Part shown: positions 1 through 53,990 of the stretch, piece by piece | Numbering within the stretch: the stretch's first letter is position 1 | How the letters are laid out: each line of letters opens with the position of its first letter | Notes under the pieces: generated by a model | What the model was told of the DNA's origin: nothing | Seen by the model: the letters and a program-made list of their open reading frames with translations, nothing else | The model's database searches: none | Virus record (IMG/VR): IMGVR_UViG_3300025276_000041 | Coordinates: 1 to 53,990 of that record | From: a virus | Taxonomy: Duplodnaviria; Caudoviricetes | Length of the DNA stretch: 53,990 bases | Direction: 5' to 3' (one strand) | Program-made: the position numbers and the translations under genes

Positions 1-2
1 TT

Positions 3-1883
3 ATAAACGTTAATCATTCAGGAAATGAGTCGTGGACTATAGCAGCTCAATCTGGAGTTGGGGCAGATGATTATTTAGATATAGGTATTAGCGGAGGTAA
101 TAGAGCAATGTCTTGGCACGAAACAGGCAGAGTCGGTATTGGGACTACTAGTCCTCAACAACTTTTGCATATAAATAATTCATCAGGAAGTTTTTCAGCA
201 GAAGCAGTATTAAGAGGTTCAACTTCAACAGGAACACCAAAAAGTGAAATAGCATTTAAAAGAGCAGCATCAGGCGATGGGGCAAATATGGTTTTAAGAA
301 CATCAAATAGTTCAGGAACAATACAAGATGTTTTAACATTAGACACTTCACAGAACGCAACGTTTGCAGGAGATTTAATTTTACCTGCTCAAAATATACA
401 ATTTGGAAGTAATAGTAATCACATTTTATCATTTGAAAGTTTAGATAGTACTACAACTGCAATGGAGTTACAGATGGTATCTGTACAAGGAAATGCCATA
501 GGAAAAATTTATGCAGAGGGTACTGTAGGGGATGGAAACAATCTTATGGCTTTTCGAAACGGAAATGGAAATAACTTTATGGCTTCTACTCAAGGGGGTT
601 CTACTGTATTTTCTACAAGTAATACAGAAAGAATCAGAATTACTAGCGCAGGCAACGTTGGAATTGGTACTACTGCTCCCGGCTCTAAATTAGATGTTAA
701 TGGAAATGGTAGATTTTTAGGTTCTGCAACATACGACACAATATCCATATACAATAGCGTCGCCGCCAACGCAGACAAACAAGCTGGTTTAGCTAGTCTA
801 AATCACGCTGGGAATAAAGTTTCTATGTTGCAATACGCTACCAACTCTGGTGCAAATACTATGTATTATGGTAGTGCTGATAATAATTTTTCTGGATTAC
901 AAAATCATATTTGGTATGTAAATGCAGGAGTAAATACACCTGCCACTGGTCACACTGAAGCAATGCGTATTAATTCTTCAGCCAACGTTGGTATTGGGAC
1001 AACTGGAATATATGCTACAGCCCAAGATTTAAACTTGTCAGGTAAAGGAATATCTATTAAAAATAATATAACAGGCTCAAATAACAATTGGAGTTATATC
1101 CATAATACAGCAGCAGGAAGTAGTTCAAATTTAGTTTTTGCTACAGGAGCATCATTAACCGCTTTAACTTTAGCACATAGTGGAAAAGCAACCTTTGCAG
1201 GAGATGTAACAGTCACTGATAGGTTATTAATAAATGCTGCGACAACAGGAAGTCCTTATCTTTCTCTTGACCAAAATGGAGTAGAGAAAGCCTACATACA
1301 ATATGTTGATGCAGGAGATAATCTTGTTATGCAATCGGACGGTGTAATGAATTTTAGAACTGGCGCTACATCAAGACTGAGCATAGATACTGATGGAAAA
1401 TCAACTTTCATAGCAGAAACTACTTCATCTTCAGGAGTTTTAACTTTACGAGGTACTAGCGCAACAGGAGGCGTTAGTTTATATTTTAATCAAGCTTCAA
1501 CTAGAAGAGCTTATATAGATTATGAAAATGCAGGGAATATAATTGTTGCTTCAGAGTATGGAGGCGTAAAATTCATGACTGGAACTGGTGGTACTGAAAC
1601 TGAGAAAATGGTTATTCAGTCTGACGGTGACGTTGGTATTGGTGTTACAAACCCAGTTAACAAATTACAAGTTGGTGGTAAAATATATTCATCTAGTGAT
1701 ATACAAGCAGTTGGTCAAGTGCAAACTGCAACCTTAAGATGGTCAGCAACTACAACGCCATTAGAGCAATCTGGAGCATTAACAAGTTCTGCGCCAGCTG
1801 ATCCAGATACGCCAAGTGGATATATAGAAATTAAAGTTCAAACAACTGTTTATCTTATACCTATATTTGAAAAAGAAACCTAA
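3..1883 (+). CDS. Tail fibre / receptor-binding protein, 5'-truncated by the window edge
   Basis: The frame is open from position 3, upstream of the ORF-track Met at 108. It has repeated G(N/R/D)VGIGTTxP and ExMRI motifs typical of Bacteroidota-phage fibre repeats and is G/S/T/N-rich. Confidence 0.85.
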   Translation: MNVNHSGNESWTIAAQSGVGADDYLDIGISGGNRAMSWHETGRVGIGTTSPQQLLHINNSSGSFSAEAVLRGSTSTGTPKSEIAFKRAASGDGANMVLRTSNSSGTIQDVLTLDTSQNATFAGDLILPAQNIQFGSNSNHILSFESLDSTTTAMELQMVSVQGNAIGKIYAEGTVGDGNNLMAFRNGNGNNFMASTQGGSTVFSTSNTERIRITSAGNVGIGTTAPGSKLDVNGNGRFLGSATYDTISIYNSVAANADKQAGLASLNHAGNKVSMLQYATNSGANTMYYGSADNNFSGLQNHIWYVNAGVNTPATGHTEAMRINSSANVGIGTTGIYATAQDLNLSGKGISIKNNITGSNNNWSYIHNTAAGSSSNLVFATGASLTALTLAHSGKATFAGDVTVTDRLLINAATTGSPYLSLDQNGVEKAYIQYVDAGDNLVMQSDGVMNFRTGATSRLSIDTDGKSTFIAETTSSSGVLTLRGTSATGGVSLYFNQASTRRAYIDYENAGNIIVASEYGGVKFMTGTGGTETEKMVIQSDGDVGIGVTNPVNKLQVGGKIYSSSDIQAVGQVQTATLRWSATTTPLEQSGALTSSAPADPDTPSGYIEIKVQTTVYLIPIFEKET

Positions 1884-2020
1884 TGATAATGCAAAAAGCA
1901 ACACCTGAGCTTATAGCTAAAATAAAAAAGTCAGGAAAAAAAATAATTAAAATGAGTCTTGAAGATTTTCAATTATCTTTAGGAGGAATATCAACATCAA
2001 AACCAAAAACAAGTAAATAA
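1883..2020 (+). CDS. Small hypothetical protein (45 aa, MIMQKATPELIAKIKK...)
   Basis: Translated by hand. ATG overlaps the upstream TAA, and the ORF fills the gap to the next gene. Confidence 0.55.
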   Translation: MIMQKATPELIAKIKKSGKKIIKMSLEDFQLSLGGISTSKPKTSK

Positions 2021-2023
2021 ATT

Positions 2024-2383
2024 ATGGCAACAACATACGATTGGAATTGCAAAACAGTAGACTGTTACCCTATTGACGGAGAATACACAGACGTTGTGTA
2101 TAACGTGCACTGGATAGTAACTGGAACATCAAGCACTTTAGACCCTCATGGTAACGCTTATACATTATCAAGTATTGGTACACAAACAATAAGCACTAGT
2201 GATCTTTCTGGATTCACACCTTTCGATAATCTTACTAATGCAAACGTAGTAGCTTGGACTAAGTCAGCTATGGGCGCAGAGCAGGTTACAGCTATAGAAA
2301 CAAATATTGATAGTCAAATAGCTTTAATAATTACACCAACTTCAGTTACACTTACTATTGGTCAGCCTGTACCAGCTGAATAA
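2024..2383 (+). CDS. Tail-fibre-associated protein
   Basis: The VVYNVHW...FTPFDNLT...VVAW pattern is common downstream of marine phage fibre genes. Confidence 0.6.
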   Translation: MATTYDWNCKTVDCYPIDGEYTDVVYNVHWIVTGTSSTLDPHGNAYTLSSIGTQTISTSDLSGFTPFDNLTNANVVAWTKSAMGAEQVTAIETNIDSQIALIITPTSVTLTIGQPVPAE

Positions 2384-2434
2384 GTAAATAATTTGTATAT
2401 TTATGCCCTTGTTTAATTAATAAAATAAAATTCA

Positions 2435-2683
2435 ATGTCGCAAGATAATAAAATCACACAAGAAGAGTTGACTAGGGTTACAGAGCTTAACTCTAAAATG
2501 GTTCAGATTCAAGGAGAAATTGGAGCTGGAGAACTTCGTAAAGCCGACTTAGTAGCAATGTTTGCTAAAGAATCTGAGCAAATGGAAGTTATTAAAAAAG
2601 AACTAGAAGACACATACGGAAAAGTCAACATTGACCTAAAAGACGGTTCTTATGAGTTGATTCCCGAAGAAGAGAAAGAGTAA
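2435..2683 (+). CDS. Coiled-coil small protein (possible fibre assembly chaperone)
   Basis: Helical, acidic sequence ending LEDTYGKVNIDLKDGSY, with an A-rich leader. Confidence 0.55.
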   Translation: MSQDNKITQEELTRVTELNSKMVQIQGEIGAGELRKADLVAMFAKESEQMEVIKKELEDTYGKVNIDLKDGSYELIPEEEKE

Positions 2684-2702
2684 ATTATTTATAATTCCTA
2701 GC

Positions 2703-3137
2703 ATGGCAAAGATTAGCACGTACACGATAACAGTTCCAACAGAAAACGATATAATCATAGGCACAGACGTTGAGAACACCAACATAACTAAGAACTTTAC
2801 GGCTCTTAGTGTAGCTAATCTTGCTGCCGCTTACACTCTTCAAAATGTCTTAACTGAAGGGAATGTTGCAACATCGAACATGACCTTAACTGGTAATCTT
2901 TCCATTACTGGAAACACCACGCTAACAGGGCCCGTTGTTGTTGCAGGCACATTGCGTGTTGACAGCGCGGGAACTCAGCCTACTGATGGGACTGACGTTG
3001 ATCCCTCGGCTCAACCTATTACACCTATTGTAGGTAGTGGGAAAAGCTCTACTAGATACCTTTCTGAGCCCGACGCGTGGCTTAAGGTAAATATTGGAGG
3101 AACTGAATATGTGTTCCCTGGTTATATACCGGGATAA
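2703..3137 (+). CDS. Short fibre-like structural protein
   Basis: N-terminus (MAKISTY...DIIIGTD...TKNF) is paralogous to 51463..52185. C-terminus resembles the end of the fibre at 3..1883. Confidence 0.6.
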   Translation: MAKISTYTITVPTENDIIIGTDVENTNITKNFTALSVANLAAAYTLQNVLTEGNVATSNMTLTGNLSITGNTTLTGPVVVAGTLRVDSAGTQPTDGTDVDPSAQPITPIVGSGKSSTRYLSEPDAWLKVNIGGTEYVFPGYIPG

Positions 3138-3148
3138 AATATACTTTA

Positions 3149-3373
3149 ATGGACATTAGAAAATTATCCGTTGGCGCGGACTATAAGTCGGGCGCAATGC
3201 ATTACATCGTTTCACAAGACGTCCTTGGAGGGTCTCATAAAATCCACCTTATTCAAAAGGATAAGTCTAGTGGAGACATAAAAATTTGGGTAGAAAGCAA
3301 TGATGAAGTAATTCTTTGGAAGCAATTCAATGCGAATATGCCTTTTTCTATAGAGTATAACATTAATTTTTAA
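3149..3373 (+). CDS. Hypothetical protein
   Basis: 74-aa ORF in operon context. Confidence 0.7.
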   Translation: MDIRKLSVGADYKSGAMHYIVSQDVLGGSHKIHLIQKDKSSGDIKIWVESNDEVILWKQFNANMPFSIEYNINF

Positions 3374-3379
3374 AGAGGC

Positions 3380-3481
3380 ATGTCGCAAGATTTTAATAAT
3401 TGGCTAGAAGAACTAGAGGAAAAAGAAGTTTCCGAAACGTGTAGTATTGATGATCCTGAGTGTGAAAATTGTGGGTCATGA
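3380..3481 (+). CDS. 33-aa acidic peptide ending CSIDDPECENCGS (resembles the RNR alpha-subunit C-terminal tail)
   Basis: Translated by hand as MSQDFNNWLEELEEKEVSETCSIDDPECENCGS. It fills the intergenic gap and has an ATGA overlap with the next gene. Confidence 0.8.
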   Translation: MSQDFNNWLEELEEKEVSETCSIDDPECENCGS

Positions 3482-4041
3482 AGTCTCCACATTCTTTTAT
3501 TATAAAACCAGTAAAAGGAAGGCGTTATGACAATATTAAGAAAATTGGTGATGTGGATTTCATCACGAGCTCTTCAAAAGAAGACCATAAAGTATCTAAT
3601 AGGTTTGCTGAAGTAATAGAAGTTCCTATCGGATACCAAGGGGACATTAAGAGTGGGGATATTCTTTTGGTTCACCATAATGTTTTTAAGTATTACAATG
3701 ATATGCGGGGCCGAGAAAGGAGTAGTCATAACTTCTGGAAGGACGACATATTCTTTGTCGATTTTCATCAGTTTTTTCTATATCACAATGGTGTCGATTG
3801 GAACACCACAGGGAAGTATTGCTTTATAAAACCCTCAGAGACTAAAGACTACTATTTAAATAAGTTTACTAAGGAGGAGCCTCTTGTTGGGACGATACGT
3901 TACATTACTAAAAAGCTACAAAATATAGGGCTAAAAGAGGGTGACGAGATAGCCTACACCCCTGATAGTGAATATGAATTCACTGTAGAGGGAGAAAAGC
4001 TTTATCGAGTAAATAGTGAAAACATTTGTATATTGCTTTAA
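3478..4041 (+). CDS. GroES-like co-chaperonin with two tandem GroES-like halves
   Basis: Two repeats of the GroES pattern: FIIKP...AEVIEVP...IKSGDILLV and CFIKP...GTIRY...LKEGDEIAY...EFTVEGEKLYRV. Likely ATG at 3478. Confidence 0.7.
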   Translation: MKSPHSFIIKPVKGRRYDNIKKIGDVDFITSSSKEDHKVSNRFAEVIEVPIGYQGDIKSGDILLVHHNVFKYYNDMRGRERSSHNFWKDDIFFVDFHQFFLYHNGVDWNTTGKYCFIKPSETKDYYLNKFTKEEPLVGTIRYITKKLQNIGLKEGDEIAYTPDSEYEFTVEGEKLYRVNSENICILL

Positions 4042-4313
4042 TGGACATTAATGAAATTAAATTACAAATAATAAAAGCTGGAGAACAAGCTGTCCGTCAA
4101 TTAATTAAAGTTGCTCAAGAAGACATTATAAAATACGACACAGAAGACGAGCTTGCTCCTGATAGATTAAAAAACGCTGCGGCGACAAAGAAGCTTGCTA
4201 TTTTTGATGCTTTTGAAATATTATCTCGCATTGACGCGGAAAGACAAGCGTTAGATGCTCCTGTTGAACAAAATAAATCTAAAGGTGGGTTTGCTGAACG
4301 AAGGGCAAAGTAA
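4041..4313 (+). CDS. Probable terminase small subunit
   Basis: Helical ~90-aa ORF immediately upstream of and overlapping terL. Start has a TAATG overlap. Confidence 0.5.
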   Translation: MDINEIKLQIIKAGEQAVRQLIKVAQEDIIKYDTEDELAPDRLKNAAATKKLAIFDAFEILSRIDAERQALDAPVEQNKSKGGFAERRAK

Positions 4314-6537
4314 GATATACGAGATTGCGCGAGACGTAATCCCAGGCTCTGTTTTTTCTAGGAAGAACAAGGCGAAGTCTTGGCTGTATGGATATGATGA
4401 GAAGTACGATATTATTGTTATATCTAAAGATGGAACAATAGGAGAGATTTATAATATAGGAGGGCTATATGTAGCCTTACCATCTCAACCTAAAAAAATA
4501 TATTCTAGGAGTAAAAAAGTAGCCGATCAATACTGGCATCCTTTTGAATATCCAAAAGAGCTATCTAAGATAAAATCTATATTTTCTTGGAACGATATGC
4601 CTGCTAACTTTAAAGATAAGTGGGTGGACTCTATAGAGGCGGAGTTTGATAACAGAGACAATGGTTTCTGGTTTATGAATAATGGTATTTCAACTTATAT
4701 GACTGGCTCTCACTATATGTATTTGCAGTGGACAAAGATTGACGTAGGTCTTCCGGACTTTAGAGAGGCAAATAGAATATTTTTTATTTTTTGGGAAGCT
4801 TGTAAGGCCGATGTTAGGTCTTTTGGAATGTGCTACTTAAAGATTAGACGTTCAGGTTTTTCTTTTATGGGTTCGTCAGAGACTGTAAATATTGCCACAG
4901 TGGCAAAAGATGCTAGAGTAGGAATACTCTCTAAGACTGGTGGTGATGCTAAAAAAATGTTTACAGACAAGGTGGTTCCTATCAATAGCAATCTCCCTTT
5001 CTTCTTCAAGCCGATTATGGATGGTATGGATAAGCCAAAGACTGAGCTTGCCTATCGTGTTCCCGCCTCAAAAATTACTAAAAAGAATATGACCAAAACT
5101 GAAACAGAAGATGTTGAGGGGTTGGACACTACAATCGATTGGAGAAACACATCCGACAACAGTTATGATGGAGAAAAACTACAGCTATTAATTCATGACG
5201 AGTCTGGGAAATGGATGAAGCCTGATAACATCTTAAATAATTGGCGTGTTACAAAAACTTGTTTGAGGTTGGGATCTAAGGTGATAGGTAAATGTATGAT
5301 GGGTTCTACCTCTAATGCTTTAGATAAGGGTGGTGATAACTTTAAGAAGTTATACTATGACTCTGATCTTACCAAAAGGAATTCAAACGGTCAAACAAAG
5401 AGTGGGCTCTATTCTTTATTTGTTCCTATGGAATGGAATTTTGAAGGATACATAGACAGATACGGTATGCCTGTTTTGTATAGTCCTGAGTCTCCTATAA
5501 AAGGCATAGACGGAGGGAAGATTTCTATGGGAGCTATTGAGTATTGGGAGAATGAGGTTTCGTCTTTAAAGTCTGACTCTGACGCATTAAATGAGTTTTA
5601 CAGACAGTTTCCACGAACCGAATCACACGCTTTTAGAGATGAGAGCAAGGCTTCAATATTTAACTTAACAAAAATATATCAGCAGATAGACTATAACGAT
5701 AGCCTAATTACCGAACACTTTGTTACCCGTGGCTCTTTTCATTGGAAGAACGGAGAGAAAGACACAGAGGTTGTTTGGTCTCCTGAGAAAAATGGCAGGT
5801 TTAAAGTTTCTTGGCTTCCCCCTCGTCACCTTCAAAACAAAGTAATAAAATCTAACGGAAAGTTTTTGCCAGGGAACGAGCATATTGGATCTTTCGGCTG
5901 TGACTCTTACGATATTTCAGGCGTTGTTGGGGGAGGTGGCTCTAATGGTGCACTTCATGGAATGACAAAGTTTAATATGGATGACGCTCCTAGTAATGAG
6001 TTTTTCTTGGAGTATGTAGCTAGGCCACAAACTGCAGAGATATTCTTTGAAGAGGTTCTAATGGCCTGTGTATTTTATGGCATGCCAGTGCTGGCTGAAA
6101 ACAATAAACCTAGGCTCTTGTATCACTTTAAAAACAGGGGGTACAGAGGCTTTAGTATGAACAGGCCCGACAAGCGCCTTAACAAGCTCTCTAAGACCGA
6201 GAAAGAGCTAGGCGGAATACCTAACTCGTCAGAAGACGTAAAGCAGTCTCACGCATCCGCAGTGGAGTCCTATATAGAAAAGTATGTAGGGATAGACACG
6301 GAGGGCACGTATAGAGAGAGTGGGGACATGGGCTCTATGCCCTTTGCTCGAACATTAGAAGATTGGGCAAGATTTGACATTAATAACAGAACGAAATTTG
6401 ATGCCACCATTAGCTCTGGTTTAGCGTGTATGGCCAATCAAAAACACATGTATCTACCTGAGCAAAAGCAATCAAAAATAAGCGTTAACTTTGCTAGATA
6501 TAATAACCGTGGCTCGTTCAGCGAACTATTACAGTAA
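4255..6537 (+). CDS. terL: Terminase large subunit
   Basis: Walker A-like KIRRSGFS, Walker B LLIHDESGK, motif III GST and nuclease GCDSYD, located upstream of the portal. Exact start is uncertain. Confidence 0.9.
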   Translation: MLLLNKINLKVGLLNEGQSKIYEIARDVIPGSVFSRKNKAKSWLYGYDEKYDIIVISKDGTIGEIYNIGGLYVALPSQPKKIYSRSKKVADQYWHPFEYPKELSKIKSIFSWNDMPANFKDKWVDSIEAEFDNRDNGFWFMNNGISTYMTGSHYMYLQWTKIDVGLPDFREANRIFFIFWEACKADVRSFGMCYLKIRRSGFSFMGSSETVNIATVAKDARVGILSKTGGDAKKMFTDKVVPINSNLPFFFKPIMDGMDKPKTELAYRVPASKITKKNMTKTETEDVEGLDTTIDWRNTSDNSYDGEKLQLLIHDESGKWMKPDNILNNWRVTKTCLRLGSKVIGKCMMGSTSNALDKGGDNFKKLYYDSDLTKRNSNGQTKSGLYSLFVPMEWNFEGYIDRYGMPVLYSPESPIKGIDGGKISMGAIEYWENEVSSLKSDSDALNEFYRQFPRTESHAFRDESKASIFNLTKIYQQIDYNDSLITEHFVTRGSFHWKNGEKDTEVVWSPEKNGRFKVSWLPPRHLQNKVIKSNGKFLPGNEHIGSFGCDSYDISGVVGGGGSNGALHGMTKFNMDDAPSNEFFLEYVARPQTAEIFFEEVLMACVFYGMPVLAENNKPRLLYHFKNRGYRGFSMNRPDKRLNKLSKTEKELGGIPNSSEDVKQSHASAVESYIEKYVGIDTEGTYRESGDMGSMPFARTLEDWARFDINNRTKFDATISSGLACMANQKHMYLPEQKQSKISVNFARYNNRGSFSELLQ

Positions 6538-8973
6538 ATGAAAGAGGTAAGTATTGACATTTTGCCCTCAGGGTTTCCGAGTCAGTTTGTATCTGACGCA
6601 GAGAAAGCGACTCAAGAGTTTGGGCTCAAGATAGGACAATCCATTCAGTATGAATGGTTTAAAAGAGATAGTGGGTCTTGTAGATACTACGGTCAGTGGC
6701 GTGAATTTAATCGTTTAAGGCTATATGCTAGAGGCGAACAATCGGTTGCTAAATACAAAAATGAGCTTTCTGTAGATGGTGATTTAAGCTATTTAAACCT
6801 AGACTGGACACCCGTCCCTATTCTTCCAAAGTTCGTTGACATTGTTGTAAACGGAATGCAAAGTCGTCAATTTGAAGTTAGAGCATATGCTCAAGACGCT
6901 ATGTCTGCAGGTAAAAGAAACGCCTATCAAGATATAATTGAAGGCGACATGGTAGCAAAAGAGCCATTAACCAAAATGTCAAAAGCTTTTGGAATTGATC
7001 CCTTTCAAATGGATCCTTCTCAATTGCCAAATGATGATCAAGAGTTAGCTCTTTATATGCAGCTAAATTATAAACCATCTATTGAAATAGCAGAAGAAGA
7101 AGCAATCAATACTTTACTAGAAGAAAATCATTACTCTGACATTCGCAAAAGAGTAGACTATGATTTAACAACAATTGGGATTGGCATTACAAAGCAAGAG
7201 TTTTTAGCAGGCGATGGAGTTAGAGTAAGTTATGTTGATCCAGCAAATGTTGTTTATAGCTATACTGAAGACCCTCAGTTTAAAGATTGTTTTTATTGGG
7301 GAGAGATTAAGACACTTCCAATAACTGAACTTATTAAAATTGACCCTAGTCTTACAACTGAAGATTTAGAAACAATATCAAAGTATAGCCAGAGCTGGTA
7401 CGATTACTTTAATGTATCCGATCAGTATCAAAATGATATTTTTAGTAGAGACTCTGCAACTCTAATGTATTTCAATTATAAGACAACAAATAAGTTTGTT
7501 TATAAAAAGAAAGACTTAGATAATGGTAACTCTAGAGTTATAGAGAAAGACGACAACTTTAATCCGCCTGAAGAGATGATGGAGGAAGGTAACTTTACTA
7601 AAGTTGAAAAAACAATAGATGTATGGTATGAAGGAGTTATGGTTATGGGAACTAATATTATGCTCCAATGGAAAATGATGGAGAATATGGTTCGTCCTCA
7701 ATCTGCTTCTCAATACGCAATGCCTAACTACGTTGCAACGGCACCTAGAATGTACAAAGGAAACATAGAGTCTTTGGTTAGAAGAATGATTCCTTTCGCT
7801 GATTTAATTCAAGTCACGCACTTGAAGATGCAACAAGTTATATCAAGAATAGTCCCAGATGGCGTATTCATTGATGCCGATGGGCTTAACGAAGTTGACT
7901 TAGGAACTGGCGCTGCATATAATCCCGAAGACGCGTTACGCTTATACTTCCAAACGGGTAGTGTTATTGGACGTAGCTATACACAAGACGGGGAATTTAA
8001 TAATGCTCGCGTTCCTATTCAACAACTCACATCTAACTCTGGGCAATCTAAAATGGCTGCATTGATTGGCAACTACAATCACTATATGGGTATGATCCGC
8101 TCAGTAACTGGACTTAATGAAGCAAGGGATGGATCCACTCCCGCGCCAGAGGCTCTTGTCGGTGTTCAAAAGTTAGCCGCTTTAAATTCCAACACGGCAA
8201 CTAGGCATATTTTAGAGGGAAGTCTATATATAACCAGAACACTAGCTGAAGCTCTATCTTGCAGGGTTGCTGACATTATGCAATACTCTGATTTTAAAGA
8301 AGAGTTTGCTATGCAGATAGGTAAGTATAATGTGCGTCTTTTGGAAGAAATAAAAGATTTATATATATATGACTTTGGTGTATTTATAGAAATGTCTCCA
8401 GATGAAGAAGAGAAAGGACAGCTAGAAGCTAATATACAAATGGCTTTATCTAGAGACGCAATTGGTCTAGAAGACGCTATTGATATAAGAGAAATAAAAA
8501 ACATTAAGCTAGCCAATCAATTGCTTAAAGTAAAAAGAAAGCAGCATAAAAAAGAAGAGCAACAAGCTGAAATGATGAAACAACAATCTCAAGCTCAGAT
8601 AAATGCTCAATCTCAACAGATGTCTGCACAGATGGCTATGCAAAAAATACAAGCCGAAACTCAAGGGAAAATGCAAATCAAACAAGCGGAAGTTGCTTTT
8701 GAAATAGAAAAACTTAAGAATGAAGCAATGCTTAAGAAAGAATTGATGGCTACGGAGTTTCAGTATCAAATGCAAATAAAAGGCGTTCAAGAAACCGCTA
8801 TTGACAATAGAGAACAAAGCAGAGAAGATTCTAAATCTCAAAGAATAAGTCAACAGAACTCAGAACAGTCTAAGCTTATAAATCAAAGGAAAAACAATTT
8901 GCCTCCAGTAAGTTTTGAGTCTAACGAAGACTCTCTAGATGGCTTTGATTTTGCTGAATTCAATCCTCGATAA
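6538..8973 (+). CDS. Portal protein
   Basis: 811 aa directly after terL, with PILPKFVDIVVNG and a Q-rich coiled-coil C-terminal barrel as in P22/crAss-type portals. Confidence 0.85.
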   Translation: MKEVSIDILPSGFPSQFVSDAEKATQEFGLKIGQSIQYEWFKRDSGSCRYYGQWREFNRLRLYARGEQSVAKYKNELSVDGDLSYLNLDWTPVPILPKFVDIVVNGMQSRQFEVRAYAQDAMSAGKRNAYQDIIEGDMVAKEPLTKMSKAFGIDPFQMDPSQLPNDDQELALYMQLNYKPSIEIAEEEAINTLLEENHYSDIRKRVDYDLTTIGIGITKQEFLAGDGVRVSYVDPANVVYSYTEDPQFKDCFYWGEIKTLPITELIKIDPSLTTEDLETISKYSQSWYDYFNVSDQYQNDIFSRDSATLMYFNYKTTNKFVYKKKDLDNGNSRVIEKDDNFNPPEEMMEEGNFTKVEKTIDVWYEGVMVMGTNIMLQWKMMENMVRPQSASQYAMPNYVATAPRMYKGNIESLVRRMIPFADLIQVTHLKMQQVISRIVPDGVFIDADGLNEVDLGTGAAYNPEDALRLYFQTGSVIGRSYTQDGEFNNARVPIQQLTSNSGQSKMAALIGNYNHYMGMIRSVTGLNEARDGSTPAPEALVGVQKLAALNSNTATRHILEGSLYITRTLAEALSCRVADIMQYSDFKEEFAMQIGKYNVRLLEEIKDLYIYDFGVFIEMSPDEEEKGQLEANIQMALSRDAIGLEDAIDIREIKNIKLANQLLKVKRKQHKKEEQQAEMMKQQSQAQINAQSQQMSAQMAMQKIQAETQGKMQIKQAEVAFEIEKLKNEAMLKKELMATEFQYQMQIKGVQETAIDNREQSREDSKSQRISQQNSEQSKLINQRKNNLPPVSFESNEDSLDGFDFAEFNPR

Positions 8974-8991
8974 AGGATATATTTTTTATCA

Positions 8992-8999
8992 TAACTTTG
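8992..8999 (+). promoter_or_regulatory. Bacteroidota -7 promoter box TAACTTTG
   Basis: Matches TAnnTTTG, 20 nt upstream of the scaffold ATG. Confidence 0.65.
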
Positions 9000-9018
9000 T
9001 ATCAATTAAATTAAATCT

Positions 9019-10131
9019 ATGAAAATTACAGTAAAAGAAGTCGCTAATGTCGAAGCAAAGTCAGTTCAAGAAGTTGAAAATGAATTGTTGACTAAGCACG
9101 AAGAGGAGTTTTCTCAAGAAGAAAAAGTTCCAGAAACAAATACAGGAGAGGTAGCTACCGAGGAAACTCAAGTTGCTGAACTTGAAAAACAGAGTTCCTC
9201 ACTTAAAGAGGAAGACGTTCTTTCATATATTAAAAATAGATATGATAAGCAGATTGACTCTGTAGATCAATTGTTTTCCGAAAGAGAGCAAGCTGAAGAT
9301 CTACCAGAAGATGTTTCCGCTTATTTAAAATATAAAAAAGAAACAGGTAGAGGCATTAAAGACTTTATGAAAATAAATGAAGACTTTGATGACCTAGACG
9401 ACAATACTCTCTTAGCGAGATATTACGCCAATAAAGAAGATGGCCTCGACAGTGATGACATTTCTTTTATGATCGAAGAAGAGTTCGGTTATGACACAGA
9501 AATAGATGAAGAGTCAGACATTAGGCATAAGAAGGTAGCTAAGAAAAAAGAACTTGCCAAAGCAAAGAACTTCTTTGAGGATCAAAAGGAAAAGTACAAA
9601 GCCCCCCTTGAGTCAAGCCCGGGTGCCGCTTCTTCTAAAGACCAAGAAGAGTTTAATTCTTACAAGGAATACCAAGCGAAAGCTTTAAATGTCCAAGATG
9701 AGGAACGTAAAAAGTACGAATGGTTTCAAAAGAAGACGGATGAATACTTCAATGATGAATTTAAAGGTTTTGAATTCAATGTCAATGATAGGGATATAGT
9801 CTACTCTCCTGCTGATGCTGCAGAAATCAAAAGCACTCAATCTGACCTTAACAATTTTATTTCAAAATACGTTAACAAGGATGGTGTAATTGACAATGCC
9901 AAAGGATACCATAAAGCTCTAGCGATGGCGATGAACCCAGACCGAGTAGCCAAGTTCTTCTATGAGCAAGGCATGTCGGACGCTGTAGATAATGTAGCAA
10001 GAAAGTCTAAGAACATTAATATGGATATTAGGCAGACACCACAGAATCTTAGTAAAGGAGGGTTTAACGTGAAGTCCGTAAGCAATGACTCTAGTCGTGG
10101 CTTGAGGATACGTTCAAATAAAAATAAATGA
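9019..10131 (+). CDS. Capsid scaffolding protein
   Basis: Highly acidic helical protein between the portal and major capsid genes. Confidence 0.7.
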   Translation: MKITVKEVANVEAKSVQEVENELLTKHEEEFSQEEKVPETNTGEVATEETQVAELEKQSSSLKEEDVLSYIKNRYDKQIDSVDQLFSEREQAEDLPEDVSAYLKYKKETGRGIKDFMKINEDFDDLDDNTLLARYYANKEDGLDSDDISFMIEEEFGYDTEIDEESDIRHKKVAKKKELAKAKNFFEDQKEKYKAPLESSPGAASSKDQEEFNSYKEYQAKALNVQDEERKKYEWFQKKTDEYFNDEFKGFEFNVNDRDIVYSPADAAEIKSTQSDLNNFISKYVNKDGVIDNAKGYHKALAMAMNPDRVAKFFYEQGMSDAVDNVARKSKNINMDIRQTPQNLSKGGFNVKSVSNDSSRGLRIRSNKNK

Positions 10132-10146
10132 TTAAAATAAATTATT

Positions 10147-11574
10147 ATGGCTGTAGATGCAGTTCCCGGGTTTGACTTACAACCCAGTGCCGAGCGCGTA
10201 GCGCTTGCCACGAATTATATTACTAACTTCAATTTCTTGAATCAGTATCTTCCTGATACTTATGAAAAGGAATTTGAGCGTTACGGTAACCGTACCGTAG
10301 CTTCTTTCTTGAGAATGGTTGGCGCTGAAATGCCTTCTAACTCTGACCTTATCAAATGGGCTGAGCAAGGAAGACTTCACACTAAGTACGTTGATTGTAC
10401 TCCAAAAGCGGCTTTAGCTGCTTCAGATACTGCAACATTCGATGTTAACGATACGCTTAATCCAGGTTCAGGAGGTATCGCTATCAGAGTTGGACAGACA
10501 GTTATGCTTTCAGCTAATTCTCTTTCAACAACTAATAAGGCTATTGTAACTGCAGTAGACTATCCGAATAAAGAATTTACTGTTGCTTTCTATGAGGCGC
10601 TCGGTATGACTGCGGCTACAACTGACAAGTTCACTGTATTTATCTATGGTTCTGAATTTAAGAAAGGAACAGACGGCATGACCAACTCTTTAGAGGCTGA
10701 CGATTCATTTTTTGAGAACTCTCCTATCATTATCAAGGACAGATATGCTGTTTCTGGTTCTGACATGGCTCAGATTGGATGGGTAGAGGTTACTACTGAG
10801 AATGGTGCTTCTGGATACCTATGGTATATGAAGTCAGAGCATGAGACTCGTCTCCGCTTTGAGGACTACCTAGAGACTGCTATGGTTGAGGCTGTTCCTG
10901 CTGCTGCTGGATCAGGAGCTATTGGATTTGCAGGCGCTGCAGGTACTTCTGCAGCTGATGTTGGAAACAAAGGATCTGAAGGTATCTTCCACGTTGTTGG
11001 ACTTAGAGGTAATGTTTGGTCTGGAGGAAATCCAACCACATTGGCTGACTTTGACGCTATGATCGAAAGATTAGACAAGCAAGGAGCTATCCAAGAGAAT
11101 GTTATTTTCTTAAACCGTCAGTTTGGTTTTGATATTGATGATATGCTAGCTGCACAGAACTCTTATGGAGCAGGTGGTACTTCTTACGGATTGTTTGACA
11201 ACGATGAGGAAATGGCTTTAAACTTAGGTTTCAAAGGCTTCACTCGTGGTTATGACTTCTATAAGACTGACTGGAAATACTTAAACGACCCAACTATGCG
11301 CGGTGGTTTAAATGCTGGTAAGATTTCAGGGCTTTTAGTTCCTGCTGGATCTACTACTGTTTATGACCAAATCCTTGGTAAGAACGCAAAGCGTCCTTTC
11401 CTTCACGTTAGATATCGTGCTTCAGAAACTGAAGATCGTCGATATAAGACTTGGATCACAGGTTCTGCTGGAGGCGCTGCAACAAGCAGCCTTGACGCAA
11501 TGGAGGTTAACTACCTTTCTGAGCGTGCAGTTTGTACTTTAGGTGCTAACAACTTCTTCTTGTTTGAAGGATAA
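10147..11574 (+). CDS. Major capsid protein
   Basis: 475 aa after the scaffold gene, with strongly biased (high-expression) codons, followed by a strong terminator. Confidence 0.85.
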   Translation: MAVDAVPGFDLQPSAERVALATNYITNFNFLNQYLPDTYEKEFERYGNRTVASFLRMVGAEMPSNSDLIKWAEQGRLHTKYVDCTPKAALAASDTATFDVNDTLNPGSGGIAIRVGQTVMLSANSLSTTNKAIVTAVDYPNKEFTVAFYEALGMTAATTDKFTVFIYGSEFKKGTDGMTNSLEADDSFFENSPIIIKDRYAVSGSDMAQIGWVEVTTENGASGYLWYMKSEHETRLRFEDYLETAMVEAVPAAAGSGAIGFAGAAGTSAADVGNKGSEGIFHVVGLRGNVWSGGNPTTLADFDAMIERLDKQGAIQENVIFLNRQFGFDIDDMLAAQNSYGAGGTSYGLFDNDEEMALNLGFKGFTRGYDFYKTDWKYLNDPTMRGGLNAGKISGLLVPAGSTTVYDQILGKNAKRPFLHVRYRASETEDRRYKTWITGSAGGAATSSLDAMEVNYLSERAVCTLGANNFFLFEG

Positions 11575-11585
11575 ATAAACTCAAC

Positions 11586-11616
11586 GGGGGGGTGTTTAAA
11601 CACCCTCCCTTTTTTT
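11586..11616 (+). terminator. Intrinsic terminator after the capsid gene
   Basis: GGGGGGGTG-TTTAAA-CACCCTCCC followed by T7. Confidence 0.85.
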
Positions 11617-11638
11617 AAATCATATTAAATTATATCTA

Positions 11639-12376
11639 ATGAAAAAATCTTTATCTCTTGTGGACAAAAGTTTTGTGCTTAATCGCACAACACCTCCACT
11701 CTCATTTATGCTATCATCACGAAACACACGTCGCAATCCTCTATTGTATTTTGATGGCACTAGCAACAGGCCTCTTCGGTATGCTAGAAACCAAAAATCA
11801 CCTTTTGAAGACGAGCAAGACGGAACTGCTATTGTTGAACCTATAATCTTTGACGATGGCTTCTTGCATGTTCCTAAAGAGAATCCTCTTCTTCAAGAGT
11901 TCCTATCTTATCACCCAGGCTTTGGGGATGTTTTTAAGGAAGTGAATAAAGAAAAAGATGCCAAGCTAGAGGTTGAGAGCCTTGATGCTGAGGTTGATGC
12001 TTTAATTGCCGCTAGAGGACTAACACTAGAGATGCTTGAGAATATATCTCGTGTTCTTCTAGGGTCTTCTGTTGACAAGATGACTACTGCAGAATTAAAA
12101 AGAGATGTCTTGGTTTTTGCCAAGCAAAATCCTTTTGAATTTTTAGACTTACTTAACGACCCTATGCTTGAGTTAGAGAGCAAGGTTGCTAAGTTTTTTG
12201 AAGATGGTATATTAGGTATGCGCAATAATAACAAAGACGTGTACTTTAATCTAGCAAAGAACAAAACTAAAATGTTGACGGTTCCTTTCGGGGAGTCTGC
12301 CAATTATATTGTGGCTTCATATTTGCAGAGCGATGATGGTATTGAAACACTCAAGCTTCTAGAAAAACAAAAGTAA
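11639..12376 (+). CDS. Hypothetical protein (morphogenesis module)
   Basis: 245-aa ORF with an A-rich leader. Confidence 0.75.
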   Translation: MKKSLSLVDKSFVLNRTTPPLSFMLSSRNTRRNPLLYFDGTSNRPLRYARNQKSPFEDEQDGTAIVEPIIFDDGFLHVPKENPLLQEFLSYHPGFGDVFKEVNKEKDAKLEVESLDAEVDALIAARGLTLEMLENISRVLLGSSVDKMTTAELKRDVLVFAKQNPFEFLDLLNDPMLELESKVAKFFEDGILGMRNNNKDVYFNLAKNKTKMLTVPFGESANYIVASYLQSDDGIETLKLLEKQK

Positions 12377-12394
12377 TTCACCTTTACTCTAATT

Positions 12395-12423
12395 AAGACC
12401 TCAGAAATGGGGTCTTTTTTTTT
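12395..12423 (+). terminator. Intrinsic terminator
   Basis: AAGACCTCA-GAAA-TGGGGTCTT followed by a T-run. Confidence 0.85.
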
Positions 12424-12426
12424 GAC

Positions 12427-12434
12427 TATCTTTG
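12427..12434 (+). promoter_or_regulatory. -7 promoter box TATCTTTG
   Basis: TAnnTTTG directly after the terminator and upstream of 12465. Confidence 0.65.
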
Positions 12435-12464
12435 AGTATTATTAACATCTAAAATATATAACTG

Positions 12465-12767
12465 ATGGCAAAATTATTAACAGTAAAAACAGCTTCAAAC
12501 GGAAATTTAATGATTCCCGCAGAGAAGATTATTTTTTGTGGTACTAGCGGAGATCCCTTTACTACTACTTCAATTTATTACAGTGGAGTAGAGGCGACTT
12601 TTGATGTAATCACTATAACTCATGCAGCAGATACTTCCAGTGGAAACAACATGATAAATTATTTACAATCAAAATTTGTAGAAGTAGCGCAAAGCAAGTG
12701 GTCTGAAGGAGTGCTCGATATAACTCACGATGCGCCTACAGTAATCTCTAACGTAACAATAGCTTAA
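12465..12767 (+). CDS. Small virion-module protein, paralog A
   Basis: Shares (I/L)THAAD...M.N(Y/F)L with the next ORF. Confidence 0.7.
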   Translation: MAKLLTVKTASNGNLMIPAEKIIFCGTSGDPFTTTSIYYSGVEATFDVITITHAADTSSGNNMINYLQSKFVEVAQSKWSEGVLDITHDAPTVISNVTIA

Positions 12768-12769
12768 TT

Positions 12770-13057
12770 ATGATAAAATATTTCAACATTCCAGTAACCG
12801 GATTGAAACCGATTTTAGTAAACGCAAGCCAGGCTTTGTTTATTAATCAAACATCAACTACAGAAACTTTTATAAATTATAACGGAACTTCTGCAAGTAC
12901 AGACAGTATAAAGTTGACTCACGCTGCGGATGCAACCGGAGTGGCGATGCAGAATTTTTTAATAGAAGAATTGAAAAATATGCTCTCATCTTCTTATACT
13001 AATGTAGCTCCTCTTTTGGCTCCCCCAATGGCTGTGGGCATTATTCAACTAGCTTAA
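12770..13057 (+). CDS. Small virion-module protein, paralog B
   Basis: LTHAADATGVAMQNFL matches ITHAADTSSGNNMINYL in 12465..12767. Confidence 0.7.
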   Translation: MIKYFNIPVTGLKPILVNASQALFINQTSTTETFINYNGTSASTDSIKLTHAADATGVAMQNFLIEELKNMLSSSYTNVAPLLAPPMAVGIIQLA

Positions 13058-13081
13058 TATTAGAGAATAACTTAATTATCT

Positions 13082-13117
13082 AAAGAGGGGTCAACAAAAA
13101 TTGACCTCTTTTTTTTT
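13082..13117 (+). terminator. Intrinsic terminator
   Basis: GAGGGGTCAA-CAAAAA-TTGACCTCTT followed by a T-run. Confidence 0.85.
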
Positions 13118-13120
13118 GTC

Positions 13121-13128
13121 TATCTTTG
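13121..13128 (+). promoter_or_regulatory. -7 promoter box TATCTTTG
   Basis: TAnnTTTG after the terminator and upstream of ATG 13144. Confidence 0.65.
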
Positions 13129-13143
13129 TTAAAACCTTTAAAA

Positions 13144-13857
13144 ATGATAAACTCAGTAAGGAATACTGTACTATCGGTATTAAATAAAAATAACTACGGA
13201 TATATATCCCCCTCGGATTTTAATCTGTTTGCTAAACAAGCGCAGATGGATCTTTTTGAGGATTATTTTTATAACTTAAATTATCAAATAGTAAAAGAAA
13301 ACGCCCGTCAATCAGGCACGGGGCTAGCAGACATATCGAAAAGCTACGAAGAAGTAATAGCTTCTTTTTCAAAAACCGCAATTCTTGCTCCTGCCGCAAA
13401 TCCAGCAGTAAACACTTATATTACTCCCGAAGACTATTATTTACTAAACGTTGTGGAGTATACGCCAACAGGTGTGGAAGTAGAGAAGGTAGAAGAGAAT
13501 AAGATAAGAAACTTAACTGCATCAACCTTGATGGGCCCGACTACTTCATTCCCTTTATATGTTGAGAGGGGAGATAACATTGCCGTCTACCCTACCACAA
13601 TAACTGGAGCGACGGATATAACCGCATACTATATTAGAAACCCTAAAGAGCCAAAATGGACATGGGTGCAATTGACTTCTGGAGGCCCAGTATTTAATGC
13701 TTCTGCGGCAGACTATCAAGACTTTGAGCTTCCTTTGTCAGATGAGCCAGACTTAGTCATGAAGATTCTAGAATATGCGGGAGTTTCAATAAGAGAGGGT
13801 GATGTGGTTAAATTTGCAGATAGTGAATTAACGAAAGAAGCTCAATCAGAAAAATAA
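13144..13857 (+). CDS. Tail ring / head-tail adaptor protein
   Basis: Position before the stabilisation protein, with YIRNPKEP and DFELP motifs like crAss-type ring proteins. ATG 13144 preferred over TTG 13126. Confidence 0.6.
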   Translation: MINSVRNTVLSVLNKNNYGYISPSDFNLFAKQAQMDLFEDYFYNLNYQIVKENARQSGTGLADISKSYEEVIASFSKTAILAPAANPAVNTYITPEDYYLLNVVEYTPTGVEVEKVEENKIRNLTASTLMGPTTSFPLYVERGDNIAVYPTTITGATDITAYYIRNPKEPKWTWVQLTSGGPVFNASAADYQDFELPLSDEPDLVMKILEYAGVSIREGDVVKFADSELTKEAQSEK

Positions 13858-13860
13858 CAT

Positions 13861-14787
13861 ATGGCATACTTAAATCAGTTTCAATATTACACAAACGGAA
13901 CCAATCCTGCAGAGGAAACAAATTGGGGGTCGTATCAATACACGAGCCTATCTGATATCGTAAATAACTTTATGGCTATATATGCTGGCAATAATGAGCT
14001 AGTAAATAACGTAGAGAGATATCAAGTATTGTTCCACGCTAAAAGGGCGATTCAAGAATTAAACTATGATGCGTTTAAAGAGATTAAGGCGCTAGAGTTA
14101 AGTGTTGACAATGAATTAAGATTTGTTCTTCCTTCTGACTATGTAAACTGGGTAAGAATATCTCTGTATAGAGATGGGGTTATTTTCCCTCTTACTGAAA
14201 ACATTCAGCTAAACTCAAGTAGCGCTTATCTTCAAGACAACGAGAGTAGGGTTTTATTTGATCAAAACGGGAACATATTAAAGCCAGAATATTCTAATAT
14301 AGATATAGAAAGAATAAAAGGAACTAAAAAAAGTATATACCTAAACGAAAACAACTCCAACTTCAACGGAAGAGAGGGGTGGTGTTGTGATGGCTCTTGG
14401 TATTTTGAGTACAATGTAGGGGCTAGATATGGTCTAAATACTGAAACGGCAAACGCTAACCCTACTTTTAGAATTGATAAGTCGGCAGGCGTTATAAACT
14501 TCAGCTCTGGGATGTTAGATAAGATAGCAATACTTGAGTATGTGTCTGACGGAATGGAAGGTGGAGACATCGCTTCTATAAGCGTAAATAAACTATTTGA
14601 AGACTATGTGTATGCTCACATTAAATACGCCATCTTATCCTCTAAGCTAGGCGTTCAAGAGTATATTGTTGGTAGGTCTAGAAAAGAAAAGACAGCATTG
14701 TTAAGAAATGCCAAGATAAGAATCAGTAACATTCACCCTGGTCGTCTGCTTATGAACTTGCGAGGTCAGAATAAGTGGCTTAAGTAG
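13861..14787 (+). CDS. Tail ring / tubular protein
   Basis: LPSDYVNWVRIS motif and tail-module position. Confidence 0.6.
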   Translation: MAYLNQFQYYTNGTNPAEETNWGSYQYTSLSDIVNNFMAIYAGNNELVNNVERYQVLFHAKRAIQELNYDAFKEIKALELSVDNELRFVLPSDYVNWVRISLYRDGVIFPLTENIQLNSSSAYLQDNESRVLFDQNGNILKPEYSNIDIERIKGTKKSIYLNENNSNFNGREGWCCDGSWYFEYNVGARYGLNTETANANPTFRIDKSAGVINFSSGMLDKIAILEYVSDGMEGGDIASISVNKLFEDYVYAHIKYAILSSKLGVQEYIVGRSRKEKTALLRNAKIRISNIHPGRLLMNLRGQNKWLK

Positions 14788-14788
14788 C

Positions 14789-17700
14789 ATGGACATACAA
14801 ACTAATTTCATAAAAGGGCGCATGAATAAAGGCGTCGATGAAAGGATACTCCCTATGGGCGAGTATAGAGACGCTCTGAATATACGATTAGGCTCAACTG
14901 AGGGTACTACTATTGGAGCGGTAGAGAACACAAAGGGCAATGAGCAAATAACCACACTAGAATATAACGGAAGTGTTTTAAGCGCAAACGCTGTGTGTAT
15001 TGGAGCTTACGAGGACGGGACAACGGAGACTATGTATTGGTTTGTTCACGACCCCACTAGAGGCGTAGACATGGTGGCGTCATACAACACTAACATTCAA
15101 GCCCTTAACTATCACTTAATCTCTACATCTGTTTTAAACTTTGACCCTAAGTTCTTAGTCACTGGGGTGGACTTAATAGATAACTTCTTGTTTTTTACAG
15201 ATGATTTAAACCCACCAAGGGTTATTGATGTAAATAGACAATACGCCAACTCTTTTATTGAGGCAGACATTAGTGTGTTACGACCAGCCCCTATAACGTC
15301 TCCAACATTTACATTAAAAAATGTAAGTGGATCTGATGACTTTATGGAGACAAATTTTATTTCGTTTGCATATCGCTATAAGTATGAGAACTTTCAATAT
15401 AGCGCTCTATCTCAATTTTCTGACTTAGCTTTTTGTCCATCCCCTTATGAAGTTTCAGAAGATTTATACTCAAACTCTGGTATGCGAAATGCATTTAATG
15501 CTGCAGAAGTTTCTTTTACCACTGGAGGAGCTAGTGTTATAGGCATAGACTTATGTTTTAAGGTAACCAACTCAAACATAGTTAATGTAATTCAGAAATT
15601 TAACAAAGAAGAAGAAGGCTGGGCGGACAACACAACTCAAACGGTTGATTTTTCTAATAGTAAGATTTTTTCCACATTATCTTCTGATGAGCTTTTACGA
15701 TTATTTGATAATGTTCCTTTAAAGGCAAAGGCTCAAACAGTTATGACTAATCGTCTGTTTTACGGAAACTATGTTGAGGGATATAATGTAACAAACCCTA
15801 ACGGAGAGCCGTTACTCATAAATTACACCACAGAACTAGTTAGTGAGTCAGTTATAAATGTAGACGAAATTGGAGCCGCAGTTGTTAGTAGCGGAGTATC
15901 ATATAATGATGGGTTTACTAGTCAGCCTTTTGTAAGAACAAAGGATTCTGCTCAGTTTAATTTTTCAAACGTAACTCTACAGACTGGTGATATAATAACA
16001 ATAGAGCTTGGATTTGAGTATAATTCAAGAACATCTAGCCCTAGTTACACCACTAGCACTACATATAGCCGCTTTAGAACTTCCATAAGTATTACTGTGG
16101 ACGGAAATTATTCTAGTATACATAATTTTATAACTACCTCAACTGTATTTCAAACAGCCATTGGCACTGCCTCAACTATGCAAGACACACCTAACTTCTG
16201 TTCAGGCTTGACATTTGGTGATAAATTTGGTTGTGATATTCCTGTACCAATAGATAATTATAATCCAAATGGTAATTTTCAATCAATAATTTGGCAAAAA
16301 AACGGAACCTTTATTGGCACTCCCCCTAATGGTAGTGGAACTAATAATCAATCTTTTAACATAACTTCTTCAGGAGTAAGCCCAAATCTTGTGAGTCTTC
16401 AAGTTCCCGCAATAATGTATGTTCAAGCGGGAGGTACTGCGAAACTTGCTTTTTATTCTGAAGTTATTAATCCTATCGTGGGCTATATAAAAAGTGACTT
16501 TAACAGAACTCTGCACAGTAATAGAGACTATGAAGTGGGAATTATTTACATGGATGCTGAAGGTAGAAACTCTACTGTTTTAACCTCTGAAACAAATACT
16601 CAGTTTATTCCCGCAAGCGCATCAGATACTAGAAATTTTCTTAAGGCAACAATAAACAACCTTGCTCCAACTTGGGCATCTAGATATAAGTTTGCTATTC
16701 AAGCCTCTCAAAATGCATTTGAAACTGTTTACATAAAAAGAGCAGACATTGAAACTTCAGGAATTGACAACACTATATTTATGCTTTTAGAGGGCGAAAA
16801 TCAAACAAAGTTTTCTGTAGGAGATACATTAATATGTAAGGTAGATTCTTTTGGCCATTTAAATAATCTAGCAGAAGTGGAGGTTTTAGATATAACTGTA
16901 GAAGCTGCAATAGGAATATTTTCAAAAACAGGGCTATACGCTAAAGTCGTTGCTAATAATTTTAATTTTTCACCTAGTGAAGGTGATATTGAATTTTTAG
17001 TATTTGAAACAATACCTTCTTTATCTGCAAATGGTGTGTTTTTTGAAGGATCTCAAAGTTTTTCTATCACCAATAGATTTCATCAAGGCAATGCTCAAAC
17101 GCAAACAGGATCTCAACCAGCAATTATTAATCTAGATTTCTTTAGCGCATATACATTTGGAAACGGAGTTGAAGGGTTTAAGATTGAAGACTTAATAGCA
17201 GGTGACCCTGTGACCCTAGGAAGTAGAGTTAATAGCGAAAGCGCAGAGGGGTATCGCCAAACAAGAAATAACGCTAGCTTGACATATAGTGGAGTATATC
17301 AGCCCACGACAAATGTCAACAATTTAAATGAGTTTAATTTGGCTCTTGCTAATTTTAAAGACCTAGATCAAAATTTTGGAGCTATTCAAAAACTTCACTC
17401 TAGAGCAACGGACATTTTGGTTCTTCAAGAAGATAAAATAAGTTATGTGTTAGCATCAAAAAACCTTTTAAGCTCTCCAGGCGCAGGCGGAGTTGTAAGT
17501 TCTATACCAGAGGTTATAGGAAATCAGATTGCAAGAATAGAAGAATATGGTATCAGTTTTAATCCAGAGAGCTTTACTGCGTATGGTTTTGATCGTTACT
17601 TTACCGATGCCAAAAGAGGAGCAGTAATAAGGTTAAGTGGTGCTGGAGCCAACGAGCAACTAGAGGTTATATCTAGCTATGGCATGAGATCTTGGTTTAG

Positions 17701-18109
17701 AGATAGGTTTATTGAATATTTTGATGGACAAAAACTAGGGGGCTATGACCCGTACATGAACGAATATGTATTGTCTATAAAAGACGATGAAGTTGATATG
17801 GGTGAGACAATCATTCCTTGTGGAGCGCAGATTAATGCAAATGACGCAGTGGTTAGAGAGTTTACTGTAGAACTTGGAAACGTGGGCGCAAGTGGTAATG
17901 CCTTCGTGTTAACATACACGATTCAAGCAATTGAGAGTAATATAACTTTTACTGTAATATACAATGGTGTCACTACCACTAGTAACGCTGTAACATCTAG
18001 CGGAACGCTATCAGTTCCTAAGACAACAAAGTACCCAACGCAGGCAGTTGTTAAGATTACCCCTGCGGGAAATACAGAGTATGAACTAACAATAGGTTGT
18101 GTATCATGA
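14789..18109 (+). CDS. Tail stabilisation (nozzle/muzzle) protein
   Basis: N-terminal NFIKGRMNKGVDERILPMGEYRDALNIR, beta-rich, with EYGISFNPESF / YFTDAKRGAVIRL motifs as in crAss-like stabilisation proteins. Confidence 0.7.
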   Translation: MDIQTNFIKGRMNKGVDERILPMGEYRDALNIRLGSTEGTTIGAVENTKGNEQITTLEYNGSVLSANAVCIGAYEDGTTETMYWFVHDPTRGVDMVASYNTNIQALNYHLISTSVLNFDPKFLVTGVDLIDNFLFFTDDLNPPRVIDVNRQYANSFIEADISVLRPAPITSPTFTLKNVSGSDDFMETNFISFAYRYKYENFQYSALSQFSDLAFCPSPYEVSEDLYSNSGMRNAFNAAEVSFTTGGASVIGIDLCFKVTNSNIVNVIQKFNKEEEGWADNTTQTVDFSNSKIFSTLSSDELLRLFDNVPLKAKAQTVMTNRLFYGNYVEGYNVTNPNGEPLLINYTTELVSESVINVDEIGAAVVSSGVSYNDGFTSQPFVRTKDSAQFNFSNVTLQTGDIITIELGFEYNSRTSSPSYTTSTTYSRFRTSISITVDGNYSSIHNFITTSTVFQTAIGTASTMQDTPNFCSGLTFGDKFGCDIPVPIDNYNPNGNFQSIIWQKNGTFIGTPPNGSGTNNQSFNITSSGVSPNLVSLQVPAIMYVQAGGTAKLAFYSEVINPIVGYIKSDFNRTLHSNRDYEVGIIYMDAEGRNSTVLTSETNTQFIPASASDTRNFLKATINNLAPTWASRYKFAIQASQNAFETVYIKRADIETSGIDNTIFMLLEGENQTKFSVGDTLICKVDSFGHLNNLAEVEVLDITVEAAIGIFSKTGLYAKVVANNFNFSPSEGDIEFLVFETIPSLSANGVFFEGSQSFSITNRFHQGNAQTQTGSQPAIINLDFFSAYTFGNGVEGFKIEDLIAGDPVTLGSRVNSESAEGYRQTRNNASLTYSGVYQPTTNVNNLNEFNLALANFKDLDQNFGAIQKLHSRATDILVLQEDKISYVLASKNLLSSPGAGGVVSSIPEVIGNQIARIEEYGISFNPESFTAYGFDRYFTDAKRGAVIRLSGAGANEQLEVISSYGMRSWFRDRFIEYFDGQKLGGYDPYMNEYVLSIKDDEVDMGETIIPCGAQINANDAVVREFTVELGNVGASGNAFVLTYTIQAIESNITFTVIYNGVTTTSNAVTSSGTLSVPKTTKYPTQAVVKITPAGNTEYELTIGCVS

Positions 18110-18846
18110 GTGATTATACTATAACATATAGCGAATCTGTAAAGGGATTTCCTTCTTTTTACTCTTATATACCTGAGTATATAATGGGAATGAACAATTA
18201 CCTATATACTTTTAAAGCGGGTAATTTATATAGACATAACACAAATGAAGGTAGAAATAAATTTTACAATGTAAGCTACCCTTCTACAGTGACAAGTGTT
18301 TTTAATGTTAGCCCCACCGAATCTAAAAAATTTAAGACTTTATCCTTAGAGGCAAACAGTCCTTGGGGAGCCGCCTTCAAGACAAACCTAGAGACTGGCG
18401 TTATAAACTCAGCGTGGTATGACTTAAAAGAGGGGAGCTACTATGCCTCTATAAGGGCGAATGAGTCTCCCGTTAATTTTCACATGAGGTCTGTTGATGG
18501 CATAGGCAATGTAACTACAGTTAGTAATGTGGGGGTTACATACACGCTAGTATTTGCTTTTGCGATAAACCCCATTGTTAGCATTGGCGATAAGATATAC
18601 AAGGACTTAAATCCAGAATTGGAGGTTGGTTCCCTAACGGCTGTATCGGCAGATAGAAAGACTCTTACGGTAACTTTAACGGGAGCTGTCCCCGCTAATG
18701 GCAACTATATTTTTGCCGTTAAAAACCCACAAGCGGAATCCCAAGGAGTTATGGGATATTATTGTGAGTTTACTTTAACGAACACAAGCACTACCCATGT
18801 AGAGCTATTTACTGTAGAGTCTAGTATATTTAAATCATATCCATGA
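18106..18846 (+). CDS. Tail protein (resembles the C-terminal part of stabilisation proteins)
   Basis: ATGA overlap with the previous gene. Contains TYSESVKGFPSFYSYIPE...KKFKTLSLE. Confidence 0.6.
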   Translation: MSDYTITYSESVKGFPSFYSYIPEYIMGMNNYLYTFKAGNLYRHNTNEGRNKFYNVSYPSTVTSVFNVSPTESKKFKTLSLEANSPWGAAFKTNLETGVINSAWYDLKEGSYYASIRANESPVNFHMRSVDGIGNVTTVSNVGVTYTLVFAFAINPIVSIGDKIYKDLNPELEVGSLTAVSADRKTLTVTLTGAVPANGNYIFAVKNPQAESQGVMGYYCEFTLTNTSTTHVELFTVESSIFKSYP

Positions 18847-18853
18847 TTTTCGT

Positions 18854-18861
18854 TACCTTTG
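18854..18861 (+). promoter_or_regulatory. -7 promoter box TACCTTTG
   Basis: TAnnTTTG upstream of the ejection-protein operon. Confidence 0.6.
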
Positions 18862-18883
18862 TATTAACCCACATTATAGTATT

Positions 18884-19630
18884 ATGATACCAATACCACC
18901 TCAAGTTTTAATAGCAGCGGCAAAAGTGGTTTTACCTAAGCTGATTGGAGCGGGTCTTAGCTACTCTCAAGCGGCTAAGCAAAATAAACTAATGAAAGAC
19001 TCTGAGATAGCGGCACAAAAAGCTATTAGTGAGGCAAAAGATTTTGCAGGCACACTAGCTTATGAAAAAGTTCAAGTTCCATTAGAGGCCTACGAGTTGT
19101 CTCAAAGAGAGCTAACTGCTCAACAACAACAAGGCGTTGAGGCTTTGCGCGAGTCTGGGGCAAGAAGCATATTAGGAGGCGTTGGTCGCCTTCAAGCGGG
19201 GGTGACTAAGGCACAACAACAAATACAGGGTCAGATGGCTAACGCGTTATTTGAAAGAGACAAGCTTGTTGCTAAAGACGAGGCTCAATCTTTTGATGAC
19301 CTTTCTGATATTGCTAAACTTGAAGCTACGGGCGCACAAACTGCCGCGGCGCAAGCTCAAGCACAGAGGGGCGCTGCTTTAATGAGTGGAACAACAGCTT
19401 TAGCTGGAGGTCTTCTAGCTGGATTTTCTGACCCCACAATAAATCCTTTGTATGGTGCAGGATTAGATGCGCCAATGGGAACAACTTTAGGTAATGCCTC
19501 TGCAGGGGAAATGGCGGGGCTTGATGGTATCGCGCAAGTGACAGGGCTTTCTTCTGATGAATTAACAAAAGGTTTGGGGCTTGACAACAGTAATTTTCAA
19601 GTGAGTAAGAAACCTTGGTGGATCCAATAA
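18884..19630 (+). CDS. Internal virion / ejection protein 1
   Basis: A/Q/G-rich coiled-coil with hydrophobic Gly-Ala ends. First of three ORFs of increasing size, as in the T7 gp14-16 arrangement. Confidence 0.65.
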   Translation: MIPIPPQVLIAAAKVVLPKLIGAGLSYSQAAKQNKLMKDSEIAAQKAISEAKDFAGTLAYEKVQVPLEAYELSQRELTAQQQQGVEALRESGARSILGGVGRLQAGVTKAQQQIQGQMANALFERDKLVAKDEAQSFDDLSDIAKLEATGAQTAAAQAQAQRGAALMSGTTALAGGLLAGFSDPTINPLYGAGLDAPMGTTLGNASAGEMAGLDGIAQVTGLSSDELTKGLGLDNSNFQVSKKPWWIQ

Positions 19631-19642
19631 AAATATATTACA

Positions 19643-21460
19643 ATGGCAAAATCGTTTTATGGATATGTAAAAAGAGATGACAAGGCGTTTGTTGATTGGG
19701 GAGCTATTGGCACTCAGCTATCTGATGATTTAGCCCTAGAAAGCAAAAGAAGAGCAGACAAAAGACAAGAGATTGAACTTCAAACTATTGAAGATGTAAA
19801 AAATATTAATAAGCTAGGGGCTGATCAAAGCCAGCTTAATAGTGAATTTTATATGGACGCCGCAGATCAGATACGTGAATTTTTATTGATGTCACAAGGC
19901 GAGATGCAGAAGGGTGGATGGAGCGGGTTACGACCCTCAGAGTTTTTAAAACAAAGACAAGTTATAAATGATGGTGTTGACCAACTTGCTACAGCGGCAG
20001 AGTCTCAAGCCGCACAACAAGCACAGCTATTAAAGCGTGTCCAGGCGAACGAGGCTGGTCTTACGGAGAGGTATAATCATGAAGATCTTGATCAGTTTAT
20101 TAGTACTGAAAACAAAAGCGTTTATATTAATCCTATAAATGGAAGAATGTCAATTGCCACGAGAGACCCTATTACCAAAAAGATTTCAACCGACCCAATG
20201 AAGTTGTTAGATATAAATCGACTATCTACACGAATGACCTATAGAGCTAATACTCCAGATATTGACTCAATGGTTTCAAAAGCAAATAAAGTTTTGTCTC
20301 CCACAACTATAGCCTTGACCCAAGGTGGTATAAAATCTATTAAGACCGCGATGAACAACCCAAAATATTTGGATGCGGAAACTAGCATGATTAAGGGGAT
20401 GATGGCTTCGGATGAAGTTATCGCCAATATTTTAGGTTTAGATCCAGAGTATAATATGACTCAAGATGCAGCAGAAGCCAATAAGTCTGGTAATAAAAAA
20501 ATACTAACAAAAAAAGATGAGAATGGTGTTTTTGTTCCTATTCTGTCTGAATCTCAAAAAACTGAAGCAGAAGAGATTCTTCGCGCTAGAATACGTGCTA
20601 GTCTAGAGAAGGTTCAAACAGGCAGAGAAGATAGTTCTGCTGACAGACAATACAGCCGCGGGGTGGCTAAGTCTAAGCAAAAAGGTGTAGGCTATATTAG
20701 TGAGTTAAGTGATATTTTTTCTGGGAATGCTGAGAAAGCTGAAAGTGGTTTGGCTTCTATAATTGGAAGAATACAAGAAAAAGAAGGCTATAAAGGGGTT
20801 ACGGGTGCTCTATCAGATACTGGAATCACTTTAACATTTAAAGACGGCTCTACAGACTTTATTAAAAAACCCGCAATCTTTAAAGATTTTGTTACTGGAG
20901 GTGCAACTAGGTTAATGCCAGACGGGGTGGATGATGTTAATGTAGCTTATAAAAACTGGATTGATGCAGGAAATATCGTTGGAGTAAGAACAGATATGAC
21001 AACTGATCGTTTAGGAATAATACCACCAACTAAAGTTCTTAGTGAACTAGTTATTAAAGAAGGAGAGAAGGAATTAACGGTTAAAAATTATCTTAAAGAA
21101 AATAATTATAATTCTAAAAAAGATGCGGTTGAAAAAGTTATTTTAGAATTACTACCACCTGAACTTAAAGCTAATCTTAAGGTTTCTGATAATTATAGTC
21201 CAGGACTTGTGAGAAGAGCTAGAAGATCTTTGAATATTTCTTTAGGCAATATTATTGATAATATTAATATTCCTTTTGACAATACTGATGAGTCTAGAAA
21301 TGAAATATTAAATGTTATAGATTTAATTCAAAAATCAGCTGGGGAAGGAAAAACTTTAACTATTGAAGACATTAAGTCTATTTTGGGAGAAGAAAGTAAA
21401 TCAATATTTGATTCATTAAATAAAATAGATAGTAAATCTGATGATAACAACTTTGGGTAA
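19643..21460 (+). CDS. Internal virion / ejection protein 2
   Basis: 605-aa helical protein in ejection-module position. Confidence 0.6.
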   Translation: MAKSFYGYVKRDDKAFVDWGAIGTQLSDDLALESKRRADKRQEIELQTIEDVKNINKLGADQSQLNSEFYMDAADQIREFLLMSQGEMQKGGWSGLRPSEFLKQRQVINDGVDQLATAAESQAAQQAQLLKRVQANEAGLTERYNHEDLDQFISTENKSVYINPINGRMSIATRDPITKKISTDPMKLLDINRLSTRMTYRANTPDIDSMVSKANKVLSPTTIALTQGGIKSIKTAMNNPKYLDAETSMIKGMMASDEVIANILGLDPEYNMTQDAAEANKSGNKKILTKKDENGVFVPILSESQKTEAEEILRARIRASLEKVQTGREDSSADRQYSRGVAKSKQKGVGYISELSDIFSGNAEKAESGLASIIGRIQEKEGYKGVTGALSDTGITLTFKDGSTDFIKKPAIFKDFVTGGATRLMPDGVDDVNVAYKNWIDAGNIVGVRTDMTTDRLGIIPPTKVLSELVIKEGEKELTVKNYLKENNYNSKKDAVEKVILELLPPELKANLKVSDNYSPGLVRRARRSLNISLGNIIDNINIPFDNTDESRNEILNVIDLIQKSAGEGKTLTIEDIKSILGEESKSIFDSLNKIDSKSDDNNFG

Positions 21461-24400
21461 TGAGTGAAGATATTTTAAATAGAATTTGGAAAAACTTGAC
21501 CAAAAATAAACTCACTAAGAGTGATTTTGAAACTTGGAAATCTAATATTGAATCTGATCAAAAAGTTCAAGAAAATGTTCATCAGTATTTAGTTGAAAAA
21601 AAATTAACTGATTCAGATTTTACTACTTGGCAATCCAATAGTGGTTTAAAAAAAAAAGAAGAAATCGTTACGGAATCTATTTCAGAGGATGGTTCTTCGG
21701 GCTTTGCAGAAGGTGAAGTTGAAGAATTTGTTGGCGATGTAAAAATCCCACAAGATGGTCTAGAGTCTACCCCTTTTGGTGTTAAAAGAAAGGTTGATGG
21801 TGAGCTTACAAGCATATCTCCTACAACAGAGGCTATGATGCCAGAGGTCACCTTTCCACAAAAAACAGAAGAGACTTTAGAAGAAAAAGCAGCCTCTAAA
21901 TTAGAGCCATCTCAAGACGCTTTATTTGTTTCTACATTAGAAACACAAGAACCCACCGTAAAAGAAATAGAAAAAGATATATCGCCATTAATTGATGATC
22001 AAACAATAGAAAGGCTATCGGCTGATTTAGACCCTGAGGTAGAAAAGGAGACAAGAAAATTCTATGAGGACAGAGGCATAGACTACGATGAGGTTAGAGC
22101 TTTAGAGTTGAGATACGATGAGCTTTTAAATAAAAAGCTAGCGGCTGAAGAGGTTAATGAAATTATAAACAACTATTCTCAGACCATGACAGGCACAGGT
22201 TTAGAGATCACAGAGGATGAAAGGTTGTTAGAAATAAAAGAAAAGTATCCTCAGTTTTTTAATAGCCAAGGATTACCTTCTTTTACAGACTTTAGTGAAC
22301 TAGAACAAAAGGAGTTTGATAAAATAAGTAAGCTTATTGTAGACTCTAAAGGCAATGAAGTTAGAACTAGATACACAGATCAAGGGGTACCAGTTAAAAG
22401 TTTTGCAGAAGATCAAAGTAATCAGAGACTAAGAGAAGACCTTGATGAGTATTTGGTTTCTAAGAGAAAAGAAAGAAGCTCTCAAGCGGCTGTTTACAAC
22501 GAAGAAGCAAAAGCTGTTATTAAAAAAGTAGACGAAGAGTCTGTAAGGGTTTTTGGAAAAGACTTGTCTAGCGTTTTGTCTGAGTCTGAAAAAGGACAAA
22601 GGGTTATTTCAGAAGAAGATTCTGCAATACTAAACAGACTAATTAAAGAATTTAATTCATCTCTTTCTACATCTGATTTGGCAGCTAAAGAATACGCAAA
22701 GTCTATGCTTTACTATAACCGTCAACACAACAAGAGTTTAAATGGCGAGTATGAAGATGGATACAAGGCTACCTTAAACGCCATCAAGGGTGGCGCTAAA
22801 ATGGGTAACTCTATAGTAGGTTTGTTTTCAGTTATGCTAGATACCCCAGGTTCCTCTAAAGAAGAAGTCATAAAGAAAATGGCTGAAAATTTTGAAGAGC
22901 AATCTAAACTTCCAACTTCTCGTCTTATGACTAGGTTTCAACAATCTAAGTCTGCAACTGAATTAAAAACCGCGGTATTAAATAACCCTATTGGCTATAT
23001 GGCCTCTTTTATGGGGGAAAGTCTTGCTATGATGTTGCCCGCAGGTGTTCGTTTTGGAGTTGCGAATACTTTAGCGCAAGTTGGAATTGGAGCCGCTAGA
23101 GCTGGAGCACCTGGGGCTACTGCAGGATTAGCAACTGGTATCATAAGTTCTTTTTCTGCAGCCAACGGTATTGTAGAGTATGGTAATGCGTTTTTTGAAG
23201 CGGCAGGGGAAAAGGGTTATGACTTATCTAATCCCGATGATATGCTCAACGCGATGCAAGACGAAGAGGTTTGGGATAAAGCTAATAGAGTTGGAATACC
23301 AAGAGCTATTGCAATATCTGGAGTTGACTTAGCTGGTGGTACTTTAATGAGCAAGGCGCTAAAAGGATTAAAGTATAGTACCATTTCTCGTGGTCGTTTA
23401 GTAGGAACCGCTTTAGGTTCTCAAGTTATTATAGGCCCCACTCAAGAAGGTGGGGGAGAGCTTTTAGCTCAAGCAGTTGCCGGAGAAGGCTTTAGTCTTC
23501 AAGAAACTGTTGCTGAAATGATAGGAGGGGCAGGAACAAACATTCCCAACATAGGTTTAGATGTTTATGGCATAGCCACAGGCAAGGTCAATAATAAACT
23601 AGCAGAAGACTTAAAGAGCACACGTTTTATGGCTTCAGAACTTGAGAATATGTCTGGAGAAAAAATACAGTCTTGGGTTTACAACATGCGAAGGTTAGGT
23701 AAAATGACTCCAGAACAAGAGTCTGAGATATTAGATAATTTAAGCAGTGTAAAAGAAATTAAGGAACTTGTAGACAACAAGGCAGAGTTTAAAGACATGA
23801 AGTCAAAAGAACGAATAGAATATATTTCAGTTCTATCTGTTTTAAAACAAGAGCTTAAGTCCTTAAAAGAAGAAAGCGAAGTTTTGGGAGTGTCGATTGA
23901 TGCCGAAAAGAAGAAAAGTCTAGAGGATAAAATTAAAAAGTTAGTCAATAAAGAAATTACACCTAAAAGCGTTTTACAGGAAAAAATAAAAGAATCATTA
24001 ACATTTAAAGAAGAGTCTGATGCCATTCAAGAGTCAAGCACAGAGAGCGTGGATGTACAAGAACAAGCCGGAGCTAGCGAAGGAGTTCGAGAAGGAGACA
24101 TCACAGAGCGAGTTGCTCCCACAGAGAGCACAACCCAAGATGGGCAAGAGCAAGATGTCGAAACGCAAGTCGAGGAAATCGCGCAAGAGGAGATTATTGA
24201 GCCGAGCCTAAGTCCTCAAGAAATTGAAGCTCAAGAGTTGGAAGACCTTAAGAAAGAGATTGGTCAACCTACCGAAGAAGTTCAAGAGGAAGAAAACAAC
24301 CTTGAAGGTAATTTGTTTTTAAAAGGATCAGATCCTCAATTATCTATTACTCAGAGAAACAAAAGAACTGGATTAATAAAGAGAGGTAAGTCGGCTATTC

Positions 24401-27400
24401 GTTCTATAAAAAAAATCCTACCCAATACTAAAATTATACTACATAAAAATAATGAGTCTTATATTTTAGCGGCAGGCAGAAAAGGGAAAGGTGAATTTGT
24501 TCCAAAAACAAATACTATTCATATTAACTTGAGCAAAGCCACGGGTTCTACAATTGCTCATGAGGTTTTTCATGCGGTCTTTATAGATAAGGTAAAAGGC
24601 TCTAAGGATCTACAAAAAACTGCTGCCGATATGGTTAAGTCCATTGGGAAAAGTCTGCCGAAAGATAGTGATTTAGCTAAAAAAGTAAAGAATTTTAGCG
24701 ACAGATATGAATCTGGAATTCAAGATGAAGAATTTCTTGCAGAGTTAGTTGGTCTATTGTCATCTGAAGAGTTTGGCTTTAGCGAACTTCCTAAACCAGC
24801 AAAGAATACTATTATAGAGTTTCTTAAAAAGATTGCTAAAAAAATAGGCATTAAGCTTGAGGCAACATTTGGCAAGACTGATGAAAGTGTAATAGACTTA
24901 ATTAATATTCTGACACGCAAGGTGTCTACTGGTGAAGAGATTGTTGCAGAAGATGTTCAATCACTAGAGCAAGAAGAGAAAGATTCTAAAAGTGAAATAA
25001 CAAATAGGCAACAAAAAGAAGCTTTAGATATTATAGGAGTTGAAACACCTAAAAAAAATGCAACAAAAATCGTTGTAGCAGACATATTAAATGGCTTTGC
25101 AAAATCAGAGTTGACTCCAAATTCTTCTGAGCAAGATTTAATATCTAGATTTTTAGAAAACATATTTGAAGAGTCTTTGTATACATTAAATAAAGGATCA
25201 AGAGAGTCGGGTATGACTTGGTACATGGAAGACATTACTGAGTTTGAAAACAAAATGAAAGTTTTATTGCCTGAGCTCGAAGACCCCAATCAAATGAAGT
25301 TGTTCAAGCAAGTTCTTGCAATCACTTCTTCGGGAACCAACCCTAACCAAAACCTAAAGACAGCATACACTTTGTGGGTTCGATCTAACGGAGATGCCGT
25401 AAACTTTGCTAAAAACTGGGGGAAAGATAAGATTTCTTTTATTACTAAAAAAGGCGTGCCTTTAGGTACAGGCGTTGTGGTTCGGGAGACTAAAACTAAG
25501 TATGTACTACAGAAAGTGGATGCTTTAGGAAATCTAGAAACATTTAAAAATGGAACACCAAAGTTATTTGAAGCTAAAAAATCACAGTTAAAAAAAGGAT
25601 ACCCTAAGCCGGCTGGATTTACATCTAGAGGTAGTATTGTAGCGCAACAGCTAATCAAGATAGAAAAGGTTTATAAATCTGTAGGCAAAGACATTAATAA
25701 ACTTATTTCGTTCTTTGAAGAAACTCAACCTGTATCTGAACTTAGAAAATACAACAAGGGAATTCCTGACGCTGATGGAAACACAAGAATAATAGCTGTT
25801 GGTAAGCGTAATGGAGCGTTTATTTTTGGTGAAAAAATTGGTGCTTTCTATCAAAATATGATTGGTATCGGAGATACAATCACTATGGATTTATGGTGGA
25901 GTCGTACTTGGAATAGATATATGGGTACAATGTTATCTACTGTAAAAGGAGAGAGAAATATTCAAGAAACACCAAGGACAGATAGAGAGCGTGATATTAT
26001 GCGTAAAGCCGTAACTTTGGCTGCTGATAAATTAAATCTTAGCGTAAGTGAACTTCAAGCAGTTATATGGTATTTTGAACAAGAACTTTGGACTAAGGCC
26101 GGAAAGGTATCTCCAAGTTTTAGCTACGTTACAGCAGTAAATAAATTAAATAACGAAATAGAAACAGATGAAGAAACAAAAAGAAGATTTTCAAAAGCTG
26201 GAGCAGACCTCACAAAGGCTGAAGAGAGAAGGCAAGATGCCGTCTCTAGAGCAGATAATATTGTTAATGAAGCAAGTGGCGAAGGAGTTGTAGCTAATCG
26301 TCAAGAAATATCTCCAAGACAACAACTTGAAGAAATCGTAGGGGATACAGAAAATAGTTTATTTCAAACGATAGCACAAGCTAGATTTGCTGGCTTTAAA
26401 GACATAACAATTAAAGCACTTCTTAAGGAGCAAAAATATTCAGTAGCAGACATTAATGAGGCTATGAAGGTTGAAAAAATAGTTAGCCTTTCTTTTCCTT
26501 CAATACTTTCAAGAGCATTTTATAAATCTAAGTTTCATACGACAAAGTCGGCTAAAGACAGGATAAAACAAATTTTAGACTTAGAGATAGGTAGGTCTGT
26601 AGAATTACCAAGTTCTTTTGCCAATGTAAAAGGAGGCGTTATCTCTGGTAAAAGGCTACTCGTAGACATAATGACGGAAGTTACTGAGAAAGCTATTCTT
26701 AAAAGAAATAGCTATAGGAAAATCTTTGAGACAAAAGAAAAAAGATTGTCTAACGCTCAAGTTAAAAAGTTATCTGCTGAGAGCTCAAAAGAAAGGGCTG
26801 AAGTTAGAAAAATAGCTATAGAAACTCTAGAAAAAAATTCTGACTACAAGAACGAAAGCGAAGAGATGCAAGCCCAGATGAAGCTAGACCTAGATAGAAT
26901 CATAAGTGGTGAAGTTGGAACTTACGGGTCTAAAATGTTTATAGAAAACTTTAGAGTTTTGAGAACTATGCTCTCTGAAAGAGCTAAAGGAAGGGCTGGA
27001 ATTAAGGAAATGCAAATGATGCTGAGGTCTTTTATTAGACAAAACCTTCCCTCTATTGATTATAGCAAGCCTGAAGTTAGCAGGCTCCTAAAAGCCATTA
27101 CAGATGTCAAGATAGACCCAAAGTCTAGATCTACAAATATTGATGAGATAACGGCTAGGGTTGTTGGTTACGTTTCAGAGGCTCAGTCTTCTCAAGTGGA
27201 AAGTAAAATAAATAAATTACTTAGCACAACGACACAAAGGACAGAGTCTGGGAGAATTAAGGGTAAGGGATTTCTTCCTTCTTTTCAAGATAGTTTTGCT
27301 GAATTAGAGAGAATGATTGTCGATGACAACATGGCTGAGCAAAAAATTCAAGACACCATAGGTGCACAACGTCGAGAGTTTGAAGATATAATGAGCCGAA

Positions 27401-29955
27401 CTCAAGAAAGAACAGTTAATGAAATCCAGACTCCTGCCGAAGAGCTATCTCAAGAAGATTTAGATCGTTTAGAGATTTTACAAATCGCCATAGAGCTTAA
27501 CTCAGCTAAGATGATGGAAAACAAAGACCCTTTAAAAGTAAAGGCTCTTAGTAATGTTTTAGTATTGTTGCAAAAGTATATTTTGAGAGGGAAGTCTGAA
27601 AACAAGGGAGAACTAAATGCTTATAAACAAAGAGTTAATAACATGATTGCTGAAGCTTTTTATAATGTTTCTGGAGGACAAAACATTCCAGAGACAGAAG
27701 AAGAAAGAGCTAGATGGGTAAGAAGGTCAGCAAATAAAGCTCAAAGAAGAAATGATTCAAGAAATTTATTTCTCTCTGCATTCAAAACAGCATTTACAGG
27801 ACTAGAAGGGTATTTTACAAAGAGCAACGCGTTAGAGGGTCTTGTAAGTAAAGTCACAATGATTCCTGGAGAAATGATAGGGGGTCGCTTTCAAGATATG
27901 ATTACATATAGGGTGAAAGATTCAACTTCTGAGTTTACTAGAAGAAAATTGTTAGTCACTAAAATGATTGATGATAATGCTAAACGCATTTTTGGTAAAG
28001 ACTACATCTCTAAGATGGAGAAAAATAAAGCTGGAATAAACACAGGTCTTTATGTTAATTCTCAAGAGGCAAAAGATATTAAACTTAAAATATCAAAAGA
28101 AAAAAACGAAGCAAAGAAAAGAAAATTAATTAGTAAGCTAGGGGAATTAGAAATAGAAGCAAGTAAAAATCAAATATATTATTTATACAATCAATATAAA
28201 GACCCTGCTAATATACCAACTTTTAACGCCATGTATGGTGAAGATTATGCTAAAACAATGGAGGGTCTGATTAATTTCTTGGATGACGAAACTAAGGCTT
28301 GGGCAGATTGGCAAGTTAATGTTTTCTTCCCTTCTTTATATAATGACTATAATGATGTATATAAAAGAATATATCGTGCTAATATGCCATGGAATCAGTT
28401 TTATGCAGGCAGACTTTATAGGGAGGTTAATAAAAAGGATGCCGGTGTTGATTTATTAAAAAGCCAAACTCAATACATGGGCAGTGTAGGTGGTCAATCA
28501 ACAAAAGAAAGAGTAAAAAATAAGGAGCGTATATTAAAAGTAGATGGAGATAAAGCTTTAAGTGTTTATGTGAATGATATGGAATACTTTAGGGCTTATG
28601 CTGAAACTTTAAAGGAAATTAACACCGTATTCAATAATAAGTATGTTAGACTCTCTATAGAGGAAAACACAGGCAAAGAAACTTACAAGCTTATTACGGA
28701 CATGATAAATAAACTTAGCACTAGAGGTATAAAGAGTGGGGAAATACAATTATTAAATAAATTAAACTCAGCGTTTGTTAGCGCTAAATTAGGCATAAAT
28801 CCTACCGTTTTTGTAAAACAATTAACGTCTGCGTTTGCTTTTGCGGATTATGTTGGAATTAGAAATTGGATTAAATACTGGGTTAAAGCCGCTCCAGATG
28901 CTAAACAACTATGGAACGAGTGGTACGATAACTCTCCAGTTTTGCAGGCTAGATATGAGTTTTCTTCTATAGCAAATGTTTTAGAAGGCTATGATTACGA
29001 TACCATAAATGACAAAATACAGTCCCCTGTATTTGAAGCTTTATCTATTACTAAAGATGAAATTTCTAAAGCTCAAAACGCCTTGATGTATTTAGTGAAA
29101 ATGGGTGACATGGGAGGAATAATGGGAGGCATATCTAACTATTTGTATTACAAAGAAAAGTTTGCAGAAAAAAACCCAAAGGCTACCGAGCAACAAGCGA
29201 TTGATTATGCTTCTCGAAAGGCTACCAATGAGGCTACAAGCACACAACAAAATAGTGCTATTGAAGATAAAGACTGGTGGCAGACGGCTGGTCAATTACC
29301 TAGGCTCATGTCTTTATTCCTATCAGCGCCAAAGGCTTTAAATAGAAAAACTATTATGTCTGTGAGGCAGTTGTATAGAAAGTCTGCAACTTTAGGCAAG
29401 GCCATGAGAGAGGGTAAATCATTCAAAGAGGCTAACGAAATTGCTAGAAATACTGGTCGAGGTAGCGCATATGAAAACTGGAGGAGAATGGCTATATATC
29501 ATAGTGCTATTCCAACTGTTTTTCAATATGTTGCACTAGGTATGCCAGGTCTTCTAACAGACTTTGATGATGATGACTTAGAAGAGTTAGGTATCGCAGC
29601 AATTTTAGGAAACATAAACGCTGTGTTTTTAGTGGGAGATTTATTTGTTGCCGCTAAAGACCTATATCTTAACAAATTTTGGGCAGGGCGAATGAAAAAC
29701 CTTTCTGCTTTTATGGCTATAGAAGAGATAGCTACAAGGTCAATAATTCCTCTTGTAAACAGTTCTTCTCCTGAAAAAACCAAAAAATATACTATGAGAT
29801 TAATTCTTCAACTACTAGAACTCGGTGGAATTCCAGCTAAAAATGTAAAAAAACTAGCAGAAAACTATTACAAGCTATTAACTGGAGATGTCGAAGATAC
29901 TGGAGAGGCTGTAGCTCGTTTACTAAACTACTCTGACTACGTTATAGAGAAATAA
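21460..29955 (+). CDS. Giant internal virion (polyvalent-type) protein with a zincin HEVFH domain and a putative HhH-glycosylase-like domain
   Basis: 2831 aa with a Gly/Ala hydrophobic segment, TIAHEVFH...EEFLAE, and WY...LAITSSG...N...GEKIGAFYQN...ITMDLW...LQAVIW. Confidence 0.75.
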   Translation: MSEDILNRIWKNLTKNKLTKSDFETWKSNIESDQKVQENVHQYLVEKKLTDSDFTTWQSNSGLKKKEEIVTESISEDGSSGFAEGEVEEFVGDVKIPQDGLESTPFGVKRKVDGELTSISPTTEAMMPEVTFPQKTEETLEEKAASKLEPSQDALFVSTLETQEPTVKEIEKDISPLIDDQTIERLSADLDPEVEKETRKFYEDRGIDYDEVRALELRYDELLNKKLAAEEVNEIINNYSQTMTGTGLEITEDERLLEIKEKYPQFFNSQGLPSFTDFSELEQKEFDKISKLIVDSKGNEVRTRYTDQGVPVKSFAEDQSNQRLREDLDEYLVSKRKERSSQAAVYNEEAKAVIKKVDEESVRVFGKDLSSVLSESEKGQRVISEEDSAILNRLIKEFNSSLSTSDLAAKEYAKSMLYYNRQHNKSLNGEYEDGYKATLNAIKGGAKMGNSIVGLFSVMLDTPGSSKEEVIKKMAENFEEQSKLPTSRLMTRFQQSKSATELKTAVLNNPIGYMASFMGESLAMMLPAGVRFGVANTLAQVGIGAARAGAPGATAGLATGIISSFSAANGIVEYGNAFFEAAGEKGYDLSNPDDMLNAMQDEEVWDKANRVGIPRAIAISGVDLAGGTLMSKALKGLKYSTISRGRLVGTALGSQVIIGPTQEGGGELLAQAVAGEGFSLQETVAEMIGGAGTNIPNIGLDVYGIATGKVNNKLAEDLKSTRFMASELENMSGEKIQSWVYNMRRLGKMTPEQESEILDNLSSVKEIKELVDNKAEFKDMKSKERIEYISVLSVLKQELKSLKEESEVLGVSIDAEKKKSLEDKIKKLVNKEITPKSVLQEKIKESLTFKEESDAIQESSTESVDVQEQAGASEGVREGDITERVAPTESTTQDGQEQDVETQVEEIAQEEIIEPSLSPQEIEAQELEDLKKEIGQPTEEVQEEENNLEGNLFLKGSDPQLSITQRNKRTGLIKRGKSAIRSIKKILPNTKIILHKNNESYILAAGRKGKGEFVPKTNTIHINLSKATGSTIAHEVFHAVFIDKVKGSKDLQKTAADMVKSIGKSLPKDSDLAKKVKNFSDRYESGIQDEEFLAELVGLLSSEEFGFSELPKPAKNTIIEFLKKIAKKIGIKLEATFGKTDESVIDLINILTRKVSTGEEIVAEDVQSLEQEEKDSKSEITNRQQKEALDIIGVETPKKNATKIVVADILNGFAKSELTPNSSEQDLISRFLENIFEESLYTLNKGSRESGMTWYMEDITEFENKMKVLLPELEDPNQMKLFKQVLAITSSGTNPNQNLKTAYTLWVRSNGDAVNFAKNWGKDKISFITKKGVPLGTGVVVRETKTKYVLQKVDALGNLETFKNGTPKLFEAKKSQLKKGYPKPAGFTSRGSIVAQQLIKIEKVYKSVGKDINKLISFFEETQPVSELRKYNKGIPDADGNTRIIAVGKRNGAFIFGEKIGAFYQNMIGIGDTITMDLWWSRTWNRYMGTMLSTVKGERNIQETPRTDRERDIMRKAVTLAADKLNLSVSELQAVIWYFEQELWTKAGKVSPSFSYVTAVNKLNNEIETDEETKRRFSKAGADLTKAEERRQDAVSRADNIVNEASGEGVVANRQEISPRQQLEEIVGDTENSLFQTIAQARFAGFKDITIKALLKEQKYSVADINEAMKVEKIVSLSFPSILSRAFYKSKFHTTKSAKDRIKQILDLEIGRSVELPSSFANVKGGVISGKRLLVDIMTEVTEKAILKRNSYRKIFETKEKRLSNAQVKKLSAESSKERAEVRKIAIETLEKNSDYKNESEEMQAQMKLDLDRIISGEVGTYGSKMFIENFRVLRTMLSERAKGRAGIKEMQMMLRSFIRQNLPSIDYSKPEVSRLLKAITDVKIDPKSRSTNIDEITARVVGYVSEAQSSQVESKINKLLSTTTQRTESGRIKGKGFLPSFQDSFAELERMIVDDNMAEQKIQDTIGAQRREFEDIMSRTQERTVNEIQTPAEELSQEDLDRLEILQIAIELNSAKMMENKDPLKVKALSNVLVLLQKYILRGKSENKGELNAYKQRVNNMIAEAFYNVSGGQNIPETEEERARWVRRSANKAQRRNDSRNLFLSAFKTAFTGLEGYFTKSNALEGLVSKVTMIPGEMIGGRFQDMITYRVKDSTSEFTRRKLLVTKMIDDNAKRIFGKDYISKMEKNKAGINTGLYVNSQEAKDIKLKISKEKNEAKKRKLISKLGELEIEASKNQIYYLYNQYKDPANIPTFNAMYGEDYAKTMEGLINFLDDETKAWADWQVNVFFPSLYNDYNDVYKRIYRANMPWNQFYAGRLYREVNKKDAGVDLLKSQTQYMGSVGGQSTKERVKNKERILKVDGDKALSVYVNDMEYFRAYAETLKEINTVFNNKYVRLSIEENTGKETYKLITDMINKLSTRGIKSGEIQLLNKLNSAFVSAKLGINPTVFVKQLTSAFAFADYVGIRNWIKYWVKAAPDAKQLWNEWYDNSPVLQARYEFSSIANVLEGYDYDTINDKIQSPVFEALSITKDEISKAQNALMYLVKMGDMGGIMGGISNYLYYKEKFAEKNPKATEQQAIDYASRKATNEATSTQQNSAIEDKDWWQTAGQLPRLMSLFLSAPKALNRKTIMSVRQLYRKSATLGKAMREGKSFKEANEIARNTGRGSAYENWRRMAIYHSAIPTVFQYVALGMPGLLTDFDDDDLEELGIAAILGNINAVFLVGDLFVAAKDLYLNKFWAGRMKNLSAFMAIEEIATRSIIPLVNSSSPEKTKKYTMRLILQLLELGGIPAKNVKKLAENYYKLLTGDVEDTGEAVARLLNYSDYVIEK
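24020..24211 (+). CDS. Overprinted small basic protein (MPFKSQAQRAWMYKNKPELAKEFEKET...) nested in the +1 frame of the giant gene
   Basis: The N-terminus matches a pattern I recall as a stand-alone small phage protein (MPFKS..QR.WM....PE.AK..E.ET). Recall not verified by search. Confidence 0.6.
   Translation: MPFKSQAQRAWMYKNKPELAKEFEKETSQSELLPQRAQPKMGKSKMSKRKSRKSRKRRLLSRA
26168..26293 (+). CDS. Candidate second nested gene (41 aa, MKKQKEDFQKLEQTSQRLKREGKMPSLEQIILLMKQVAKEL) in the +1 frame
   Basis: Translated by hand. Preceded by an A-rich leader (AAATAAATTAAATAACGAAATAGAAACAG-ATG) like those of bona fide genes here, and encodes amphipathic helices. Confidence 0.45.
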   Translation: MKKQKEDFQKLEQTSQRLKREGKMPSLEQIILLMKQVAKEL

Positions 29956-29990
29956 AAAAGGGAGCGTTTAAACGCCCCCTCTTTGTTTTT
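29954..29990. terminator. Bidirectional terminator between the convergent late and early arms
   Basis: A-run, then GGGAGCG-TTTAAA-CGCCCCC, then TCTTTGTTTTT. Confidence 0.75.
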
Positions 29991-30058
29991 ACATCAGCAT
30001 ACAGTTCATCGCTTAACCCCTAATATATATCCCGAACTGCGGTACAGCCGATGCAAAG

Positions 30059-30217
30059 TCAATATCCTTTTTCTTTTCTAACTACTGAATAGCACATTTT
30101 ACATTTACCTCTTACATAGGAAGGTCTTTTTTTTCTGTTTATAAATCTTTGAGTGTAAAAAAAACGTAGTGGTAAAGATAGATTACAAGAAATGCAATCC
30201 TTTAGTTCTTCTATCAT
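30059..30217 (-). CDS. Small zinc-finger protein (52 aa, CISC...CKMC)
   Basis: Translated by hand as MIEELKDCISCNLSLPLRFF...RGKCKMCYSVVRKEKGY, with an ATGA overlap. Confidence 0.65.
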   Translation of the reverse strand: MIEELKDCISCNLSLPLRFFYTQRFINRKKRPSYVRGKCKMCYSVVRKEKGY

Positions 30218-30357
30218 GTATTGTTTTGAATGTAATTAAATAAATTTGAATTTTCGGTCTTTTCTTTATAGATTTTTTTAATTTTATCTATGTCTTCTTT
30301 AGTAATATAACCAAATAGTTTGTATTTATTATAAAGTTCGTCAAGAGAATCGTTCAT
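30214..30357 (-). CDS. Small hypothetical protein (47 aa)
   Basis: Translated by hand as MNDSLDELYNKYKLFGY..., downstream of a TATCTTTG box. Confidence 0.55.
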   Translation of the reverse strand: MNDSLDELYNKYKLFGYITKEDIDKIKKIYKEKTENSNLFNYIQNNT

Positions 30358-30399
30358 TTTGATTGTATTTTATTCAACTGCCCTAGAGCATAATCTTAT

Positions 30400-30407
30400 C
30401 AAAGATA
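30400..30407 (-). promoter_or_regulatory. -7 promoter box TATCTTTG (minus strand)
   Basis: CAAAGATA on the + strand, upstream of 30357. Confidence 0.5.
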
Positions 30408-30463
30408 TCCAAAACAATATATTAATAGCTATCATTAAAAATAAATTCATTAATTTTTTCATT

Positions 30464-31501
30464 TTAAAACAAGTGAGTTAGCCTGGCAACTTGACCGTGT
30501 TCAGGATGATGAATAAATCCTTCTACCGCTTTTGGAGCGTGTTGATATCCGTTGCGATGATGCCAAGAGTCTGTCCCGCTAGGGCTCCTCAGGCTCTCAA
30601 CGGTCACTCCGATATAGTCTTTTGATATTTTATGATGTACGTGATGTGTATATACATACCTATGTTTTGTAGATGCCCAGTCTTTAGGTGCTTCTTGAGC
30701 CATTAGAAGCGGCAAGTCTTGAGACTTCGCTCCGTCCCCGTGTGTTGTGCCGATTAAGTTTTTATGATATTTAAGATATTTTCTATGAGAAATAGAGCAA
30801 TCAAATTTAATGTTAGGGCTTGTCCTAAACCAACTTTGAATAACATCCGCTAAGAAGAAACCATTCGTGTAGTCATGATTAGAGGGGTTAAAAACAAATT
30901 CCACGTCTGCTACTCCAAGTAAATGCTCAATTACTTCTACATATAAACGCTTTGCTATTAAGAAATTACTGTACCACATTCCGTCAGTATCTTGAGGAGT
31001 TCCAGCTGTTGTCATCCTTTTAGGTGTGTCTATATGAAGTATGTCATTTCCTCCGATAAAAACTATTTTATCAATATTAAACCCTGAAGCTTTATTAAGA
31101 ATGCCTTGAACGCCTTCAATAACTCTAGCTACGGCTATCTGAGAATTGTAATCTTCACCACTTTCAAACGAGGTGCATAGCTTTCCAATATGAATATCGG
31201 CAGGGTCTATAACTAAACAATGAGGATCAAGTGATTTTTCCCTTTCTATGTTTTTGTAGGTGGGAGAGTAGGCTTTAAGTTCTGCCAATAGGTCTTTTCT
31301 GACCTCACTATAAGATACGGTGTCTTTTTTTACGTGAAGAGAAAAGCTTTTGCCTTTATACCAGTAGTGATTTACATTTTCAAGAGGGATCCCTACTTCG
31401 TTACATTCTTCTCGTAGGGCTCTATGTTCTAGAATCAGCTTATATTCATCTTCTTTAAGCCTTATCCTTGGTATAATTACTCCCTCTGTTTCCTTATCCA
31501 C
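30464..31501 (-). CDS. Calcineurin-like metallophosphoesterase
   Basis: Motifs DIHIG, GNDILH, SNHD, HGD and HHVHH. Confidence 0.85.
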   Translation of the reverse strand: MDKETEGVIIPRIRLKEDEYKLILEHRALREECNEVGIPLENVNHYWYKGKSFSLHVKKDTVSYSEVRKDLLAELKAYSPTYKNIEREKSLDPHCLVIDPADIHIGKLCTSFESGEDYNSQIAVARVIEGVQGILNKASGFNIDKIVFIGGNDILHIDTPKRMTTAGTPQDTDGMWYSNFLIAKRLYVEVIEHLLGVADVEFVFNPSNHDYTNGFFLADVIQSWFRTSPNIKFDCSISHRKYLKYHKNLIGTTHGDGAKSQDLPLLMAQEAPKDWASTKHRYVYTHHVHHKISKDYIGVTVESLRSPSGTDSWHHRNGYQHAPKAVEGFIHHPEHGQVARLTHLF

Positions 31502-31679
31502 GATCTAGTGTCTGTATAACGTCTTCTAAACGCTTTATGAGCTTTAAGGATGCTTCTTGTCCCGAAAGATACTCATCGTCCATCAGGGACTCGTATATCT
31601 CGTCGGTAAGCATATTCACCTCTAACATTAAATTATTAATATAGATAATTTTAGGGCTAATGAAAGATCTAGCGGGCAT
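31494..31679 (-). CDS. Hypothetical protein
   Basis: 61-aa ORF packed into the operon. Confidence 0.6.
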   Translation of the reverse strand: MPARSFISPKIIYINNLMLEVNMLTDEIYESLMDDEYLSGQEASLKLIKRLEDVIQTLDRG

Positions 31680-31683
31680 TTTA

Positions 31684-31917
31684 TTATGATTTATCCATTG
31701 AAGATAAGAATCTTTCGCCTATTTCGCTATCTACTTTCTGTATATTTTTATAAATCTTTTTAGATTTTCGCTTTACTCTCTCTCTATCAGCATCGGTTGA
31801 TTTAATTCCTAAATTAGTATACATGATGGCGTCAACGCGCAGAAGGTAATCTATTTTGCATTTATTACACCACTTCTTTTCTAGGATTTCGTCTATATGT
31901 TCAAACAGGTAGTCCAT
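31684..31917 (-). CDS. Hypothetical protein
   Basis: 77-aa ORF packed into the operon. Confidence 0.65.
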   Translation of the reverse strand: MDYLFEHIDEILEKKWCNKCKIDYLLRVDAIMYTNLGIKSTDADRERVKRKSKKIYKNIQKVDSEIGERFLSSMDKS

Positions 31918-32416
31918 TTAAAAATTTATTTATTATATTACTAGCAAGGCTCTCAGTCCCTGAAAATTGATTTTGTATTCTATTAAAAAGTTTTTCAAAT
32001 TTTGAGCCTTTGTGATTTAACTTATCTGCTTCGTCTTGAAGTAGTTCCGTGTTCAAAGTTAGTGAAATTATTTTTTCTTTCAATAAATCGTTTTCTTCTA
32101 CTAAATCTTCGTATGTCATATAACGCTCAAAAGTTTCGTTATATATATCAACTAAATGTAAAACATAGTTGTATTTTTCTCTAAACCCCTCATCAAAAAG
32201 AATCCAGTTTTTTGCATTTGTTATGCCATGAATGACGGTTGCATGATTTCTCCCGGTCTTATTGCCAATAATGTTTAGTTGTTTTTTATAAACCTCTCTC
32301 ATTATCTTATAAAACACAGCCCTAGCCTCAACATATGGCCTTTCCCTAGTCTTTTGTTTAAGGCTTACTGAAAAGACTTTGTTGATTATTTTTTCTGTGT
32401 TATCCCATTCTTTCAT
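31901..32416 (-). CDS. DnaA C-terminal-like HTH DNA-binding protein with coiled coil
   Basis: KTRERPYVEAR...IGNKTGRNHATVIHG matches the DnaA domain IV signature (R...R...IG...GRDHTTV). Confidence 0.75.
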   Translation of the reverse strand: MKEWDNTEKIINKVFSVSLKQKTRERPYVEARAVFYKIMREVYKKQLNIIGNKTGRNHATVIHGITNAKNWILFDEGFREKYNYVLHLVDIYNETFERYMTYEDLVEENDLLKEKIISLTLNTELLQDEADKLNHKGSKFEKLFNRIQNQFSGTESLASNIINKFLNGLPV

Positions 32417-32729
32417 CTAAGTAGCTATTTGAATTAATTAAATCTAAGTAGTAATCTAAATCTACCTCTTCTATGTTGTAGATAGTAACCATGTCAAGGT
32501 CATCTTTGTAAACCTCTACAATAAAGTAAAAGGGATTATCTGGGTTGTCATCAATAACGCATCCAAGGGTTTGTATTTCATAGTCTTCGTGCTTAACTTG
32601 AGAAATTGTAGAATCCAAAAACTTAGCAATGCGGATTATTAATGTAAAGTTATAAGCTTTTACTTGAAGCAAGAACTCATCTTCTAAAATATAGCCCCTA
32701 TCCCCTGAATATCTCTGTAATGACCCCAT
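32400..32729 (-). CDS. Hypothetical acidic protein
   Basis: 109-aa ORF overlapping its neighbours. Confidence 0.6.
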   Translation of the reverse strand: MGSLQRYSGDRGYILEDEFLLQVKAYNFTLIIRIAKFLDSTISQVKHEDYEIQTLGCVIDDNPDNPFYFIVEVYKDDLDMVTIYNIEEVDLDYYLDLINSNSYLDERMG

Positions 32730-32937
32730 GATTTTTTAATTCTTTTAATCTATATTCTTGTAACTTGGAAAGCTTTCCGTTCGGAGTCTTAACCTCTGAG
32801 AATATCACACCGCAATCGGCTGGAATTGCAACCAAATCTGGAATACCATTCTTATTAGTCTTGATTAGTTTTAGAACATAATAGCCTTCAGCTTCAAGCT
32901 GCTTGATTCTTTTGTTCTGTATTGCTTGTTCCGTCAT
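32698..32937 (-). CDS. VRR-NUC family nuclease / Holliday junction resolvase-like
   Basis: E..IQ...GIPDL...EVKTPNGKLSKLQ motif, adjacent to an SNF2 helicase. Confidence 0.85.
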   Translation of the reverse strand: MTEQAIQNKRIKQLEAEGYYVLKLIKTNKNGIPDLVAIPADCGVIFSEVKTPNGKLSKLQEYRLKELKNHGVITEIFRG

Positions 32938-34172
32938 GCTTGTAAATTTAGCAAATCTCTTTTGAAGTGACTTAACGTGTAGTCTTTCTTTTTTGTTACG
33001 GCCTTATATATGTCTGCCTCAATACCTCCTTTAGCAAAAATCCAATAAATATTATTTTTAATTCTGTCTTTTGTTGTCATTCTGTCTCTTGATTGCCAAT
33101 AGCTTGTGGCACTAAAATCAATATTGTAATACACTAAAGACTCTGCCATCCGCAAAGAGATACCCTCACGGCCAGAAACAATCTGTAGGGCAATAGATTT
33201 ATCTGTGGTATCAAATTCTTCTACAGACTCAGTCAACTTATCTTTAAAAACAGACTTTAAAGCGTTGAGCTCTTCCTTGAACTTATAGAAGATACCTATC
33301 TTTTGATCACTGAACTTCTGTTTTATGAACCTAGCTTTTGTGTCGTCTAGCACTTTAGAGTTTCCGCTCTCAAATTTAACTGTTCCAGAAGACAACTGAT
33401 GAATCTTCATCATTAACTTAACTGCGGTGTCTGCTAAAATCACCTCCTCCTTACCTTCAACTACTAATTTCGCCTTCAATTGATTCATAATAGCGTAAGT
33501 ATAGGGTTGAAGTATTACTTCAAGTACCTTTTCTGTGGTCTCTACGACAAATCCCGCCTCCTCTTGGCTGTATGAGATGGTGTATGGGGCCATAACATCT
33601 AGAATATGCCTTAATCCACCCCCATAGTCCTTGATTTCGTATCCGTTTATACGTTTTGAAGTTAATTTCACATAGTCTTGAGCGAAGGCATAGAAGTTTC
33701 TGTACTTACAAAAAGGATTGTTAGCAATCCCATACACTTGATGATACATTTGACTGTAAGACTCTGGCGTTGGGGTTCCTGATAAAAGTATGACCCTAGC
33801 TTTGGTTCTGTAAATTAGCTTATTTAAATCTTTTGCTCTCTTGCTGGGCTTCGGGAATGCACCCATACCATGAGCCTCGTCGGCAATTATAATATCCCAT
33901 TTTATATTTGGGAGCTTATGCATGCTCTCGTAATTAATTACAGATATATTATAGCCTGGGTCAAGGAGGCCATAGTCATGTTCAATACTAGAGATAGCCT
34001 TTTTCTTAGTTAAGAACAAAACATTTTTAGCTCCAAGATTCTTAGCAATCCCTAGACTCGTTAGAGTTTTCCCGGTTCTAACCTCCATCGCCAAATATAC
34101 AAAGTCACGTTCAGAGACAATAGAAGCTCCCTTTTCTATTATATCCTCTTGGTATTTTCTAAACTTAAGCAT
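32934..34172 (-). CDS. SF2 (SNF2-like) helicase
   Basis: RKYQ, RTGKT, DEAH, SGTP, EGISL and QSRDR motifs. Confidence 0.9.
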   Translation of the reverse strand: MLKFRKYQEDIIEKGASIVSERDFVYLAMEVRTGKTLTSLGIAKNLGAKNVLFLTKKKAISSIEHDYGLLDPGYNISVINYESMHKLPNIKWDIIIADEAHGMGAFPKPSKRAKDLNKLIYRTKARVILLSGTPTPESYSQMYHQVYGIANNPFCKYRNFYAFAQDYVKLTSKRINGYEIKDYGGGLRHILDVMAPYTISYSQEEAGFVVETTEKVLEVILQPYTYAIMNQLKAKLVVEGKEEVILADTAVKLMMKIHQLSSGTVKFESGNSKVLDDTKARFIKQKFSDQKIGIFYKFKEELNALKSVFKDKLTESVEEFDTTDKSIALQIVSGREGISLRMAESLVYYNIDFSATSYWQSRDRMTTKDRIKNNIYWIFAKGGIEADIYKAVTKKKDYTLSHFKRDLLNLQA

Positions 34173-34449
34173 CTTCAGCTATTATAAATATTTCCTCAAG
34201 GCTAGAGTCTAATATTTTATTGACACCTTTTTGTAAAAGAACAAAAGAATCTTCCTTTTCTGGCTCATCAAGTTGTTTTAAAGCTTTCTCTAAAAAAGAC
34301 TCAAGAGCCTTCTCTAGTTTTTTACCGTAAAATTTTATGTCTTGACGATATAATGGGGTTTCCTTCAGATCATCCATAATTTCTAGTTGGCATTGTTGAA
34401 GTATAATCAATTTAGATGCTATCCTATCAATCTCGTTAATTGTTTTCAT
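34165..34449 (-). CDS. Hypothetical protein
   Basis: 94-aa helical ORF in the operon. Confidence 0.65.
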   Translation of the reverse strand: MKTINEIDRIASKLIILQQCQLEIMDDLKETPLYRQDIKFYGKKLEKALESFLEKALKQLDEPEKEDSFVLLQKGVNKILDSSLEEIFIIAEDA

Positions 34450-34454
34450 GTCTA

Positions 34455-36884
34455 TTAGAATTCTATTTTGTTTGTTTTCTCAAGTTCATGCTTGCTTCTG
34501 CATCGAATCCACCTTCCTTTTTGATCTCTACCAATTTCTGGATCTACTTCGCTTCTGTACTCACAGTAAGCAACAATATTCTTGTTGAAACTAGACCTAG
34601 AAATAGTCATCTTTCCCCCCTTGGCATAGTCAGGATAATCTTGAATAAAGTCGTGATATAAGTCATTCTTATATACTTTCTCTCTAGTGTCAAGTTTTAA
34701 AATATATTCTGATTCAGAAGCATCATTAATTACACCACACCAATCAACAAAGTCTTGACCTGAAAAGTCAATTAATGTTTTCATTCTAAGATTTGCATAA
34801 CTACTTTTCACTAATCCTGTTTTCAGGTAAGAGCTTAAACAGTTAATCATGTAATTATCAAACTGACGCCACTCTTTATCGTCCCAATCACCGAACATTA
34901 ATTTCTTAAATTCATCAAGAGGCGTAAATGTTTTGTTATAGTATTGAGTTAGCTCAAGATCCCACTTCCTTCTTCTAAAAGAATTTCCAGCTCCCTTTAT
35001 TGCGTAATTAGTTGTAATTGCAATCTTCGGAGAACGATCAAAAGGAATCTTGATTGCGTCCTTGTTTTTTTTCTCTAACGTCAAACCTTCAGTAACTACA
35101 GAAAACAATCTTTCAAACTCAAAGTGCCTTTTGACATCGTCAAAACACAATATTTGTGTATCCGCCGAGACTAATTGATACGCAAAAGATCTTTCAAATG
35201 TAAAAGCCTTTCCGTCAATGACCACTAGCTTCTTCATCTGAGACAATGCGTTCATTAAAAGCCCCTTACCTGTTCCTCCTTCTGGATCGTCTGATATTAC
35301 CTCGTCATTAAGAATTACTGCGGGACAAAATGACAAATCTTTATAGCCATGCATCAAAAAACCAAGCGTACTCTCCACGCTTTTGATTCTCTTTACGTCT
35401 TGGGCAGATATGTTTTCAACGAATTGCTTAAAATCACAATCCTTGACTTCTTCAACATCAAAATTCCTGTCAATAACGTGGTCTTTCCACACATAACCAC
35501 CTAGATCAATGTAGTCTATGCTAGTAACGCCATCAGAACTAACTTTTATTGCGCAATTCTTGTAGTAGAGATAGCAAGCTATCTTAGTGTCGGCTATGAA
35601 GAATACATCTATAGAATAAAGTAGGGTAAGAAAGTCTTCTCTGAAAAACCTCGTGTTATCAGCAAAGTAATTATAAATCAAAGCGTCTTCTAGCTTCAAC
35701 AGGTAGTCTAGAATAAAGTCTTTAATCTCCTTCTCTGAAGTGTGGTCAATTAAGTTATTAGTTACCCTAACGAAAACATAATTCTTGCTCCCCTCAGGAT
35801 TATATTTGTAAAATCCATTATCTTCAAGGAACTGTTTAAACAGTATGTGAACTATCTTAACAGTACCCTTGTCCGACTTTGTCCAAAACTTTTGACTTGA
35901 TTGTTCTTCTTCAATCCTTGAAATCACCGAGTCGATTATACCGCCATCCACATTGGACTCTTCTAATTGCTGACGGATTTCTTTTTTTGGCACGCCACCT
36001 TTTAGCTTTGTCTTTATCTGGGAGACTTTTTCTTCGTCTTCATAATAACGACTGCCGAATTTTTGACTTTGAGCATATGCGCTATCTATAGTCCTCCTGA
36101 TTTCTGATAAAGGAAAGTTTTTTGTCTGGTAGTTAGTGGTGATGTACTCCGCTAAACTTTTATTGACTCCAAAATCATTAAGTGCTGCGGCTAGAATAAA
36201 TAAATTATGATTTCTTTGGCCCTCCACCATTGGATATTTTTTATCCCACCACTTTAGAAGGATGTCTACAATCTTATTTTCGTCTGTGATTGGTATGGTT
36301 GGCCGATCTCTATACTTGTCTAGCTCGGAATATGTTTGTTCCTCCAAGCTATTCCAAATGCTAGATGTAGGATTAATGTATATTAATGGATCGTAAGACT
36401 CATAACAAACCCTAGATATGTTTTTGCTTGTTTTATCAAAGTTCTCAGAACTAAAATGATTTTCTAAAGAATTAAAATAATTTTTATGGTTATCAATATC
36501 TGCTGGAATTTTAACTAAAGCCTTTAACCCTTTCCCAGATGGGCTAATAAAAACAGAGTAAACGTGTTTATCCTTGGAAAGTAGTTCTTTTTGTTCTAAA
36601 AGTTCTTTTTGCTTGGTGTAGCCATCAAAATCTAAGCAAACAAACCCACTATGTGACGCTATAGAGCTGTCAGAACGCTTGGTGAACTTCCCAGAAAAAC
36701 AAATTGCGGGAAGCTCTTGCTTTTTTTGATTAATTTTTTGTTTATCTGACTGTGTCCTGATGTTTTTGATCAGATCTTTTGAAGCTCCGTTTCTAATTCT
36801 CTCTAGGATCGTGTCTATACCACGATAAAATGGCTGATCCGTTTCTTTTATGTTTCTAAATATGGTTATAATTCCTTCTGTCAT
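34455..36884 (-). CDS. Primase-helicase (VirE-N/BT4734-like N-terminus, PriCT-like region, C-terminal P-loop helicase)
   Basis: KQELPAICFSG...CLDFD...SPSGKGLK...SYDP, then GQRNHNLF, then GGTGKG and CFDD. Confidence 0.85.
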   Translation of the reverse strand: MTEGIITIFRNIKETDQPFYRGIDTILERIRNGASKDLIKNIRTQSDKQKINQKKQELPAICFSGKFTKRSDSSIASHSGFVCLDFDGYTKQKELLEQKELLSKDKHVYSVFISPSGKGLKALVKIPADIDNHKNYFNSLENHFSSENFDKTSKNISRVCYESYDPLIYINPTSSIWNSLEEQTYSELDKYRDRPTIPITDENKIVDILLKWWDKKYPMVEGQRNHNLFILAAALNDFGVNKSLAEYITTNYQTKNFPLSEIRRTIDSAYAQSQKFGSRYYEDEEKVSQIKTKLKGGVPKKEIRQQLEESNVDGGIIDSVISRIEEEQSSQKFWTKSDKGTVKIVHILFKQFLEDNGFYKYNPEGSKNYVFVRVTNNLIDHTSEKEIKDFILDYLLKLEDALIYNYFADNTRFFREDFLTLLYSIDVFFIADTKIACYLYYKNCAIKVSSDGVTSIDYIDLGGYVWKDHVIDRNFDVEEVKDCDFKQFVENISAQDVKRIKSVESTLGFLMHGYKDLSFCPAVILNDEVISDDPEGGTGKGLLMNALSQMKKLVVIDGKAFTFERSFAYQLVSADTQILCFDDVKRHFEFERLFSVVTEGLTLEKKNKDAIKIPFDRSPKIAITTNYAIKGAGNSFRRRKWDLELTQYYNKTFTPLDEFKKLMFGDWDDKEWRQFDNYMINCLSSYLKTGLVKSSYANLRMKTLIDFSGQDFVDWCGVINDASESEYILKLDTREKVYKNDLYHDFIQDYPDYAKGGKMTISRSSFNKNIVAYCEYRSEVDPEIGRDQKGRWIRCRSKHELEKTNKIEF

Positions 36885-36905
36885 GATATTAAATAAGATT
36901 AGATT

Positions 36906-36931
36906 AAAGGGGGGTGTTTAAACGCCCCCCT
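36906..36931 (-). terminator. Terminator-like hairpin after the SSB gene
   Basis: Minus strand reads GGGGGGCG-TTTAAA-CACCCCCC-TTT. Confidence 0.65.
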
Positions 36932-36936
36932 ATAAA

Positions 36937-37194
36937 TTAGAATGGTAAATCAACGTCCTTCGGGGCGCTTGACTGACCATCTTGCTTCTTGGGAACAAAT
37001 GTATCAAGTTCAACGTAGTGTTTGCCACCTCGTGATTGATTGATGTTCATATTGACCCATCCGTTCTTTGCGTTTAAAGTCAAAAAGGCGATAGCCTCAT
37101 CAACTTTAACACTCATAGAACCTATAACCCATTCGGGTGCTGACTCTCTTTTCTTAAAAAGAAATCCATCTGCGAATATTTTATCTTCTGCCAT
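36937..37194 (-). CDS. Probable single-stranded DNA-binding protein
   Basis: Small beta protein ending in the SSB-type tail DVDLPF, next to the exonuclease/annealing genes. Confidence 0.6.
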   Translation of the reverse strand: MAEDKIFADGFLFKKRESAPEWVIGSMSVKVDEAIAFLTLNAKNGWVNMNINQSRGGKHYVELDTFVPKKQDGQSSAPKDVDLPF

Positions 37195-37243
37195 AGTTGT
37201 TTATTTAGCCCATTAATATAATGACTGCAAAGGTGGGCAACCT

Positions 37244-37999
37244 TTACAATACTTCCGAAATAAAATAATTGTCTACGTTCTCTACAGAATCTTCCGCAAA
37301 GAACTGCTTATAAACTTCTAAGGCCCTTTCAACCTTCTGCTCCCCGCCTCTGATAAACTCAATAGATGGGGTGTATTTTGCTAACCGATGCGTTTCCTTT
37401 TCAATCACATAAAATATTAATGGTTTCCCAAAAATAATTTGATAGATATAGCTTTGGCTATCGTAATTATACATCTTTGCAGAGTAGCGCCAATTGTCTA
37501 GCTTTCCTTTTCCACAAGTCTTTAAATCAATCAAAACGTTTTCGCTAGGCATGATAATATCACACTTACCCTTCCATGTGTGTCCCTTAATTTCTTGAAT
37601 CCCTGGAGTTTCAAACTCGTTGCCCTCAGCATAGATAGACTCATAGAAAGAAAAGTTACTTGTCATGCTCTTGGTCAAGGCGTCGATCTCTTCAGCTTCT
37701 TTTGTCAGCATTAACATCTCTTCACCGCTCTCCTCTATCGCTTCTTTATATAGCTTCGTGTTTCTAGAGGCGCAATCCACCAAGGTGAAGTTCTTTATTT
37801 TATCAGGCTCTAGTATTGCAGTATGAAAATACCTTCCCTCTATCAAGGGTTTTGACTCAGGTCGTGGTTTTCTGAACTGCTTAGGGTTATTCAACAGCAT
37901 TCCAATATCTGAATTAGATAAGAACTGCTTTCCAAATTCCCCATAATACTTATCGTCATTCTTGAGCTTGGCTATGGTTTCTTTTACACTAGAAATCAT
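37244..37999 (-). CDS. PD-(D/E)XK exonuclease (RecE/exonuclease VIII-like)
   Basis: LSNS, G..FH..ILEP, KGKCD, IDLKT and YNYDSQSYIY motifs. Confidence 0.8.
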   Translation of the reverse strand: MISSVKETIAKLKNDDKYYGEFGKQFLSNSDIGMLLNNPKQFRKPRPESKPLIEGRYFHTAILEPDKIKNFTLVDCASRNTKLYKEAIEESGEEMLMLTKEAEEIDALTKSMTSNFSFYESIYAEGNEFETPGIQEIKGHTWKGKCDIIMPSENVLIDLKTCGKGKLDNWRYSAKMYNYDSQSYIYQIIFGKPLIFYVIEKETHRLAKYTPSIEFIRGGEQKVERALEVYKQFFAEDSVENVDNYFISEVL

Positions 38000-38610
38000 G
38001 ATTTATTTCCGCTCAAAAACTTTTCTAAGTCTTTGTTTATGTTTTTCTTTACGCTAGAACTTATTGCATATTTAGTCTTTAGGTTCTTAATGATTTGCTC
38101 TAATCCTAGATGACTGTTAGAGGCCATGTAAGGGATAACTAGGTTTGTGTAGTTTTCATCACTAACATCTAAACTGATTACTTTTACTTCTTTGCTCTTT
38201 GGAGCTTCGGTAACAGTATCCGTAATATCCTCACCTATCCAAAGAGACAAACCTAAACCATGCAGTGCAATAGCTTTAGCCGTTGATCTTTGAATAGTTT
38301 TGTTGACCTCAAAAGATGTGACTTTCTCAATTGGAACAGCATTGTTTCTGTAGTCCATAATTGGTAAATAATCAATATGTTCGATTGTTTCAACTAAAAT
38401 ACCAACTTTTACATAAGCCGTTCGGCCATCCGTAAAAAAGTTTAGACCCGTAGATGGATCTTCGTATACTATTCTCTGAGCTAATGGATATGATTGCTTT
38501 AGCATTGACCAGGCATTTGCCCAAGATAGATAATCTAAATTACCTTTCCTTTGAACTTTGGATTTTACGTTTAAAACTGAAAGTGTTTGAAAAACTGATT
38601 TATCGTTCAT
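37996..38610 (-). CDS. Sak-type single-strand annealing protein (DUF1071-like)
   Basis: YLSWANAW, LPIMDYRN, NKTIQRSTAKAIALHGLGL motifs. Confidence 0.8.
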   Translation of the reverse strand: MNDKSVFQTLSVLNVKSKVQRKGNLDYLSWANAWSMLKQSYPLAQRIVYEDPSTGLNFFTDGRTAYVKVGILVETIEHIDYLPIMDYRNNAVPIEKVTSFEVNKTIQRSTAKAIALHGLGLSLWIGEDITDTVTEAPKSKEVKVISLDVSDENYTNLVIPYMASNSHLGLEQIIKNLKTKYAISSSVKKNINKDLEKFLSGNKS

Positions 38611-38992
38611 AATAATTGATTTTATTTTTAAGTAATTGAGATTTAATTGTTGCGTTGTTGTGAGCTGAAATTGCGTTATCTATGTACTTTTTGTTTTGAG
38701 GTTCAGCATTTTTTAAGCGATCCTCTAACTTAAATATTTTGTTATCACACCTGTCTAGAGCTAAAACTAAGACTCCCTTTTTCCACCCTTCGCTATATAG
38801 TATATGACAAAAAATGCTTGGCAAAGCCCTATAGAAATCGCCCTCATAGGCTATCCTAAGCATGTGACTGTTGTCGCTGTTTCTTTCGATTTTTATTCCG
38901 TTACACAAGTATGCTTGTGTGTCTTTTCTATGAAGTGGAGCGGATTCTGAGTCTTTAACTGCTTGATTCCAAAGCTCCTCAATACTATACAT
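38600..38992 (-). CDS. Hypothetical protein
   Basis: 130-aa ORF. Confidence 0.65.
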   Translation of the reverse strand: MYSIEELWNQAVKDSESAPLHRKDTQAYLCNGIKIERNSDNSHMLRIAYEGDFYRALPSIFCHILYSEGWKKGVLVLALDRCDNKIFKLEDRLKNAEPQNKKYIDNAISAHNNATIKSQLLKNKINYYER

Positions 38993-39125
38993 TCTCTTTA
39001 TTTATTGACTGTCTTTTCTGACCCAGATACTCCAGTGACTCTATCTCTCCAAAAAGAGTAAACAGATCTCGAATGACATCTATTGGTTTCTCCTTTAAAG
39101 GATCCTCATTATTAAATTTCTGCAT
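38985..39125 (-). CDS. Small hypothetical protein (46 aa)
   Basis: Translated by hand as MQKFNNEDPLKEKPIDV..., with an A-rich leader. Confidence 0.5.
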   Translation of the reverse strand: MQKFNNEDPLKEKPIDVIRDLFTLFGEIESLEYLGQKRQSINKENV

Positions 39126-39155
39126 TTTATTAAAATAAATTGTTATTAAACTAAG

Positions 39156-39401
39156 TTACAATTTTTGCTTATCACGACCAAATTTTATTAGGTCATTTTC
39201 TATTTTTAGATAAATTTCATTTTTTATACAATTGAGCATTAACCTCCTAAAGCTTATCACGTTTCGAGATACAGCATTACTAAGTATTTGTTTTTTCTCT
39301 TCTTGAGTATAAAAACTGTTGAATCCTATTTGTCTATCGACTTCTTCAACGTCGTCCGCAGACCACAATCCAACTAGCGTATTTGTTTTATTGTTTTTCA
39401 T
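39156..39401 (-). CDS. Hypothetical protein
   Basis: 81-aa ORF with an A-rich leader. Confidence 0.65.
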   Translation of the reverse strand: MKNNKTNTLVGLWSADDVEEVDRQIGFNSFYTQEEKKQILSNAVSRNVISFRRLMLNCIKNEIYLKIENDLIKFGRDKQKL

Positions 39402-39450
39402 TTTATTAAATTAAATAATTACATAAAGGGGGTATACTAACGTATCTTTT

Positions 39451-39795
39451 TTATTTCCCCCACTTTTCATTCTCGACGATCGTAGCAATAACGCTATAAT
39501 TAGCCAAATCCAGATAACTGTCATGCAGAGATTCGTGGTTAGGAACATTGGATTTATTAACAATATTCTCTATCCTTGCCATCTTGTCATTTGACCTAAA
39601 CCAGATACCCATTAAGGACATCTTCTTGTTGTCCTCATCTGACAAGTCTCGACCTAAAGCAATATTGCTAGAGCCATAGTCAAGCATCTTCCCGCAGAAG
39701 GTGTCGTACATCTCACCGAGCATATTTTTAAAAGCTTGGGATGTTTCAGGGAACCGCTTTTCGCAGTCTTTTGTTTGTTGGATAATGTCCTTCAT
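39451..39795 (-). CDS. Nucleotide-modification-associated domain 1 (DUF1599-like) protein
   Basis: K..DYG..NI...R.NDK..R...D...DLANY motif. Likely start at MKDII. Confidence 0.7.
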   Translation of the reverse strand: MKDIIQQTKDCEKRFPETSQAFKNMLGEMYDTFCGKMLDYGSSNIALGRDLSDEDNKKMSLMGIWFRSNDKMARIENIVNKSNVPNHESLHDSYLDLANYSVIATIVENEKWGK

Positions 39796-39956
39796 AATTC
39801 CTCGATGTTTTCGAGTTGCCACTCCAATGGGTTTGGCACTTCATACTCTTCCTGAACCAACTGACTCATGCTCATGGCTTCTCTCACCATGACGCATCCT
39901 TTAACCGCTATCGAATTTCGCAACGTAGGGGCGAAAAATAATCTAAACTGTTTCAT
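39792..39956 (-). CDS. Small hypothetical protein
   Basis: MKQFRLFF..., with ATGA overlaps at both ends. Confidence 0.55.
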   Translation of the reverse strand: MKQFRLFFAPTLRNSIAVKGCVMVREAMSMSQLVQEEYEVPNPLEWQLENIEEL

Positions 39957-40087
39957 TTTTTTAATTTTAACCATTTAACATACATTCTACTAGCGACTGC
40001 CATTCGCTGAGGCTTGAACTTATAAATCGATCTGATCCTAGCCATAGCTATACGGATAAATTGATTCATCTCATTTTTATTAATCAT
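39953..40087 (-). CDS. Small basic protein (44 aa, MINKNEMNQFIRIAMARIRSIYKFKPQRMAVASRMY...)
   Basis: Translated by hand. Has an A-rich leader downstream of the tRNA-like element. Confidence 0.6.
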   Translation of the reverse strand: MINKNEMNQFIRIAMARIRSIYKFKPQRMAVASRMYVKWLKLKK

Positions 40088-40127
40088 ATCTTTAATTTGA
40101 TTTCTTGGTTATTAACGCACTATGCGT

Positions 40128-40183
40128 TGAGCTGTCAGAGGACTCGAACCTCTCGTCTAACCACAAACGTACCATAGACAGCA
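40128..40183 (-). ncRNA. Miniature tRNA-like element lacking a D-stem
   Basis: GCUGUC / UAUGGUA / CGUUUG-UGGU-UAGACG / AGAGG-UUCGAGU-CCUCU / GACAGC-UCA gives an acceptor-like stem and a perfect T-arm. Confidence 0.65.
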
Positions 40184-40205
40184 ACAGACTGAGGCTTTGC
40201 CCCAA

Positions 40206-40496
40206 TCAATAATCTTCCCTAACTTGATTCGTTAGATATTCTTCTAATATTTCTCTGAGTTCCATTTTAAATTCTTTGGTCATGGGAACAACAAGCGTAT
40301 GATTACCGACAGCCAATACAACCCTAACATCTAGTACTTGCTCAAAGACTGTTTCACCTAAAGATCCGTACTCGGTGTAGTCCATGTGGTGAACTTCACT
40401 CTTGTACTGAACGTATGTATTTAGATCTGCATCAAAATGAAGGTCGTCTTCAAAGTCTGTCCACTCTGATTGATTCGATAAAATTCTATTTTCCAT
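40206..40496 (-). CDS. Hypothetical early protein
   Basis: 96-aa acidic ORF. Confidence 0.65.
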   Translation of the reverse strand: MENRILSNQSEWTDFEDDLHFDADLNTYVQYKSEVHHMDYTEYGSLGETVFEQVLDVRVVLAVGNHTLVVPMTKEFKMELREILEEYLTNQVREDY

Positions 40497-40595
40497 AACT
40501 ATATATTTAACTTGATTACTCGTTTGTTCTATAAAGAACGATAAAAACTACTACCCCACCAAAAATTACTCCGTGTAAAAATTCTGGGGTATACA

Positions 40596-40712
40596 TTACT
40601 TAGGTCTTTGGTCTCTGTCTACCATCCATACAAAAAATAGTATCATGAATCCTATGGTGAAGATTACGGCATCAAAAACACTTAGCCAATCTGAGTGTAG
40701 AAATATGTTCAT
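40596..40712 (-). CDS. Small membrane peptide (38 aa)
   Basis: Translated by hand as MNIFLHSDWLSVFDAVIFTIGFMILFFVWMVDRDQRPK, with an ATGA overlap. Confidence 0.55.
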   Translation of the reverse strand: MNIFLHSDWLSVFDAVIFTIGFMILFFVWMVDRDQRPK

Positions 40713-40825
40713 AGGTTAAATAGGTTTTTTAATATTGAACAAACATACATCGGAACGACAAATGTCATAACGATCAAAACAGTTGCCACAAATAGTGCGA
40801 CAGACTTCTGGAAGTTTTCTTTCAT
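40709..40825 (-). CDS. Small membrane peptide (38 aa)
   Basis: Translated by hand as MKENFQKSVALFVATVLIVMTFVVPMYVCSILKNLFNL, with an ATGA overlap. Confidence 0.55.
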   Translation of the reverse strand: MKENFQKSVALFVATVLIVMTFVVPMYVCSILKNLFNL

Positions 40826-41094
40826 AATCCTAAAGCTTTTTTAAGCGTTAATGTTGCCATCTCATCTTGGTACATCTCTTTCGCTACATCGTCAATAGAT
40901 ATCAGCGTGTATGGTTCAACACCAACAAGTTGTTCTACGACTCCATTATTAATCTCAATTACCCTGTCAAGCAGTTCGTTAAAGTAGTCCTGAGCCTCAT
41001 CGGTATAAGAGCCGTTTAAACGTCCTTTACCTTGGAAGTGCTGATCGACATACTCGCCAACCGCATCTATGATTTCAATTTCTCTATCATTCAT
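40822..41094 (-). CDS. Hypothetical early protein
   Basis: 90-aa ORF with ATGA overlaps. Confidence 0.65.
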   Translation of the reverse strand: MNDREIEIIDAVGEYVDQHFQGKGRLNGSYTDEAQDYFNELLDRVIEINNGVVEQLVGVEPYTLISIDDVAKEMYQDEMATLTLKKALGL

Positions 41095-41414
41095 GATTCT
41101 AGCATTTTAATAAATTCTACTACTGCTTGGTAGGTTCCTTGTAGCTTGGTTTGTCCTTGCTTACATATTGTTATACCACCCCCATTAATGTTGCACTCAA
41201 ACACTTCAATCATTACATTAAAGAAGTTATCTGAATTATCATCATTGTCTGTTGTGATGCATTCAATCTTCTCTACCACAGGCATCAACCAATTCCAATC
41301 GGTTTGAAATTTACTCAGAGATTTAATCGTGTGTGTCCACTCTCCGTTATCAAAACTTCTTTCATCTGAGTATTTCATACCCATAAATTCTGCAATCATT
41401 TTATTATTATTCAT
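41091..41414 (-). CDS. Early phage protein (WNWLMPVVEKIE family)
   Basis: NKMIAEFMG...DWNWLMPVVEKIE...YQAVVEFIK pattern, frequent in Bacteroidota phages. Confidence 0.7.
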   Translation of the reverse strand: MNNNKMIAEFMGMKYSDERSFDNGEWTHTIKSLSKFQTDWNWLMPVVEKIECITTDNDDNSDNFFNVMIEVFECNINGGGITICKQGQTKLQGTYQAVVEFIKMLES

Positions 41415-41430
41415 CTTAATTTATTTTTAA

Positions 41431-41456
41431 TGGTTATGACCATCCCCCGAAGGGGA
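41431..41456 (-). repeat. Early-leader repeat copy 5: hairpin + UGGUCAUAACCA
   Basis: UCCCC-UUCG-GGGGA-UGGUCAUAACCA-UUAAAA. AUAACC starts 23 nt before ATG 41414. Confidence 0.9.
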
Positions 41457-41472
41457 GGTGTTTAAACGAGCT

Positions 41473-41823
41473 CTATTCTGCATTTTTTGGGTAAAGCATC
41501 TGAGCTATATATGCATAGACTCTCTTAGCTTGGGCATCAGACATCTCTCCCGCCTCTTGGTGAATCGTCAGGATATTCATAACAAGAGCTAAGGTTGTAT
41601 CAACGCACCTTTGTGGAGGTAGTGAGGCTACTTCGTTAAATGCACCTAAGCTTACCCTCTCATCAAATCCCTCTTCATAAACGGACTCTGTAACTACCAT
41701 TCGATGTTTTTTTGCTTCTTTCTCTAAAGCCTTAAGACAAGAGATGTATGTCTCTTCACTATTAAATGTTGCTACCTTTTCTGCGTAAGAATGTTTTGGT
41801 GTTTCAAAATATACTGTTATCAT
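41473..41823 (-). CDS. Hypothetical early protein
   Basis: 116-aa ORF flanked by repeat copies. Confidence 0.7.
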   Translation of the reverse strand: MITVYFETPKHSYAEKVATFNSEETYISCLKALEKEAKKHRMVVTESVYEEGFDERVSLGAFNEVASLPPQRCVDTTLALVMNILTIHQEAGEMSDAQAKRVYAYIAQMLYPKNAE

Positions 41824-41839
41824 TTTAAATAAATTTAAT

Positions 41840-41865
41840 TGGTTATGACCATCCCCCGAAGGGGA
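41840..41865 (-). repeat. Early-leader repeat copy 4
   Basis: UCCCC-UUCG-GGGGA-UGGUCAUAACCA, 23 nt to ATG 41823. Confidence 0.9.
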
Positions 41866-41911
41866 TGCGCTTAAGATTTTAAAACTTACTTATGGCTAGC
41901 CCCCTTGCTTG

Positions 41912-42352
41912 TTAGTTTATCTTCCTCCAATATCCTTGAGCATATTTATCTTGACATAGCCAAGTATCTCGGTTAACACCTTTTACAACCGCAGTCCAAT
42001 GCGAGCCATATCCAACCCTGACATCAAAAATATAATTCTCATCTTCAGATAAGATACTCTTGTGCTTATACATAACTTGCTTTTTTCGGTCTTTAATAAG
42101 ACTGATTCTTTCCCAGCCTTTTCTTTCCATATAAATAGTCAAAGTAAATATTGAATTCCCGTCTGGTCTACCCAATTCGTTAACAGCTATGTCTGATAAA
42201 TCTCTAAGGGTTTGCATATAGTCTTGTTCTAAAGCTAAAGCGCAAGCCCTAACCGCACAATCCCCAACATAATCTTTTTTTCTTCCTGTGAGAAAATAGT
42301 TTTCCCTACCCCCGTGAGAAAGTTCATATTTGATATAATCGATTCTTTTCAT
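41912..42352 (-). CDS. Early protein with a papain-like Cys/His/Asp pattern
   Basis: GDCAVRA...HWTAV...DTW. Confidence 0.55.
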   Translation of the reverse strand: MKRIDYIKYELSHGGRENYFLTGRKKDYVGDCAVRACALALEQDYMQTLRDLSDIAVNELGRPDGNSIFTLTIYMERKGWERISLIKDRKKQVMYKHKSILSEDENYIFDVRVGYGSHWTAVVKGVNRDTWLCQDKYAQGYWRKIN

Positions 42353-42368
42353 AATAAATAGTTTTTAA

Positions 42369-42396
42369 TGGTTATGACCAAGCCCCCAGAGGGGCT
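42369..42396 (-). repeat. Early-leader repeat copy 3
   Basis: AGCCCC-UCUG-GGGGCU-UGGUCAUAACCA, 23 nt to ATG 42352. Confidence 0.9.
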
Positions 42397-42402
42397 AGAG
42401 TT

Positions 42403-42595
42403 TTAACAGTTTTCTTCACAGTATTCTTTGAATAGTCTAGATACTTTTCTATTCGTGTTTAGAGTATCTATAACTTCGCCTTCTAAAAGAACATCTGATC
42501 CAGATATAAACTATACCTTCATAGTTGATTGAGTAGACTTCACATCCTCTAAGCATTATTAAAGTGTCTAAAGAGTTTTCATTTAATGTATTCAT
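42403..42595 (-). pseudogene. Small early gene, apparently frameshifted
   Basis: The ATG 42595 frame stops after 48 codons. A +1 frame (ISGSDVLLEGEVIDTLNTNRKVSRLFKEYCEENC) runs to TAA at 42403, next to the repeat. Confidence 0.4.
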
Positions 42596-42610
42596 GATAT
42601 ATAATTTTAA

Positions 42611-42638
42611 TGGTTATGACCATCCCCTATAAAGGGGA
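42611..42638 (-). repeat. Early-leader repeat copy 2
   Basis: UCCCCU-UUAU-AGGGGA-UGGUCAUAACCA, 22 nt to ATG 42595. Confidence 0.9.
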
Positions 42639-42648
42639 ATGGAGGCGT

Positions 42649-43263
42649 TTAAACGACTTGAAGTGATCCATCTGCACACGCTAAACAATCGATGTCTTCA
42701 TCTACAAAGACATTGCCTAGCATTGAGTCGATGTTCTTTTGACTCGTCCTAAAGCTAAATCCGCAACACTCACACTCTACCTTTATGTTTCGTGTTCCTT
42801 GCTTTTTGGCGTTAGTCGGAGTAGTCATCATGTCGTGCGGGAACTCGCCGATCTTCTTGACAATCTTATCACATTTAGACTTTAACTCTGGGCCCGCCTC
42901 GGTAGCTCTCATCTTGCCCGTAAGGCCGATCTTGAGCGCCATGTCTCTGAAGACTTTGCCGTGGCCGTTCTTGTTATTGTCAATTGCGTGGATCAGCTCA
43001 TGAGCTAGGACATCGAGTGTTCTGGAGCTCTTCTTGCGATCAAAGAAAAACGGGTTCATGAATATCTCATGATTGCCCGCAGTGCTACATGATGTGTGCC
43101 AATTTTCGCCGATGCTAAGATTTTTCTGTTTCCTAGTTCCACTGCTCATTATTGATACAGACACATTTACTTTAGGAACTTTTAGCCCGACAGGCTCAAA
43201 GACCTCCCTTGATAGCTCTTGAACTCCTAGTTGGAGCCAAGCTTCTCTATTAACAGTTTTCAT
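42649..43263 (-). CDS. SprT-like zinc metalloprotease with C-terminal Zn ribbon
   Basis: LAHELIH...HGKVF, CECC and CLAC. First gene of the early arm. Confidence 0.8.
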   Translation of the reverse strand: MKTVNREAWLQLGVQELSREVFEPVGLKVPKVNVSVSIMSSGTRKQKNLSIGENWHTSCSTAGNHEIFMNPFFFDRKKSSRTLDVLAHELIHAIDNNKNGHGKVFRDMALKIGLTGKMRATEAGPELKSKCDKIVKKIGEFPHDMMTTPTNAKKQGTRNIKVECECCGFSFRTSQKNIDSMLGNVFVDEDIDCLACADGSLQVV

Positions 43264-43279
43264 AATAAATAATTTTAAT

Positions 43280-43429
43280 GGTTATGACCAACTAGGTAAA
43301 CGATACCTAGTCAGTTGGTTTCGGGCATTGCTGTGGAAGAGTCTTGATACTTACCTCCTAGCCTACGTTTGATCCAGATAGCCCCACCACATCCCTGTGG
43401 CATGCCCCTCTCGGGGTCTTCAGATAACC
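43280..43429 (-). ncRNA. Hammerhead-ribozyme-like RNA with an enlarged, non-canonical stem II region (contains repeat copy 1)
   Basis: GGUUAU-CUGAAGA (43429-43417) ... GAAA-CCAA (43322-43315) ... UUGG-UC/AUAACC (43291-43280). Stems I and III and all conserved core bases are present. Stem II needs an insertion. Confidence 0.65.
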
Positions 43430-43635
43430 TCTCTGGCGTAGCGAGCTTTCGCTCGGTTTTAAGGACATGGATAATGCAACTGATTTTGTGCAGTTTTAAC
43501 TCTGCCATCCGTCTCTCGGGCTCTAACCGACTCTCGGGGTGGAGGATTTAACGATTATCATGCATCAAAGTGCTGACAATCAGGGTGTTACGTTGCGATT
43601 TCCAATATTTCAATGTACAGTGTGCCTCAACAGCT
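43430..43635 (-). ncRNA. Structured 5' part of the early leader RNA
   Basis: GAUUGUCA/UGAUAAUC stem, GAGC-GAAA-GCUC, repeated CCCGAGAG hairpin loops and a boxA-like GUACAUUGAAAUAUUG. Confidence 0.55.
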
Positions 43636-43638
43636 CTG

Positions 43639-43670
43639 TAACAATACGACCTTTTTATTACCTGACCAAA
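43639..43670 (-). promoter_or_regulatory. Candidate early promoter (TTTG-N20-TATTGTTA)
   Basis: Bacteroidota -33 TTTG with correct spacing to a degenerate -7 box (2 mismatches to TAnnTTTG). Confidence 0.45.
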
Positions 43671-44119
43671 TCTTCATGACTCACACTAGGTTTGCGGACT
43701 TTGGTATTCTTACTTTTTGTTTAACCCTTTGTTCATCAGGCGTTTAAACGACACAACATTATATGCTGTCGGACAATAGTAAAATCATTTATAGATGTGA
43801 AAGATGGGCGAGGGGTTAAGGGAAGGCTCTTTCCCTCTGAACTTTCATTCACCCTTGAGGGGAAGGTGTGGGGGTGTGGAGGTGGTGGTGTTTACATTGT
43901 CAAATTCCAAGGTCATGATGCGTGGTAAGTAGCTACAGATACCAAGATGCACCACCTATAGCTAGGCCAAAACAAAAAGCCAAAATAATCGGAAGGAAAT
44001 TTTTGAAACAGAACCCCCCCCTCAAAAAAAAAGTCGTTTTCCAAATCGACCGATGGCGCCCGTAGCCGCAGAGAACCCAAACACTAAATACATCTAATAT
44101 GATTTTGTATCTTTACCGA

Positions 44120-44269
44120 GTGATAGAATCCTACGAGATAGAAATTGTAAATCGTTTAACTATAGGGCCTTGTTTTGGTTTCTCTATATATTTAAAGGAC
44201 GATGACAATGAAATGGGTGAGTGGGTTCTTTATTTAGGATTAATAAGTATTCATTTAAAATATTGGTAA
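44120..44269 (+). CDS. Small hypothetical protein (49 aa), probably leaderless
   Basis: Translated by hand as (M)IESYEIEIVNRLTIGPCFGFSIY...SIHLKYW. GTG lies just after TATCTTTA (44108-44115). Confidence 0.55.
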   Translation: MIESYEIEIVNRLTIGPCFGFSIYLKDDDNEMGEWVLYLGLISIHLKYW

Positions 44270-44270
44270 T

Positions 44271-44456
44271 ATGAAAAACATGGGAGGATTAGACATTAAC
44301 GATGGTCGTTTAATTAATAATGATCCAGCGTCTCAAATTGGTATTCAAAAGATTGTTCGACAAGCTCAATTTTTAAATGCTACAAAGTTGAGTACATTAA
44401 GAAACATTGCTAATGATTCTAAGATGAACATTATGGTAAACATGATGAAGAAGTAG
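44271..44456 (+). CDS. Hypothetical protein
   Basis: 61-aa ORF followed by a terminator. Confidence 0.65.
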   Translation: MKNMGGLDINDGRLINNDPASQIGIQKIVRQAQFLNATKLSTLRNIANDSKMNIMVNMMKK

Positions 44457-44480
44457 TCTTTTTTTATTAGTGTATTATAG

Positions 44481-44508
44481 AAAGGAGTCTTAGGATTCCT
44501 TTTTTTTT
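44481..44508 (+). terminator. Intrinsic terminator
   Basis: AAGGAGTC-TTAG-GATTCCTT followed by a T-run. Confidence 0.8.
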
Positions 44509-44732
44509 ACATCATATATTGGTTTTATGTCGCTTTTTGTATAAATATTCCAGACATATTCCAGTATAAATGTCGTTTATATTACTGATTATTAGAGAGA
44601 TGACAGTTATGACAGTAAATAGACCTTTTGAATTAAAATAAAAAAATATAATAGTAGTATAAAAATATATATATATATATAAAACACTAAAACTCTGGAA
44701 TCGTGTCATTAATGTTTTGTCTATGTTTTGTC

Positions 44733-44740
44733 TATCTTTG
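44733..44740 (+). promoter_or_regulatory. -7 promoter box TATCTTTG for groEL
   Basis: TAnnTTTG 20 nt upstream of ATG 44760. Confidence 0.65.
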
Positions 44741-44759
44741 TTATAAATCAAATTAAATT

Positions 44760-46379
44760 ATGAGTGAATTAGGATATAGCCCAAAGGATTTAACCTTTGA
44801 TTCAAATGCGCGCAAGCGTCTTCAGAGTGGTATAAAAAAGATTAGTAAGGCGGTAAAGTCTACATTAGGCCCTAGGGGTAAGACTGTCTTGATAGAGAGT
44901 CAGAATCATACTAGGGGAATTACCGTTACTAAGGACGGTGTGACTGTAGCAAAGAGCATAGACTTATTAGATCCTGTAGAGAACCTGGCGATACGTATGG
45001 TCAAGGAGGCTGCGGACAATACTGCAACTAGTGCTGGTGATGGAACGACTACGGCTATAGTCTTGACCGAGGCGATTGCATCGTTGGGCATGGATGCCAT
45101 AGATGATAGTGTCAGCTCTACCGAGGTGATAAGAGAGATAGGGAAGCTCACTGACGATGTGGTGAAGCGATTGAAGAAGATGTCGAGGAAACTTGGCAAG
45201 CGAGGACTGCTTGATGTAGCTACGATAAGCTCTAATAATGACAAGGAGATAGGTCGGGTGATTGCTGATGTGTACGGGGCGATTGGTGACAATGGTCTTG
45301 TGACGGTAGAGAAGAGCATGACCGAGGAGACGTACCACGAGGTGACGGATGGGATAAAGATTGACAAGGGTTATACCAACAAGATGTTCGTCAACAACCA
45401 GAAGAAGGACGAGTGCATACTAGAGGACGCTCATATTCTTATGACAGACCACGAGATTACAAACGTTCTGGCGATAGAGAGCATACTAAAGCCCGTGATA
45501 CAGAGTGGACAGCCACTACTGATTATTGGGAGCTGTTCAAACCAGGTGGTGAACACCTTGGCGGCCAATGTTGTCAAGAGCGGTCTGAAGATATGTAACA
45601 TAATGCCTCCTCAGTTTGGATACAAGCAGCATGAGTTGATGGGTGATATAGCCGTCAGTGTGGCTGGGAAGTTTATGAGCGAGAGCCTTGGCGATGACCT
45701 TAGCACAATAACCATGGCTGACCTAGGTAAGGCAGAGAAGGTGATTGTAGGGAAAGATAACACGATAATCATACGTAACGAAACTAATCCAGAGAGCATA
45801 AAGGCCAGAGTAGAGGAGCTTTGGGTTGCTCATGACCATGCTAAGATTAAGCACGAGCGTGACTTCGTAAAAGAGAGAATCGCATCCTTAACGGGAGGGA
45901 TAGGAGTGATATATGTCGGTGCCAATAGTGATATCGAGCAGAAAGAGAAGTACGATAGGGTTGACGATGCCGTGTGTGCCGTCAGATCCGCACTCGAAGA
46001 GGGTGTGTTGCCAGGAGGAGGGCTTGCCCTGTACAACCTGAGCCATAAGTATATGCTCAACGACAAGATGTGGGACGCTAAACAGAGCAGTAAAGAGTCT
46101 CGTATCGCCAATAGAATAATGTCAGAGGCGCTTGTGTCTCCCATGAAGCAGATTATGGTCAACGCGGGTCTAGACCTAGACACTATTATGGACAGTGTTC
46201 AGGGTGAGAACGTAGGCTACGACGTGAAGAACGAATGCTATGGTGATATGTTTAAGATGGGGGTGGTTGACCCACTAAAAGTCACAAAGAACGCGCTAAA
46301 GAACGCATCGAGTGTCGCGACAACGATCCTCAGTACCAACGCCATTGTAACTTTGGCTAGGACATATACCGCTGAATAG
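44760..46379 (+). CDS. groEL: Phage-encoded chaperonin GroEL
   Basis: TLGPRG, TKDGVTVAK, AGDGTTTA, GVLPGGG and GVVDPLKV motifs. No GGM tail. Confidence 0.97.
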   Translation: MSELGYSPKDLTFDSNARKRLQSGIKKISKAVKSTLGPRGKTVLIESQNHTRGITVTKDGVTVAKSIDLLDPVENLAIRMVKEAADNTATSAGDGTTTAIVLTEAIASLGMDAIDDSVSSTEVIREIGKLTDDVVKRLKKMSRKLGKRGLLDVATISSNNDKEIGRVIADVYGAIGDNGLVTVEKSMTEETYHEVTDGIKIDKGYTNKMFVNNQKKDECILEDAHILMTDHEITNVLAIESILKPVIQSGQPLLIIGSCSNQVVNTLAANVVKSGLKICNIMPPQFGYKQHELMGDIAVSVAGKFMSESLGDDLSTITMADLGKAEKVIVGKDNTIIIRNETNPESIKARVEELWVAHDHAKIKHERDFVKERIASLTGGIGVIYVGANSDIEQKEKYDRVDDAVCAVRSALEEGVLPGGGLALYNLSHKYMLNDKMWDAKQSSKESRIANRIMSEALVSPMKQIMVNAGLDLDTIMDSVQGENVGYDVKNECYGDMFKMGVVDPLKVTKNALKNASSVATTILSTNAIVTLARTYTAE

Positions 46380-46416
46380 TTAAAAAATTCGAACACTAAG
46401 CCTTGAAACAAAAGAT

Positions 46417-46725
46417 ATGAAGCCAATTGGGAAATATATTATCATAAATAAGATTAGCGAGCAGGTAAAGACAGATTCGGGGCTTATTCTCTCTGATGAC
46501 GAGGCGACAACCTTCAGATATAAGAAGGCAGAGGTCGTTAAGGTGGGCACGGAGGTGACTGCTATTGCCGATGGGGACATAATATACTATGACCGCAACA
46601 CAGGGCACACTATGATTATCGATGAGACAACATACTCGGTGATTACCGAGAGAGACGTCGTAGTTGTTGACTCTCCTGGCGAAGATTCAGCATATACTTC
46701 CGATAAACCTTGTCAGTGTAAGTAG
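46417..46725 (+). CDS. groES: Co-chaperonin GroES
   Basis: MKPIG...KTDSGLIL...VVKVG...GD...ERDVVVV, directly after groEL. Confidence 0.9.
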   Translation: MKPIGKYIIINKISEQVKTDSGLILSDDEATTFRYKKAEVVKVGTEVTAIADGDIIYYDRNTGHTMIIDETTYSVITERDVVVVDSPGEDSAYTSDKPCQCK

Positions 46726-47209
46726 CGTTCTTCCTAAACATAGGGTTGGCGGTCTCTGAGATGGGGAAGTCCTCACCATTTAGCTTTTTATAGAGGGTAC
46801 TTATGCATGAACGAGCCTTGATTGTAAGCTCATATAGGGCCTTATGTCCTCCTCCAGACTTTCTCCACACATGAATCCACTCTCTTTCTAGCAAAGACTT
46901 GAATCTTTTCTTATCCCAAGGGAGGACTTGTTCAAACTCTGCAAACTTTGTCTTATCAAAATACTGCTCGCTATAGAGGAAGAACAATATGTCTAAATCC
47001 TCTTGACTGAGTTGGTATCTAACCTTCGCCCACTGTCTTACAATCCTCCAATACTTCATGTAATCTAGTATAGGCTCAACTCTTCTGTACCTTACTATAT
47101 TCTCAGCCTTTACTTTTTTCCTTCGGCTAATCCGTTCTTGTTTTTGCTTTTTTTTGCGCTCTTGTTTTTTTCTCCACGCAATTCCGGCTTTTGAAAACTC
47201 AAATTCCAT
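46643..47209 (-). CDS. Winged-helix (MarR-like) DNA-binding protein
   Basis: LSQEDLDILFFL...KRFKSLLEREWI...LYELTIKAR pattern. Confidence 0.6.
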   Translation of the reverse strand: MEFEFSKAGIAWRKKQERKKKQKQERISRRKKVKAENIVRYRRVEPILDYMKYWRIVRQWAKVRYQLSQEDLDILFFLYSEQYFDKTKFAEFEQVLPWDKKRFKSLLEREWIHVWRKSGGGHKALYELTIKARSCISTLYKKLNGEDFPISETANPMFRKNATYTDKVYRKYMLNLRQESQQLRRLSR

Positions 47210-47214
47210 TTGAT

Positions 47215-47222
47215 TATATTTG
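47215..47222 (+). promoter_or_regulatory. -7 promoter box TATATTTG
   Basis: TAnnTTTG upstream of the basic-protein cluster. Confidence 0.55.
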
Positions 47223-47260
47223 TAGTAAAGTTAACAAGTAATATTTGTAAAATAAAAATC

Positions 47261-47767
47261 ATGGCAATTAAAAGAGATTTATCTGCACCTCTTGCGGTCT
47301 CAGAGTTTGACGGAGAAAAGAAGAGAAAAAAAAGAGTCACACGAACTTCAAGTGACGGAAAAAAAACTAGAGAAGTAAGAAGAAAAGACGGGAGTCTTAA
47401 AAAAAGAGTCACACGAACCGAATCAACAGTTGAAGGTTTTGCACCTGTAACTAAGAAAACAAGAGACGTTAAAAAGGTAAGTCGTTCAGGAAATAAGGTT
47501 ATTATAAAAAATAAAACCAAATTGAGCGCTACTAAATTCGAAAATGGGAAAAAGGATGGTATGCTTCCCCAAAGAACAACTCGTTCTAAAGTTACCCTTT
47601 CCAACAGCAAAGGAACGGATGGCATGAAATTAAGAAAAGTTAAAGTTGTAAAAAAAGCAGGAGGCTCAAGGATTGAAAAATCTAAGTCTACAGGAAATAC
47701 GGGAACTTCAGCAATCTTAAAAACCATTCGCAATGGCGGAGGTATGAGAGGTTATCGAAAGAAATAA
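47261..47767 (+). CDS. Very basic K/R-rich protein
   Basis: ATG 47261 (MAIKRDLSAPLA), with an internal repeat KKRVTRT x2. Confidence 0.7.
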   Translation: MAIKRDLSAPLAVSEFDGEKKRKKRVTRTSSDGKKTREVRRKDGSLKKRVTRTESTVEGFAPVTKKTRDVKKVSRSGNKVIIKNKTKLSATKFENGKKDGMLPQRTTRSKVTLSNSKGTDGMKLRKVKVVKKAGGSRIEKSKSTGNTGTSAILKTIRNGGGMRGYRKK

Positions 47768-47794
47768 ATAATAATTTTAATTAATATTTTAAAA

Positions 47795-48013
47795 ATGAAA
47801 CAAGGATATAACGCTCGACTTGATGAGTCAATCGGAGCAAGAAACGGAAAGAAGTCTCAGTCTATGAAAGACCGTAGAGATGAGTCCAAAGGAATGTCTA
47901 AGAAAATGTATGGCCATGCATATGGAGCTGATAAGGGAATGTCTTACAGACACAATCACCCCGGACATGTTCACAACGTTGCTGGTCACTTGCGTTCAAT
48001 CTATAAGAAGTAA
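47795..48013 (+). CDS. Small basic protein
   Basis: MKQGYNARLDES..., with an A-rich leader. Confidence 0.7.
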   Translation: MKQGYNARLDESIGARNGKKSQSMKDRRDESKGMSKKMYGHAYGADKGMSYRHNHPGHVHNVAGHLRSIYKK

Positions 48014-48016
48014 GCT

Positions 48017-48247
48017 ATGCCTTTTGACAAGAAAAATAGCAAAAACTTAATGCCTAAAGGAATGCGGAATCCTAGGGGTAGAGACTTATCTACTCCCTTG
48101 GCTCCCACTGGGGATTTTGATAAACAAGAAGTTAGTGATTCTGTTTATTTTGCAAAACAATCCCTTGCAACCAAAAAAGGTCGTGCTTCAATGACTGAGG
48201 CTTCTGCATTAAAAGCATTGAGTTCAATTGAGAGCATGAAGGACTAA
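48017..48247 (+). CDS. Small protein with an RDLSTPLAPT motif
   Basis: 76-aa ORF in the cluster. Confidence 0.65.
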   Translation: MPFDKKNSKNLMPKGMRNPRGRDLSTPLAPTGDFDKQEVSDSVYFAKQSLATKKGRASMTEASALKALSSIESMKD

Positions 48248-48248
48248 A

Positions 48249-48539
48249 ATGGCTACTAAGTCTAAAATGAAATGCAACCGCGTGGTTGCTTCGGATAGAC
48301 CTGGTAAGAAACGAATGGTTAAGGCTTGTTCTAACGGGCAAGAGAAACTTATTCACTTCGGAGCGAAGGGATATGGTCACAACTATAGTCCCGCCGCCCG
48401 AAAATCTTTTAAGGCTAGACATAAGTGCTCTAGCGCAACAAACAAATTAACGGCTCGGTACTGGTCGTGTAAGAAGCTTTGGGCAGGGCCTGGAGGGAGT
48501 ACAAAATCATCACCAAAAACCCGAAAGGGTAAATATTAA
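48249..48539 (+). CDS. Small basic protein (HFG...RKSFKARHKC...YWSC family)
   Basis: Pattern common among viral small basic proteins. Confidence 0.75.
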   Translation: MATKSKMKCNRVVASDRPGKKRMVKACSNGQEKLIHFGAKGYGHNYSPAARKSFKARHKCSSATNKLTARYWSCKKLWAGPGGSTKSSPKTRKGKY

Positions 48540-48543
48540 AGTT

Positions 48544-48699
48544 ATGCCAACAGTAACATATAAGTGTCCTGATTCAGGATCAAAAATGAAAAAGACCTTT
48601 CCATACAACGCTGTAGGGAAAGCTCAAGCCGACACTTTCGTTAAACTAATGAAAGGGAATATAAAGTACAATCCTAACAGATACTCAAAAGGATATTAA
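48544..48699 (+). CDS. Small basic protein (51 aa)
   Basis: Translated by hand as MPTVTYKCPDSGSKMKKTFPYNAVGKAQA... Confidence 0.65.
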   Translation: MPTVTYKCPDSGSKMKKTFPYNAVGKAQADTFVKLMKGNIKYNPNRYSKGY

Positions 48700-48700
48700 G

Positions 48701-48820
48701 ATGGCTAAAAAATTTAAAGTTCATAACATGTATAGCAAAACTGGAATAAAAAAGGTTGCTAAAACCATGGCTCAACACTTATCTTTAAAGAAACAAGGAT
48801 ACTCTCATACAAGAAAATAA
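48701..48820 (+). CDS. Small basic protein (39 aa)
   Basis: Translated by hand as MAKKFKVHNMYSKTG...HLSLKKQGYSHTRK. Confidence 0.65.
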   Translation: MAKKFKVHNMYSKTGIKKVAKTMAQHLSLKKQGYSHTRK

Positions 48821-48821
48821 A

Positions 48822-48959
48822 ATGGGAAATAAAGTAAGTTGGCTCTACGGAGGGAAAAGATACAGTGGAACTTTGATTAAAAGCAAAGAAACCAAAACTC
48901 ACAGGTACGCAAGAACCGAAAACGGAAATATTAAAAGTTTACCTAAAAAAAAGAAATAA
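48822..48959 (+). CDS. Small basic protein (45 aa)
   Basis: Translated by hand as MGNKVSWLYGGKRYSGTLI... Confidence 0.65.
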   Translation: MGNKVSWLYGGKRYSGTLIKSKETKTHRYARTENGNIKSLPKKKK

Positions 48960-49084
48960 TGAGTAAGTTAACAAAGAGGCAAAAAAAGATTGCCAAGGCT
49001 GCGGCGCCTTATAATAAGATTACCGGAGATGACTTTAAAGCTTTAAAGTCAATGAAATCAGGAAAAAAAAGAATCAATGGCTGA
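48959..49084 (+). CDS. Small basic protein (41 aa)
   Basis: Translated by hand as MSKLTKRQKKIAKAAAPYNKITGDDFKALK..., with a TAATG overlap. Confidence 0.65.
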   Translation: MSKLTKRQKKIAKAAAPYNKITGDDFKALKSMKSGKKRING

Positions 49085-49259
49085 TTGGATTAAGGGAGCG
49101 ATAAAAAAAAAGGGAGCTCTAAAGGCCGCGGCGAAAGTAGCTGGAGCTATAACCTCTAAAGGAACAATAAAAAAATCTTGGCTAAAGGCGGCAGCACAGG
49201 CAGGAGGCATGCTTGGTAAAAGAGCTAGACTAGCTATTACTCTATCAAGATTTCGATAG
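49077..49259 (+). CDS. Small basic protein (WIKGAIKKKGAL...RARLA)
   Basis: 60-aa K/A-rich ORF. Confidence 0.7.
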   Translation: MADWIKGAIKKKGALKAAAKVAGAITSKGTIKKSWLKAAAQAGGMLGKRARLAITLSRFR

Positions 49260-49271
49260 TTTTTTTTAGAT

Positions 49272-49279
49272 TATCTTTG
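49272..49279 (+). promoter_or_regulatory. -7 promoter box TATCTTTG
   Basis: TAnnTTTG upstream of 49322. Confidence 0.55.
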
Positions 49280-49321
49280 AGCATTAAAGAAAGAGAATTT
49301 TTAACCCTCTAAGATAATAAA

Positions 49322-49861
49322 ATGGCATATCCAAAAATAAACGTCAACACAGGATTAGCACTAGAAGTAATTGCTAGCGATACAATATTAATCCCTAGCC
49401 CAGCTCTTCCAACATTAACAGGCGCGGCAACATCCACAACAGCCAACAAGTTAGTAGACTCTAACGCTAAGTTTGTTACAAACAAAGTTCAGATAGGTGA
49501 TATTGTATATAACACTACGGACAATACTTTGGTGACAGTAACCGCTGTAGACAGCGAAACAACCTTAGCGGTAAGCGCAAACTTATTTGCAGATGCCGAA
49601 AACTATAAGGTCTTTGTAGGGGGCCCTGTCTTTTCTACTAGCATTAACTCCTCTTCTGGTTGTCTTTTATATGTCGGAAGCAATGAAGACATGACTGCCA
49701 CAGAAATGGGTTACGCAACAATTAAAGTAAAAACAATTGCGGGTAATGATGTGACATTCAATAACTTCCCCGTTGGACATTATTTACCTATACAAGTTCT
49801 TCAAGTTTTTTCCACAGGAACAGACTCAACTTCAAGGGTGAGTTGTGTAGCTGTTTGGTAA
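49322..49861 (+). CDS. Probable virion structural protein
   Basis: T/S/V-rich beta protein. Confidence 0.55.
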   Translation: MAYPKINVNTGLALEVIASDTILIPSPALPTLTGAATSTTANKLVDSNAKFVTNKVQIGDIVYNTTDNTLVTVTAVDSETTLAVSANLFADAENYKVFVGGPVFSTSINSSSGCLLYVGSNEDMTATEMGYATIKVKTIAGNDVTFNNFPVGHYLPIQVLQVFSTGTDSTSRVSCVAVW

Positions 49862-49885
49862 GCTAAAACGATATTTTTTTTGAAC

Positions 49886-49893
49886 TAACTTTG
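49886..49893 (+). promoter_or_regulatory. -7 promoter box TAACTTTG for the lysis cassette
   Basis: Matches TAnnTTTG. Confidence 0.55.
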
Positions 49894-49916
49894 TAGTTGA
49901 ATTTAATCTAAACTCA

Positions 49917-50180
49917 ATGAGTATGCGTATCTATAAATATTTAAACAATAAGATGATGAGCTTTGCAGACATTTTTAAAGACACTAATGATTGGAACGAA
50001 AAAACAATAGTTGGTTTTATATCATTTGCCGTCATGATAATTGTCATGATTGTAGATGTAATTACGGGATGGCTAGGGAAAGACCTAGTTGTGAATGAGT
50101 TTATATACAACTCATTTATGTTTATTACTCTTGGATCATTTGGAATTGCAGGAATTGAAAAATTTGCAGGGAAAAAATGA
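49917..50180 (+). CDS. Holin-like two-TM membrane protein
   Basis: Two hydrophobic helices and a basic C-terminus, upstream of the endolysin. True start may be 49953. Confidence 0.6.
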   Translation: MSMRIYKYLNNKMMSFADIFKDTNDWNEKTIVGFISFAVMIIVMIVDVITGWLGKDLVVNEFIYNSFMFITLGSFGIAGIEKFAGKK

Positions 50181-50494
50181 AAGATAAAAACGACTCAGGC
50201 AGTCCATACAAAAACACGGGATTTTCCAGCTTTGGAGAAGACACCGTTTTAGGTCTTAGTATTAAGAGTTTAATCGCTATAGGGATAACCCTTGTGTCTG
50301 TAGTGTCAATGTATATGACTCTACAGGCTGATATATCCGTTGCTATGATGAAGCCCGAACCTGTGATCACAAAGACTGAATATGAATTGCAGACTAAACT
50401 GATGGATAAAGCAATTATTGAAACAAAAGAAGATATTAGTGAAATAAAAGCTTCTATTGATAAGATGGAAGATAGATTGTTTAACGCACGATGA
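50177..50494 (+). CDS. Single-TM coiled-coil membrane protein (lysis cassette)
   Basis: One TM segment followed by a coiled coil, with ATGA overlaps. Confidence 0.55.
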   Translation: MKDKNDSGSPYKNTGFSSFGEDTVLGLSIKSLIAIGITLVSVVSMYMTLQADISVAMMKPEPVITKTEYELQTKLMDKAIIETKEDISEIKASIDKMEDRLFNAR

Positions 50495-50964
50495 GACTCT
50501 CTAAGAACTTTACTTTGTCTGAAATGACAAAAAGTCAAACGGCACAAAGGCTAGGGATTGAAAACAATCCAGACGAGCTTCAGATAGAAAACATGAGGGA
50601 GCTTTCAGAAAAAATTTTACAACCTATTCGTGATGAGTTTGGCCCCGTTAGAGTAACATCAGGACTAAGAGTTCCTGAGCTTAACACAGCTTTAAGTGGG
50701 TCGAAATATTCACAGCATTGTAAAGGAGAAGCGGCAGATATTGACATGTGTTCTAATGTTTGTGATAAAAAAAACGCAGAGGTTTTTGCTTGGATAGTTT
50801 CTAATTTAATATGGGATCAAATGATATGGGAATTTGGAAATGACTCTTGCCCCGATTGGATTCATATATCTTATTCATATGGAAAAAATAGAAGAGAAGT
50901 CTTAAAGGCGGTGAAGAAAAAAGGAAAAACAAGCTATATTAATCTTAATGATGTAACCATCTAA
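50491..50964 (+). CDS. Endolysin, peptidase M15A family
   Basis: LSKNFTLSE, TSGLR, SQHCKGEAADI and WIHIS motifs. Confidence 0.9.
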   Translation: MRLSKNFTLSEMTKSQTAQRLGIENNPDELQIENMRELSEKILQPIRDEFGPVRVTSGLRVPELNTALSGSKYSQHCKGEAADIDMCSNVCDKKNAEVFAWIVSNLIWDQMIWEFGNDSCPDWIHISYSYGKNRREVLKAVKKKGKTSYINLNDVTI

Positions 50965-50974
50965 ATAATAAACC

Positions 50975-51415
50975 ATGAAGTGCTCTACACTTAGCTACTT
51001 TCTTCTTGTTGTTTTACTTATAATATCTATTATAGGGTGTTCTCCTGAATGGCATATACGAAAAGCCTTAATAAAAGACCCTAGAATGCTAGTTCAAGAC
51101 ACGGTAGTAGTGAGGGACACTATACTCACACCTTCAACTGTTGTGATTGATACTTTTAACTTATCAAAGACTGACACTATAGAAATTATCAAAAACAACT
51201 TTCGTGTTAAAATTGTACGAAGCTATGACACATTAATTATTGATGGTGGATGTGAAAGCGACACTATATATAGAACTATAGAGGTTCCTTATAGTAAAAT
51301 AGAATATTACTCTGCTACTAGATATCAGCAGATAAGTGGCTACATAGTGGGTGGTTCTTTTGTGTTAGTTATACTAGCTATAGCATTGTCATACATAAGA
51401 AAGCGCCTCCTATAA
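50975..51415 (+). CDS. Lipoprotein with a C-terminal TM helix (unimolecular-spanin-like)
   Basis: Signal peptide with lipobox IIG-C, beta-rich middle, and a C-terminal TM followed by RKR, located right after the endolysin. Confidence 0.6.
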   Translation: MKCSTLSYFLLVVLLIISIIGCSPEWHIRKALIKDPRMLVQDTVVVRDTILTPSTVVIDTFNLSKTDTIEIIKNNFRVKIVRSYDTLIIDGGCESDTIYRTIEVPYSKIEYYSATRYQQISGYIVGGSFVLVILAIALSYIRKRLL

Positions 51416-51421
51416 ATTTGT

Positions 51422-51429
51422 TACCTTTG
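51422..51429 (+). promoter_or_regulatory. -7 promoter box TACCTTTG
   Basis: TAnnTTTG upstream of the tail-fibre cluster. Confidence 0.55.
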
Positions 51430-51462
51430 TAAGAATCCTTACATTGGAAATAAAATATAGAA

Positions 51463-52185
51463 ATGGCAAGAATTAGTACATACGCTTTAGATGAAAACTT
51501 AATCGCCAGCGATAAGTGGATAGGAACTTCTGCAAATGACTCTAACGCAACTAAAAATTATTCTTTAGGAAATGTAACGGACTACTTAAATAAGTCAGGA
51601 GTTATTGACTCTCAGACCTTGCGTTACAAGTATCAAGACGTAACGCCTCAAGACACTAGAGCGGTGGCAACTATATCTTTTGCCACATCTCAGGGCAGTA
51701 CCGTTAATTTTTCTAGCATAACCACATGGGTTCTTAGCAAGTTTGCAAAGCCAGATAAGCAAGTAGACTCTTTTTACACATCACCTCTTATTGGTTCTCA
51801 CGTTTTAGTAACCAACGCTGCAAATGTATCTAATTGGGCAGTGTACTTATGGACTGGGTCTGCAGCAACTACAGACCCTAATTTTTATAATATAGCACTT
51901 ACCTACATTTCGGGTTCTGGAGTATTACAAAAAAACAAAGATTATCTTATTTCTCTGCTAACCTACGATGTCGCGGGTCAGACGGGAGATAAAAACTTTT
52001 TATTCACTCAAAATGATCCAGCGGCAACTTGGGTTGTTACCCACAACTTAGATAAATACCCCTCGGCATCTGTCGTTACTGGGGTAAATGATGAGCTTAT
52101 ATACGGTAATGTAACTTATCAAAGCACAAGCAAACTTACAATAACCTTCTCATCGCCCGTTAGTGGCAAAGCATTTATAAACTAG
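51463..52185 (+). CDS. Tail fibre base / adaptor structural protein
   Basis: N-terminus is paralogous to 2703..3137. C-terminal WVVTHNLDKYPSASVV...ITFSSPVSGKA domain. Confidence 0.65.
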   Translation: MARISTYALDENLIASDKWIGTSANDSNATKNYSLGNVTDYLNKSGVIDSQTLRYKYQDVTPQDTRAVATISFATSQGSTVNFSSITTWVLSKFAKPDKQVDSFYTSPLIGSHVLVTNAANVSNWAVYLWTGSAATTDPNFYNIALTYISGSGVLQKNKDYLISLLTYDVAGQTGDKNFLFTQNDPAATWVVTHNLDKYPSASVVTGVNDELIYGNVTYQSTSKLTITFSSPVSGKAFIN

Positions 52186-52190
52186 AAAAT

Positions 52191-53753
52191 ATGGCAATTA
52201 ATTTTTTAAACAGTCTAAACATTAATAAAAACTCAGTAGAGCAACTGAGAGTAGTAAATCACATTAACGACGCCGCGGCAGGAACCGGTGTGGTCGGCCA
52301 GCTATATTATCAAACAGGCAGTGGGAACGAGTTCCTAAAGGTATATAGACAAACAAGTTTTGAAGTTGGTAACGAAACATTTGCTTGGAAAGAAGTTGGT
52401 GGTGGTGTTACAAGCTTAACAACTAGTAATGGTACATTCATTAACCTTACACCAACCACTGCTCAAGTTGGAGATGTTAGCGTAAGTGCAGATCTTTCTG
52501 CTACGGGAACAGCTAATTCAAGTAGTTTTTTAGCTGGTAATAATGCGTGGGCAATACCTGCTGGAACATATAGTTGGACAGTAAAAGGCGATGGTGCTGA
52601 AAATACGGCTGTGGCCTCTGGAGAAACAGTAACAATACTTGGAGGTACTAATATTAGTGCTACTTTATCTACTAGAACAATTACAATTGCCTATACAGGT
52701 GGTTCAGGTACAATGTCAAATTGGAATTTAGCGGCAGACAGCGGTGCAACATTACAAGTAGACAATGGTGAAACGGTAGATATTGCTGGTGGAACTCACA
52801 TCACAACAACAATGGCTGGTACAGCAGCGGCTCCTTCTGTTTCTATATCTACAGACGCCACCAGTGCTAATACAGCAGACACATTAATGTCAAGAGATGG
52901 TAGTGGATTTAGTAATGTTGCGACACCAGCAACTGGTGACAGCTCTACAAGAGTAGCTACAACAGCTTTTGTAAAATCTGCAATTGTAGGTTTAATAGAA
53001 TTTAAAAGTGGATTTAATGCTACAACTGGTTTAATAACCGGAGGCACTTCAAATTTAACAGCTGACGATTCTCCAGCTACAGGAGATGTTAGAGTTGCTA
53101 TATTAGTTGGTGACATGTATGTAGTTACAACAGCTGGTAATTTCTATGGCAACGCTGCTTATCCTTTAACTCCCGGTGATTCTGTAATATGTCAAACAGA
53201 TGCACCTGCAGGAACTTCTGATATAAATGATTGGGTTATTGTTCAGTCTGATACTGATTTAGCTACAGCCACTACAGTTGGTATAGGTAATGTTAATAAT
53301 AATACTAATGGCGGTACTTCTGTTTCTTATACAACAGGTACAGCAAAAATATCTTTAAATGTTGACAATTTAGTAGCTGGATCAGGAGATCCTGTTACTG
53401 TCGCTGGTGAAGATAGTTCGGGTAATACGAAAAAATTTACAATAGATTCTTTACATAATTTAAGAGGTAAAAGAGTGGCTTTAAACGATCCAGATGGTGG
53501 AGCTTCAGGAATAACAAGATCGTTTGCAAGTAGCGTTACAACTTTTACTTTAGAAATAGATAGTGTTTGGGACTCTTCAATTGATGTAAGAAATGTAACA
53601 ATAGAAACAACTAGCTTGACTAGTGGTGACAATGAAACAGTTTACGCTGACACAACTAGAAAAGACGATGTTAGTCCTCAACAAATAATTGTTAAGTTTG
53701 CTGGTGAAGTAGCTAATAATGTTTATCAACTTCTTCTTCAAAACGTAGGATAA
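52191..53753 (+). CDS. Tail fibre-like protein
   Basis: G/T/S/A-rich, with VATTAFVK and GETV.I.GGT repeats. Confidence 0.75.
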   Translation: MAINFLNSLNINKNSVEQLRVVNHINDAAAGTGVVGQLYYQTGSGNEFLKVYRQTSFEVGNETFAWKEVGGGVTSLTTSNGTFINLTPTTAQVGDVSVSADLSATGTANSSSFLAGNNAWAIPAGTYSWTVKGDGAENTAVASGETVTILGGTNISATLSTRTITIAYTGGSGTMSNWNLAADSGATLQVDNGETVDIAGGTHITTTMAGTAAAPSVSISTDATSANTADTLMSRDGSGFSNVATPATGDSSTRVATTAFVKSAIVGLIEFKSGFNATTGLITGGTSNLTADDSPATGDVRVAILVGDMYVVTTAGNFYGNAAYPLTPGDSVICQTDAPAGTSDINDWVIVQSDTDLATATTVGIGNVNNNTNGGTSVSYTTGTAKISLNVDNLVAGSGDPVTVAGEDSSGNTKKFTIDSLHNLRGKRVALNDPDGGASGITRSFASSVTTFTLEIDSVWDSSIDVRNVTIETTSLTSGDNETVYADTTRKDDVSPQQIIVKFAGEVANNVYQLLLQNVG

Positions 53754-53777
53754 TAATATAATAAAATAATAGACTAG

Positions 53778-53990
53778 ATGGCTATTCAGTTTTTAAATAA
53801 CCCCAAGGTAGGAGATGACGTTAAGATTGAAATTGGTACTTCTTCTGATTTACTAATATATCACGATGCTTCTAATAGTTATATAACTAATGCGACTGGA
53901 GAGTTGTTTATAAAAGGCGCAGACGATTTAAGCATACAAGATACTGATGGAACAAACAGAGCTATATTTCAAGCAAACGCACAGAAACTG
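53778..53990 (+). CDS. Tail fibre, 3'-truncated by the window edge
   Basis: MAIQFLNN...GTSSDLLIYHDASNSYI, open to the window end. Confidence 0.75.
   Translation, partial: MAIQFLNNPKVGDDVKIEIGTSSDLLIYHDASNSYITNATGELFIKGADDLSIQDTDGTNRAIFQANAQKL

What the first reader, a model, noticed from the sequence alone, without database searches (positions are those of the whole stretch)
24020..24211. Overprinted gene nested in the +1 frame of the 2831-aa ejection protein
Seen: a 63-codon ORF MPFKSQAQRAWMYKNKPELAKEFEKET...LP followed by a K/R tail. It overlaps a low-complexity acidic linker (DAIQESSTESVDVQEQAG) of the host frame, just before the zincin domain. The N-terminus matches a pattern I recall from stand-alone small basic phage proteins (unverified). 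Inference: true dual coding, possibly a captured gene whose alternate frame became the linker.
Basis: partly seen in the sequence, partly recalled or inferred. Interest (0 to 1): 0.7.

Follow-up and report, generated by a model that had tools for sequence, protein, structure and literature searches.

The report
Conserved small gene nested in giant phage gene
A 63-codon gene for a small basic protein lies inside, and out of frame with, the giant virion-protein gene of a marine-type phage, and comparison with related phages indicates that both reading frames are kept by selection.

Summary
ORF 24020-24211 (+), 63 aa, lies in the +1 frame of the 2831-aa ORF 21460-29955. It overlaps an acidic linker about 200 nt before an HExxH (zincin-like) domain. 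Its length alone is not significant (shuffle P = 0.23).

Homology and conservation make the case:
- Stand-alone 42-68 aa homologues exist, and the family has 4395 cluster representatives.
- In a sample chosen by the host protein's zincin domain, 39 of 80 related giant genes carry the ORF nested at the same site. All 39 are in the +1 frame and start with ATG.
- In 13 of the 80 it is a separate gene just after the giant gene. In 28 no copy was found in the stretch held.
- A more distant lineage nests it in the scaffold-position gene.
- An unannotated copy lies in cultured Flavobacterium phage elemoA.
- Host-frame third-position diversity falls from 0.30-0.50 to 0.04-0.09 across the overlap.
- Nested copies never use TTT at codon 3, which would put a stop in the host frame.

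I conclude that this is true dual coding by a pre-existing gene embedded in a tolerant linker. Translation has not been shown directly. The function is inferred: a head-associated basic protein whose N-terminal two-helix module is elsewhere fused to domains of several kinds.

The parts
24020..24211 (+). Nested gene in the +1 frame of the giant ORF: 63 aa plus TAA stop. It encodes a small basic protein of the 'MPFKS' family, related to phrog_1375.
24020..24121 (+). Conserved core, codons 1-34. It carries the invariant M1 P2 S5 Q8 P17 and the near-invariant K4 A7 M12 A20 L33 P34. The model gives two short helices (residues 6-15 and 17-26, pLDDT 89-94).
   Evidence: WIN and L083 differ at 4 of the first 81 nt.
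24122..24208 (+). Variable K/R-rich tail of the small protein. Length and sequence are poorly conserved across the family.
21460..29955 (+). Host gene: a 2831-aa giant virion protein and the last gene of the + strand structural block. Its position resembles that of the T7 gp16 internal core protein (T7 gene order recalled, not checked in a call).
24001..24324 (+). Acidic low-complexity linker of the host frame. The part over the nested ORF behaves as the passenger frame.
24415..25020 (+). Zincin-like HExxH domain of the host protein (HEVFH at about 24559-24573). This is the block used to gather relatives without reference to the small ORF.
22039..23775 (+). Conserved N-terminal block of the host protein, 26-28% identical in distant relatives. 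The nested ORF always lies between this block and the zincin-like domain.
26293..29952 (+). Conserved C-terminal block of the host protein, 21-33% identical in relatives.
9019..10131 (+). 370-aa ORF in the scaffold position between portal and major capsid protein (phrog_16786). It has no nested copy here, but its homologues in a more distant lineage host the same small gene in their +1 frame.

Best explanation
ORF 24020-24211 is a real protein-coding gene embedded in the +1 frame of the giant virion-protein gene, so this stretch of DNA is dual coding. The small gene belongs to a large, pre-existing family of phage proteins. Members share a conserved 35-residue N-terminal module and a basic tail. 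The small frame is the one under stronger purifying selection. The host frame reads the same DNA as an acidic, low-complexity linker between two conserved blocks, and it only has to stay open. I infer that the small protein is made by independent initiation at its own AUG on the late structural mRNA. The host appears to be of the Bacteroidota type and does not rely on Shine-Dalgarno sites. I also infer the function: a small, head-associated basic protein, packaged with or acting on the capsid contents, whose N-terminal module is a docking or targeting unit. Shown: the ORF, its homology, the conservation of site, frame and start codon, suppression of host synonymous change, and codon choices that keep the host frame open. 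Inferred: translation, the capture scenario and the function.
For: (1) Homology. Twelve stand-alone proteins of 42-68 aa are 57-85% identical. A profile search finds 4395 representatives at E<=1e-3 and 790 at E<=1e-10. phrog_1375 matches only this place in the record.
(2) Conservation in relatives chosen by the host zincin domain, not by the ORF. Of 80 loci, 39 have the ORF nested, all in the +1 frame, all ATG, 308-1811 nt upstream of the domain. Twelve have it 1-12 nt after the giant gene's stop, and one more (L098) about 98 nt after it.
(3) Two GenBank relatives found through the giant protein carry unannotated nested copies: Flavobacterium phage elemoA_7-9A gp21 and MW202828 (E 1e-10 and 1e-8).
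(4) Frame periodicity over the first 27 codons of 36 unique nested copies. Diversity at small-frame positions 1/2/3 is 0.237/0.160/0.353. Amino-acid identity is 0.72 in the small frame and 0.53 in the host frame.
(5) Synonymous constraint. In a clade of 10 unique sequences, host third-position diversity is 0.30-0.50 in the flanks and 0.04-0.09 in overlap codons 3-32. A second clade of 6 unique sequences shows 0.02 in codons 0-29. WIN versus L083 (82-86% identical giant proteins) gives host position-3 difference of 0.086 in the first 35 overlap codons against 0.33-0.43 beside it.
(6) Selection to keep the host frame open. Codon 3 is TTC or TAC in 65 of 65 unique nested copies and never TTT. Stand-alone copies use TTT in 25 of 43, and the host-equivalent frame has stops in 22 of 28 stand-alone copies.
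(7) Head association. The alternative sites of the gene are just after the giant gene, inside the scaffold-position gene, or abutting portal genes.
(8) Modularity. Of the best 150 family hits, 71 are 100 aa or longer, and the module starts at residue 1-3 in 132 of 150. The tails carry InPase, S-AdoMet lyase/DUF3293, ParB-like nuclease, DUF5661 and other domains. Iyer et al. 2017 describe InPase domains in virion-packaged polyvalent proteins (PMC5512222, passages read).
Against: There is no direct evidence of translation, since no Ribo-seq or proteomics was available. RNA-library contigs cover the stretch but do not show transcription, let alone translation. ORF length alone is not significant (P = 0.23). 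The gene is not universal. Twenty-eight of the 80 related giant-gene loci have no copy in the stretch held. Four of the five near-complete relatives searched whole that had no copy beside the giant gene have none at this sensitivity. The window's copy departs from the family consensus at residues 28-32 (TSQSE where most have TPK..). The first locus set was gathered with the small protein itself, which biases; searches do not have this bias. The two locus sets share several contigs. The function is inferred from context only: there is no Pfam family and no solved or annotated structural relative.
Confidence: 0.8

Rival explanations
1. The +1 frame is conserved but no longer expressed. It would be a fossil of a captured gene, or a by-product of nucleotide-level constraint such as an RNA or DNA element, or of constraint on the host-frame peptide.
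For: No direct evidence of translation. ORF length is not significant. The overlap has an odd composition, 51.6% GC against 35.9% for the gene, which could mark some other element. Some relatives do without the gene.
Against: The variation has the periodicity of the small frame, not the host frame: host position 3 is the least variable. Synonymous codons of the small frame vary freely (CCA/CCG/CCT/CCC, AAA/AAG, AGC/AGT) while the residues stay fixed. The ATG is kept in 64 of 65 unique nested copies, with GTG in the other. No stops occur in any nested copy, across giant proteins only 21-42% identical in their conserved blocks. In the WIN/L083 pair, two of the three changed codons in the core are silent in the small frame and change the host residue.
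Confidence: 0.08
2. The small frame is reached by programmed ribosomal frameshifting from the giant frame. This would give a truncated N-terminal fragment with a basic C-terminal tail rather than a free small protein.
For: The two frames are on the same strand and the same mRNA. Phage structural genes are known to use frameshifting (general knowledge). In a minority of nested loci the small frame is open for more than 20 codons upstream, for example L023 with 32 and L033 with 38.
Against: The start codon is conserved, and homologues that stand alone begin at the same Met. In most nested loci a stop in the small frame lies 0-12 codons upstream of the ATG; in the window it is 6 codons. In the best 150 family hits the module sits at residue 1-3 in 132, which suggests a free N-terminus matters. 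I did not search for a slippery site.
Confidence: 0.05
3. The giant ORF is not one gene. The true arrangement would be gene A, the small gene, then gene B, and the continuous host frame would be an assembly artefact or chance.
For: In other phages the small gene does sit between or beside separate genes (L012, L049, L052).
Against: The host frame is open through the small gene in all 39 nested loci of the host-ascertained set, in the 38 of the first set, and in two finished GenBank genomes. Nested copies avoid TTT at codon 3, which would stop the host frame (65 of 65), whereas 22 of 28 stand-alone copies have stops in that frame. That is selection, not chance.
Confidence: 0.03
4. The small gene arose de novo by overprinting inside the acidic linker of the giant gene and later escaped to stand-alone positions.
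For: The +1 frame of GAR-rich acidic coding is naturally K/R-rich and free of stops, so linkers of this kind are fertile ground. On the zincin-domain tree the nested state occurs on both sides of the midpoint root.
Against: The family has 4395 representatives. Many are N-terminal modules of longer, varied proteins, and there are weak relatives in unrelated phages. This is much wider than the clade with the nested arrangement. The conserved part is a folded two-helix core, not the K/R tail. The tree is unrooted, so it gives no direction.
Confidence: 0.04

Closest known systems
Lambda Rz/Rz1 two-component spanin genes (embedded architecture)
   Same: A small gene lies wholly embedded in the +1 frame of a larger phage gene on the same strand. 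Equivalent gene pairs occur as embedded and as separated arrangements in different phages, and gene callers routinely miss the embedded gene (Kongari et al. 2018, PMC6139136, passages read).
   Different: The product has no lipoprotein signal or Cys lipobox, so it is not a spanin. The host is a giant virion protein, not a lysis protein. Here one sequence family is found both embedded and separated, whereas Kongari et al. report no spanin family that combines embedded with separated members. Here the same small gene is also embedded in a second, unrelated host gene.
phrog_1375 (phage protein family of unknown function)
   Same: Its profile matches the module. Four of 13 family members match at E<=0.01, best 8e-5. 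Long fused members match at 8e-6 to 2e-4. In the window's record it matches only the nested ORF (E 0.006).
   Different: The window protein scores only E = 0.079 in a library-wide scan. The PHROG carries no function and says nothing about nesting.
Polyvalent or giant virion proteins with zincin-like metallopeptidase domains (Iyer et al. 2017)
   Same: The host gene is a multi-kilobase late gene with an HExxH domain. Long members of the small family carry InPase, which that paper describes in packaged polyvalent proteins. They also carry DUF3293/S-AdoMet-lyase and ParB-like nuclease domains; linking these two to that class is recalled, not read.
   Different: The word 'overlapping' does not occur in that paper's main text. 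Its supplementary domain lists could not be read, so I cannot say whether the module is among its '40 novel uncharacterized domains'.
De novo overprinted genes of small viruses (for example phiX174 E and K; Pavesi 2021 review, PMC8227390, search listing and abstract only)
   Same: Two proteins are read from one stretch of DNA in different frames, and one of the two products is of low complexity.
   Different: Here the embedded frame is the old, widely distributed and better-conserved gene. The surrounding frame is the low-complexity newcomer over that stretch.
DUF3008 (PF11450)
   Same: Small phage or bacterial proteins. I recalled a similar N-terminal K-S-x-x-Q pattern, and the ESM Atlas listed a DUF3008 cluster at score 0.78.
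   Different: There is no HMM match at E<=1 for the protein, none at E<=0.1 for 13 members, and none at E<=10 in the whole record.

Membership tests
'MPFKS' small-protein family (phrog_1375-related) | Significant sequence similarity to family members over the N-terminal module of about 35 residues | tested here: met
   E 1.9e-8 to 6.5e-4 for 12 proteins; my family HMM gives E 4.7e-23 (the window copy was one of the sequences it was built from); phrog_1375 gives E 0.006 per record, at a single place.
'MPFKS' small-protein family (phrog_1375-related) | Invariant and near-invariant residues present (M1 P2 S5 Q8 P17; K4 A7 M12 A20 L33 P34) | tested here: met
   (104 sequences, window first): every listed column is identical in the window copy.
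'MPFKS' small-protein family (phrog_1375-related) | Module at the very N-terminus of the product | tested here: met
   The ORF starts at the module's Met. In the best 150 profile hits, 132 start at residue 1-3.
Embedded (nested) overlapping gene, Rz/Rz1-type architecture | Whole ORF inside a longer ORF, same strand, different frame | tested here: met
   24020-24211 lies within 21460-29955, frame +1.
Embedded (nested) overlapping gene, Rz/Rz1-type architecture | Both frames maintained by selection | tested here: met
   Small frame. Host frame kept open by codon choice.
Embedded (nested) overlapping gene, Rz/Rz1-type architecture | Both products shown to be made | not testable with these tools
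   No Ribo-seq or proteomics. One search shows only that RNA-library contigs cover the stretch.
Two-component spanin (o-spanin) | Lipoprotein signal with a lipobox Cys; location in a lysis cassette | tested here: not met
   The window peptide has no Cys and no hydrophobic signal. It lies in the structural block, not a lysis cassette.
DUF3008 (PF11450) | Pfam HMM match | tested here: not met
   no match.
De novo overprinted gene | The embedded frame is taxonomically restricted and has no homologues outside the overlap | tested here: not met
   Stand-alone and fused homologues are abundant.
Zincin-like giant or polyvalent virion protein (the host gene) | HExxH motif in a conserved domain; late structural operon; multi-domain giant protein | tested here: inconclusive
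   HEVFH and the H/E/H columns are invariant in 9 sequences, and the gene lies in the structural block. No Pfam peptidase family matched. Neither the fold nor virion presence was tested.

The most novel reading that the evidence does not exclude
The small gene and its out-of-frame acidic 'shadow' form one movable dual-coding cassette. It has been placed inside at least two unrelated capsid-interior genes: the giant ejection or polyvalent protein and the scaffold-position protein. It is always in the same register. The two products of the same DNA would work together. The basic peptide, through its N-terminal two-helix module, would be a general capsid-targeting or DNA-docking unit, the same unit that other phages fuse to InPase, SAM-lyase, nuclease and other domains. 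It may bind the acidic linker it is co-encoded with, which would set the stoichiometry of packaged protein.
Probability: 0.15. Interest if true: 0.85.

Novelty: new variant of a known kind. Interest (0 to 1): 0.72.

Why it matters
Embedded genes in tailed phages are known mainly from the spanins, and gene callers discard them. This case adds a second embedded gene. It was found nested in 38 of the first 80 viral contigs and 39 of the second 80 (the two sets share several contigs), and in at least one cultured phage genus, unannotated in both GenBank records checked. It is unusual in three ways:
- The embedded frame is the older and better-conserved gene, and the surrounding giant gene is the passenger over that stretch.
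- The same sequence family occurs embedded, separated, and embedded in a second host gene. This gives a natural series for studying how a gene becomes nested.
- The family is very large (4395 representatives at 50% identity), has no known function, and its module heads proteins with InPase, S-AdoMet lyase/DUF3293 and ParB-like nuclease domains. A function found for it would therefore annotate thousands of phage proteins.

It also gives a concrete, testable case in a cultured system: Flavobacterium phage elemoA and its host strain.

Tried and rejected
- Complex prediction with the major capsid protein (A5), the scaffold-position protein (A6) and the small protein (A3) as partner returned 'no answer' (score 0.00, controls not run). 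This is no evidence either way.
- Fold searches with the AlphaFold model (pLDDT 79) returned only uncharacterised small phage proteins in BFVD (best E 7e-4) and nothing in the PDB (E > 5). A PDB sequence search returned only a chance 13-residue match to SH3BGRL (E 0.26).
- Pfam gave nothing for the small protein or for 13 relatives. The three longer in-locus forms (L020, L080, L055) also gave nothing.
- A tblastn of the peptide against GenBank phages gave only weak hits (E 0.2-0.7). I looked at two of them: Streptomyces phage FlowerPower gene 48, next to a holin, and phage C75C1. I do not rely on them.
- ESM Atlas: the nearest clusters are unnamed viral hypotheticals. The DUF3008 lead at 0.78 was rejected by HMM.
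- A search for relics of the ORF, with stops read as X, upstream of the zincin domain in the 41 non-nested giants found nothing better than E 1.3.
- Among 80 loci gathered with the window's capsid protein (74-94% identical), none had a copy within 4 kb, so close relatives do not nest it in the scaffold gene.
- The other +1 ORFs of the giant gene (58, 50, 44 and 41 codons) are kept in L083 only as expected from 90-98% nucleotide identity; one has a stop there. I searched for homologues of none of them.
- RNA runs: eight metatranscriptome runs hold 0.06-0.20 of the sampled words. Four were laid (X1-X4) and their contigs cover the stretch, but contigs in an RNA library do not show transcription. 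The table of differences was cut before the nested ORF.
- Literature searches for the family, the PHROG, DUF3008, and nested genes in virion proteins found nothing relevant. The paper opened (PMC7077304) does not deal with the elemo phages.
Supplements were closed, so spanin Table S4 and the domain files of Iyer et al. were not seen.
Full report
**What is there**

The window is a whole viral record of 53,990 bases, estimated 89% complete. It has a + strand structural block:
- large terminase, 4255-6537
- portal, 6538-8973
- a 370-aa ORF in the scaffold position, 9019-10131
- a capsid-type virion protein, 10147-11574
- further virion proteins
- ORFs of 248 aa and 605 aa
- a 2831-aa ORF, 21460-29955, which ends the block

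ORF 24020-24211 (ATG to TAA, 63 aa) lies inside the giant ORF in its +1 frame.

Over the overlap the host frame is acidic: 19 D+E in 64 residues, pI 4.05. The small protein is basic: 20 K+R in 63 residues, pI 11.4. An HExxH domain begins about 200 nt after the ORF ends.

**Is it more than chance?**

Not by length. In 2000 codon-order shuffles of the giant gene, 23% gave a +1 ATG ORF of 63 codons or more. The gene also has other +1 ORFs of 58 and 50 codons. This is expected, because the +1 reading of GAR-rich acidic coding is K/R-rich and free of stops.

The case rests on homology. Against 5.8 billion proteins, the peptide finds 12 proteins of 42-68 aa at E 1.9e-8 to 6.5e-4, out of 14 candidates scored. 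All begin with the same N-terminal pattern and end in a K-rich tail. A profile of 104 family members finds 4395 representatives at E<=1e-3 and 790 at E<=1e-10 among 1.84 billion. The phrog_1375 profile matches one place in the record, the nested ORF (E 0.006). My family HMM also finds a single significant place in the window.

**Relatives gathered with the small protein**

Of these, 323 were confirmed and the best 80 were kept.
- Seventy-nine of the 80 loci had an ORF with an exact [MVL]PFKS start. L007 did not and was dropped.
- With the window included, 39 copies lie inside ORFs of 1000 codons or more.
- Twelve lie inside ORFs of 158-410 codons.
- Twenty-nine are not nested.
- Every nested copy has the same register: small frame = host frame +1.
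- The giant hosts are homologous to the window's but distant: 26-28% identity in an N-terminal block, 35-42% in the zincin-like block and 21-33% in the C-terminal block. The nested ORF always sits between the first two blocks.

**Relatives gathered without reference to the small ORF**

I aligned the zincin-like domain and scanned with it. There were 346 pattern matches, 230 were confirmed and the best 80 were kept. Several of these contigs are also in the first set.

- In 39 of 80 loci the small ORF is nested in the giant ORF. All 39 are in the +1 frame, all start with ATG, and they lie 308-1811 nt upstream of the domain.
- In 12 of 80 it is a separate gene starting 1-12 nt after the giant gene's stop.
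- In 29 of 80 there was no hit in the stretch held.

I then searched the whole contigs of five loci without a hit. One (L098) has the gene about 98 nt after the giant gene. Four records, 95-100% complete, have none. The gene is therefore common but not universal.

The giant protein also found relatives in GenBank: 68 Flavobacterium 'elemo' phage records, Tenacibaculum phage Gundel_1 and others. I examined two of them, elemoA_7-9A gp21 (3694 aa) and the podovirus MW202828. Both have a nested +1 homologue (E 1e-10 and 1e-8) that the records do not annotate.

**Which frame is under selection?**

Over the first 27 codons of 36 unique nested copies, mean pairwise difference at small-frame positions 1/2/3 is 0.237/0.160/0.353. 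This is the pattern of a coding frame. For the host frame it means that its third position is the least variable. Amino-acid identity is 0.72 in the small frame and 0.53 in the host frame. That set was chosen by the small protein, so I repeated the test on host-ascertained clades.

| Comparison | Measure | Flanks | Overlap |
|---|---|---|---|
| Clade 1, 10 unique sequences | Host third-position diversity | 0.30-0.50 | 0.04-0.09 (codons 3-32) |
| Clade 1 | Differences between codons for the same residue | 0.15-0.39 | 0.03-0.06 |
| Clade 2, 6 unique sequences | Host third-position diversity | 0.11-0.44 upstream, 0.59-0.70 further downstream | 0.02 (codons 0-29) |
| Window vs L083 (giants 82-86% identical) | Host third-position difference | 0.33-0.43 | 0.086 (first 35 codons) |

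In clade 1, host position 1, which is small-frame position 3, becomes the most variable. In the window-L083 pair, the first 81 nt of the ORF differ at 4 sites. Two of the three changed codons are silent in the small frame but change the host residue.

**Is the host frame also kept?**

Yes. In stand-alone copies the host-equivalent frame has stops in 22 of 28. Nested copies have none by definition. The mechanism is visible at codon 3. TTT followed by AAR would create TAA in the host frame. Nested copies use TTC (53) or TAC (12) and never TTT, in 65 unique copies. Stand-alone copies use TTT in 25 of 43. Both frames are therefore maintained, which is what dual coding means.

**Other homes of the gene**

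- In L025, L058, L061, L068, L069 and L078 the same gene is nested, again +1, near the 5' end of the homologue of the window's scaffold-position ORF (33-39% identical). These are phages with terminase 63-69%, portal about 48% and capsid protein 47-53% identical to the window's. L050, L059, L060 and L077 look the same by gene order but were not compared by BLAST.
- In the one such contig long enough to check (G006, 32.6 kb) there is a single copy. The syntenic 3408-aa giant ORF has neither a copy nor BLAST similarity to the window's giant.
- The window's own scaffold-position ORF has no copy. Neither do 80 closer relatives gathered by capsid protein.
- Elsewhere the gene abuts portal genes: a 4-nt overlap upstream of one in L052, and directly after one in L012.
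- On a quick tree of the zincin domain (81 rows) the three states are strongly clustered. The fewest changes is 10, and 0 of 500 shuffles clustered any single state as tightly. The nested state is on both sides of the midpoint root. The tree is unrooted and has long branches, so it gives no direction.
- Small proteins of the 'after' type are on average closest to nested-in-giant ones (0.72 against 0.64-0.65 for other classes). This is modest support for relocation within the lineage.
- No relic of the ORF remains at the usual site in the non-nested giants.

**What the protein may do**

- The AlphaFold model built on 104 sequences has mean pLDDT 79. It shows two short helices (residues 6-15 and 17-26, pLDDT 89-94), an extended stretch, and a low-confidence basic helix.
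- There is no informative structural or Pfam relative.
- Of the best 150 family hits, 71 are 100-761 aa long, and the module starts at residue 1-3 in 132 of 150.
- Their C-terminal parts are heterogeneous. DUF5661 occurs in 3 of 71. InPase, IF3_C, cupin, S-AdoMet lyase/DUF3293, HerA-type ATPase, ParB-like nuclease and AAA occur in 1 each. Most have no Pfam domain.
- Iyer et al. 2017 describe InPase domains in phage polyvalent proteins that are probably packaged in the virion, and zincin-like peptidase domains in giant virion proteins such as the N4 virion RNA polymerase (PMC5512222, passages read).
- The gene's constant neighbours are the portal, the scaffold-position gene and the giant terminal gene.

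Together these points suggest a capsid-interior role. The module would be a docking or targeting unit, and the minimal form nested here would carry only a basic, possibly DNA-binding, tail. This is inference. I put it at roughly 40%.

**Expression**

The window's genes lack Shine-Dalgarno motifs (1 of 32) and have A/T-rich leaders. The 13 bases before the nested ATG are purine-rich, and the same is true in most nested loci. This fits SD-independent internal initiation, but it is weak evidence. Contigs from metatranscriptome libraries cover the stretch, which does not show transcription.

**Comparison with what is known**

The nearest known case is lambda Rz1, embedded in the +1 frame of Rz. 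Spanin pairs occur in embedded, overlapped and separated forms, and annotation misses them routinely (Kongari et al. 2018, passages read). There are four differences here:
- the product is not a lipoprotein;
- the host is a giant virion protein;
- the embedded frame is the old, widely distributed gene and the host frame is the passenger;
- one sequence family spans embedded and separated forms and a second host gene, whereas that paper reports no spanin family combining embedded with separated members.

Searches of the held literature found no description of this family or of this nested gene. Supplementary files could not be read.

**Verdict**

This is a real, conserved, unannotated embedded gene, a new variant of a known kind. 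Translation and function remain to be shown.

Noticed in passing
window 41425-43287, - strand: The 15-nt motif TCATAACCAWTWAAA occurs 5 times (41425, 41834, 42363, 42605, 43273) against 0.08 expected. Four of the five lie about 10-25 nt upstream of the starts of small - strand genes. It is a candidate promoter or regulatory box of an early gene cluster.
   Followed up: partly
window 44760-46379, +: The phage encodes a full-length GroEL-type chaperonin (phrog_5725, E 1.3e-135).
   Followed up: no
L081 (NC_055852.1, Flavobacterium phage elemoA_7-9A), about locus 6210-6338, +; L082 (MW202828.1), about locus 10847-10978, +: These nested homologues inside annotated giant structural genes are missing from both GenBank annotations. 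The variants carry two Cys in the module.
   Followed up: partly
window 24019-24211: There is a local GC spike: 51.6% in the overlap against 35.9% for the giant gene and 37.2% for the window. It fits dual-coding codon constraints, but I did not separate that from a foreign origin.
   Followed up: no
G005:C1:20893-20994 (contig of L098), +: A weak second match to the small family (E 0.0037, with 2 stops inside) lies within the 3' part of that phage's giant gene. It is possibly a decayed second copy.
   Followed up: no
L020 10001-10747; L080 5830-6333; L055 2676-2951: In-locus examples where the module heads longer ORFs (248, 167 and 91 aa). Their remaining parts have no Pfam domain.
   Followed up: partly
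window 23679-24026, - strand: A 115-aa antisense ORF overlaps the start of the nested gene. I did not look for homologues. It is likely a by-product of the purine-rich coding strand.
   Followed up: no

What the first reader, a model, noticed from the sequence alone, without database searches (positions are those of the whole stretch)
41431..43429. One hammerhead-like ribozyme with five matching target sites: candidate multi-site mRNA-processing system in the early operon
Seen in sequence: the minus-strand leader contains GGUUAU-CUGAAGA (43429-43417) and GAAA-CCAA (43322-43315), the two conserved halves of a hammerhead core (CUGANGA, GAAA). The arms pair exactly with UUGG-UC/AUAACC, giving a canonical GUC site with predicted cleavage between 43286 and 43285. 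The same 12-mer UGGUCAUAACCA recurs, without its own catalytic core, at 42611-42622, 42369-42380, 41840-41851 and 41431-41442. Each copy is directly preceded by a hairpin and has the scissile bond 22-23 nt upstream of a start codon. Established: natural hammerheads are almost always cis self-cleavers with one site each, and T7 uses host RNase III for this kind of early-mRNA processing. Inference: a single enzyme strand cuts the polycistron at five sites, in trans or long-range cis. That would release mRNAs with identical 5'-OH AUAACCA-A-rich leaders and hairpin-protected 3' ends, and the adjacent hairpin could stack on the short stem III. Caveat: stem II is not canonical.
Basis: partly seen in the sequence, partly recalled or inferred. 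Interest (0 to 1): 0.95.

Follow-up and report, generated by a model that had tools for sequence, protein, structure and literature searches.

The report
One hammerhead ribozyme, many cut sites
A marine phage carries one self-cutting RNA (a hammerhead ribozyme) at the head of its early gene string and a short matching tag before each gene, so a single ribozyme may cut the long message into single-gene messages, which has not been described for a natural hammerhead.

Summary
The window is a whole 53,990-bp contig of a podovirus-like phage of Flavobacteriia. All stated motifs are at the stated coordinates.

I first read the repeats as promoter/terminator cassettes. Relatives changed that. They carry canonical type I hammerheads at the same intercistronic position: 41 in 28 loci by my scanner, and 43 hits in 27 of 100 loci with my own covariance model. 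Their cut-to-ATG distance is similar: 20-33 nt in 37 of 41, against 22-23 nt here.

The window's leader core (GGUUAU-CUGAAGA ... GAAAC-CAA ... GUC^AUAACC) closely resembles them but carries a 94-nt stretch between its two core halves.

A second lineage repeats the layout: one expanded core (GUAACU-CUGAUGA ... GAAACA) and 46 distinct site contexts, UGU(C/U)^AGUUAC. Core arms and sites co-vary between the lineages. Position 17 is the least conserved core position there (C 34, U 12, never G).

Cleavage itself is not shown. The core is non-canonical, Rfam finds nothing, and the arms are weak (-4.2 kcal/mol).

Confidence in multi-site cutting: about 0.5.

The parts
43754..43784 (-). Weak host-type (Bacteroidetes) promoter-like site, TTTT-N19-TAATGTTG, upstream of the leader
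   Evidence: Read. One mismatch to TAnnTTTG, which I recall as the Bacteroidetes -7 box. The box is TGATGTTG in L203/L200, and the region is replaced in L025. Inferred only.
43430..43730 (-). 5' part of the conserved non-coding leader RNA
   Evidence: The leader (window about 43257-43730) is 93-94% identical to L025, against 80% for the flank further upstream. No ORF is kept across variants. A 290-nt contig from an RNA library covers 43337-43626 and nothing else in 36000-46000. Folding z-score is only -0.08.
43424..43429 (-). Hammerhead stem I, 5' strand (GGUUAU); pairs with AUAACC of every site
   Evidence: Invariant in window, L025 and L203. The counterpart is GGUUAA in canonical hammerheads of L177 and GUAACU in the second lineage.
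43417..43423 (-). Hammerhead core strand CUGAAGA (C3-A9)
   Evidence: The same word is the core of a canonical hammerhead in L177.
43405..43416 (-). Hairpin CCCC-GAGA-GGGG directly after the core strand (stem II candidate)
   Evidence: Compensatory change to CUCC-GAGA-GGAG in L025 and L203.
43323..43404 (-). 82-nt insertion between the stem II hairpin and GAAA; this is the non-canonical feature
   Evidence: An alternative stem II, GGGCAU/AUGCCC, would close most of it, but it gains an A.C mismatch in L025 and L203.
43315..43322 (-). GAAA (G12-A15.1) plus stem III 5' arm CCAA
   Evidence: Invariant in all three leader variants.
43279..43314 (-). Site 1: linker CUGA, hairpin 43310-43292, UUGGUC^AUAACCA. 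Predicted cut between 43286 and 43285, 22 nt before the ATG at 43263 (SprT-like gene)
   Evidence: In L203 the hairpin keeps pairing through a G.U pair on this strand. Pfam SprT-like, E 8.4e-09.
42611..42642 (-). Site 2, coreless: hairpin plus UGGUC^AUAACCA. Predicted cut 42618/42617, 22 nt before the ATG at 42595
42369..42396 (-). Site 3, coreless: hairpin plus UGGUC^AUAACCA. Predicted cut 42376/42375, 23 nt before the ATG at 42352
41840..41867 (-). Site 4, coreless: UUCG-loop hairpin plus UGGUC^AUAACCA. Predicted cut 41847/41846, 23 nt before the ATG at 41823
41431..41458 (-). Site 5, coreless: UUCG-loop hairpin plus UGGUC^AUAACCA. Predicted cut 41438/41437, 23 nt before the ATG at 41414

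Best explanation
The leftward early operon is probably transcribed as one long RNA that begins with a non-coding leader of about 450 nt. This step is inferred.

The 3' end of the leader is an expanded type I hammerhead. In order it holds arm I (GGUUAU), CUGAAGA, a stem II hairpin, an 82-nt insertion, GAAA and arm III (CCAA). A 4-nt linker joins this core to the first 'site module', which is a hairpin followed by UUGGUC^AUAACCA.

Four more site modules, without any core of their own, sit 22-23 nt before the start codons of the next four small genes. Close variants have up to 13 such coreless sites.

The proposed mechanism has these steps.
- The one core pairs with each module through stem I (GGUUAU with AUAACC, 6 bp).
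- It also pairs through a short proximal stem III (ACC with GGU, 3 bp).
- The module's own hairpin stacks on that short stem III.
- The core cuts after the C of GUC, in long-range cis on the same transcript or in trans.

Each upstream message would then end in a hairpin with a cyclic phosphate. Each downstream message would begin with 5'-OH AUAACCA and an A-rich leader, which suits a host that does not use Shine-Dalgarno sites.

Shown here: the sequence layout, its close resemblance to canonical hammerheads of relatives, and co-variation of core and sites between two lineages. Inferred: transcription as one RNA, any cleavage, and the way the insertion is accommodated.
For: 1. Relatives have canonical type I hammerheads at the same junctions. 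My scanner found 41 in 28 loci, with GUC in 31 and GUA in 5, and the cut 20-33 nt before the next ATG in 37 of 41.

2. A covariance model built from 24 of them found 43 hits at E <= 0.001 in 27 of the 100 loci searched (L071-L170). In my count 20 of the 43 are the model's own seed stretches, which match by construction. Rfam scores one of the relatives' elements as Hammerhead_1 (24.9 bits, E 0.022) and as RAGATH-1-hammerhead (28.7 bits), both below gathering.

3. The window core matches those of L177 almost word for word. L177 reads GGUUAA-CUGAAGA-...-GAAAC-...-GUC^UUAACCAUAAAC. The window reads GGUUAU-CUGAAGA-...-GAAAC-...-GUC^AUAACCAUUAAAA. The pair next to the core is swapped from A-U to U-A.

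4. In the five loci where I printed every matching site (L094, L160, L177, L106, L144), each site that sits just before a start codon has its own core. Only two lineages show many coreless sites. Each has exactly one core with matching arms, placed before the first site:
- window lineage: 5, 14, 3, 4 and 7 sites in window, L201, L202, L203 and L204 (my scan listed 8 in the window, of which I set 3 genic words aside as chance);
- second lineage: 10-13 sites in L457, L496, L530 and L540.

5. Core and sites co-vary between these two lineages. Stem I is GGUUAU/AUAACC against GUAACU/AGUUAC. Pair 15.3/16.3 is C-G (G in 24 of 24 sites) against A-U (U in 39 of 46).

6. In the second lineage, position 17 is the least conserved position of the core from 16.3 through the box, at 34 of 46. 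It is C in 34 and U in 12, never G or A. A hammerhead leaves this nucleotide unpaired and requires only that it not be G. U16.1 and G16.2 are kept in 45 of 46.

7. The box is invariant while the adjoining hairpins differ and co-vary: GCCCC/GGGGC, AUCCCC/GGGGAU, CGCUCC/GGAGCG. This argues for selection on the box itself.

8. In both lineages site 1 is joined to the core by an unpaired linker (CUGA; CAAAUGA) on the 5' strand of stem III. It therefore already has the geometry proposed for the coreless sites.

9. No canonical hammerhead exists anywhere in the window (best 12.2 bits, filters off).

10. The only piece of 36000-46000 present in an RNA library is a 290-nt contig inside the leader. This is a weak hint only.
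Against: 1. The core is not a canonical hammerhead. There are 94 nt between CUGAAGA and GAAA, and no helix closes that stretch directly: the first and last bases are C and C.

2. The compensatory change supports the local hairpin and weakens the alternative stem II.

3. Rfam finds no hammerhead at E <= 10 in 40500-44500, nor at E <= 1 in L201.

4. My own model does not score the window core. In L201 it scores only a spurious alternative at 16.2 bits.

5. The second-lineage cores reach only 18.8-20.4 bits, E 0.035-0.095. With filters off, the same model did not recover the L530 match at all (best 7.9 bits, a different alignment). Their 10.1/11.1 position is U/C.

6. In the partition function of the leader, stem I pairs have probability 0.0002 or less and stem III pairs 0.02-0.05. 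GUUAUCUGA instead pairs with 43665-43657 (p 0.55-0.75).

7. Stem I is worth only -4.2 kcal/mol as a free duplex, and stem III offers only 3 bp at coreless sites. Free trans action would be weak.

8. After cutting site 1 the core keeps its own 3' end in stem III.

9. Leader variants are too alike to test the core. No substitutions fall in it, but only about 10 differences occur in 190 nt (my count from the alignment).

10. Site identity could in part reflect spread of one module by recombination.

11. The two leaders are not detectably alike (nhmmer, E <= 1).
Confidence: 0.5

Rival explanations
1. Only site 1 is cut, in cis, by the leader hammerhead. The coreless modules descend from former cis hammerheads that lost their 5' halves. 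They survive as message punctuation: a hairpin that protects the 3' end, and a conserved tag in the translation start region that is read or cut by a protein.
For: Relatives have one core per site, so loss of cores is an easy evolutionary path. The arms are too weak for efficient trans action (-4.2 kcal/mol). After self-cleavage the core keeps its own product strand. Cassettes are shuffled between variants at these modules, so one module type could spread by recombination.
Against: It does not explain why an 11-nt box stays invariant in 24 of 24 contexts, and 9 nt in the second lineage, while the adjoining hairpins diverge. It does not explain why position 17 is the least conserved core position and is never G. 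It does not explain why 16.3 follows the core's 15.3 in each lineage. No RNase, sigma factor or RNA polymerase was found: the two family lists named none for the 44 ORFs scanned, and the 24 further ORFs scanned one by one gave none either.
Confidence: 0.25
2. The leader RNA pairs with the boxes but does not cut them. It acts as an antisense regulator of the translation start regions of all tagged genes.
For: The same co-variation of arms and boxes. The leader appears as RNA in one metatranscriptome contig.
Against: Pairing is only 6 + 3 bp and is interrupted exactly at an unpaired C/U. GUC/GUU and the hammerhead core words are kept. Relatives use true hammerheads at the same place.
Confidence: 0.1
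3. The hairpin plus box is a DNA-level promoter/terminator cassette, like the PeSLs of T4-type phages. The box would be a phage-specific promoter element.
For: The box sits 25-28 nt before the ATG. Host-type TAnnTTTG boxes sit 23-56 nt before plus-strand genes. None lies between genes from about 40750 to 43800 on the minus strand. The modules bound single-gene cassettes whose number and order differ between close variants, as PeSLs do (PMC2839356 and PMC4122927, passages read).
Against: No RNA polymerase or sigma factor was found. The giant protein's relatives carry polyvalent-protein domains: LPD38, LPD23 and ART-PolyVal. Its DFDDD word is not conserved, and a profile found nothing in PDB. 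The matching positions in relatives are hammerhead cleavage sites. A promoter would not explain the C/U-only variation at position 17 or the match to the arms of the one core. The hairpins lack the T-run that this phage's late terminators have.
Confidence: 0.08
4. Chance resemblance: CUGAAGA and GAAA happen to lie near words complementary to a repeat.
For: A scan of very many windows will throw up some such coincidences. Rfam is silent.
Against: The same layout, with different and mutually compensated arms, recurs in a second lineage. Canonical hammerheads occupy the same position in relatives.
Confidence: 0.02

Closest known systems
Tandem cis-acting hammerheads that flank genes in prophage and phage polycistronic transcripts (Perreault et al. 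2011, PMC3088659; passages read; supplements not seen)
   Same: Hammerheads sit between ORFs of phage operons and are proposed to cut long transcripts into single-gene messages. In haloviruses HF1/HF2 the site lies 13 nt before an early start codon. The window's relatives fit this picture exactly.
   Different: In that paper every cut site has its own complete core. Here one expanded core faces 5 sites in the window and up to 14 in variants, of which all but the first lack a core.
Discontinuous hammerhead in mammalian Clec2 3' UTRs (recalled from memory; only the phrase appeared in search listings)
   Same: Enzyme and substrate parts of one hammerhead are separated by a long intervening sequence within one transcript.
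   Different: That case has one site only, and the break lies elsewhere. It is not a phage operon.
Engineered trans-cleaving hammerheads with two binding arms (recalled; abstracts of PMC6412130 and PMC3064770 seen in the listing)
   Same: One enzyme strand with arm I and arm III recognises NUH sites by base pairing. The proposed action on coreless sites has this format.
   Different: Those are man-made, with arms usually longer than the 6 + 3 bp here. Here the substrate brings its own hairpin to extend stem III.
PeSLs (promoter-early stem-loops) of T4-type phages (PMC2839356 and PMC4122927; passages read)
   Same: Repeated composite intergenic modules containing a stem-loop bound small ORFan cassettes that are inserted, lost and reordered between close relatives.
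   Different: PeSLs are sigma-70 promoters plus terminators acting on DNA and transcription. Here no host-type promoter box is present, and the conserved part matches a ribozyme's arms.
RNase III processing of T7 early mRNA (recalled)
   Same: A polycistronic early transcript is cut between genes, leaving 3' hairpins.
   Different: That cut is made by a host protein enzyme on long irregular hairpins, with no sequence tag.

Membership tests
Hammerhead ribozyme (leader core, 43429-43279) | Conserved core words CUGANGA and GAAA, with an A15.1-U16.1 pair and a cleavage triplet NUH | tested here: met
   CUGAAGA at 43423-43417, GAAA at 43322-43319, A43319 opposite U43287, GUC with C at 43286.
Hammerhead ribozyme (leader core, 43429-43279) | Stem I formed by the sequence 5' of the core and 3' of the cut, supported by co-variation | tested here: met
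   GGUUAU/AUAACC here, GGUUAA/UUAACC in L177, GUAACU/AGUUAC in the second lineage.
Hammerhead ribozyme (leader core, 43429-43279) | Stem II bridges A9 and G12 directly, making a three-way junction | tested here: not met
   94 nt lie between the core halves, and the first and last bases are C and C. A co-varying hairpin follows A9, but 82 nt separate it from GAAA. In the second lineage two extra hairpins lie between A9 and a 3-bp stem II.
Hammerhead ribozyme (leader core, 43429-43279) | Scored by covariance models of the family | tested here: not met
   Rfam gives no hit at E <= 10. My model R1 gives no hit at the core. The 151-nt span may exceed what the model can bridge, so this is weak evidence. 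Second-lineage cores score 18.8-20.4 bits with default filters, but the L530 match was not recovered with filters off.
Hammerhead ribozyme (leader core, 43429-43279) | Self-cleavage by internal transesterification | not testable with these tools
   Needs in vitro transcription or end-specific RNA sequencing.
Hammerhead substrate sites (four coreless modules) | Complementarity to both arms of an enzyme strand around an unpaired H17 | tested here: met
   GGU and AUAACC are invariant in 24 of 24 contexts. In the second lineage U16.3 is kept in 39 of 46, G16.2 and U16.1 in 45 of 46, and H17 is C 34 / U 12.
Hammerhead substrate sites (four coreless modules) | Own catalytic core in cis | tested here: not met
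   No CUGANGA with a matching arm lies near sites 2-5. There is no GAA before the hairpins in the second lineage.
PeSL (T4-type promoter-early stem-loop) | Host-type early promoter inside the repeat | tested here: not met
   No TAnnTTTG lies between genes from about 40750 to 43800 on the minus strand. The sigma-70-type matches overlap the ATG and are not above shuffles (13 against 8.3 +/- 2.9).
PeSL (T4-type promoter-early stem-loop) | Repeats bound ORFan cassettes that differ between close relatives | tested here: met
   There are 0, 1, 2 and 6 cassettes between the leader and the SprT-like gene in window, L202, L203 and L201. Two cassettes are in reversed order in L203 relative to L201.

The most novel reading that the evidence does not exclude
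The leader is a phage-encoded, multiple-turnover RNA endonuclease. After freeing itself at site 1, the roughly 450-nt RNA, with its extra domains standing in for the missing tertiary contacts, would cut every message that carries the hairpin-GGUC^AUAACCA tag. Any newly acquired gene cassette would then be processed simply by carrying the tag. This would be the first natural small ribozyme that works in trans on many substrates, a counterpart of RNase P built from a hammerhead.
Probability: 0.25. Interest if true: 0.95.

Novelty: new variant of a known kind. Interest (0 to 1): 0.85.

Why it matters
Natural hammerheads are known as self-cleavers with one core per site. An abstract seen in a search listing says as much (PMC6412130).

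A natural system with one core and many coreless sites would matter in four ways.
- It would show that evolution found the trans-acting two-arm design that engineers later built.
- It would give a testable case of ribozyme-based operon processing in a host that lacks Shine-Dalgarno-led translation.
- It would offer a compact tag-and-cut system for synthetic operons.
- It would link ribozyme tags to the shuffling of phage gene cassettes.

Even if only site 1 is cut, three things remain new descriptions as far as my three searches show (listings only, plus passages of PMC3088659). These are the expanded cores, the dense use of hammerheads in this family of marine flavobacterial phages, and the fossil-like sites.

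Tried and rejected
Promoter/terminator reading. My first reading, held until, was a cassette junction with a phage-specific promoter, and I rated the hammerhead idea at about 10%. I dropped it when a context print for relative L177 showed a canonical hammerhead at the same junction.

Virion RNA polymerase. The 2831-aa protein has a DFDDD word at residue 2701, but only 1 of 10 relatives keeps a like word at that place. It has no PDB match, alone or as a profile. Its only Pfam hit is DUF7178, below cut-off. Its relatives carry polyvalent-protein domains.

Searches that gave nothing useful:
- The exact motif in GTDB genomes gave single chance matches only.
- The phage collection held nothing like the region except SprT fragments.
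- nhmmer with the leader found only its own lineage.

Weak or negative structure evidence:
- The leader's folding energy is no better than shuffles: z -0.08 on the sense strand and +0.36 on the antisense.
- Hairpins fold only slightly better on the sense strand than the antisense: -236 against -224 kcal/mol over 19 copies, and -87 against -78 over 10.
- The 65-aa ORF at 43311-43508 is not conserved.

RNA runs X22-X24 laid nothing on the stretch. This is no evidence of absence.

Palindromic 16-mers before early genes in MW202828, L167, L154, L108 and L115 are a separate kind of element that I did not explain.

Supplements of PMC3088659 and PMC5335546 were not seen. They may hold examples or phage ncRNAs that bear on novelty.


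Full report
WHAT THE WINDOW IS

The window is a whole 53,990-bp contig of a podovirus-like phage.
- Its terminase is most like those of Flavobacterium, Cellulophaga and Tenacibaculum phages. The best match is MW202828.1, at 73% amino-acid identity.
- Plus-strand genes carry TAnnTTTG boxes 23-56 nt before their start codons. I recall this word as the Bacteroidetes -7 promoter box.
- Start codons lack Shine-Dalgarno words and follow A-rich leaders.
- Among the 68 ORFs scanned against Pfam or PHROGs, nothing was named an RNA polymerase, sigma factor or ribonuclease. For 44 of these I saw only the list of families matched.
- The 2831-aa virion-module protein belongs with 'polyvalent' proteins. Its relatives carry LPD38, LPD23, ART-PolyVal and HTH domains.

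THE OBSERVATION

- The 12-mer UGGUCAUAACCA occurs five times exactly, all on the minus strand within 1.9 kb.
- Each copy directly follows a G+C-rich hairpin.
- The bond after GUC lies 22-23 nt before an ATG.
- GGUUAU-CUGAAGA (43429-43417) and GAAA-CCAA (43322-43315) lie in the non-coding leader, upstream of the first copy.

MY FIRST READING, AND WHY I LEFT IT

Rfam found no hammerhead, even at E <= 10. No helix closes the 94 nt between the two core halves. A compensatory change in two variants (CCCC-GAGA-GGGG to CUCC-GAGA-GGAG) supports a local hairpin instead. Predicted pairing probabilities for the hammerhead stems are near zero.

Close variants from metagenomes have the same leader and 3-14 copies of the module. 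The number and order of the single-gene cassettes between modules differ among them. This resembles the PeSL cassettes of T4-type phages. I therefore took the box for a phage-specific promoter or a protein-RNase site.

THE TURN

I printed repeat contexts in more distant relatives, which I had fetched through the primase-helicase and the GroEL-like gene. One locus, L177, showed a textbook hammerhead at the same junction:

GGUUAA-CUGAUGA-GUCC AUAA GGAC-GAAAC-CAGCC UAC GGCUG-GUC^UUAACC

Three lines of evidence followed.
- Rfam scores it as Hammerhead_1 (24.9 bits, E 0.022) and as RAGATH-1-hammerhead (28.7 bits), both below gathering.
- A pairing-aware scan of all relatives found 41 such elements in 28 loci. 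The cleavage triplet is GUC in 31 and GUA in 5. The cut lies 20-33 nt before the next ATG in 37 of 41.
- A covariance model built from 24 of them found 43 hits at E <= 0.001 in 27 of the 100 loci searched. In my count 20 of these are the model's own seed stretches. It also found 14 elements that were not in its seed, at 23-70 bits.

Multiple cis hammerheads that flank genes in prophage operons are known (PMC3088659, passages). So the relatives are ordinary members of a known kind.

THE WINDOW AGAINST THE RELATIVES

One L177 element reads GGUUAA-CUGAAGA-GGUC UAAUU GACC-GAAAC-UGCC GAAA GGCA-GUC^UUAACCAUAAAC.

The window reads GGUUAU-CUGAAGA-CCCC GAGA GGGG-[82 nt]-GAAAC-CAA-CUGA-[hairpin]-UUG-GUC^AUAACCAUUAAAA.

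The two match nearly word for word. The stem I pair next to the core is swapped from A-U to U-A. The 'hairpin plus box' of the window is therefore the stem III hairpin, the cleavage triplet and the 3' strand of stem I of a hammerhead.

In the five relatives where I printed every matching site, each site that sits just before a start codon has its own core. In the window only the first does, and no canonical hammerhead exists anywhere in the genome (best 12.2 bits with filters off).

A SECOND LINEAGE WITH THE SAME LAYOUT

Loci L118, L457, L496, L530, L540 and L515 carry 46 distinct contexts of hairpin-UGU(C/U)^AGUUACAAA. The cut lies 23-26 nt before an ATG in 37 of 46. A few of the 46 lack a hairpin and are probably not sites.

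In L457, L471, L496, L530 and L540, where the upstream sequence is held, exactly one core with matching arms precedes the first site. (L540 and L118 also hold one canonical hammerhead with different arms.) It reads:

GUAACU-CUGAUGA-UG-[hairpin]-A-[hairpin]-[ACY UUAAAU RGU]-C-GAAAC-A-CAAAUGA-[hairpin]-U-GUC^AGUUAC

Four base pairs in its hairpins show compensatory changes among the variants. My model scores these cores at 18.8-20.4 bits (E 0.035-0.095 in 193 kb). With filters off, the L530 match was not recovered.

Both lineages that have coreless sites thus have a single, expanded core.

CO-VARIATION

Between the two lineages stem I differs at four of six positions, and all four are compensated: GGUUAU/AUAACC against GUAACU/AGUUAC.

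On the other side of the cut, the core's 15.3 is C where the sites have G (24 of 24). It is A where the sites have U (39 of 46).

In the second lineage, position 17 is the least conserved position of the core from 16.3 through the box, at 34 of 46 against 39 of 46 or more elsewhere. It is C in 34 and U in 12, never G. A hammerhead leaves this nucleotide unpaired and requires only that it not be G.

The adjoining hairpins differ freely and co-vary. The boxes are therefore held by selection rather than by recent copying alone.

GEOMETRY

In both lineages the core is joined to site 1 by an unpaired linker on the 5' strand of stem III. Only 3-5 bp of proximal stem III come from the core. The rest of stem III is the module's own hairpin. 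A coreless site could dock in the same way, minus the covalent linker.

WHAT SPEAKS AGAINST MULTI-SITE CUTTING

- The core departs from the family's defining three-way junction.
- No covariance model scores it.
- Stem I is worth only -4.2 kcal/mol as a free duplex.
- The proximal stem III is only 3 bp.
- After self-cleavage the core keeps its own product strand.
- The thermodynamic model prefers to pair GUUAUCUGA with 43665-43657.
- The leader is no more stable than shuffled sequence.
- The leaders of the two lineages are not detectably alike.
- Nothing here shows cleavage.

The one RNA-library contig, at 43337-43626, shows only that part of the leader occurs in an RNA library.

VERDICT

- The hammerhead identity of the element is well supported by its close match to relatives' hammerheads and by co-variation.
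- The single-core, many-site reading is the best explanation, at about 0.5.
- Rivals are the relic reading (0.25), pairing without cutting (0.1), a DNA-level promoter cassette (0.08) and chance (0.02).
- Three literature searches, read as listings plus passages of PMC3088659, found no description of a natural hammerhead serving many coreless sites.

Noticed in passing
window 11580-11615, 29955-29990 (+), 36900-36935 (-): GTTTAAAC (8 copies in the contig) forms the centre of G+C-rich palindromic terminator-like hairpins after the capsid-region gene, after the giant gene and before the primase-helicase gene. Partial copies (CGTTTAAACRCC) also precede several site hairpins and the start of the leader.
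   Followed up: partly
window 21460-29955 (+): The 2831-aa protein at the end of the virion module has a conserved HExxH word and a strongly conserved C-terminal stretch of about 1200 aa with no PDB or Pfam match. Its relatives carry LPD38, LPD23, ART-PolyVal, DUF3293 and HTH domains, so it is a polyvalent, probably injected, protein.
   Followed up: partly
window 4199, 8992, 12427, 13121, 18854, 44733, 47215, 49272, 49886, 51422 (+): TAnnTTTG boxes lie 23-56 nt before plus-strand start codons, some with TTG/TTTG 17-23 nt upstream. They are likely host-type promoters for the structural and GroEL-like genes.
   Followed up: partly
window 43800-44760: The divergent intergenic region holds an (AT)n run and short direct repeats (ATAGACAAAAC x2, CTGTCAT x2, CTGGAATAT x2). 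Relatives have tandem 9-10-mers at the same place (L126, L138, L152, L156). It may be an origin or an operator region. A DnaA-C-like HTH protein is encoded at 31901-32416 (-).
   Followed up: no
L001 (MW202828.1) 700-7800; L167, L154, L108, L115: Other relatives carry perfect 14-16-nt palindromes (for example GTGTCGTTAACGACAC, 12 copies) 12-40 nt before early start codons. In L167 one follows a canonical hammerhead by 20 nt. Their function is unexplained.
   Followed up: partly
L201 6786-7000: One coreless site is followed by a non-coding stretch of about 190 nt, closed by AAGGG/CCCUU, before the next start codon. It contains CUGAUAA...GAAAC, a hammerhead-like core with G8 replaced. Rfam finds nothing.
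   Followed up: partly
window 41000-44000 (runs X1-X19): The stretch is held almost word for word (0.96-0.98 of sampled words) in 19 DNA runs of marine, seawater and sponge metagenomes from 8 coded studies, 2017-2025. The phage is widespread or recurrent.
   Followed up: no
window 44760-46725 (+): The phage encodes GroEL-like (539 aa) and GroES-like (102 aa) chaperonins next to the divergent region.
   Followed up: no
window 9495, 11256, 23223 (-): Three further GTCATAACC words lie antisense within plus-strand genes. I estimate about 0.2 expected by chance per strand. None is preceded by a site-type G+C-rich hairpin in the 25 nt printed.
   Followed up: no

Follow-up and report, generated by a model that had tools for sequence, protein, structure and literature searches.

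Can a hammerhead ribozyme carry a folded domain between stem II and the second half of its core and still cleave? This question is raised by a minus-strand element upstream of a SprT-like gene, the first early gene of a marine phage, for which the original prediction suggested a possible switch between mutually exclusive folds. The window, by which we mean the whole stretch of 53,990 nt that was analysed, is a phage record that is 89% complete. Its plus strand encodes the terminase, the portal, crAss-type muzzle proteins and a protein of 2831 amino acids, while its minus strand holds the replication and early module. The large terminase is nearest to those of Flavobacterium, Cellulophaga and Tenacibaculum podophages (87 records). 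The element lies in a gap of 1.5 kb between the plus-strand GroEL gene (44760-46379) and a run of small genes on the minus strand.

Our preferred reading, to which we give an even chance, is that the element is a still-functional, elaborated type I hammerhead, for which catalysis is predicted. Among the points in favour is that the element has every core nucleotide and the three stems; among those against are that there is no Rfam match, that 82 nt separate stem II from G12 and that the hammerhead register of stem III is energetically unfavourable. A conserved, covarying domain of 82 nt at this joint would add to what is known of the architecture of the small ribozyme that has been studied most.

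Anatomy of the element

Read 5' to 3' on the minus strand, the element consists of a GNRA hairpin, the segment CUACGCCAGA, GGUUAU, CUGAAGA, the hairpin CCCC-GAGA-GGGG, 82 nt of further sequence, GAAA, stem III, C43286 and AUAACC, after which come 16 A/U-rich nucleotides and an AUG (Table 1). The ends of stem I are open, which is the type I arrangement, and the exact string GGTTATCTGANGA has a single occurrence in the window. In the hammerhead register of stem III the A15.1-U16.1 pair (U43287) is present and position H17 is C43286. The gap from CUGAAGA to GAAA measures 94 nt, or 82 nt of insert if CCCC-GAGA-GGGG is counted as stem II, in which case stem II is not contiguous with G12 and the 82 nt lie between 11.1 and G12.

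Every motif quoted in the original prediction can be found on the minus strand of 43323-43440. The Rfam hammerhead models gave no match at the gathering score in the whole window, nor at E<=10 in 42800-44000, and a search of 41300-42800 returned no relevant Rfam family. There was also no match of the region to GenBank phages by blastn. Folding of a 197-nt stretch gave z = -2.17, with 4 of 200 shuffles folding as well.

Table 1. Coordinates of the leader, the hammerhead-like element and the related sites downstream, in 5' to 3' order of the minus strand
Feature	Position	Strand	Remarks
Upstream part of conserved non-coding leader	43456-43715	-	about 95% identical across contigs with differing flanking genes
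5' flank GNRA hairpin CGAGC-GAAA-GCUCG	43455-43442	-	pairs invariant; loop GAAA or GAGA
5' flank CUACGCCAGA (CUACG-CCAGA)	43441-43432	-	complementary to 43378-43363; pairs invariant
Stem I, 5' strand GGUUAU	43424-43429	-	6/6 pairs with AUAACC; invariant in 6/6 sequences
Core C3-A9, CUGAAGA	43417-43423	-	sole exact match in window; invariant in 6/6 sequences
Stem II hairpin CCCC-GAGA-GGGG	43405-43416	-	C-G to U-A compensatory change in 4/6; probability 0.98-0.99
Insert, 82 nt between stem II and G12	43323-43404	-	hairpins A and B, GGGC/GCCC, UCUGG-AUCAAA-CGUAG strand
Hairpin A (GNRA loop; contains CCAC/GUGG)	43401-43386	-	closing pair G.U, A-U or G-C
GGGC/GCCC helix in insert	43384-43381 with 43326-43323	-	invariant
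Insert strand UCUGG-AUCAAA-CGUAG	43378-43363	-	complementary to CUACGCCAGA; invariant
Hairpin B GGAGG/CUUCC	43358-43354 / 43339-43335	-	one G.U to A-U change
G12-A13-A14-A15.1, GAAA	43319-43322	-	invariant
Stem III hairpin, two registers	43287-43319	-	U-A to C-G double change in 2/6
C17	43286	-	predicted cut 43286/43285 from hammerhead consensus
Stem I, 3' strand AUAACC	43280-43285	-	opens 22-nt leader of SprT-like gene (AUG 43263-43261)
SprT-like gene	42649-43263	-	heads small-gene run; PF10263, E 8e-9
Half-site 1: GC hairpin, then GGUC-AUAACCAUUAAAA	42605-42621	-	before 48-aa ORF
Half-site 2	42363-42379	-	before ORF 41912-42352
Half-site 3	41834-41850	-	before ORF 41473-41823
Half-site 4	41425-41441	-	before ORF 41091-41414

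Conservation and covariation of the insertion

A core-anchored pattern search returned two viral and 11 metagenome loci. The insert-bearing element was found in nine contigs besides the window (L012, L093-L097, L099, L100 and L103), and a further match, in L102, looks like chance. The window and the nine contigs together hold six distinct leader sequences. The model that we scored on them comprised stem I, the stem II hairpin, hairpin A, the GGGC/GCCC helix, hairpin B, stem III in its hammerhead register and a pseudoknot between the 5' flank and the insert. Under this model 300 of 300 cells pair, and four pairs change on both sides (7 cells). The covariation score was matched by none of 500 shuffles, and slid controls paired in 32-42% of cells, with no double changes. 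The informative pairs are in stem II (4/6), at the close of hairpin A, in stem III, where U-A is replaced by C-G in two of the six sequences, and in distal stem III. Three helices thus have compensatory changes in their favour, namely stem II, hairpin A of the insert and stem III, and the three GNRA loops vary within GNRA only.

Stem I, the GGGC/GCCC helix and both halves of the long stem formed by the 5' flank and the insert strand show zero variation in the six sequences, and covariation is therefore silent on them. Because there are only six sequences and these are closely related, the covariation rests on few events and the conservation of the core is uninformative. The covariation suggests that the model is correct, as support and not as proof. 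The originally predicted large, non-canonical insertion adjoining stem II is borne out, in that it is conserved and structured in six distinct sequences. Judging from these sequences, the element with its 82-nt domain is a new architectural variant of the hammerhead ribozyme class.

We propose that the ribozyme would close a conserved, structured, non-coding leader of about 350-400 nt heading the early operon. Its core (GGUUAU-CUGAAGA ... GAAA-stem III-GUC^AUAACC) would descend from canonical hammerheads that stand before the small early genes of related phages, with the 82-nt module added between the 3' strand of a normal stem II, of 4 bp and a GNRA loop, and G12. The module probably folds on its own into hairpin A, the GGGC/GCCC helix and hairpin B. 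Stem II, hairpin A, the GGGC/GCCC helix and the tandem G.A pairs of the core may then meet in a four-way junction with linkers of 3 nt and 1 nt. With stem II stacked on A9.G12 and hairpin A stacked on the GGGC/GCCC helix, only the backbone between 11.1 and G12 would cross over, and such stacking could preserve the core geometry. One strand of the module could also pair with the 5' flank just outside stem I, giving a pseudoknot that would tie the side of stem I to that of stem II. The predicted cleavage after C43286 would leave the first early mRNA with a 5'-OH and a short, unstructured, A/U-rich leader of 22 nt, and would release a structured leader RNA.

Alternative folds of stems I, II and III

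The original prediction held that the G-run of CCCC-GAGA-GGGG could pair instead as GGGCAU/AUGCCC, or that a long stem could block the stem I arm, so that the element would be switched off and perhaps controlled by a ligand or a protein. We regard such a stem II switch as very improbable. GGGCAU (43407-43402) and AUGCCC (43328-43323), the latter directly before GAAA (43322-43319), are indeed present; on paper the two helices are mutually exclusive, and GGGCAU/AUGCCC would provide the canonical G10.1-C11.1 closing pair and a stem II of 6 bp. With this helix as stem II, 9 nt would lie between A9 and 10.1, and four of the six sequences have an A.C mismatch in it, whereas in the competing hairpin a compensatory double change, from CCCC/GGGG to CUCC/GGAG, preserves the pairing. 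The comparison of homologous leaders that had been suggested as a check therefore supports the hairpin and goes against the alternative helix. Pair probabilities in the nested-fold ensemble are 0.98-0.99 for the stem II hairpin and 0.0 for GGGCAU/AUGCCC; they are about 0.6 for stem I and about 0.36 for the long stem.

The nested minimum free energy structure (-58.5 kcal/mol) contains a stem III of 12 continuous bp and has the long stem in place of stem I, which speaks for the switch. Imposing the hammerhead stems I, II and III gives a best fold of -50.8 kcal/mol, 7.7 kcal/mol above that minimum, and imposing GGGCAU/AUGCCC instead gives -46.5 kcal/mol. The long stem and stem I are rivals in nested-fold programs because the long stem crosses stem I. 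Since this crossing has the topology of a pseudoknot, the long stem could act as a clamp on stems I and II instead of sequestering stem I; the long stem and stem I are topologically compatible and could coexist, and both halves of the long stem are retained without change, which goes against the proposed sequestration. Nor do we find signs of ligand control: no aptamer or other Rfam family matches the insert at E<=10, and a ligand-controlled ribozyme would be expected to show an aptamer and two conserved, exclusive helices, a combination that the element lacks. Of the proposed new architecture with an off-state, the architecture stands, with no description found in the literature searched, and the stem II switch is left unsupported.

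Stem III can pair in two ways. The hammerhead register consists of ACCAACU/AGUUGGU, a GACU bulge and AGG/CCU, and the alternative is a continuous helix of 12 bp (43315-43304 with 43298-43287) that leaves ACCA unpaired. Taken alone, stem III folds at -8.5 kcal/mol in the hammerhead register versus -15.5 kcal/mol in the 12-bp register, a gap of about 7 kcal/mol; for stem III of the L093/L103 type the values are -12.3 versus -15.9 kcal/mol and the gap is 3.6. Pair probabilities are 0.03-0.12 for the hammerhead register versus 0.72-1.0 for the 12-bp register. The double change from U-A to C-G agrees with the hammerhead register and can also be accommodated by the 12-bp one. From the fold energies and pair probabilities we therefore place the true exclusive folds in stem III, not in stem II, where they had been predicted.

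Canonical hammerheads in related phages

The related set consisted of 79 viral loci anchored on GroEL. A strict scan (exact CUGANGA and GAAA, 6/6 pairs in stem I, U-H at the cut site and a stem III of at least 4 bp) found type I hammerheads in 19 of the 79, with lengths of 51-65 nt and one 101-nt form in three loci; long matches in L029 and L033 look like chance. These hammerheads stand on the strand opposite GroEL, about 20-25 nt before the start codons of small genes, and their stem I is mostly GGUUAA/UUAACC or a near variant. Stem I, CUGAAGA, GAAAC and GUC are common to them and to the window element. The likeness to the type I hammerhead (RF00163) of these relatives extends to CUGANGA, GAAA, the A15.1-U16.1 pair, the GUC cut site, an open stem I (GGUUAN/NUAACC), a stem II of 4 bp capped by a small loop and a location about 22 nt ahead of the start codon. 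The window element differs in the 82 nt between stem II and G12 and in a stem III with a 4-nt bulge and a competing register, and it scores below every Rfam threshold. Given its anatomy, its recurrence in nine contigs and the canonical hammerheads in equivalent slots, the element is, as far as sequence comparison can tell, beyond chance.

Many GroEL-encoding contigs of marine podophages (among L013-L091, e.g. L069, L048, L054, L018, L036 and L087) carry one to four canonical type I hammerheads before small early genes, and their stem I is near-identical within a genome. The gathering score of RF00163 was passed in two of ten related loci checked, so that most of these hammerheads are invisible to standard annotation. 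One element each in L017, L018 and L022 has a canonical core and an insert of about 55-60 nt with two hairpins in stem III, and the single hammerhead of L092, which is identical to L101, has an otherwise canonical core and a stem III insert of about 100 nt. Elaborated hammerheads therefore recur in this phage group. Two tandem canonical hammerheads about 40 nt apart, with no ORF between them, are found in L098 (442-581, minus orientation). The complete, distant relative MW202828.1 (L105, 13296-20000) has a perfect 16-nt palindromic hairpin, GTGTCGTTAACGACAC, before most of its small early genes, in the slots that hold hammerheads or half-sites elsewhere.

Cut-site halves before other early genes

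The final 17 nt of the element, GGUCAUAACCAUUAAAA, are found at four further places on the minus strand, each time after a GC-rich hairpin and 21-24 nt before a start codon. Matches to this 17-nt motif in the window number six, against 0.39 expected, the one on the plus strand being due to chance. Other early genes in the lineage keep only the hairpin and a half-site, GGUC-AUAACCA; neither a CUGANGA core nor a stem I partner was found at any of 32 distinct lineage sites, even when 1+1 mismatches were allowed. The window thus has one core and four half-sites, and in each of the eight related loci with the leader exactly one core is followed by 2-13 half-sites on its own strand. G001, for which cores and sites were counted over the full record of 37.9 kb, has one core and 14 GGUCAUAACCA sites, all forward and within 2.7-7.9 kb. 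Most cores in the other lineages checked are immediately followed by a cut site of their own. This amounts to a natural experiment, in which relatives with a complete ribozyme for each early gene can be compared with a lineage that has one core and up to 13 invariant cut-site halves. The pattern would reflect either a hand-over of processing from RNA to protein or a natural trans-acting hammerhead.

The former would make the element a relic. The working unit would then be the GC hairpin with GGUCAUAACCA, recognised by an RNase, a polymerase or a regulatory protein, and the leader copy would keep fossil core strands, with the insert belonging to a leader RNA that has another job. We consider this rather unlikely, even though the core is absent at 4/5 sites in the window and 13/14 in G001, the leader's own site favours the 12-bp register and so resembles the core-less sites, and other relatives fill the same slots with quite different repeated hairpins, such as that of MW202828.1. 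What argues against a relic is that stem II, which has no other known role, is preserved by a compensatory double change, and that a second, hammerhead-compatible register right after GAA would, by our own estimate, hardly persist by chance. Furthermore, no candidate nuclease or polymerase was identified in the window.

The alternative to a hand-over is that one core serves many substrates, the leader hammerhead cutting, besides its own site, the half-sites downstream that lack a core, whether at a distance or in trans. After the first cleavage stem III would slip to the 12-bp register, freeing GAAACCA and GGUUAU to bind GGUC^AUAACC. If this were true, a set of self-cleaving hammerheads would have been turned into one 'enzyme' RNA and an array of substrate sites, and the 82-nt domain and the slip of stem III would help the leader hammerhead to process the whole early transcript. 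The numbers of cores and half-sites per locus are in keeping with this idea, as are the adjacent cut sites of most cores in other lineages and the co-occurrence, in one lineage, of an unusual core and the loss of local cores. The half-site hairpins differ and covary between sites, while G16.3 and the A after AUAACC are invariant in 31/31 distinct sites; the set of half-sites was defined by the motif itself, which bears on the conservation of arm-bound nucleotides, and the search motif imposed neither of these two positions. In 19 of 29 sites U16.1 is unpaired when the site is folded locally. Against the idea, pairing by the arms is weak, at -4.2 and -0.9 to -2.5 kcal/mol; the core's own site, being tethered, competes through its AUAACC for the stem I arm; and we know of no natural hammerhead that acts on multiple sites. 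The complementarity of the half-sites to the core arms is automatic, because the core's own site is already complementary, and the single motif shared by all sites precludes a test of covariation between arm and site. We think it improbable that the leader hammerhead acts in this way, and we retain the elaborated, self-cleaving hammerhead as the best explanation.

Many half-sites in 41380-42700, L094 and L103 have UAAAC or AAAC 0-4 nt before them, often overlapping the stop codon of the upstream gene, and one half-site of G001 keeps GAAACC. By sequence these look like remnants of the G12-C15.2 strand of an ancestral hammerhead. We also considered the half-sites as promoters and rejected this: by eye we saw no -7/-33 motif of the Bacteroidota type in them, and no polymerase gene was found. 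For a crAss-like phage, the phi14:2 preprint describes early promoters without a common motif.

Relation to known systems

Long early transcripts that are divided at repeated signals have a precedent in T7, where RNase III hairpins allow the transcript to be cut into single-gene messages. The half-sites resemble these hairpins as repeated signals between early genes; in T7 a protein enzyme cuts and there is no ribozyme-derived motif. Discontinuous hammerheads, with a long intervening sequence between the strands, occur in mammalian 3' UTRs of the CLEC2 type, where the break is in a stem loop and not between stem II and G12. Viroid and newt hammerheads cleave with a very short stem III of 2-3 bp. 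None of the CLEC2, viroid and newt hammerheads is known to serve an array of separate sites. To our knowledge, hardly any addition between stem II and G12 is tolerated by natural hammerheads.

Clustered hammerheads flanking genes have been described in polycistronic RNAs of phages and prophages (Perreault et al. 2011, PMC3088659). The early operon of the window is like these clusters, as they are presented there, in that a single operon of small phage genes is interspersed with several hammerhead-related elements; it differs in that only the first element keeps a core, the others being cut-site halves. The same paper presents pseudoknot pairing as the usual means of holding stems I and II together, and such pairing is known to stabilise the active fold. 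A place among these pseudoknotted hammerheads would call for at least 4 bp, with support from covariation or mutation; the complementarity between flank and insert in the window is of 5+5 bp and wholly invariant. The natural core insertions treated in section 8 of that paper (A6a and U13a) and in a separate passage (the 2a/2b pair) are single nucleotides or a pair, with no folded domain among them. In eukaryotic RNA viruses, type I hammerheads located in 5' UTRs were recently linked to the initiation of translation (PMC13725137). Outside subscription journals and supplementary files, we found no description in the literature of hammerheads in phages of Flavobacteriia or of the insert architecture.

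Transcripts and gene content

Metatranscriptome contigs from three runs of one study cover parts of the region (43337-43626, 43464-43626 and 42985-43141); they are short and of low depth, none spans 43286, and such contigs cannot reveal ends, so that they are silent on cleavage and expression. Position 43626 is the shared stop of two of these low-depth contigs, from two samples of the one study. Near it lies a weak stretch of the form TTTG-N20-TATTGTTA, which is too thin for a transcription start to be called.

On the plus strand, the muzzle domains PF25731 and PF25729 are followed by the 2831-aa protein (14789-29955), which has only a sub-threshold match to DUF7178. The protein is reminiscent of the cargo or virion-polymerase genes of crAss-like phages, with no catalytic motif recognised in it; a search for DFDxD returned a single C-terminal DFDDD, which is uninformative.

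The upstream leader

From around position 43715 as far as the AUG the leader is about 95% identical, while contigs differ from one another in what lies further upstream and in the first downstream gene. The leader gave no match at E<=1 in other related loci by blastn, and it is therefore specific to the lineage of the window. Its upstream part has no Rfam match. An ORF at 43311-43508 was considered as coding and rejected, because indels of 1 nt and 20 nt in relatives disrupt it. One hairpin of the upstream leader covaries from G-C to U-A. Repeated motifs of the CCCGAGAG type are found in this upstream part (43456-43715), where L097 and L100 have a 20-nt indel.
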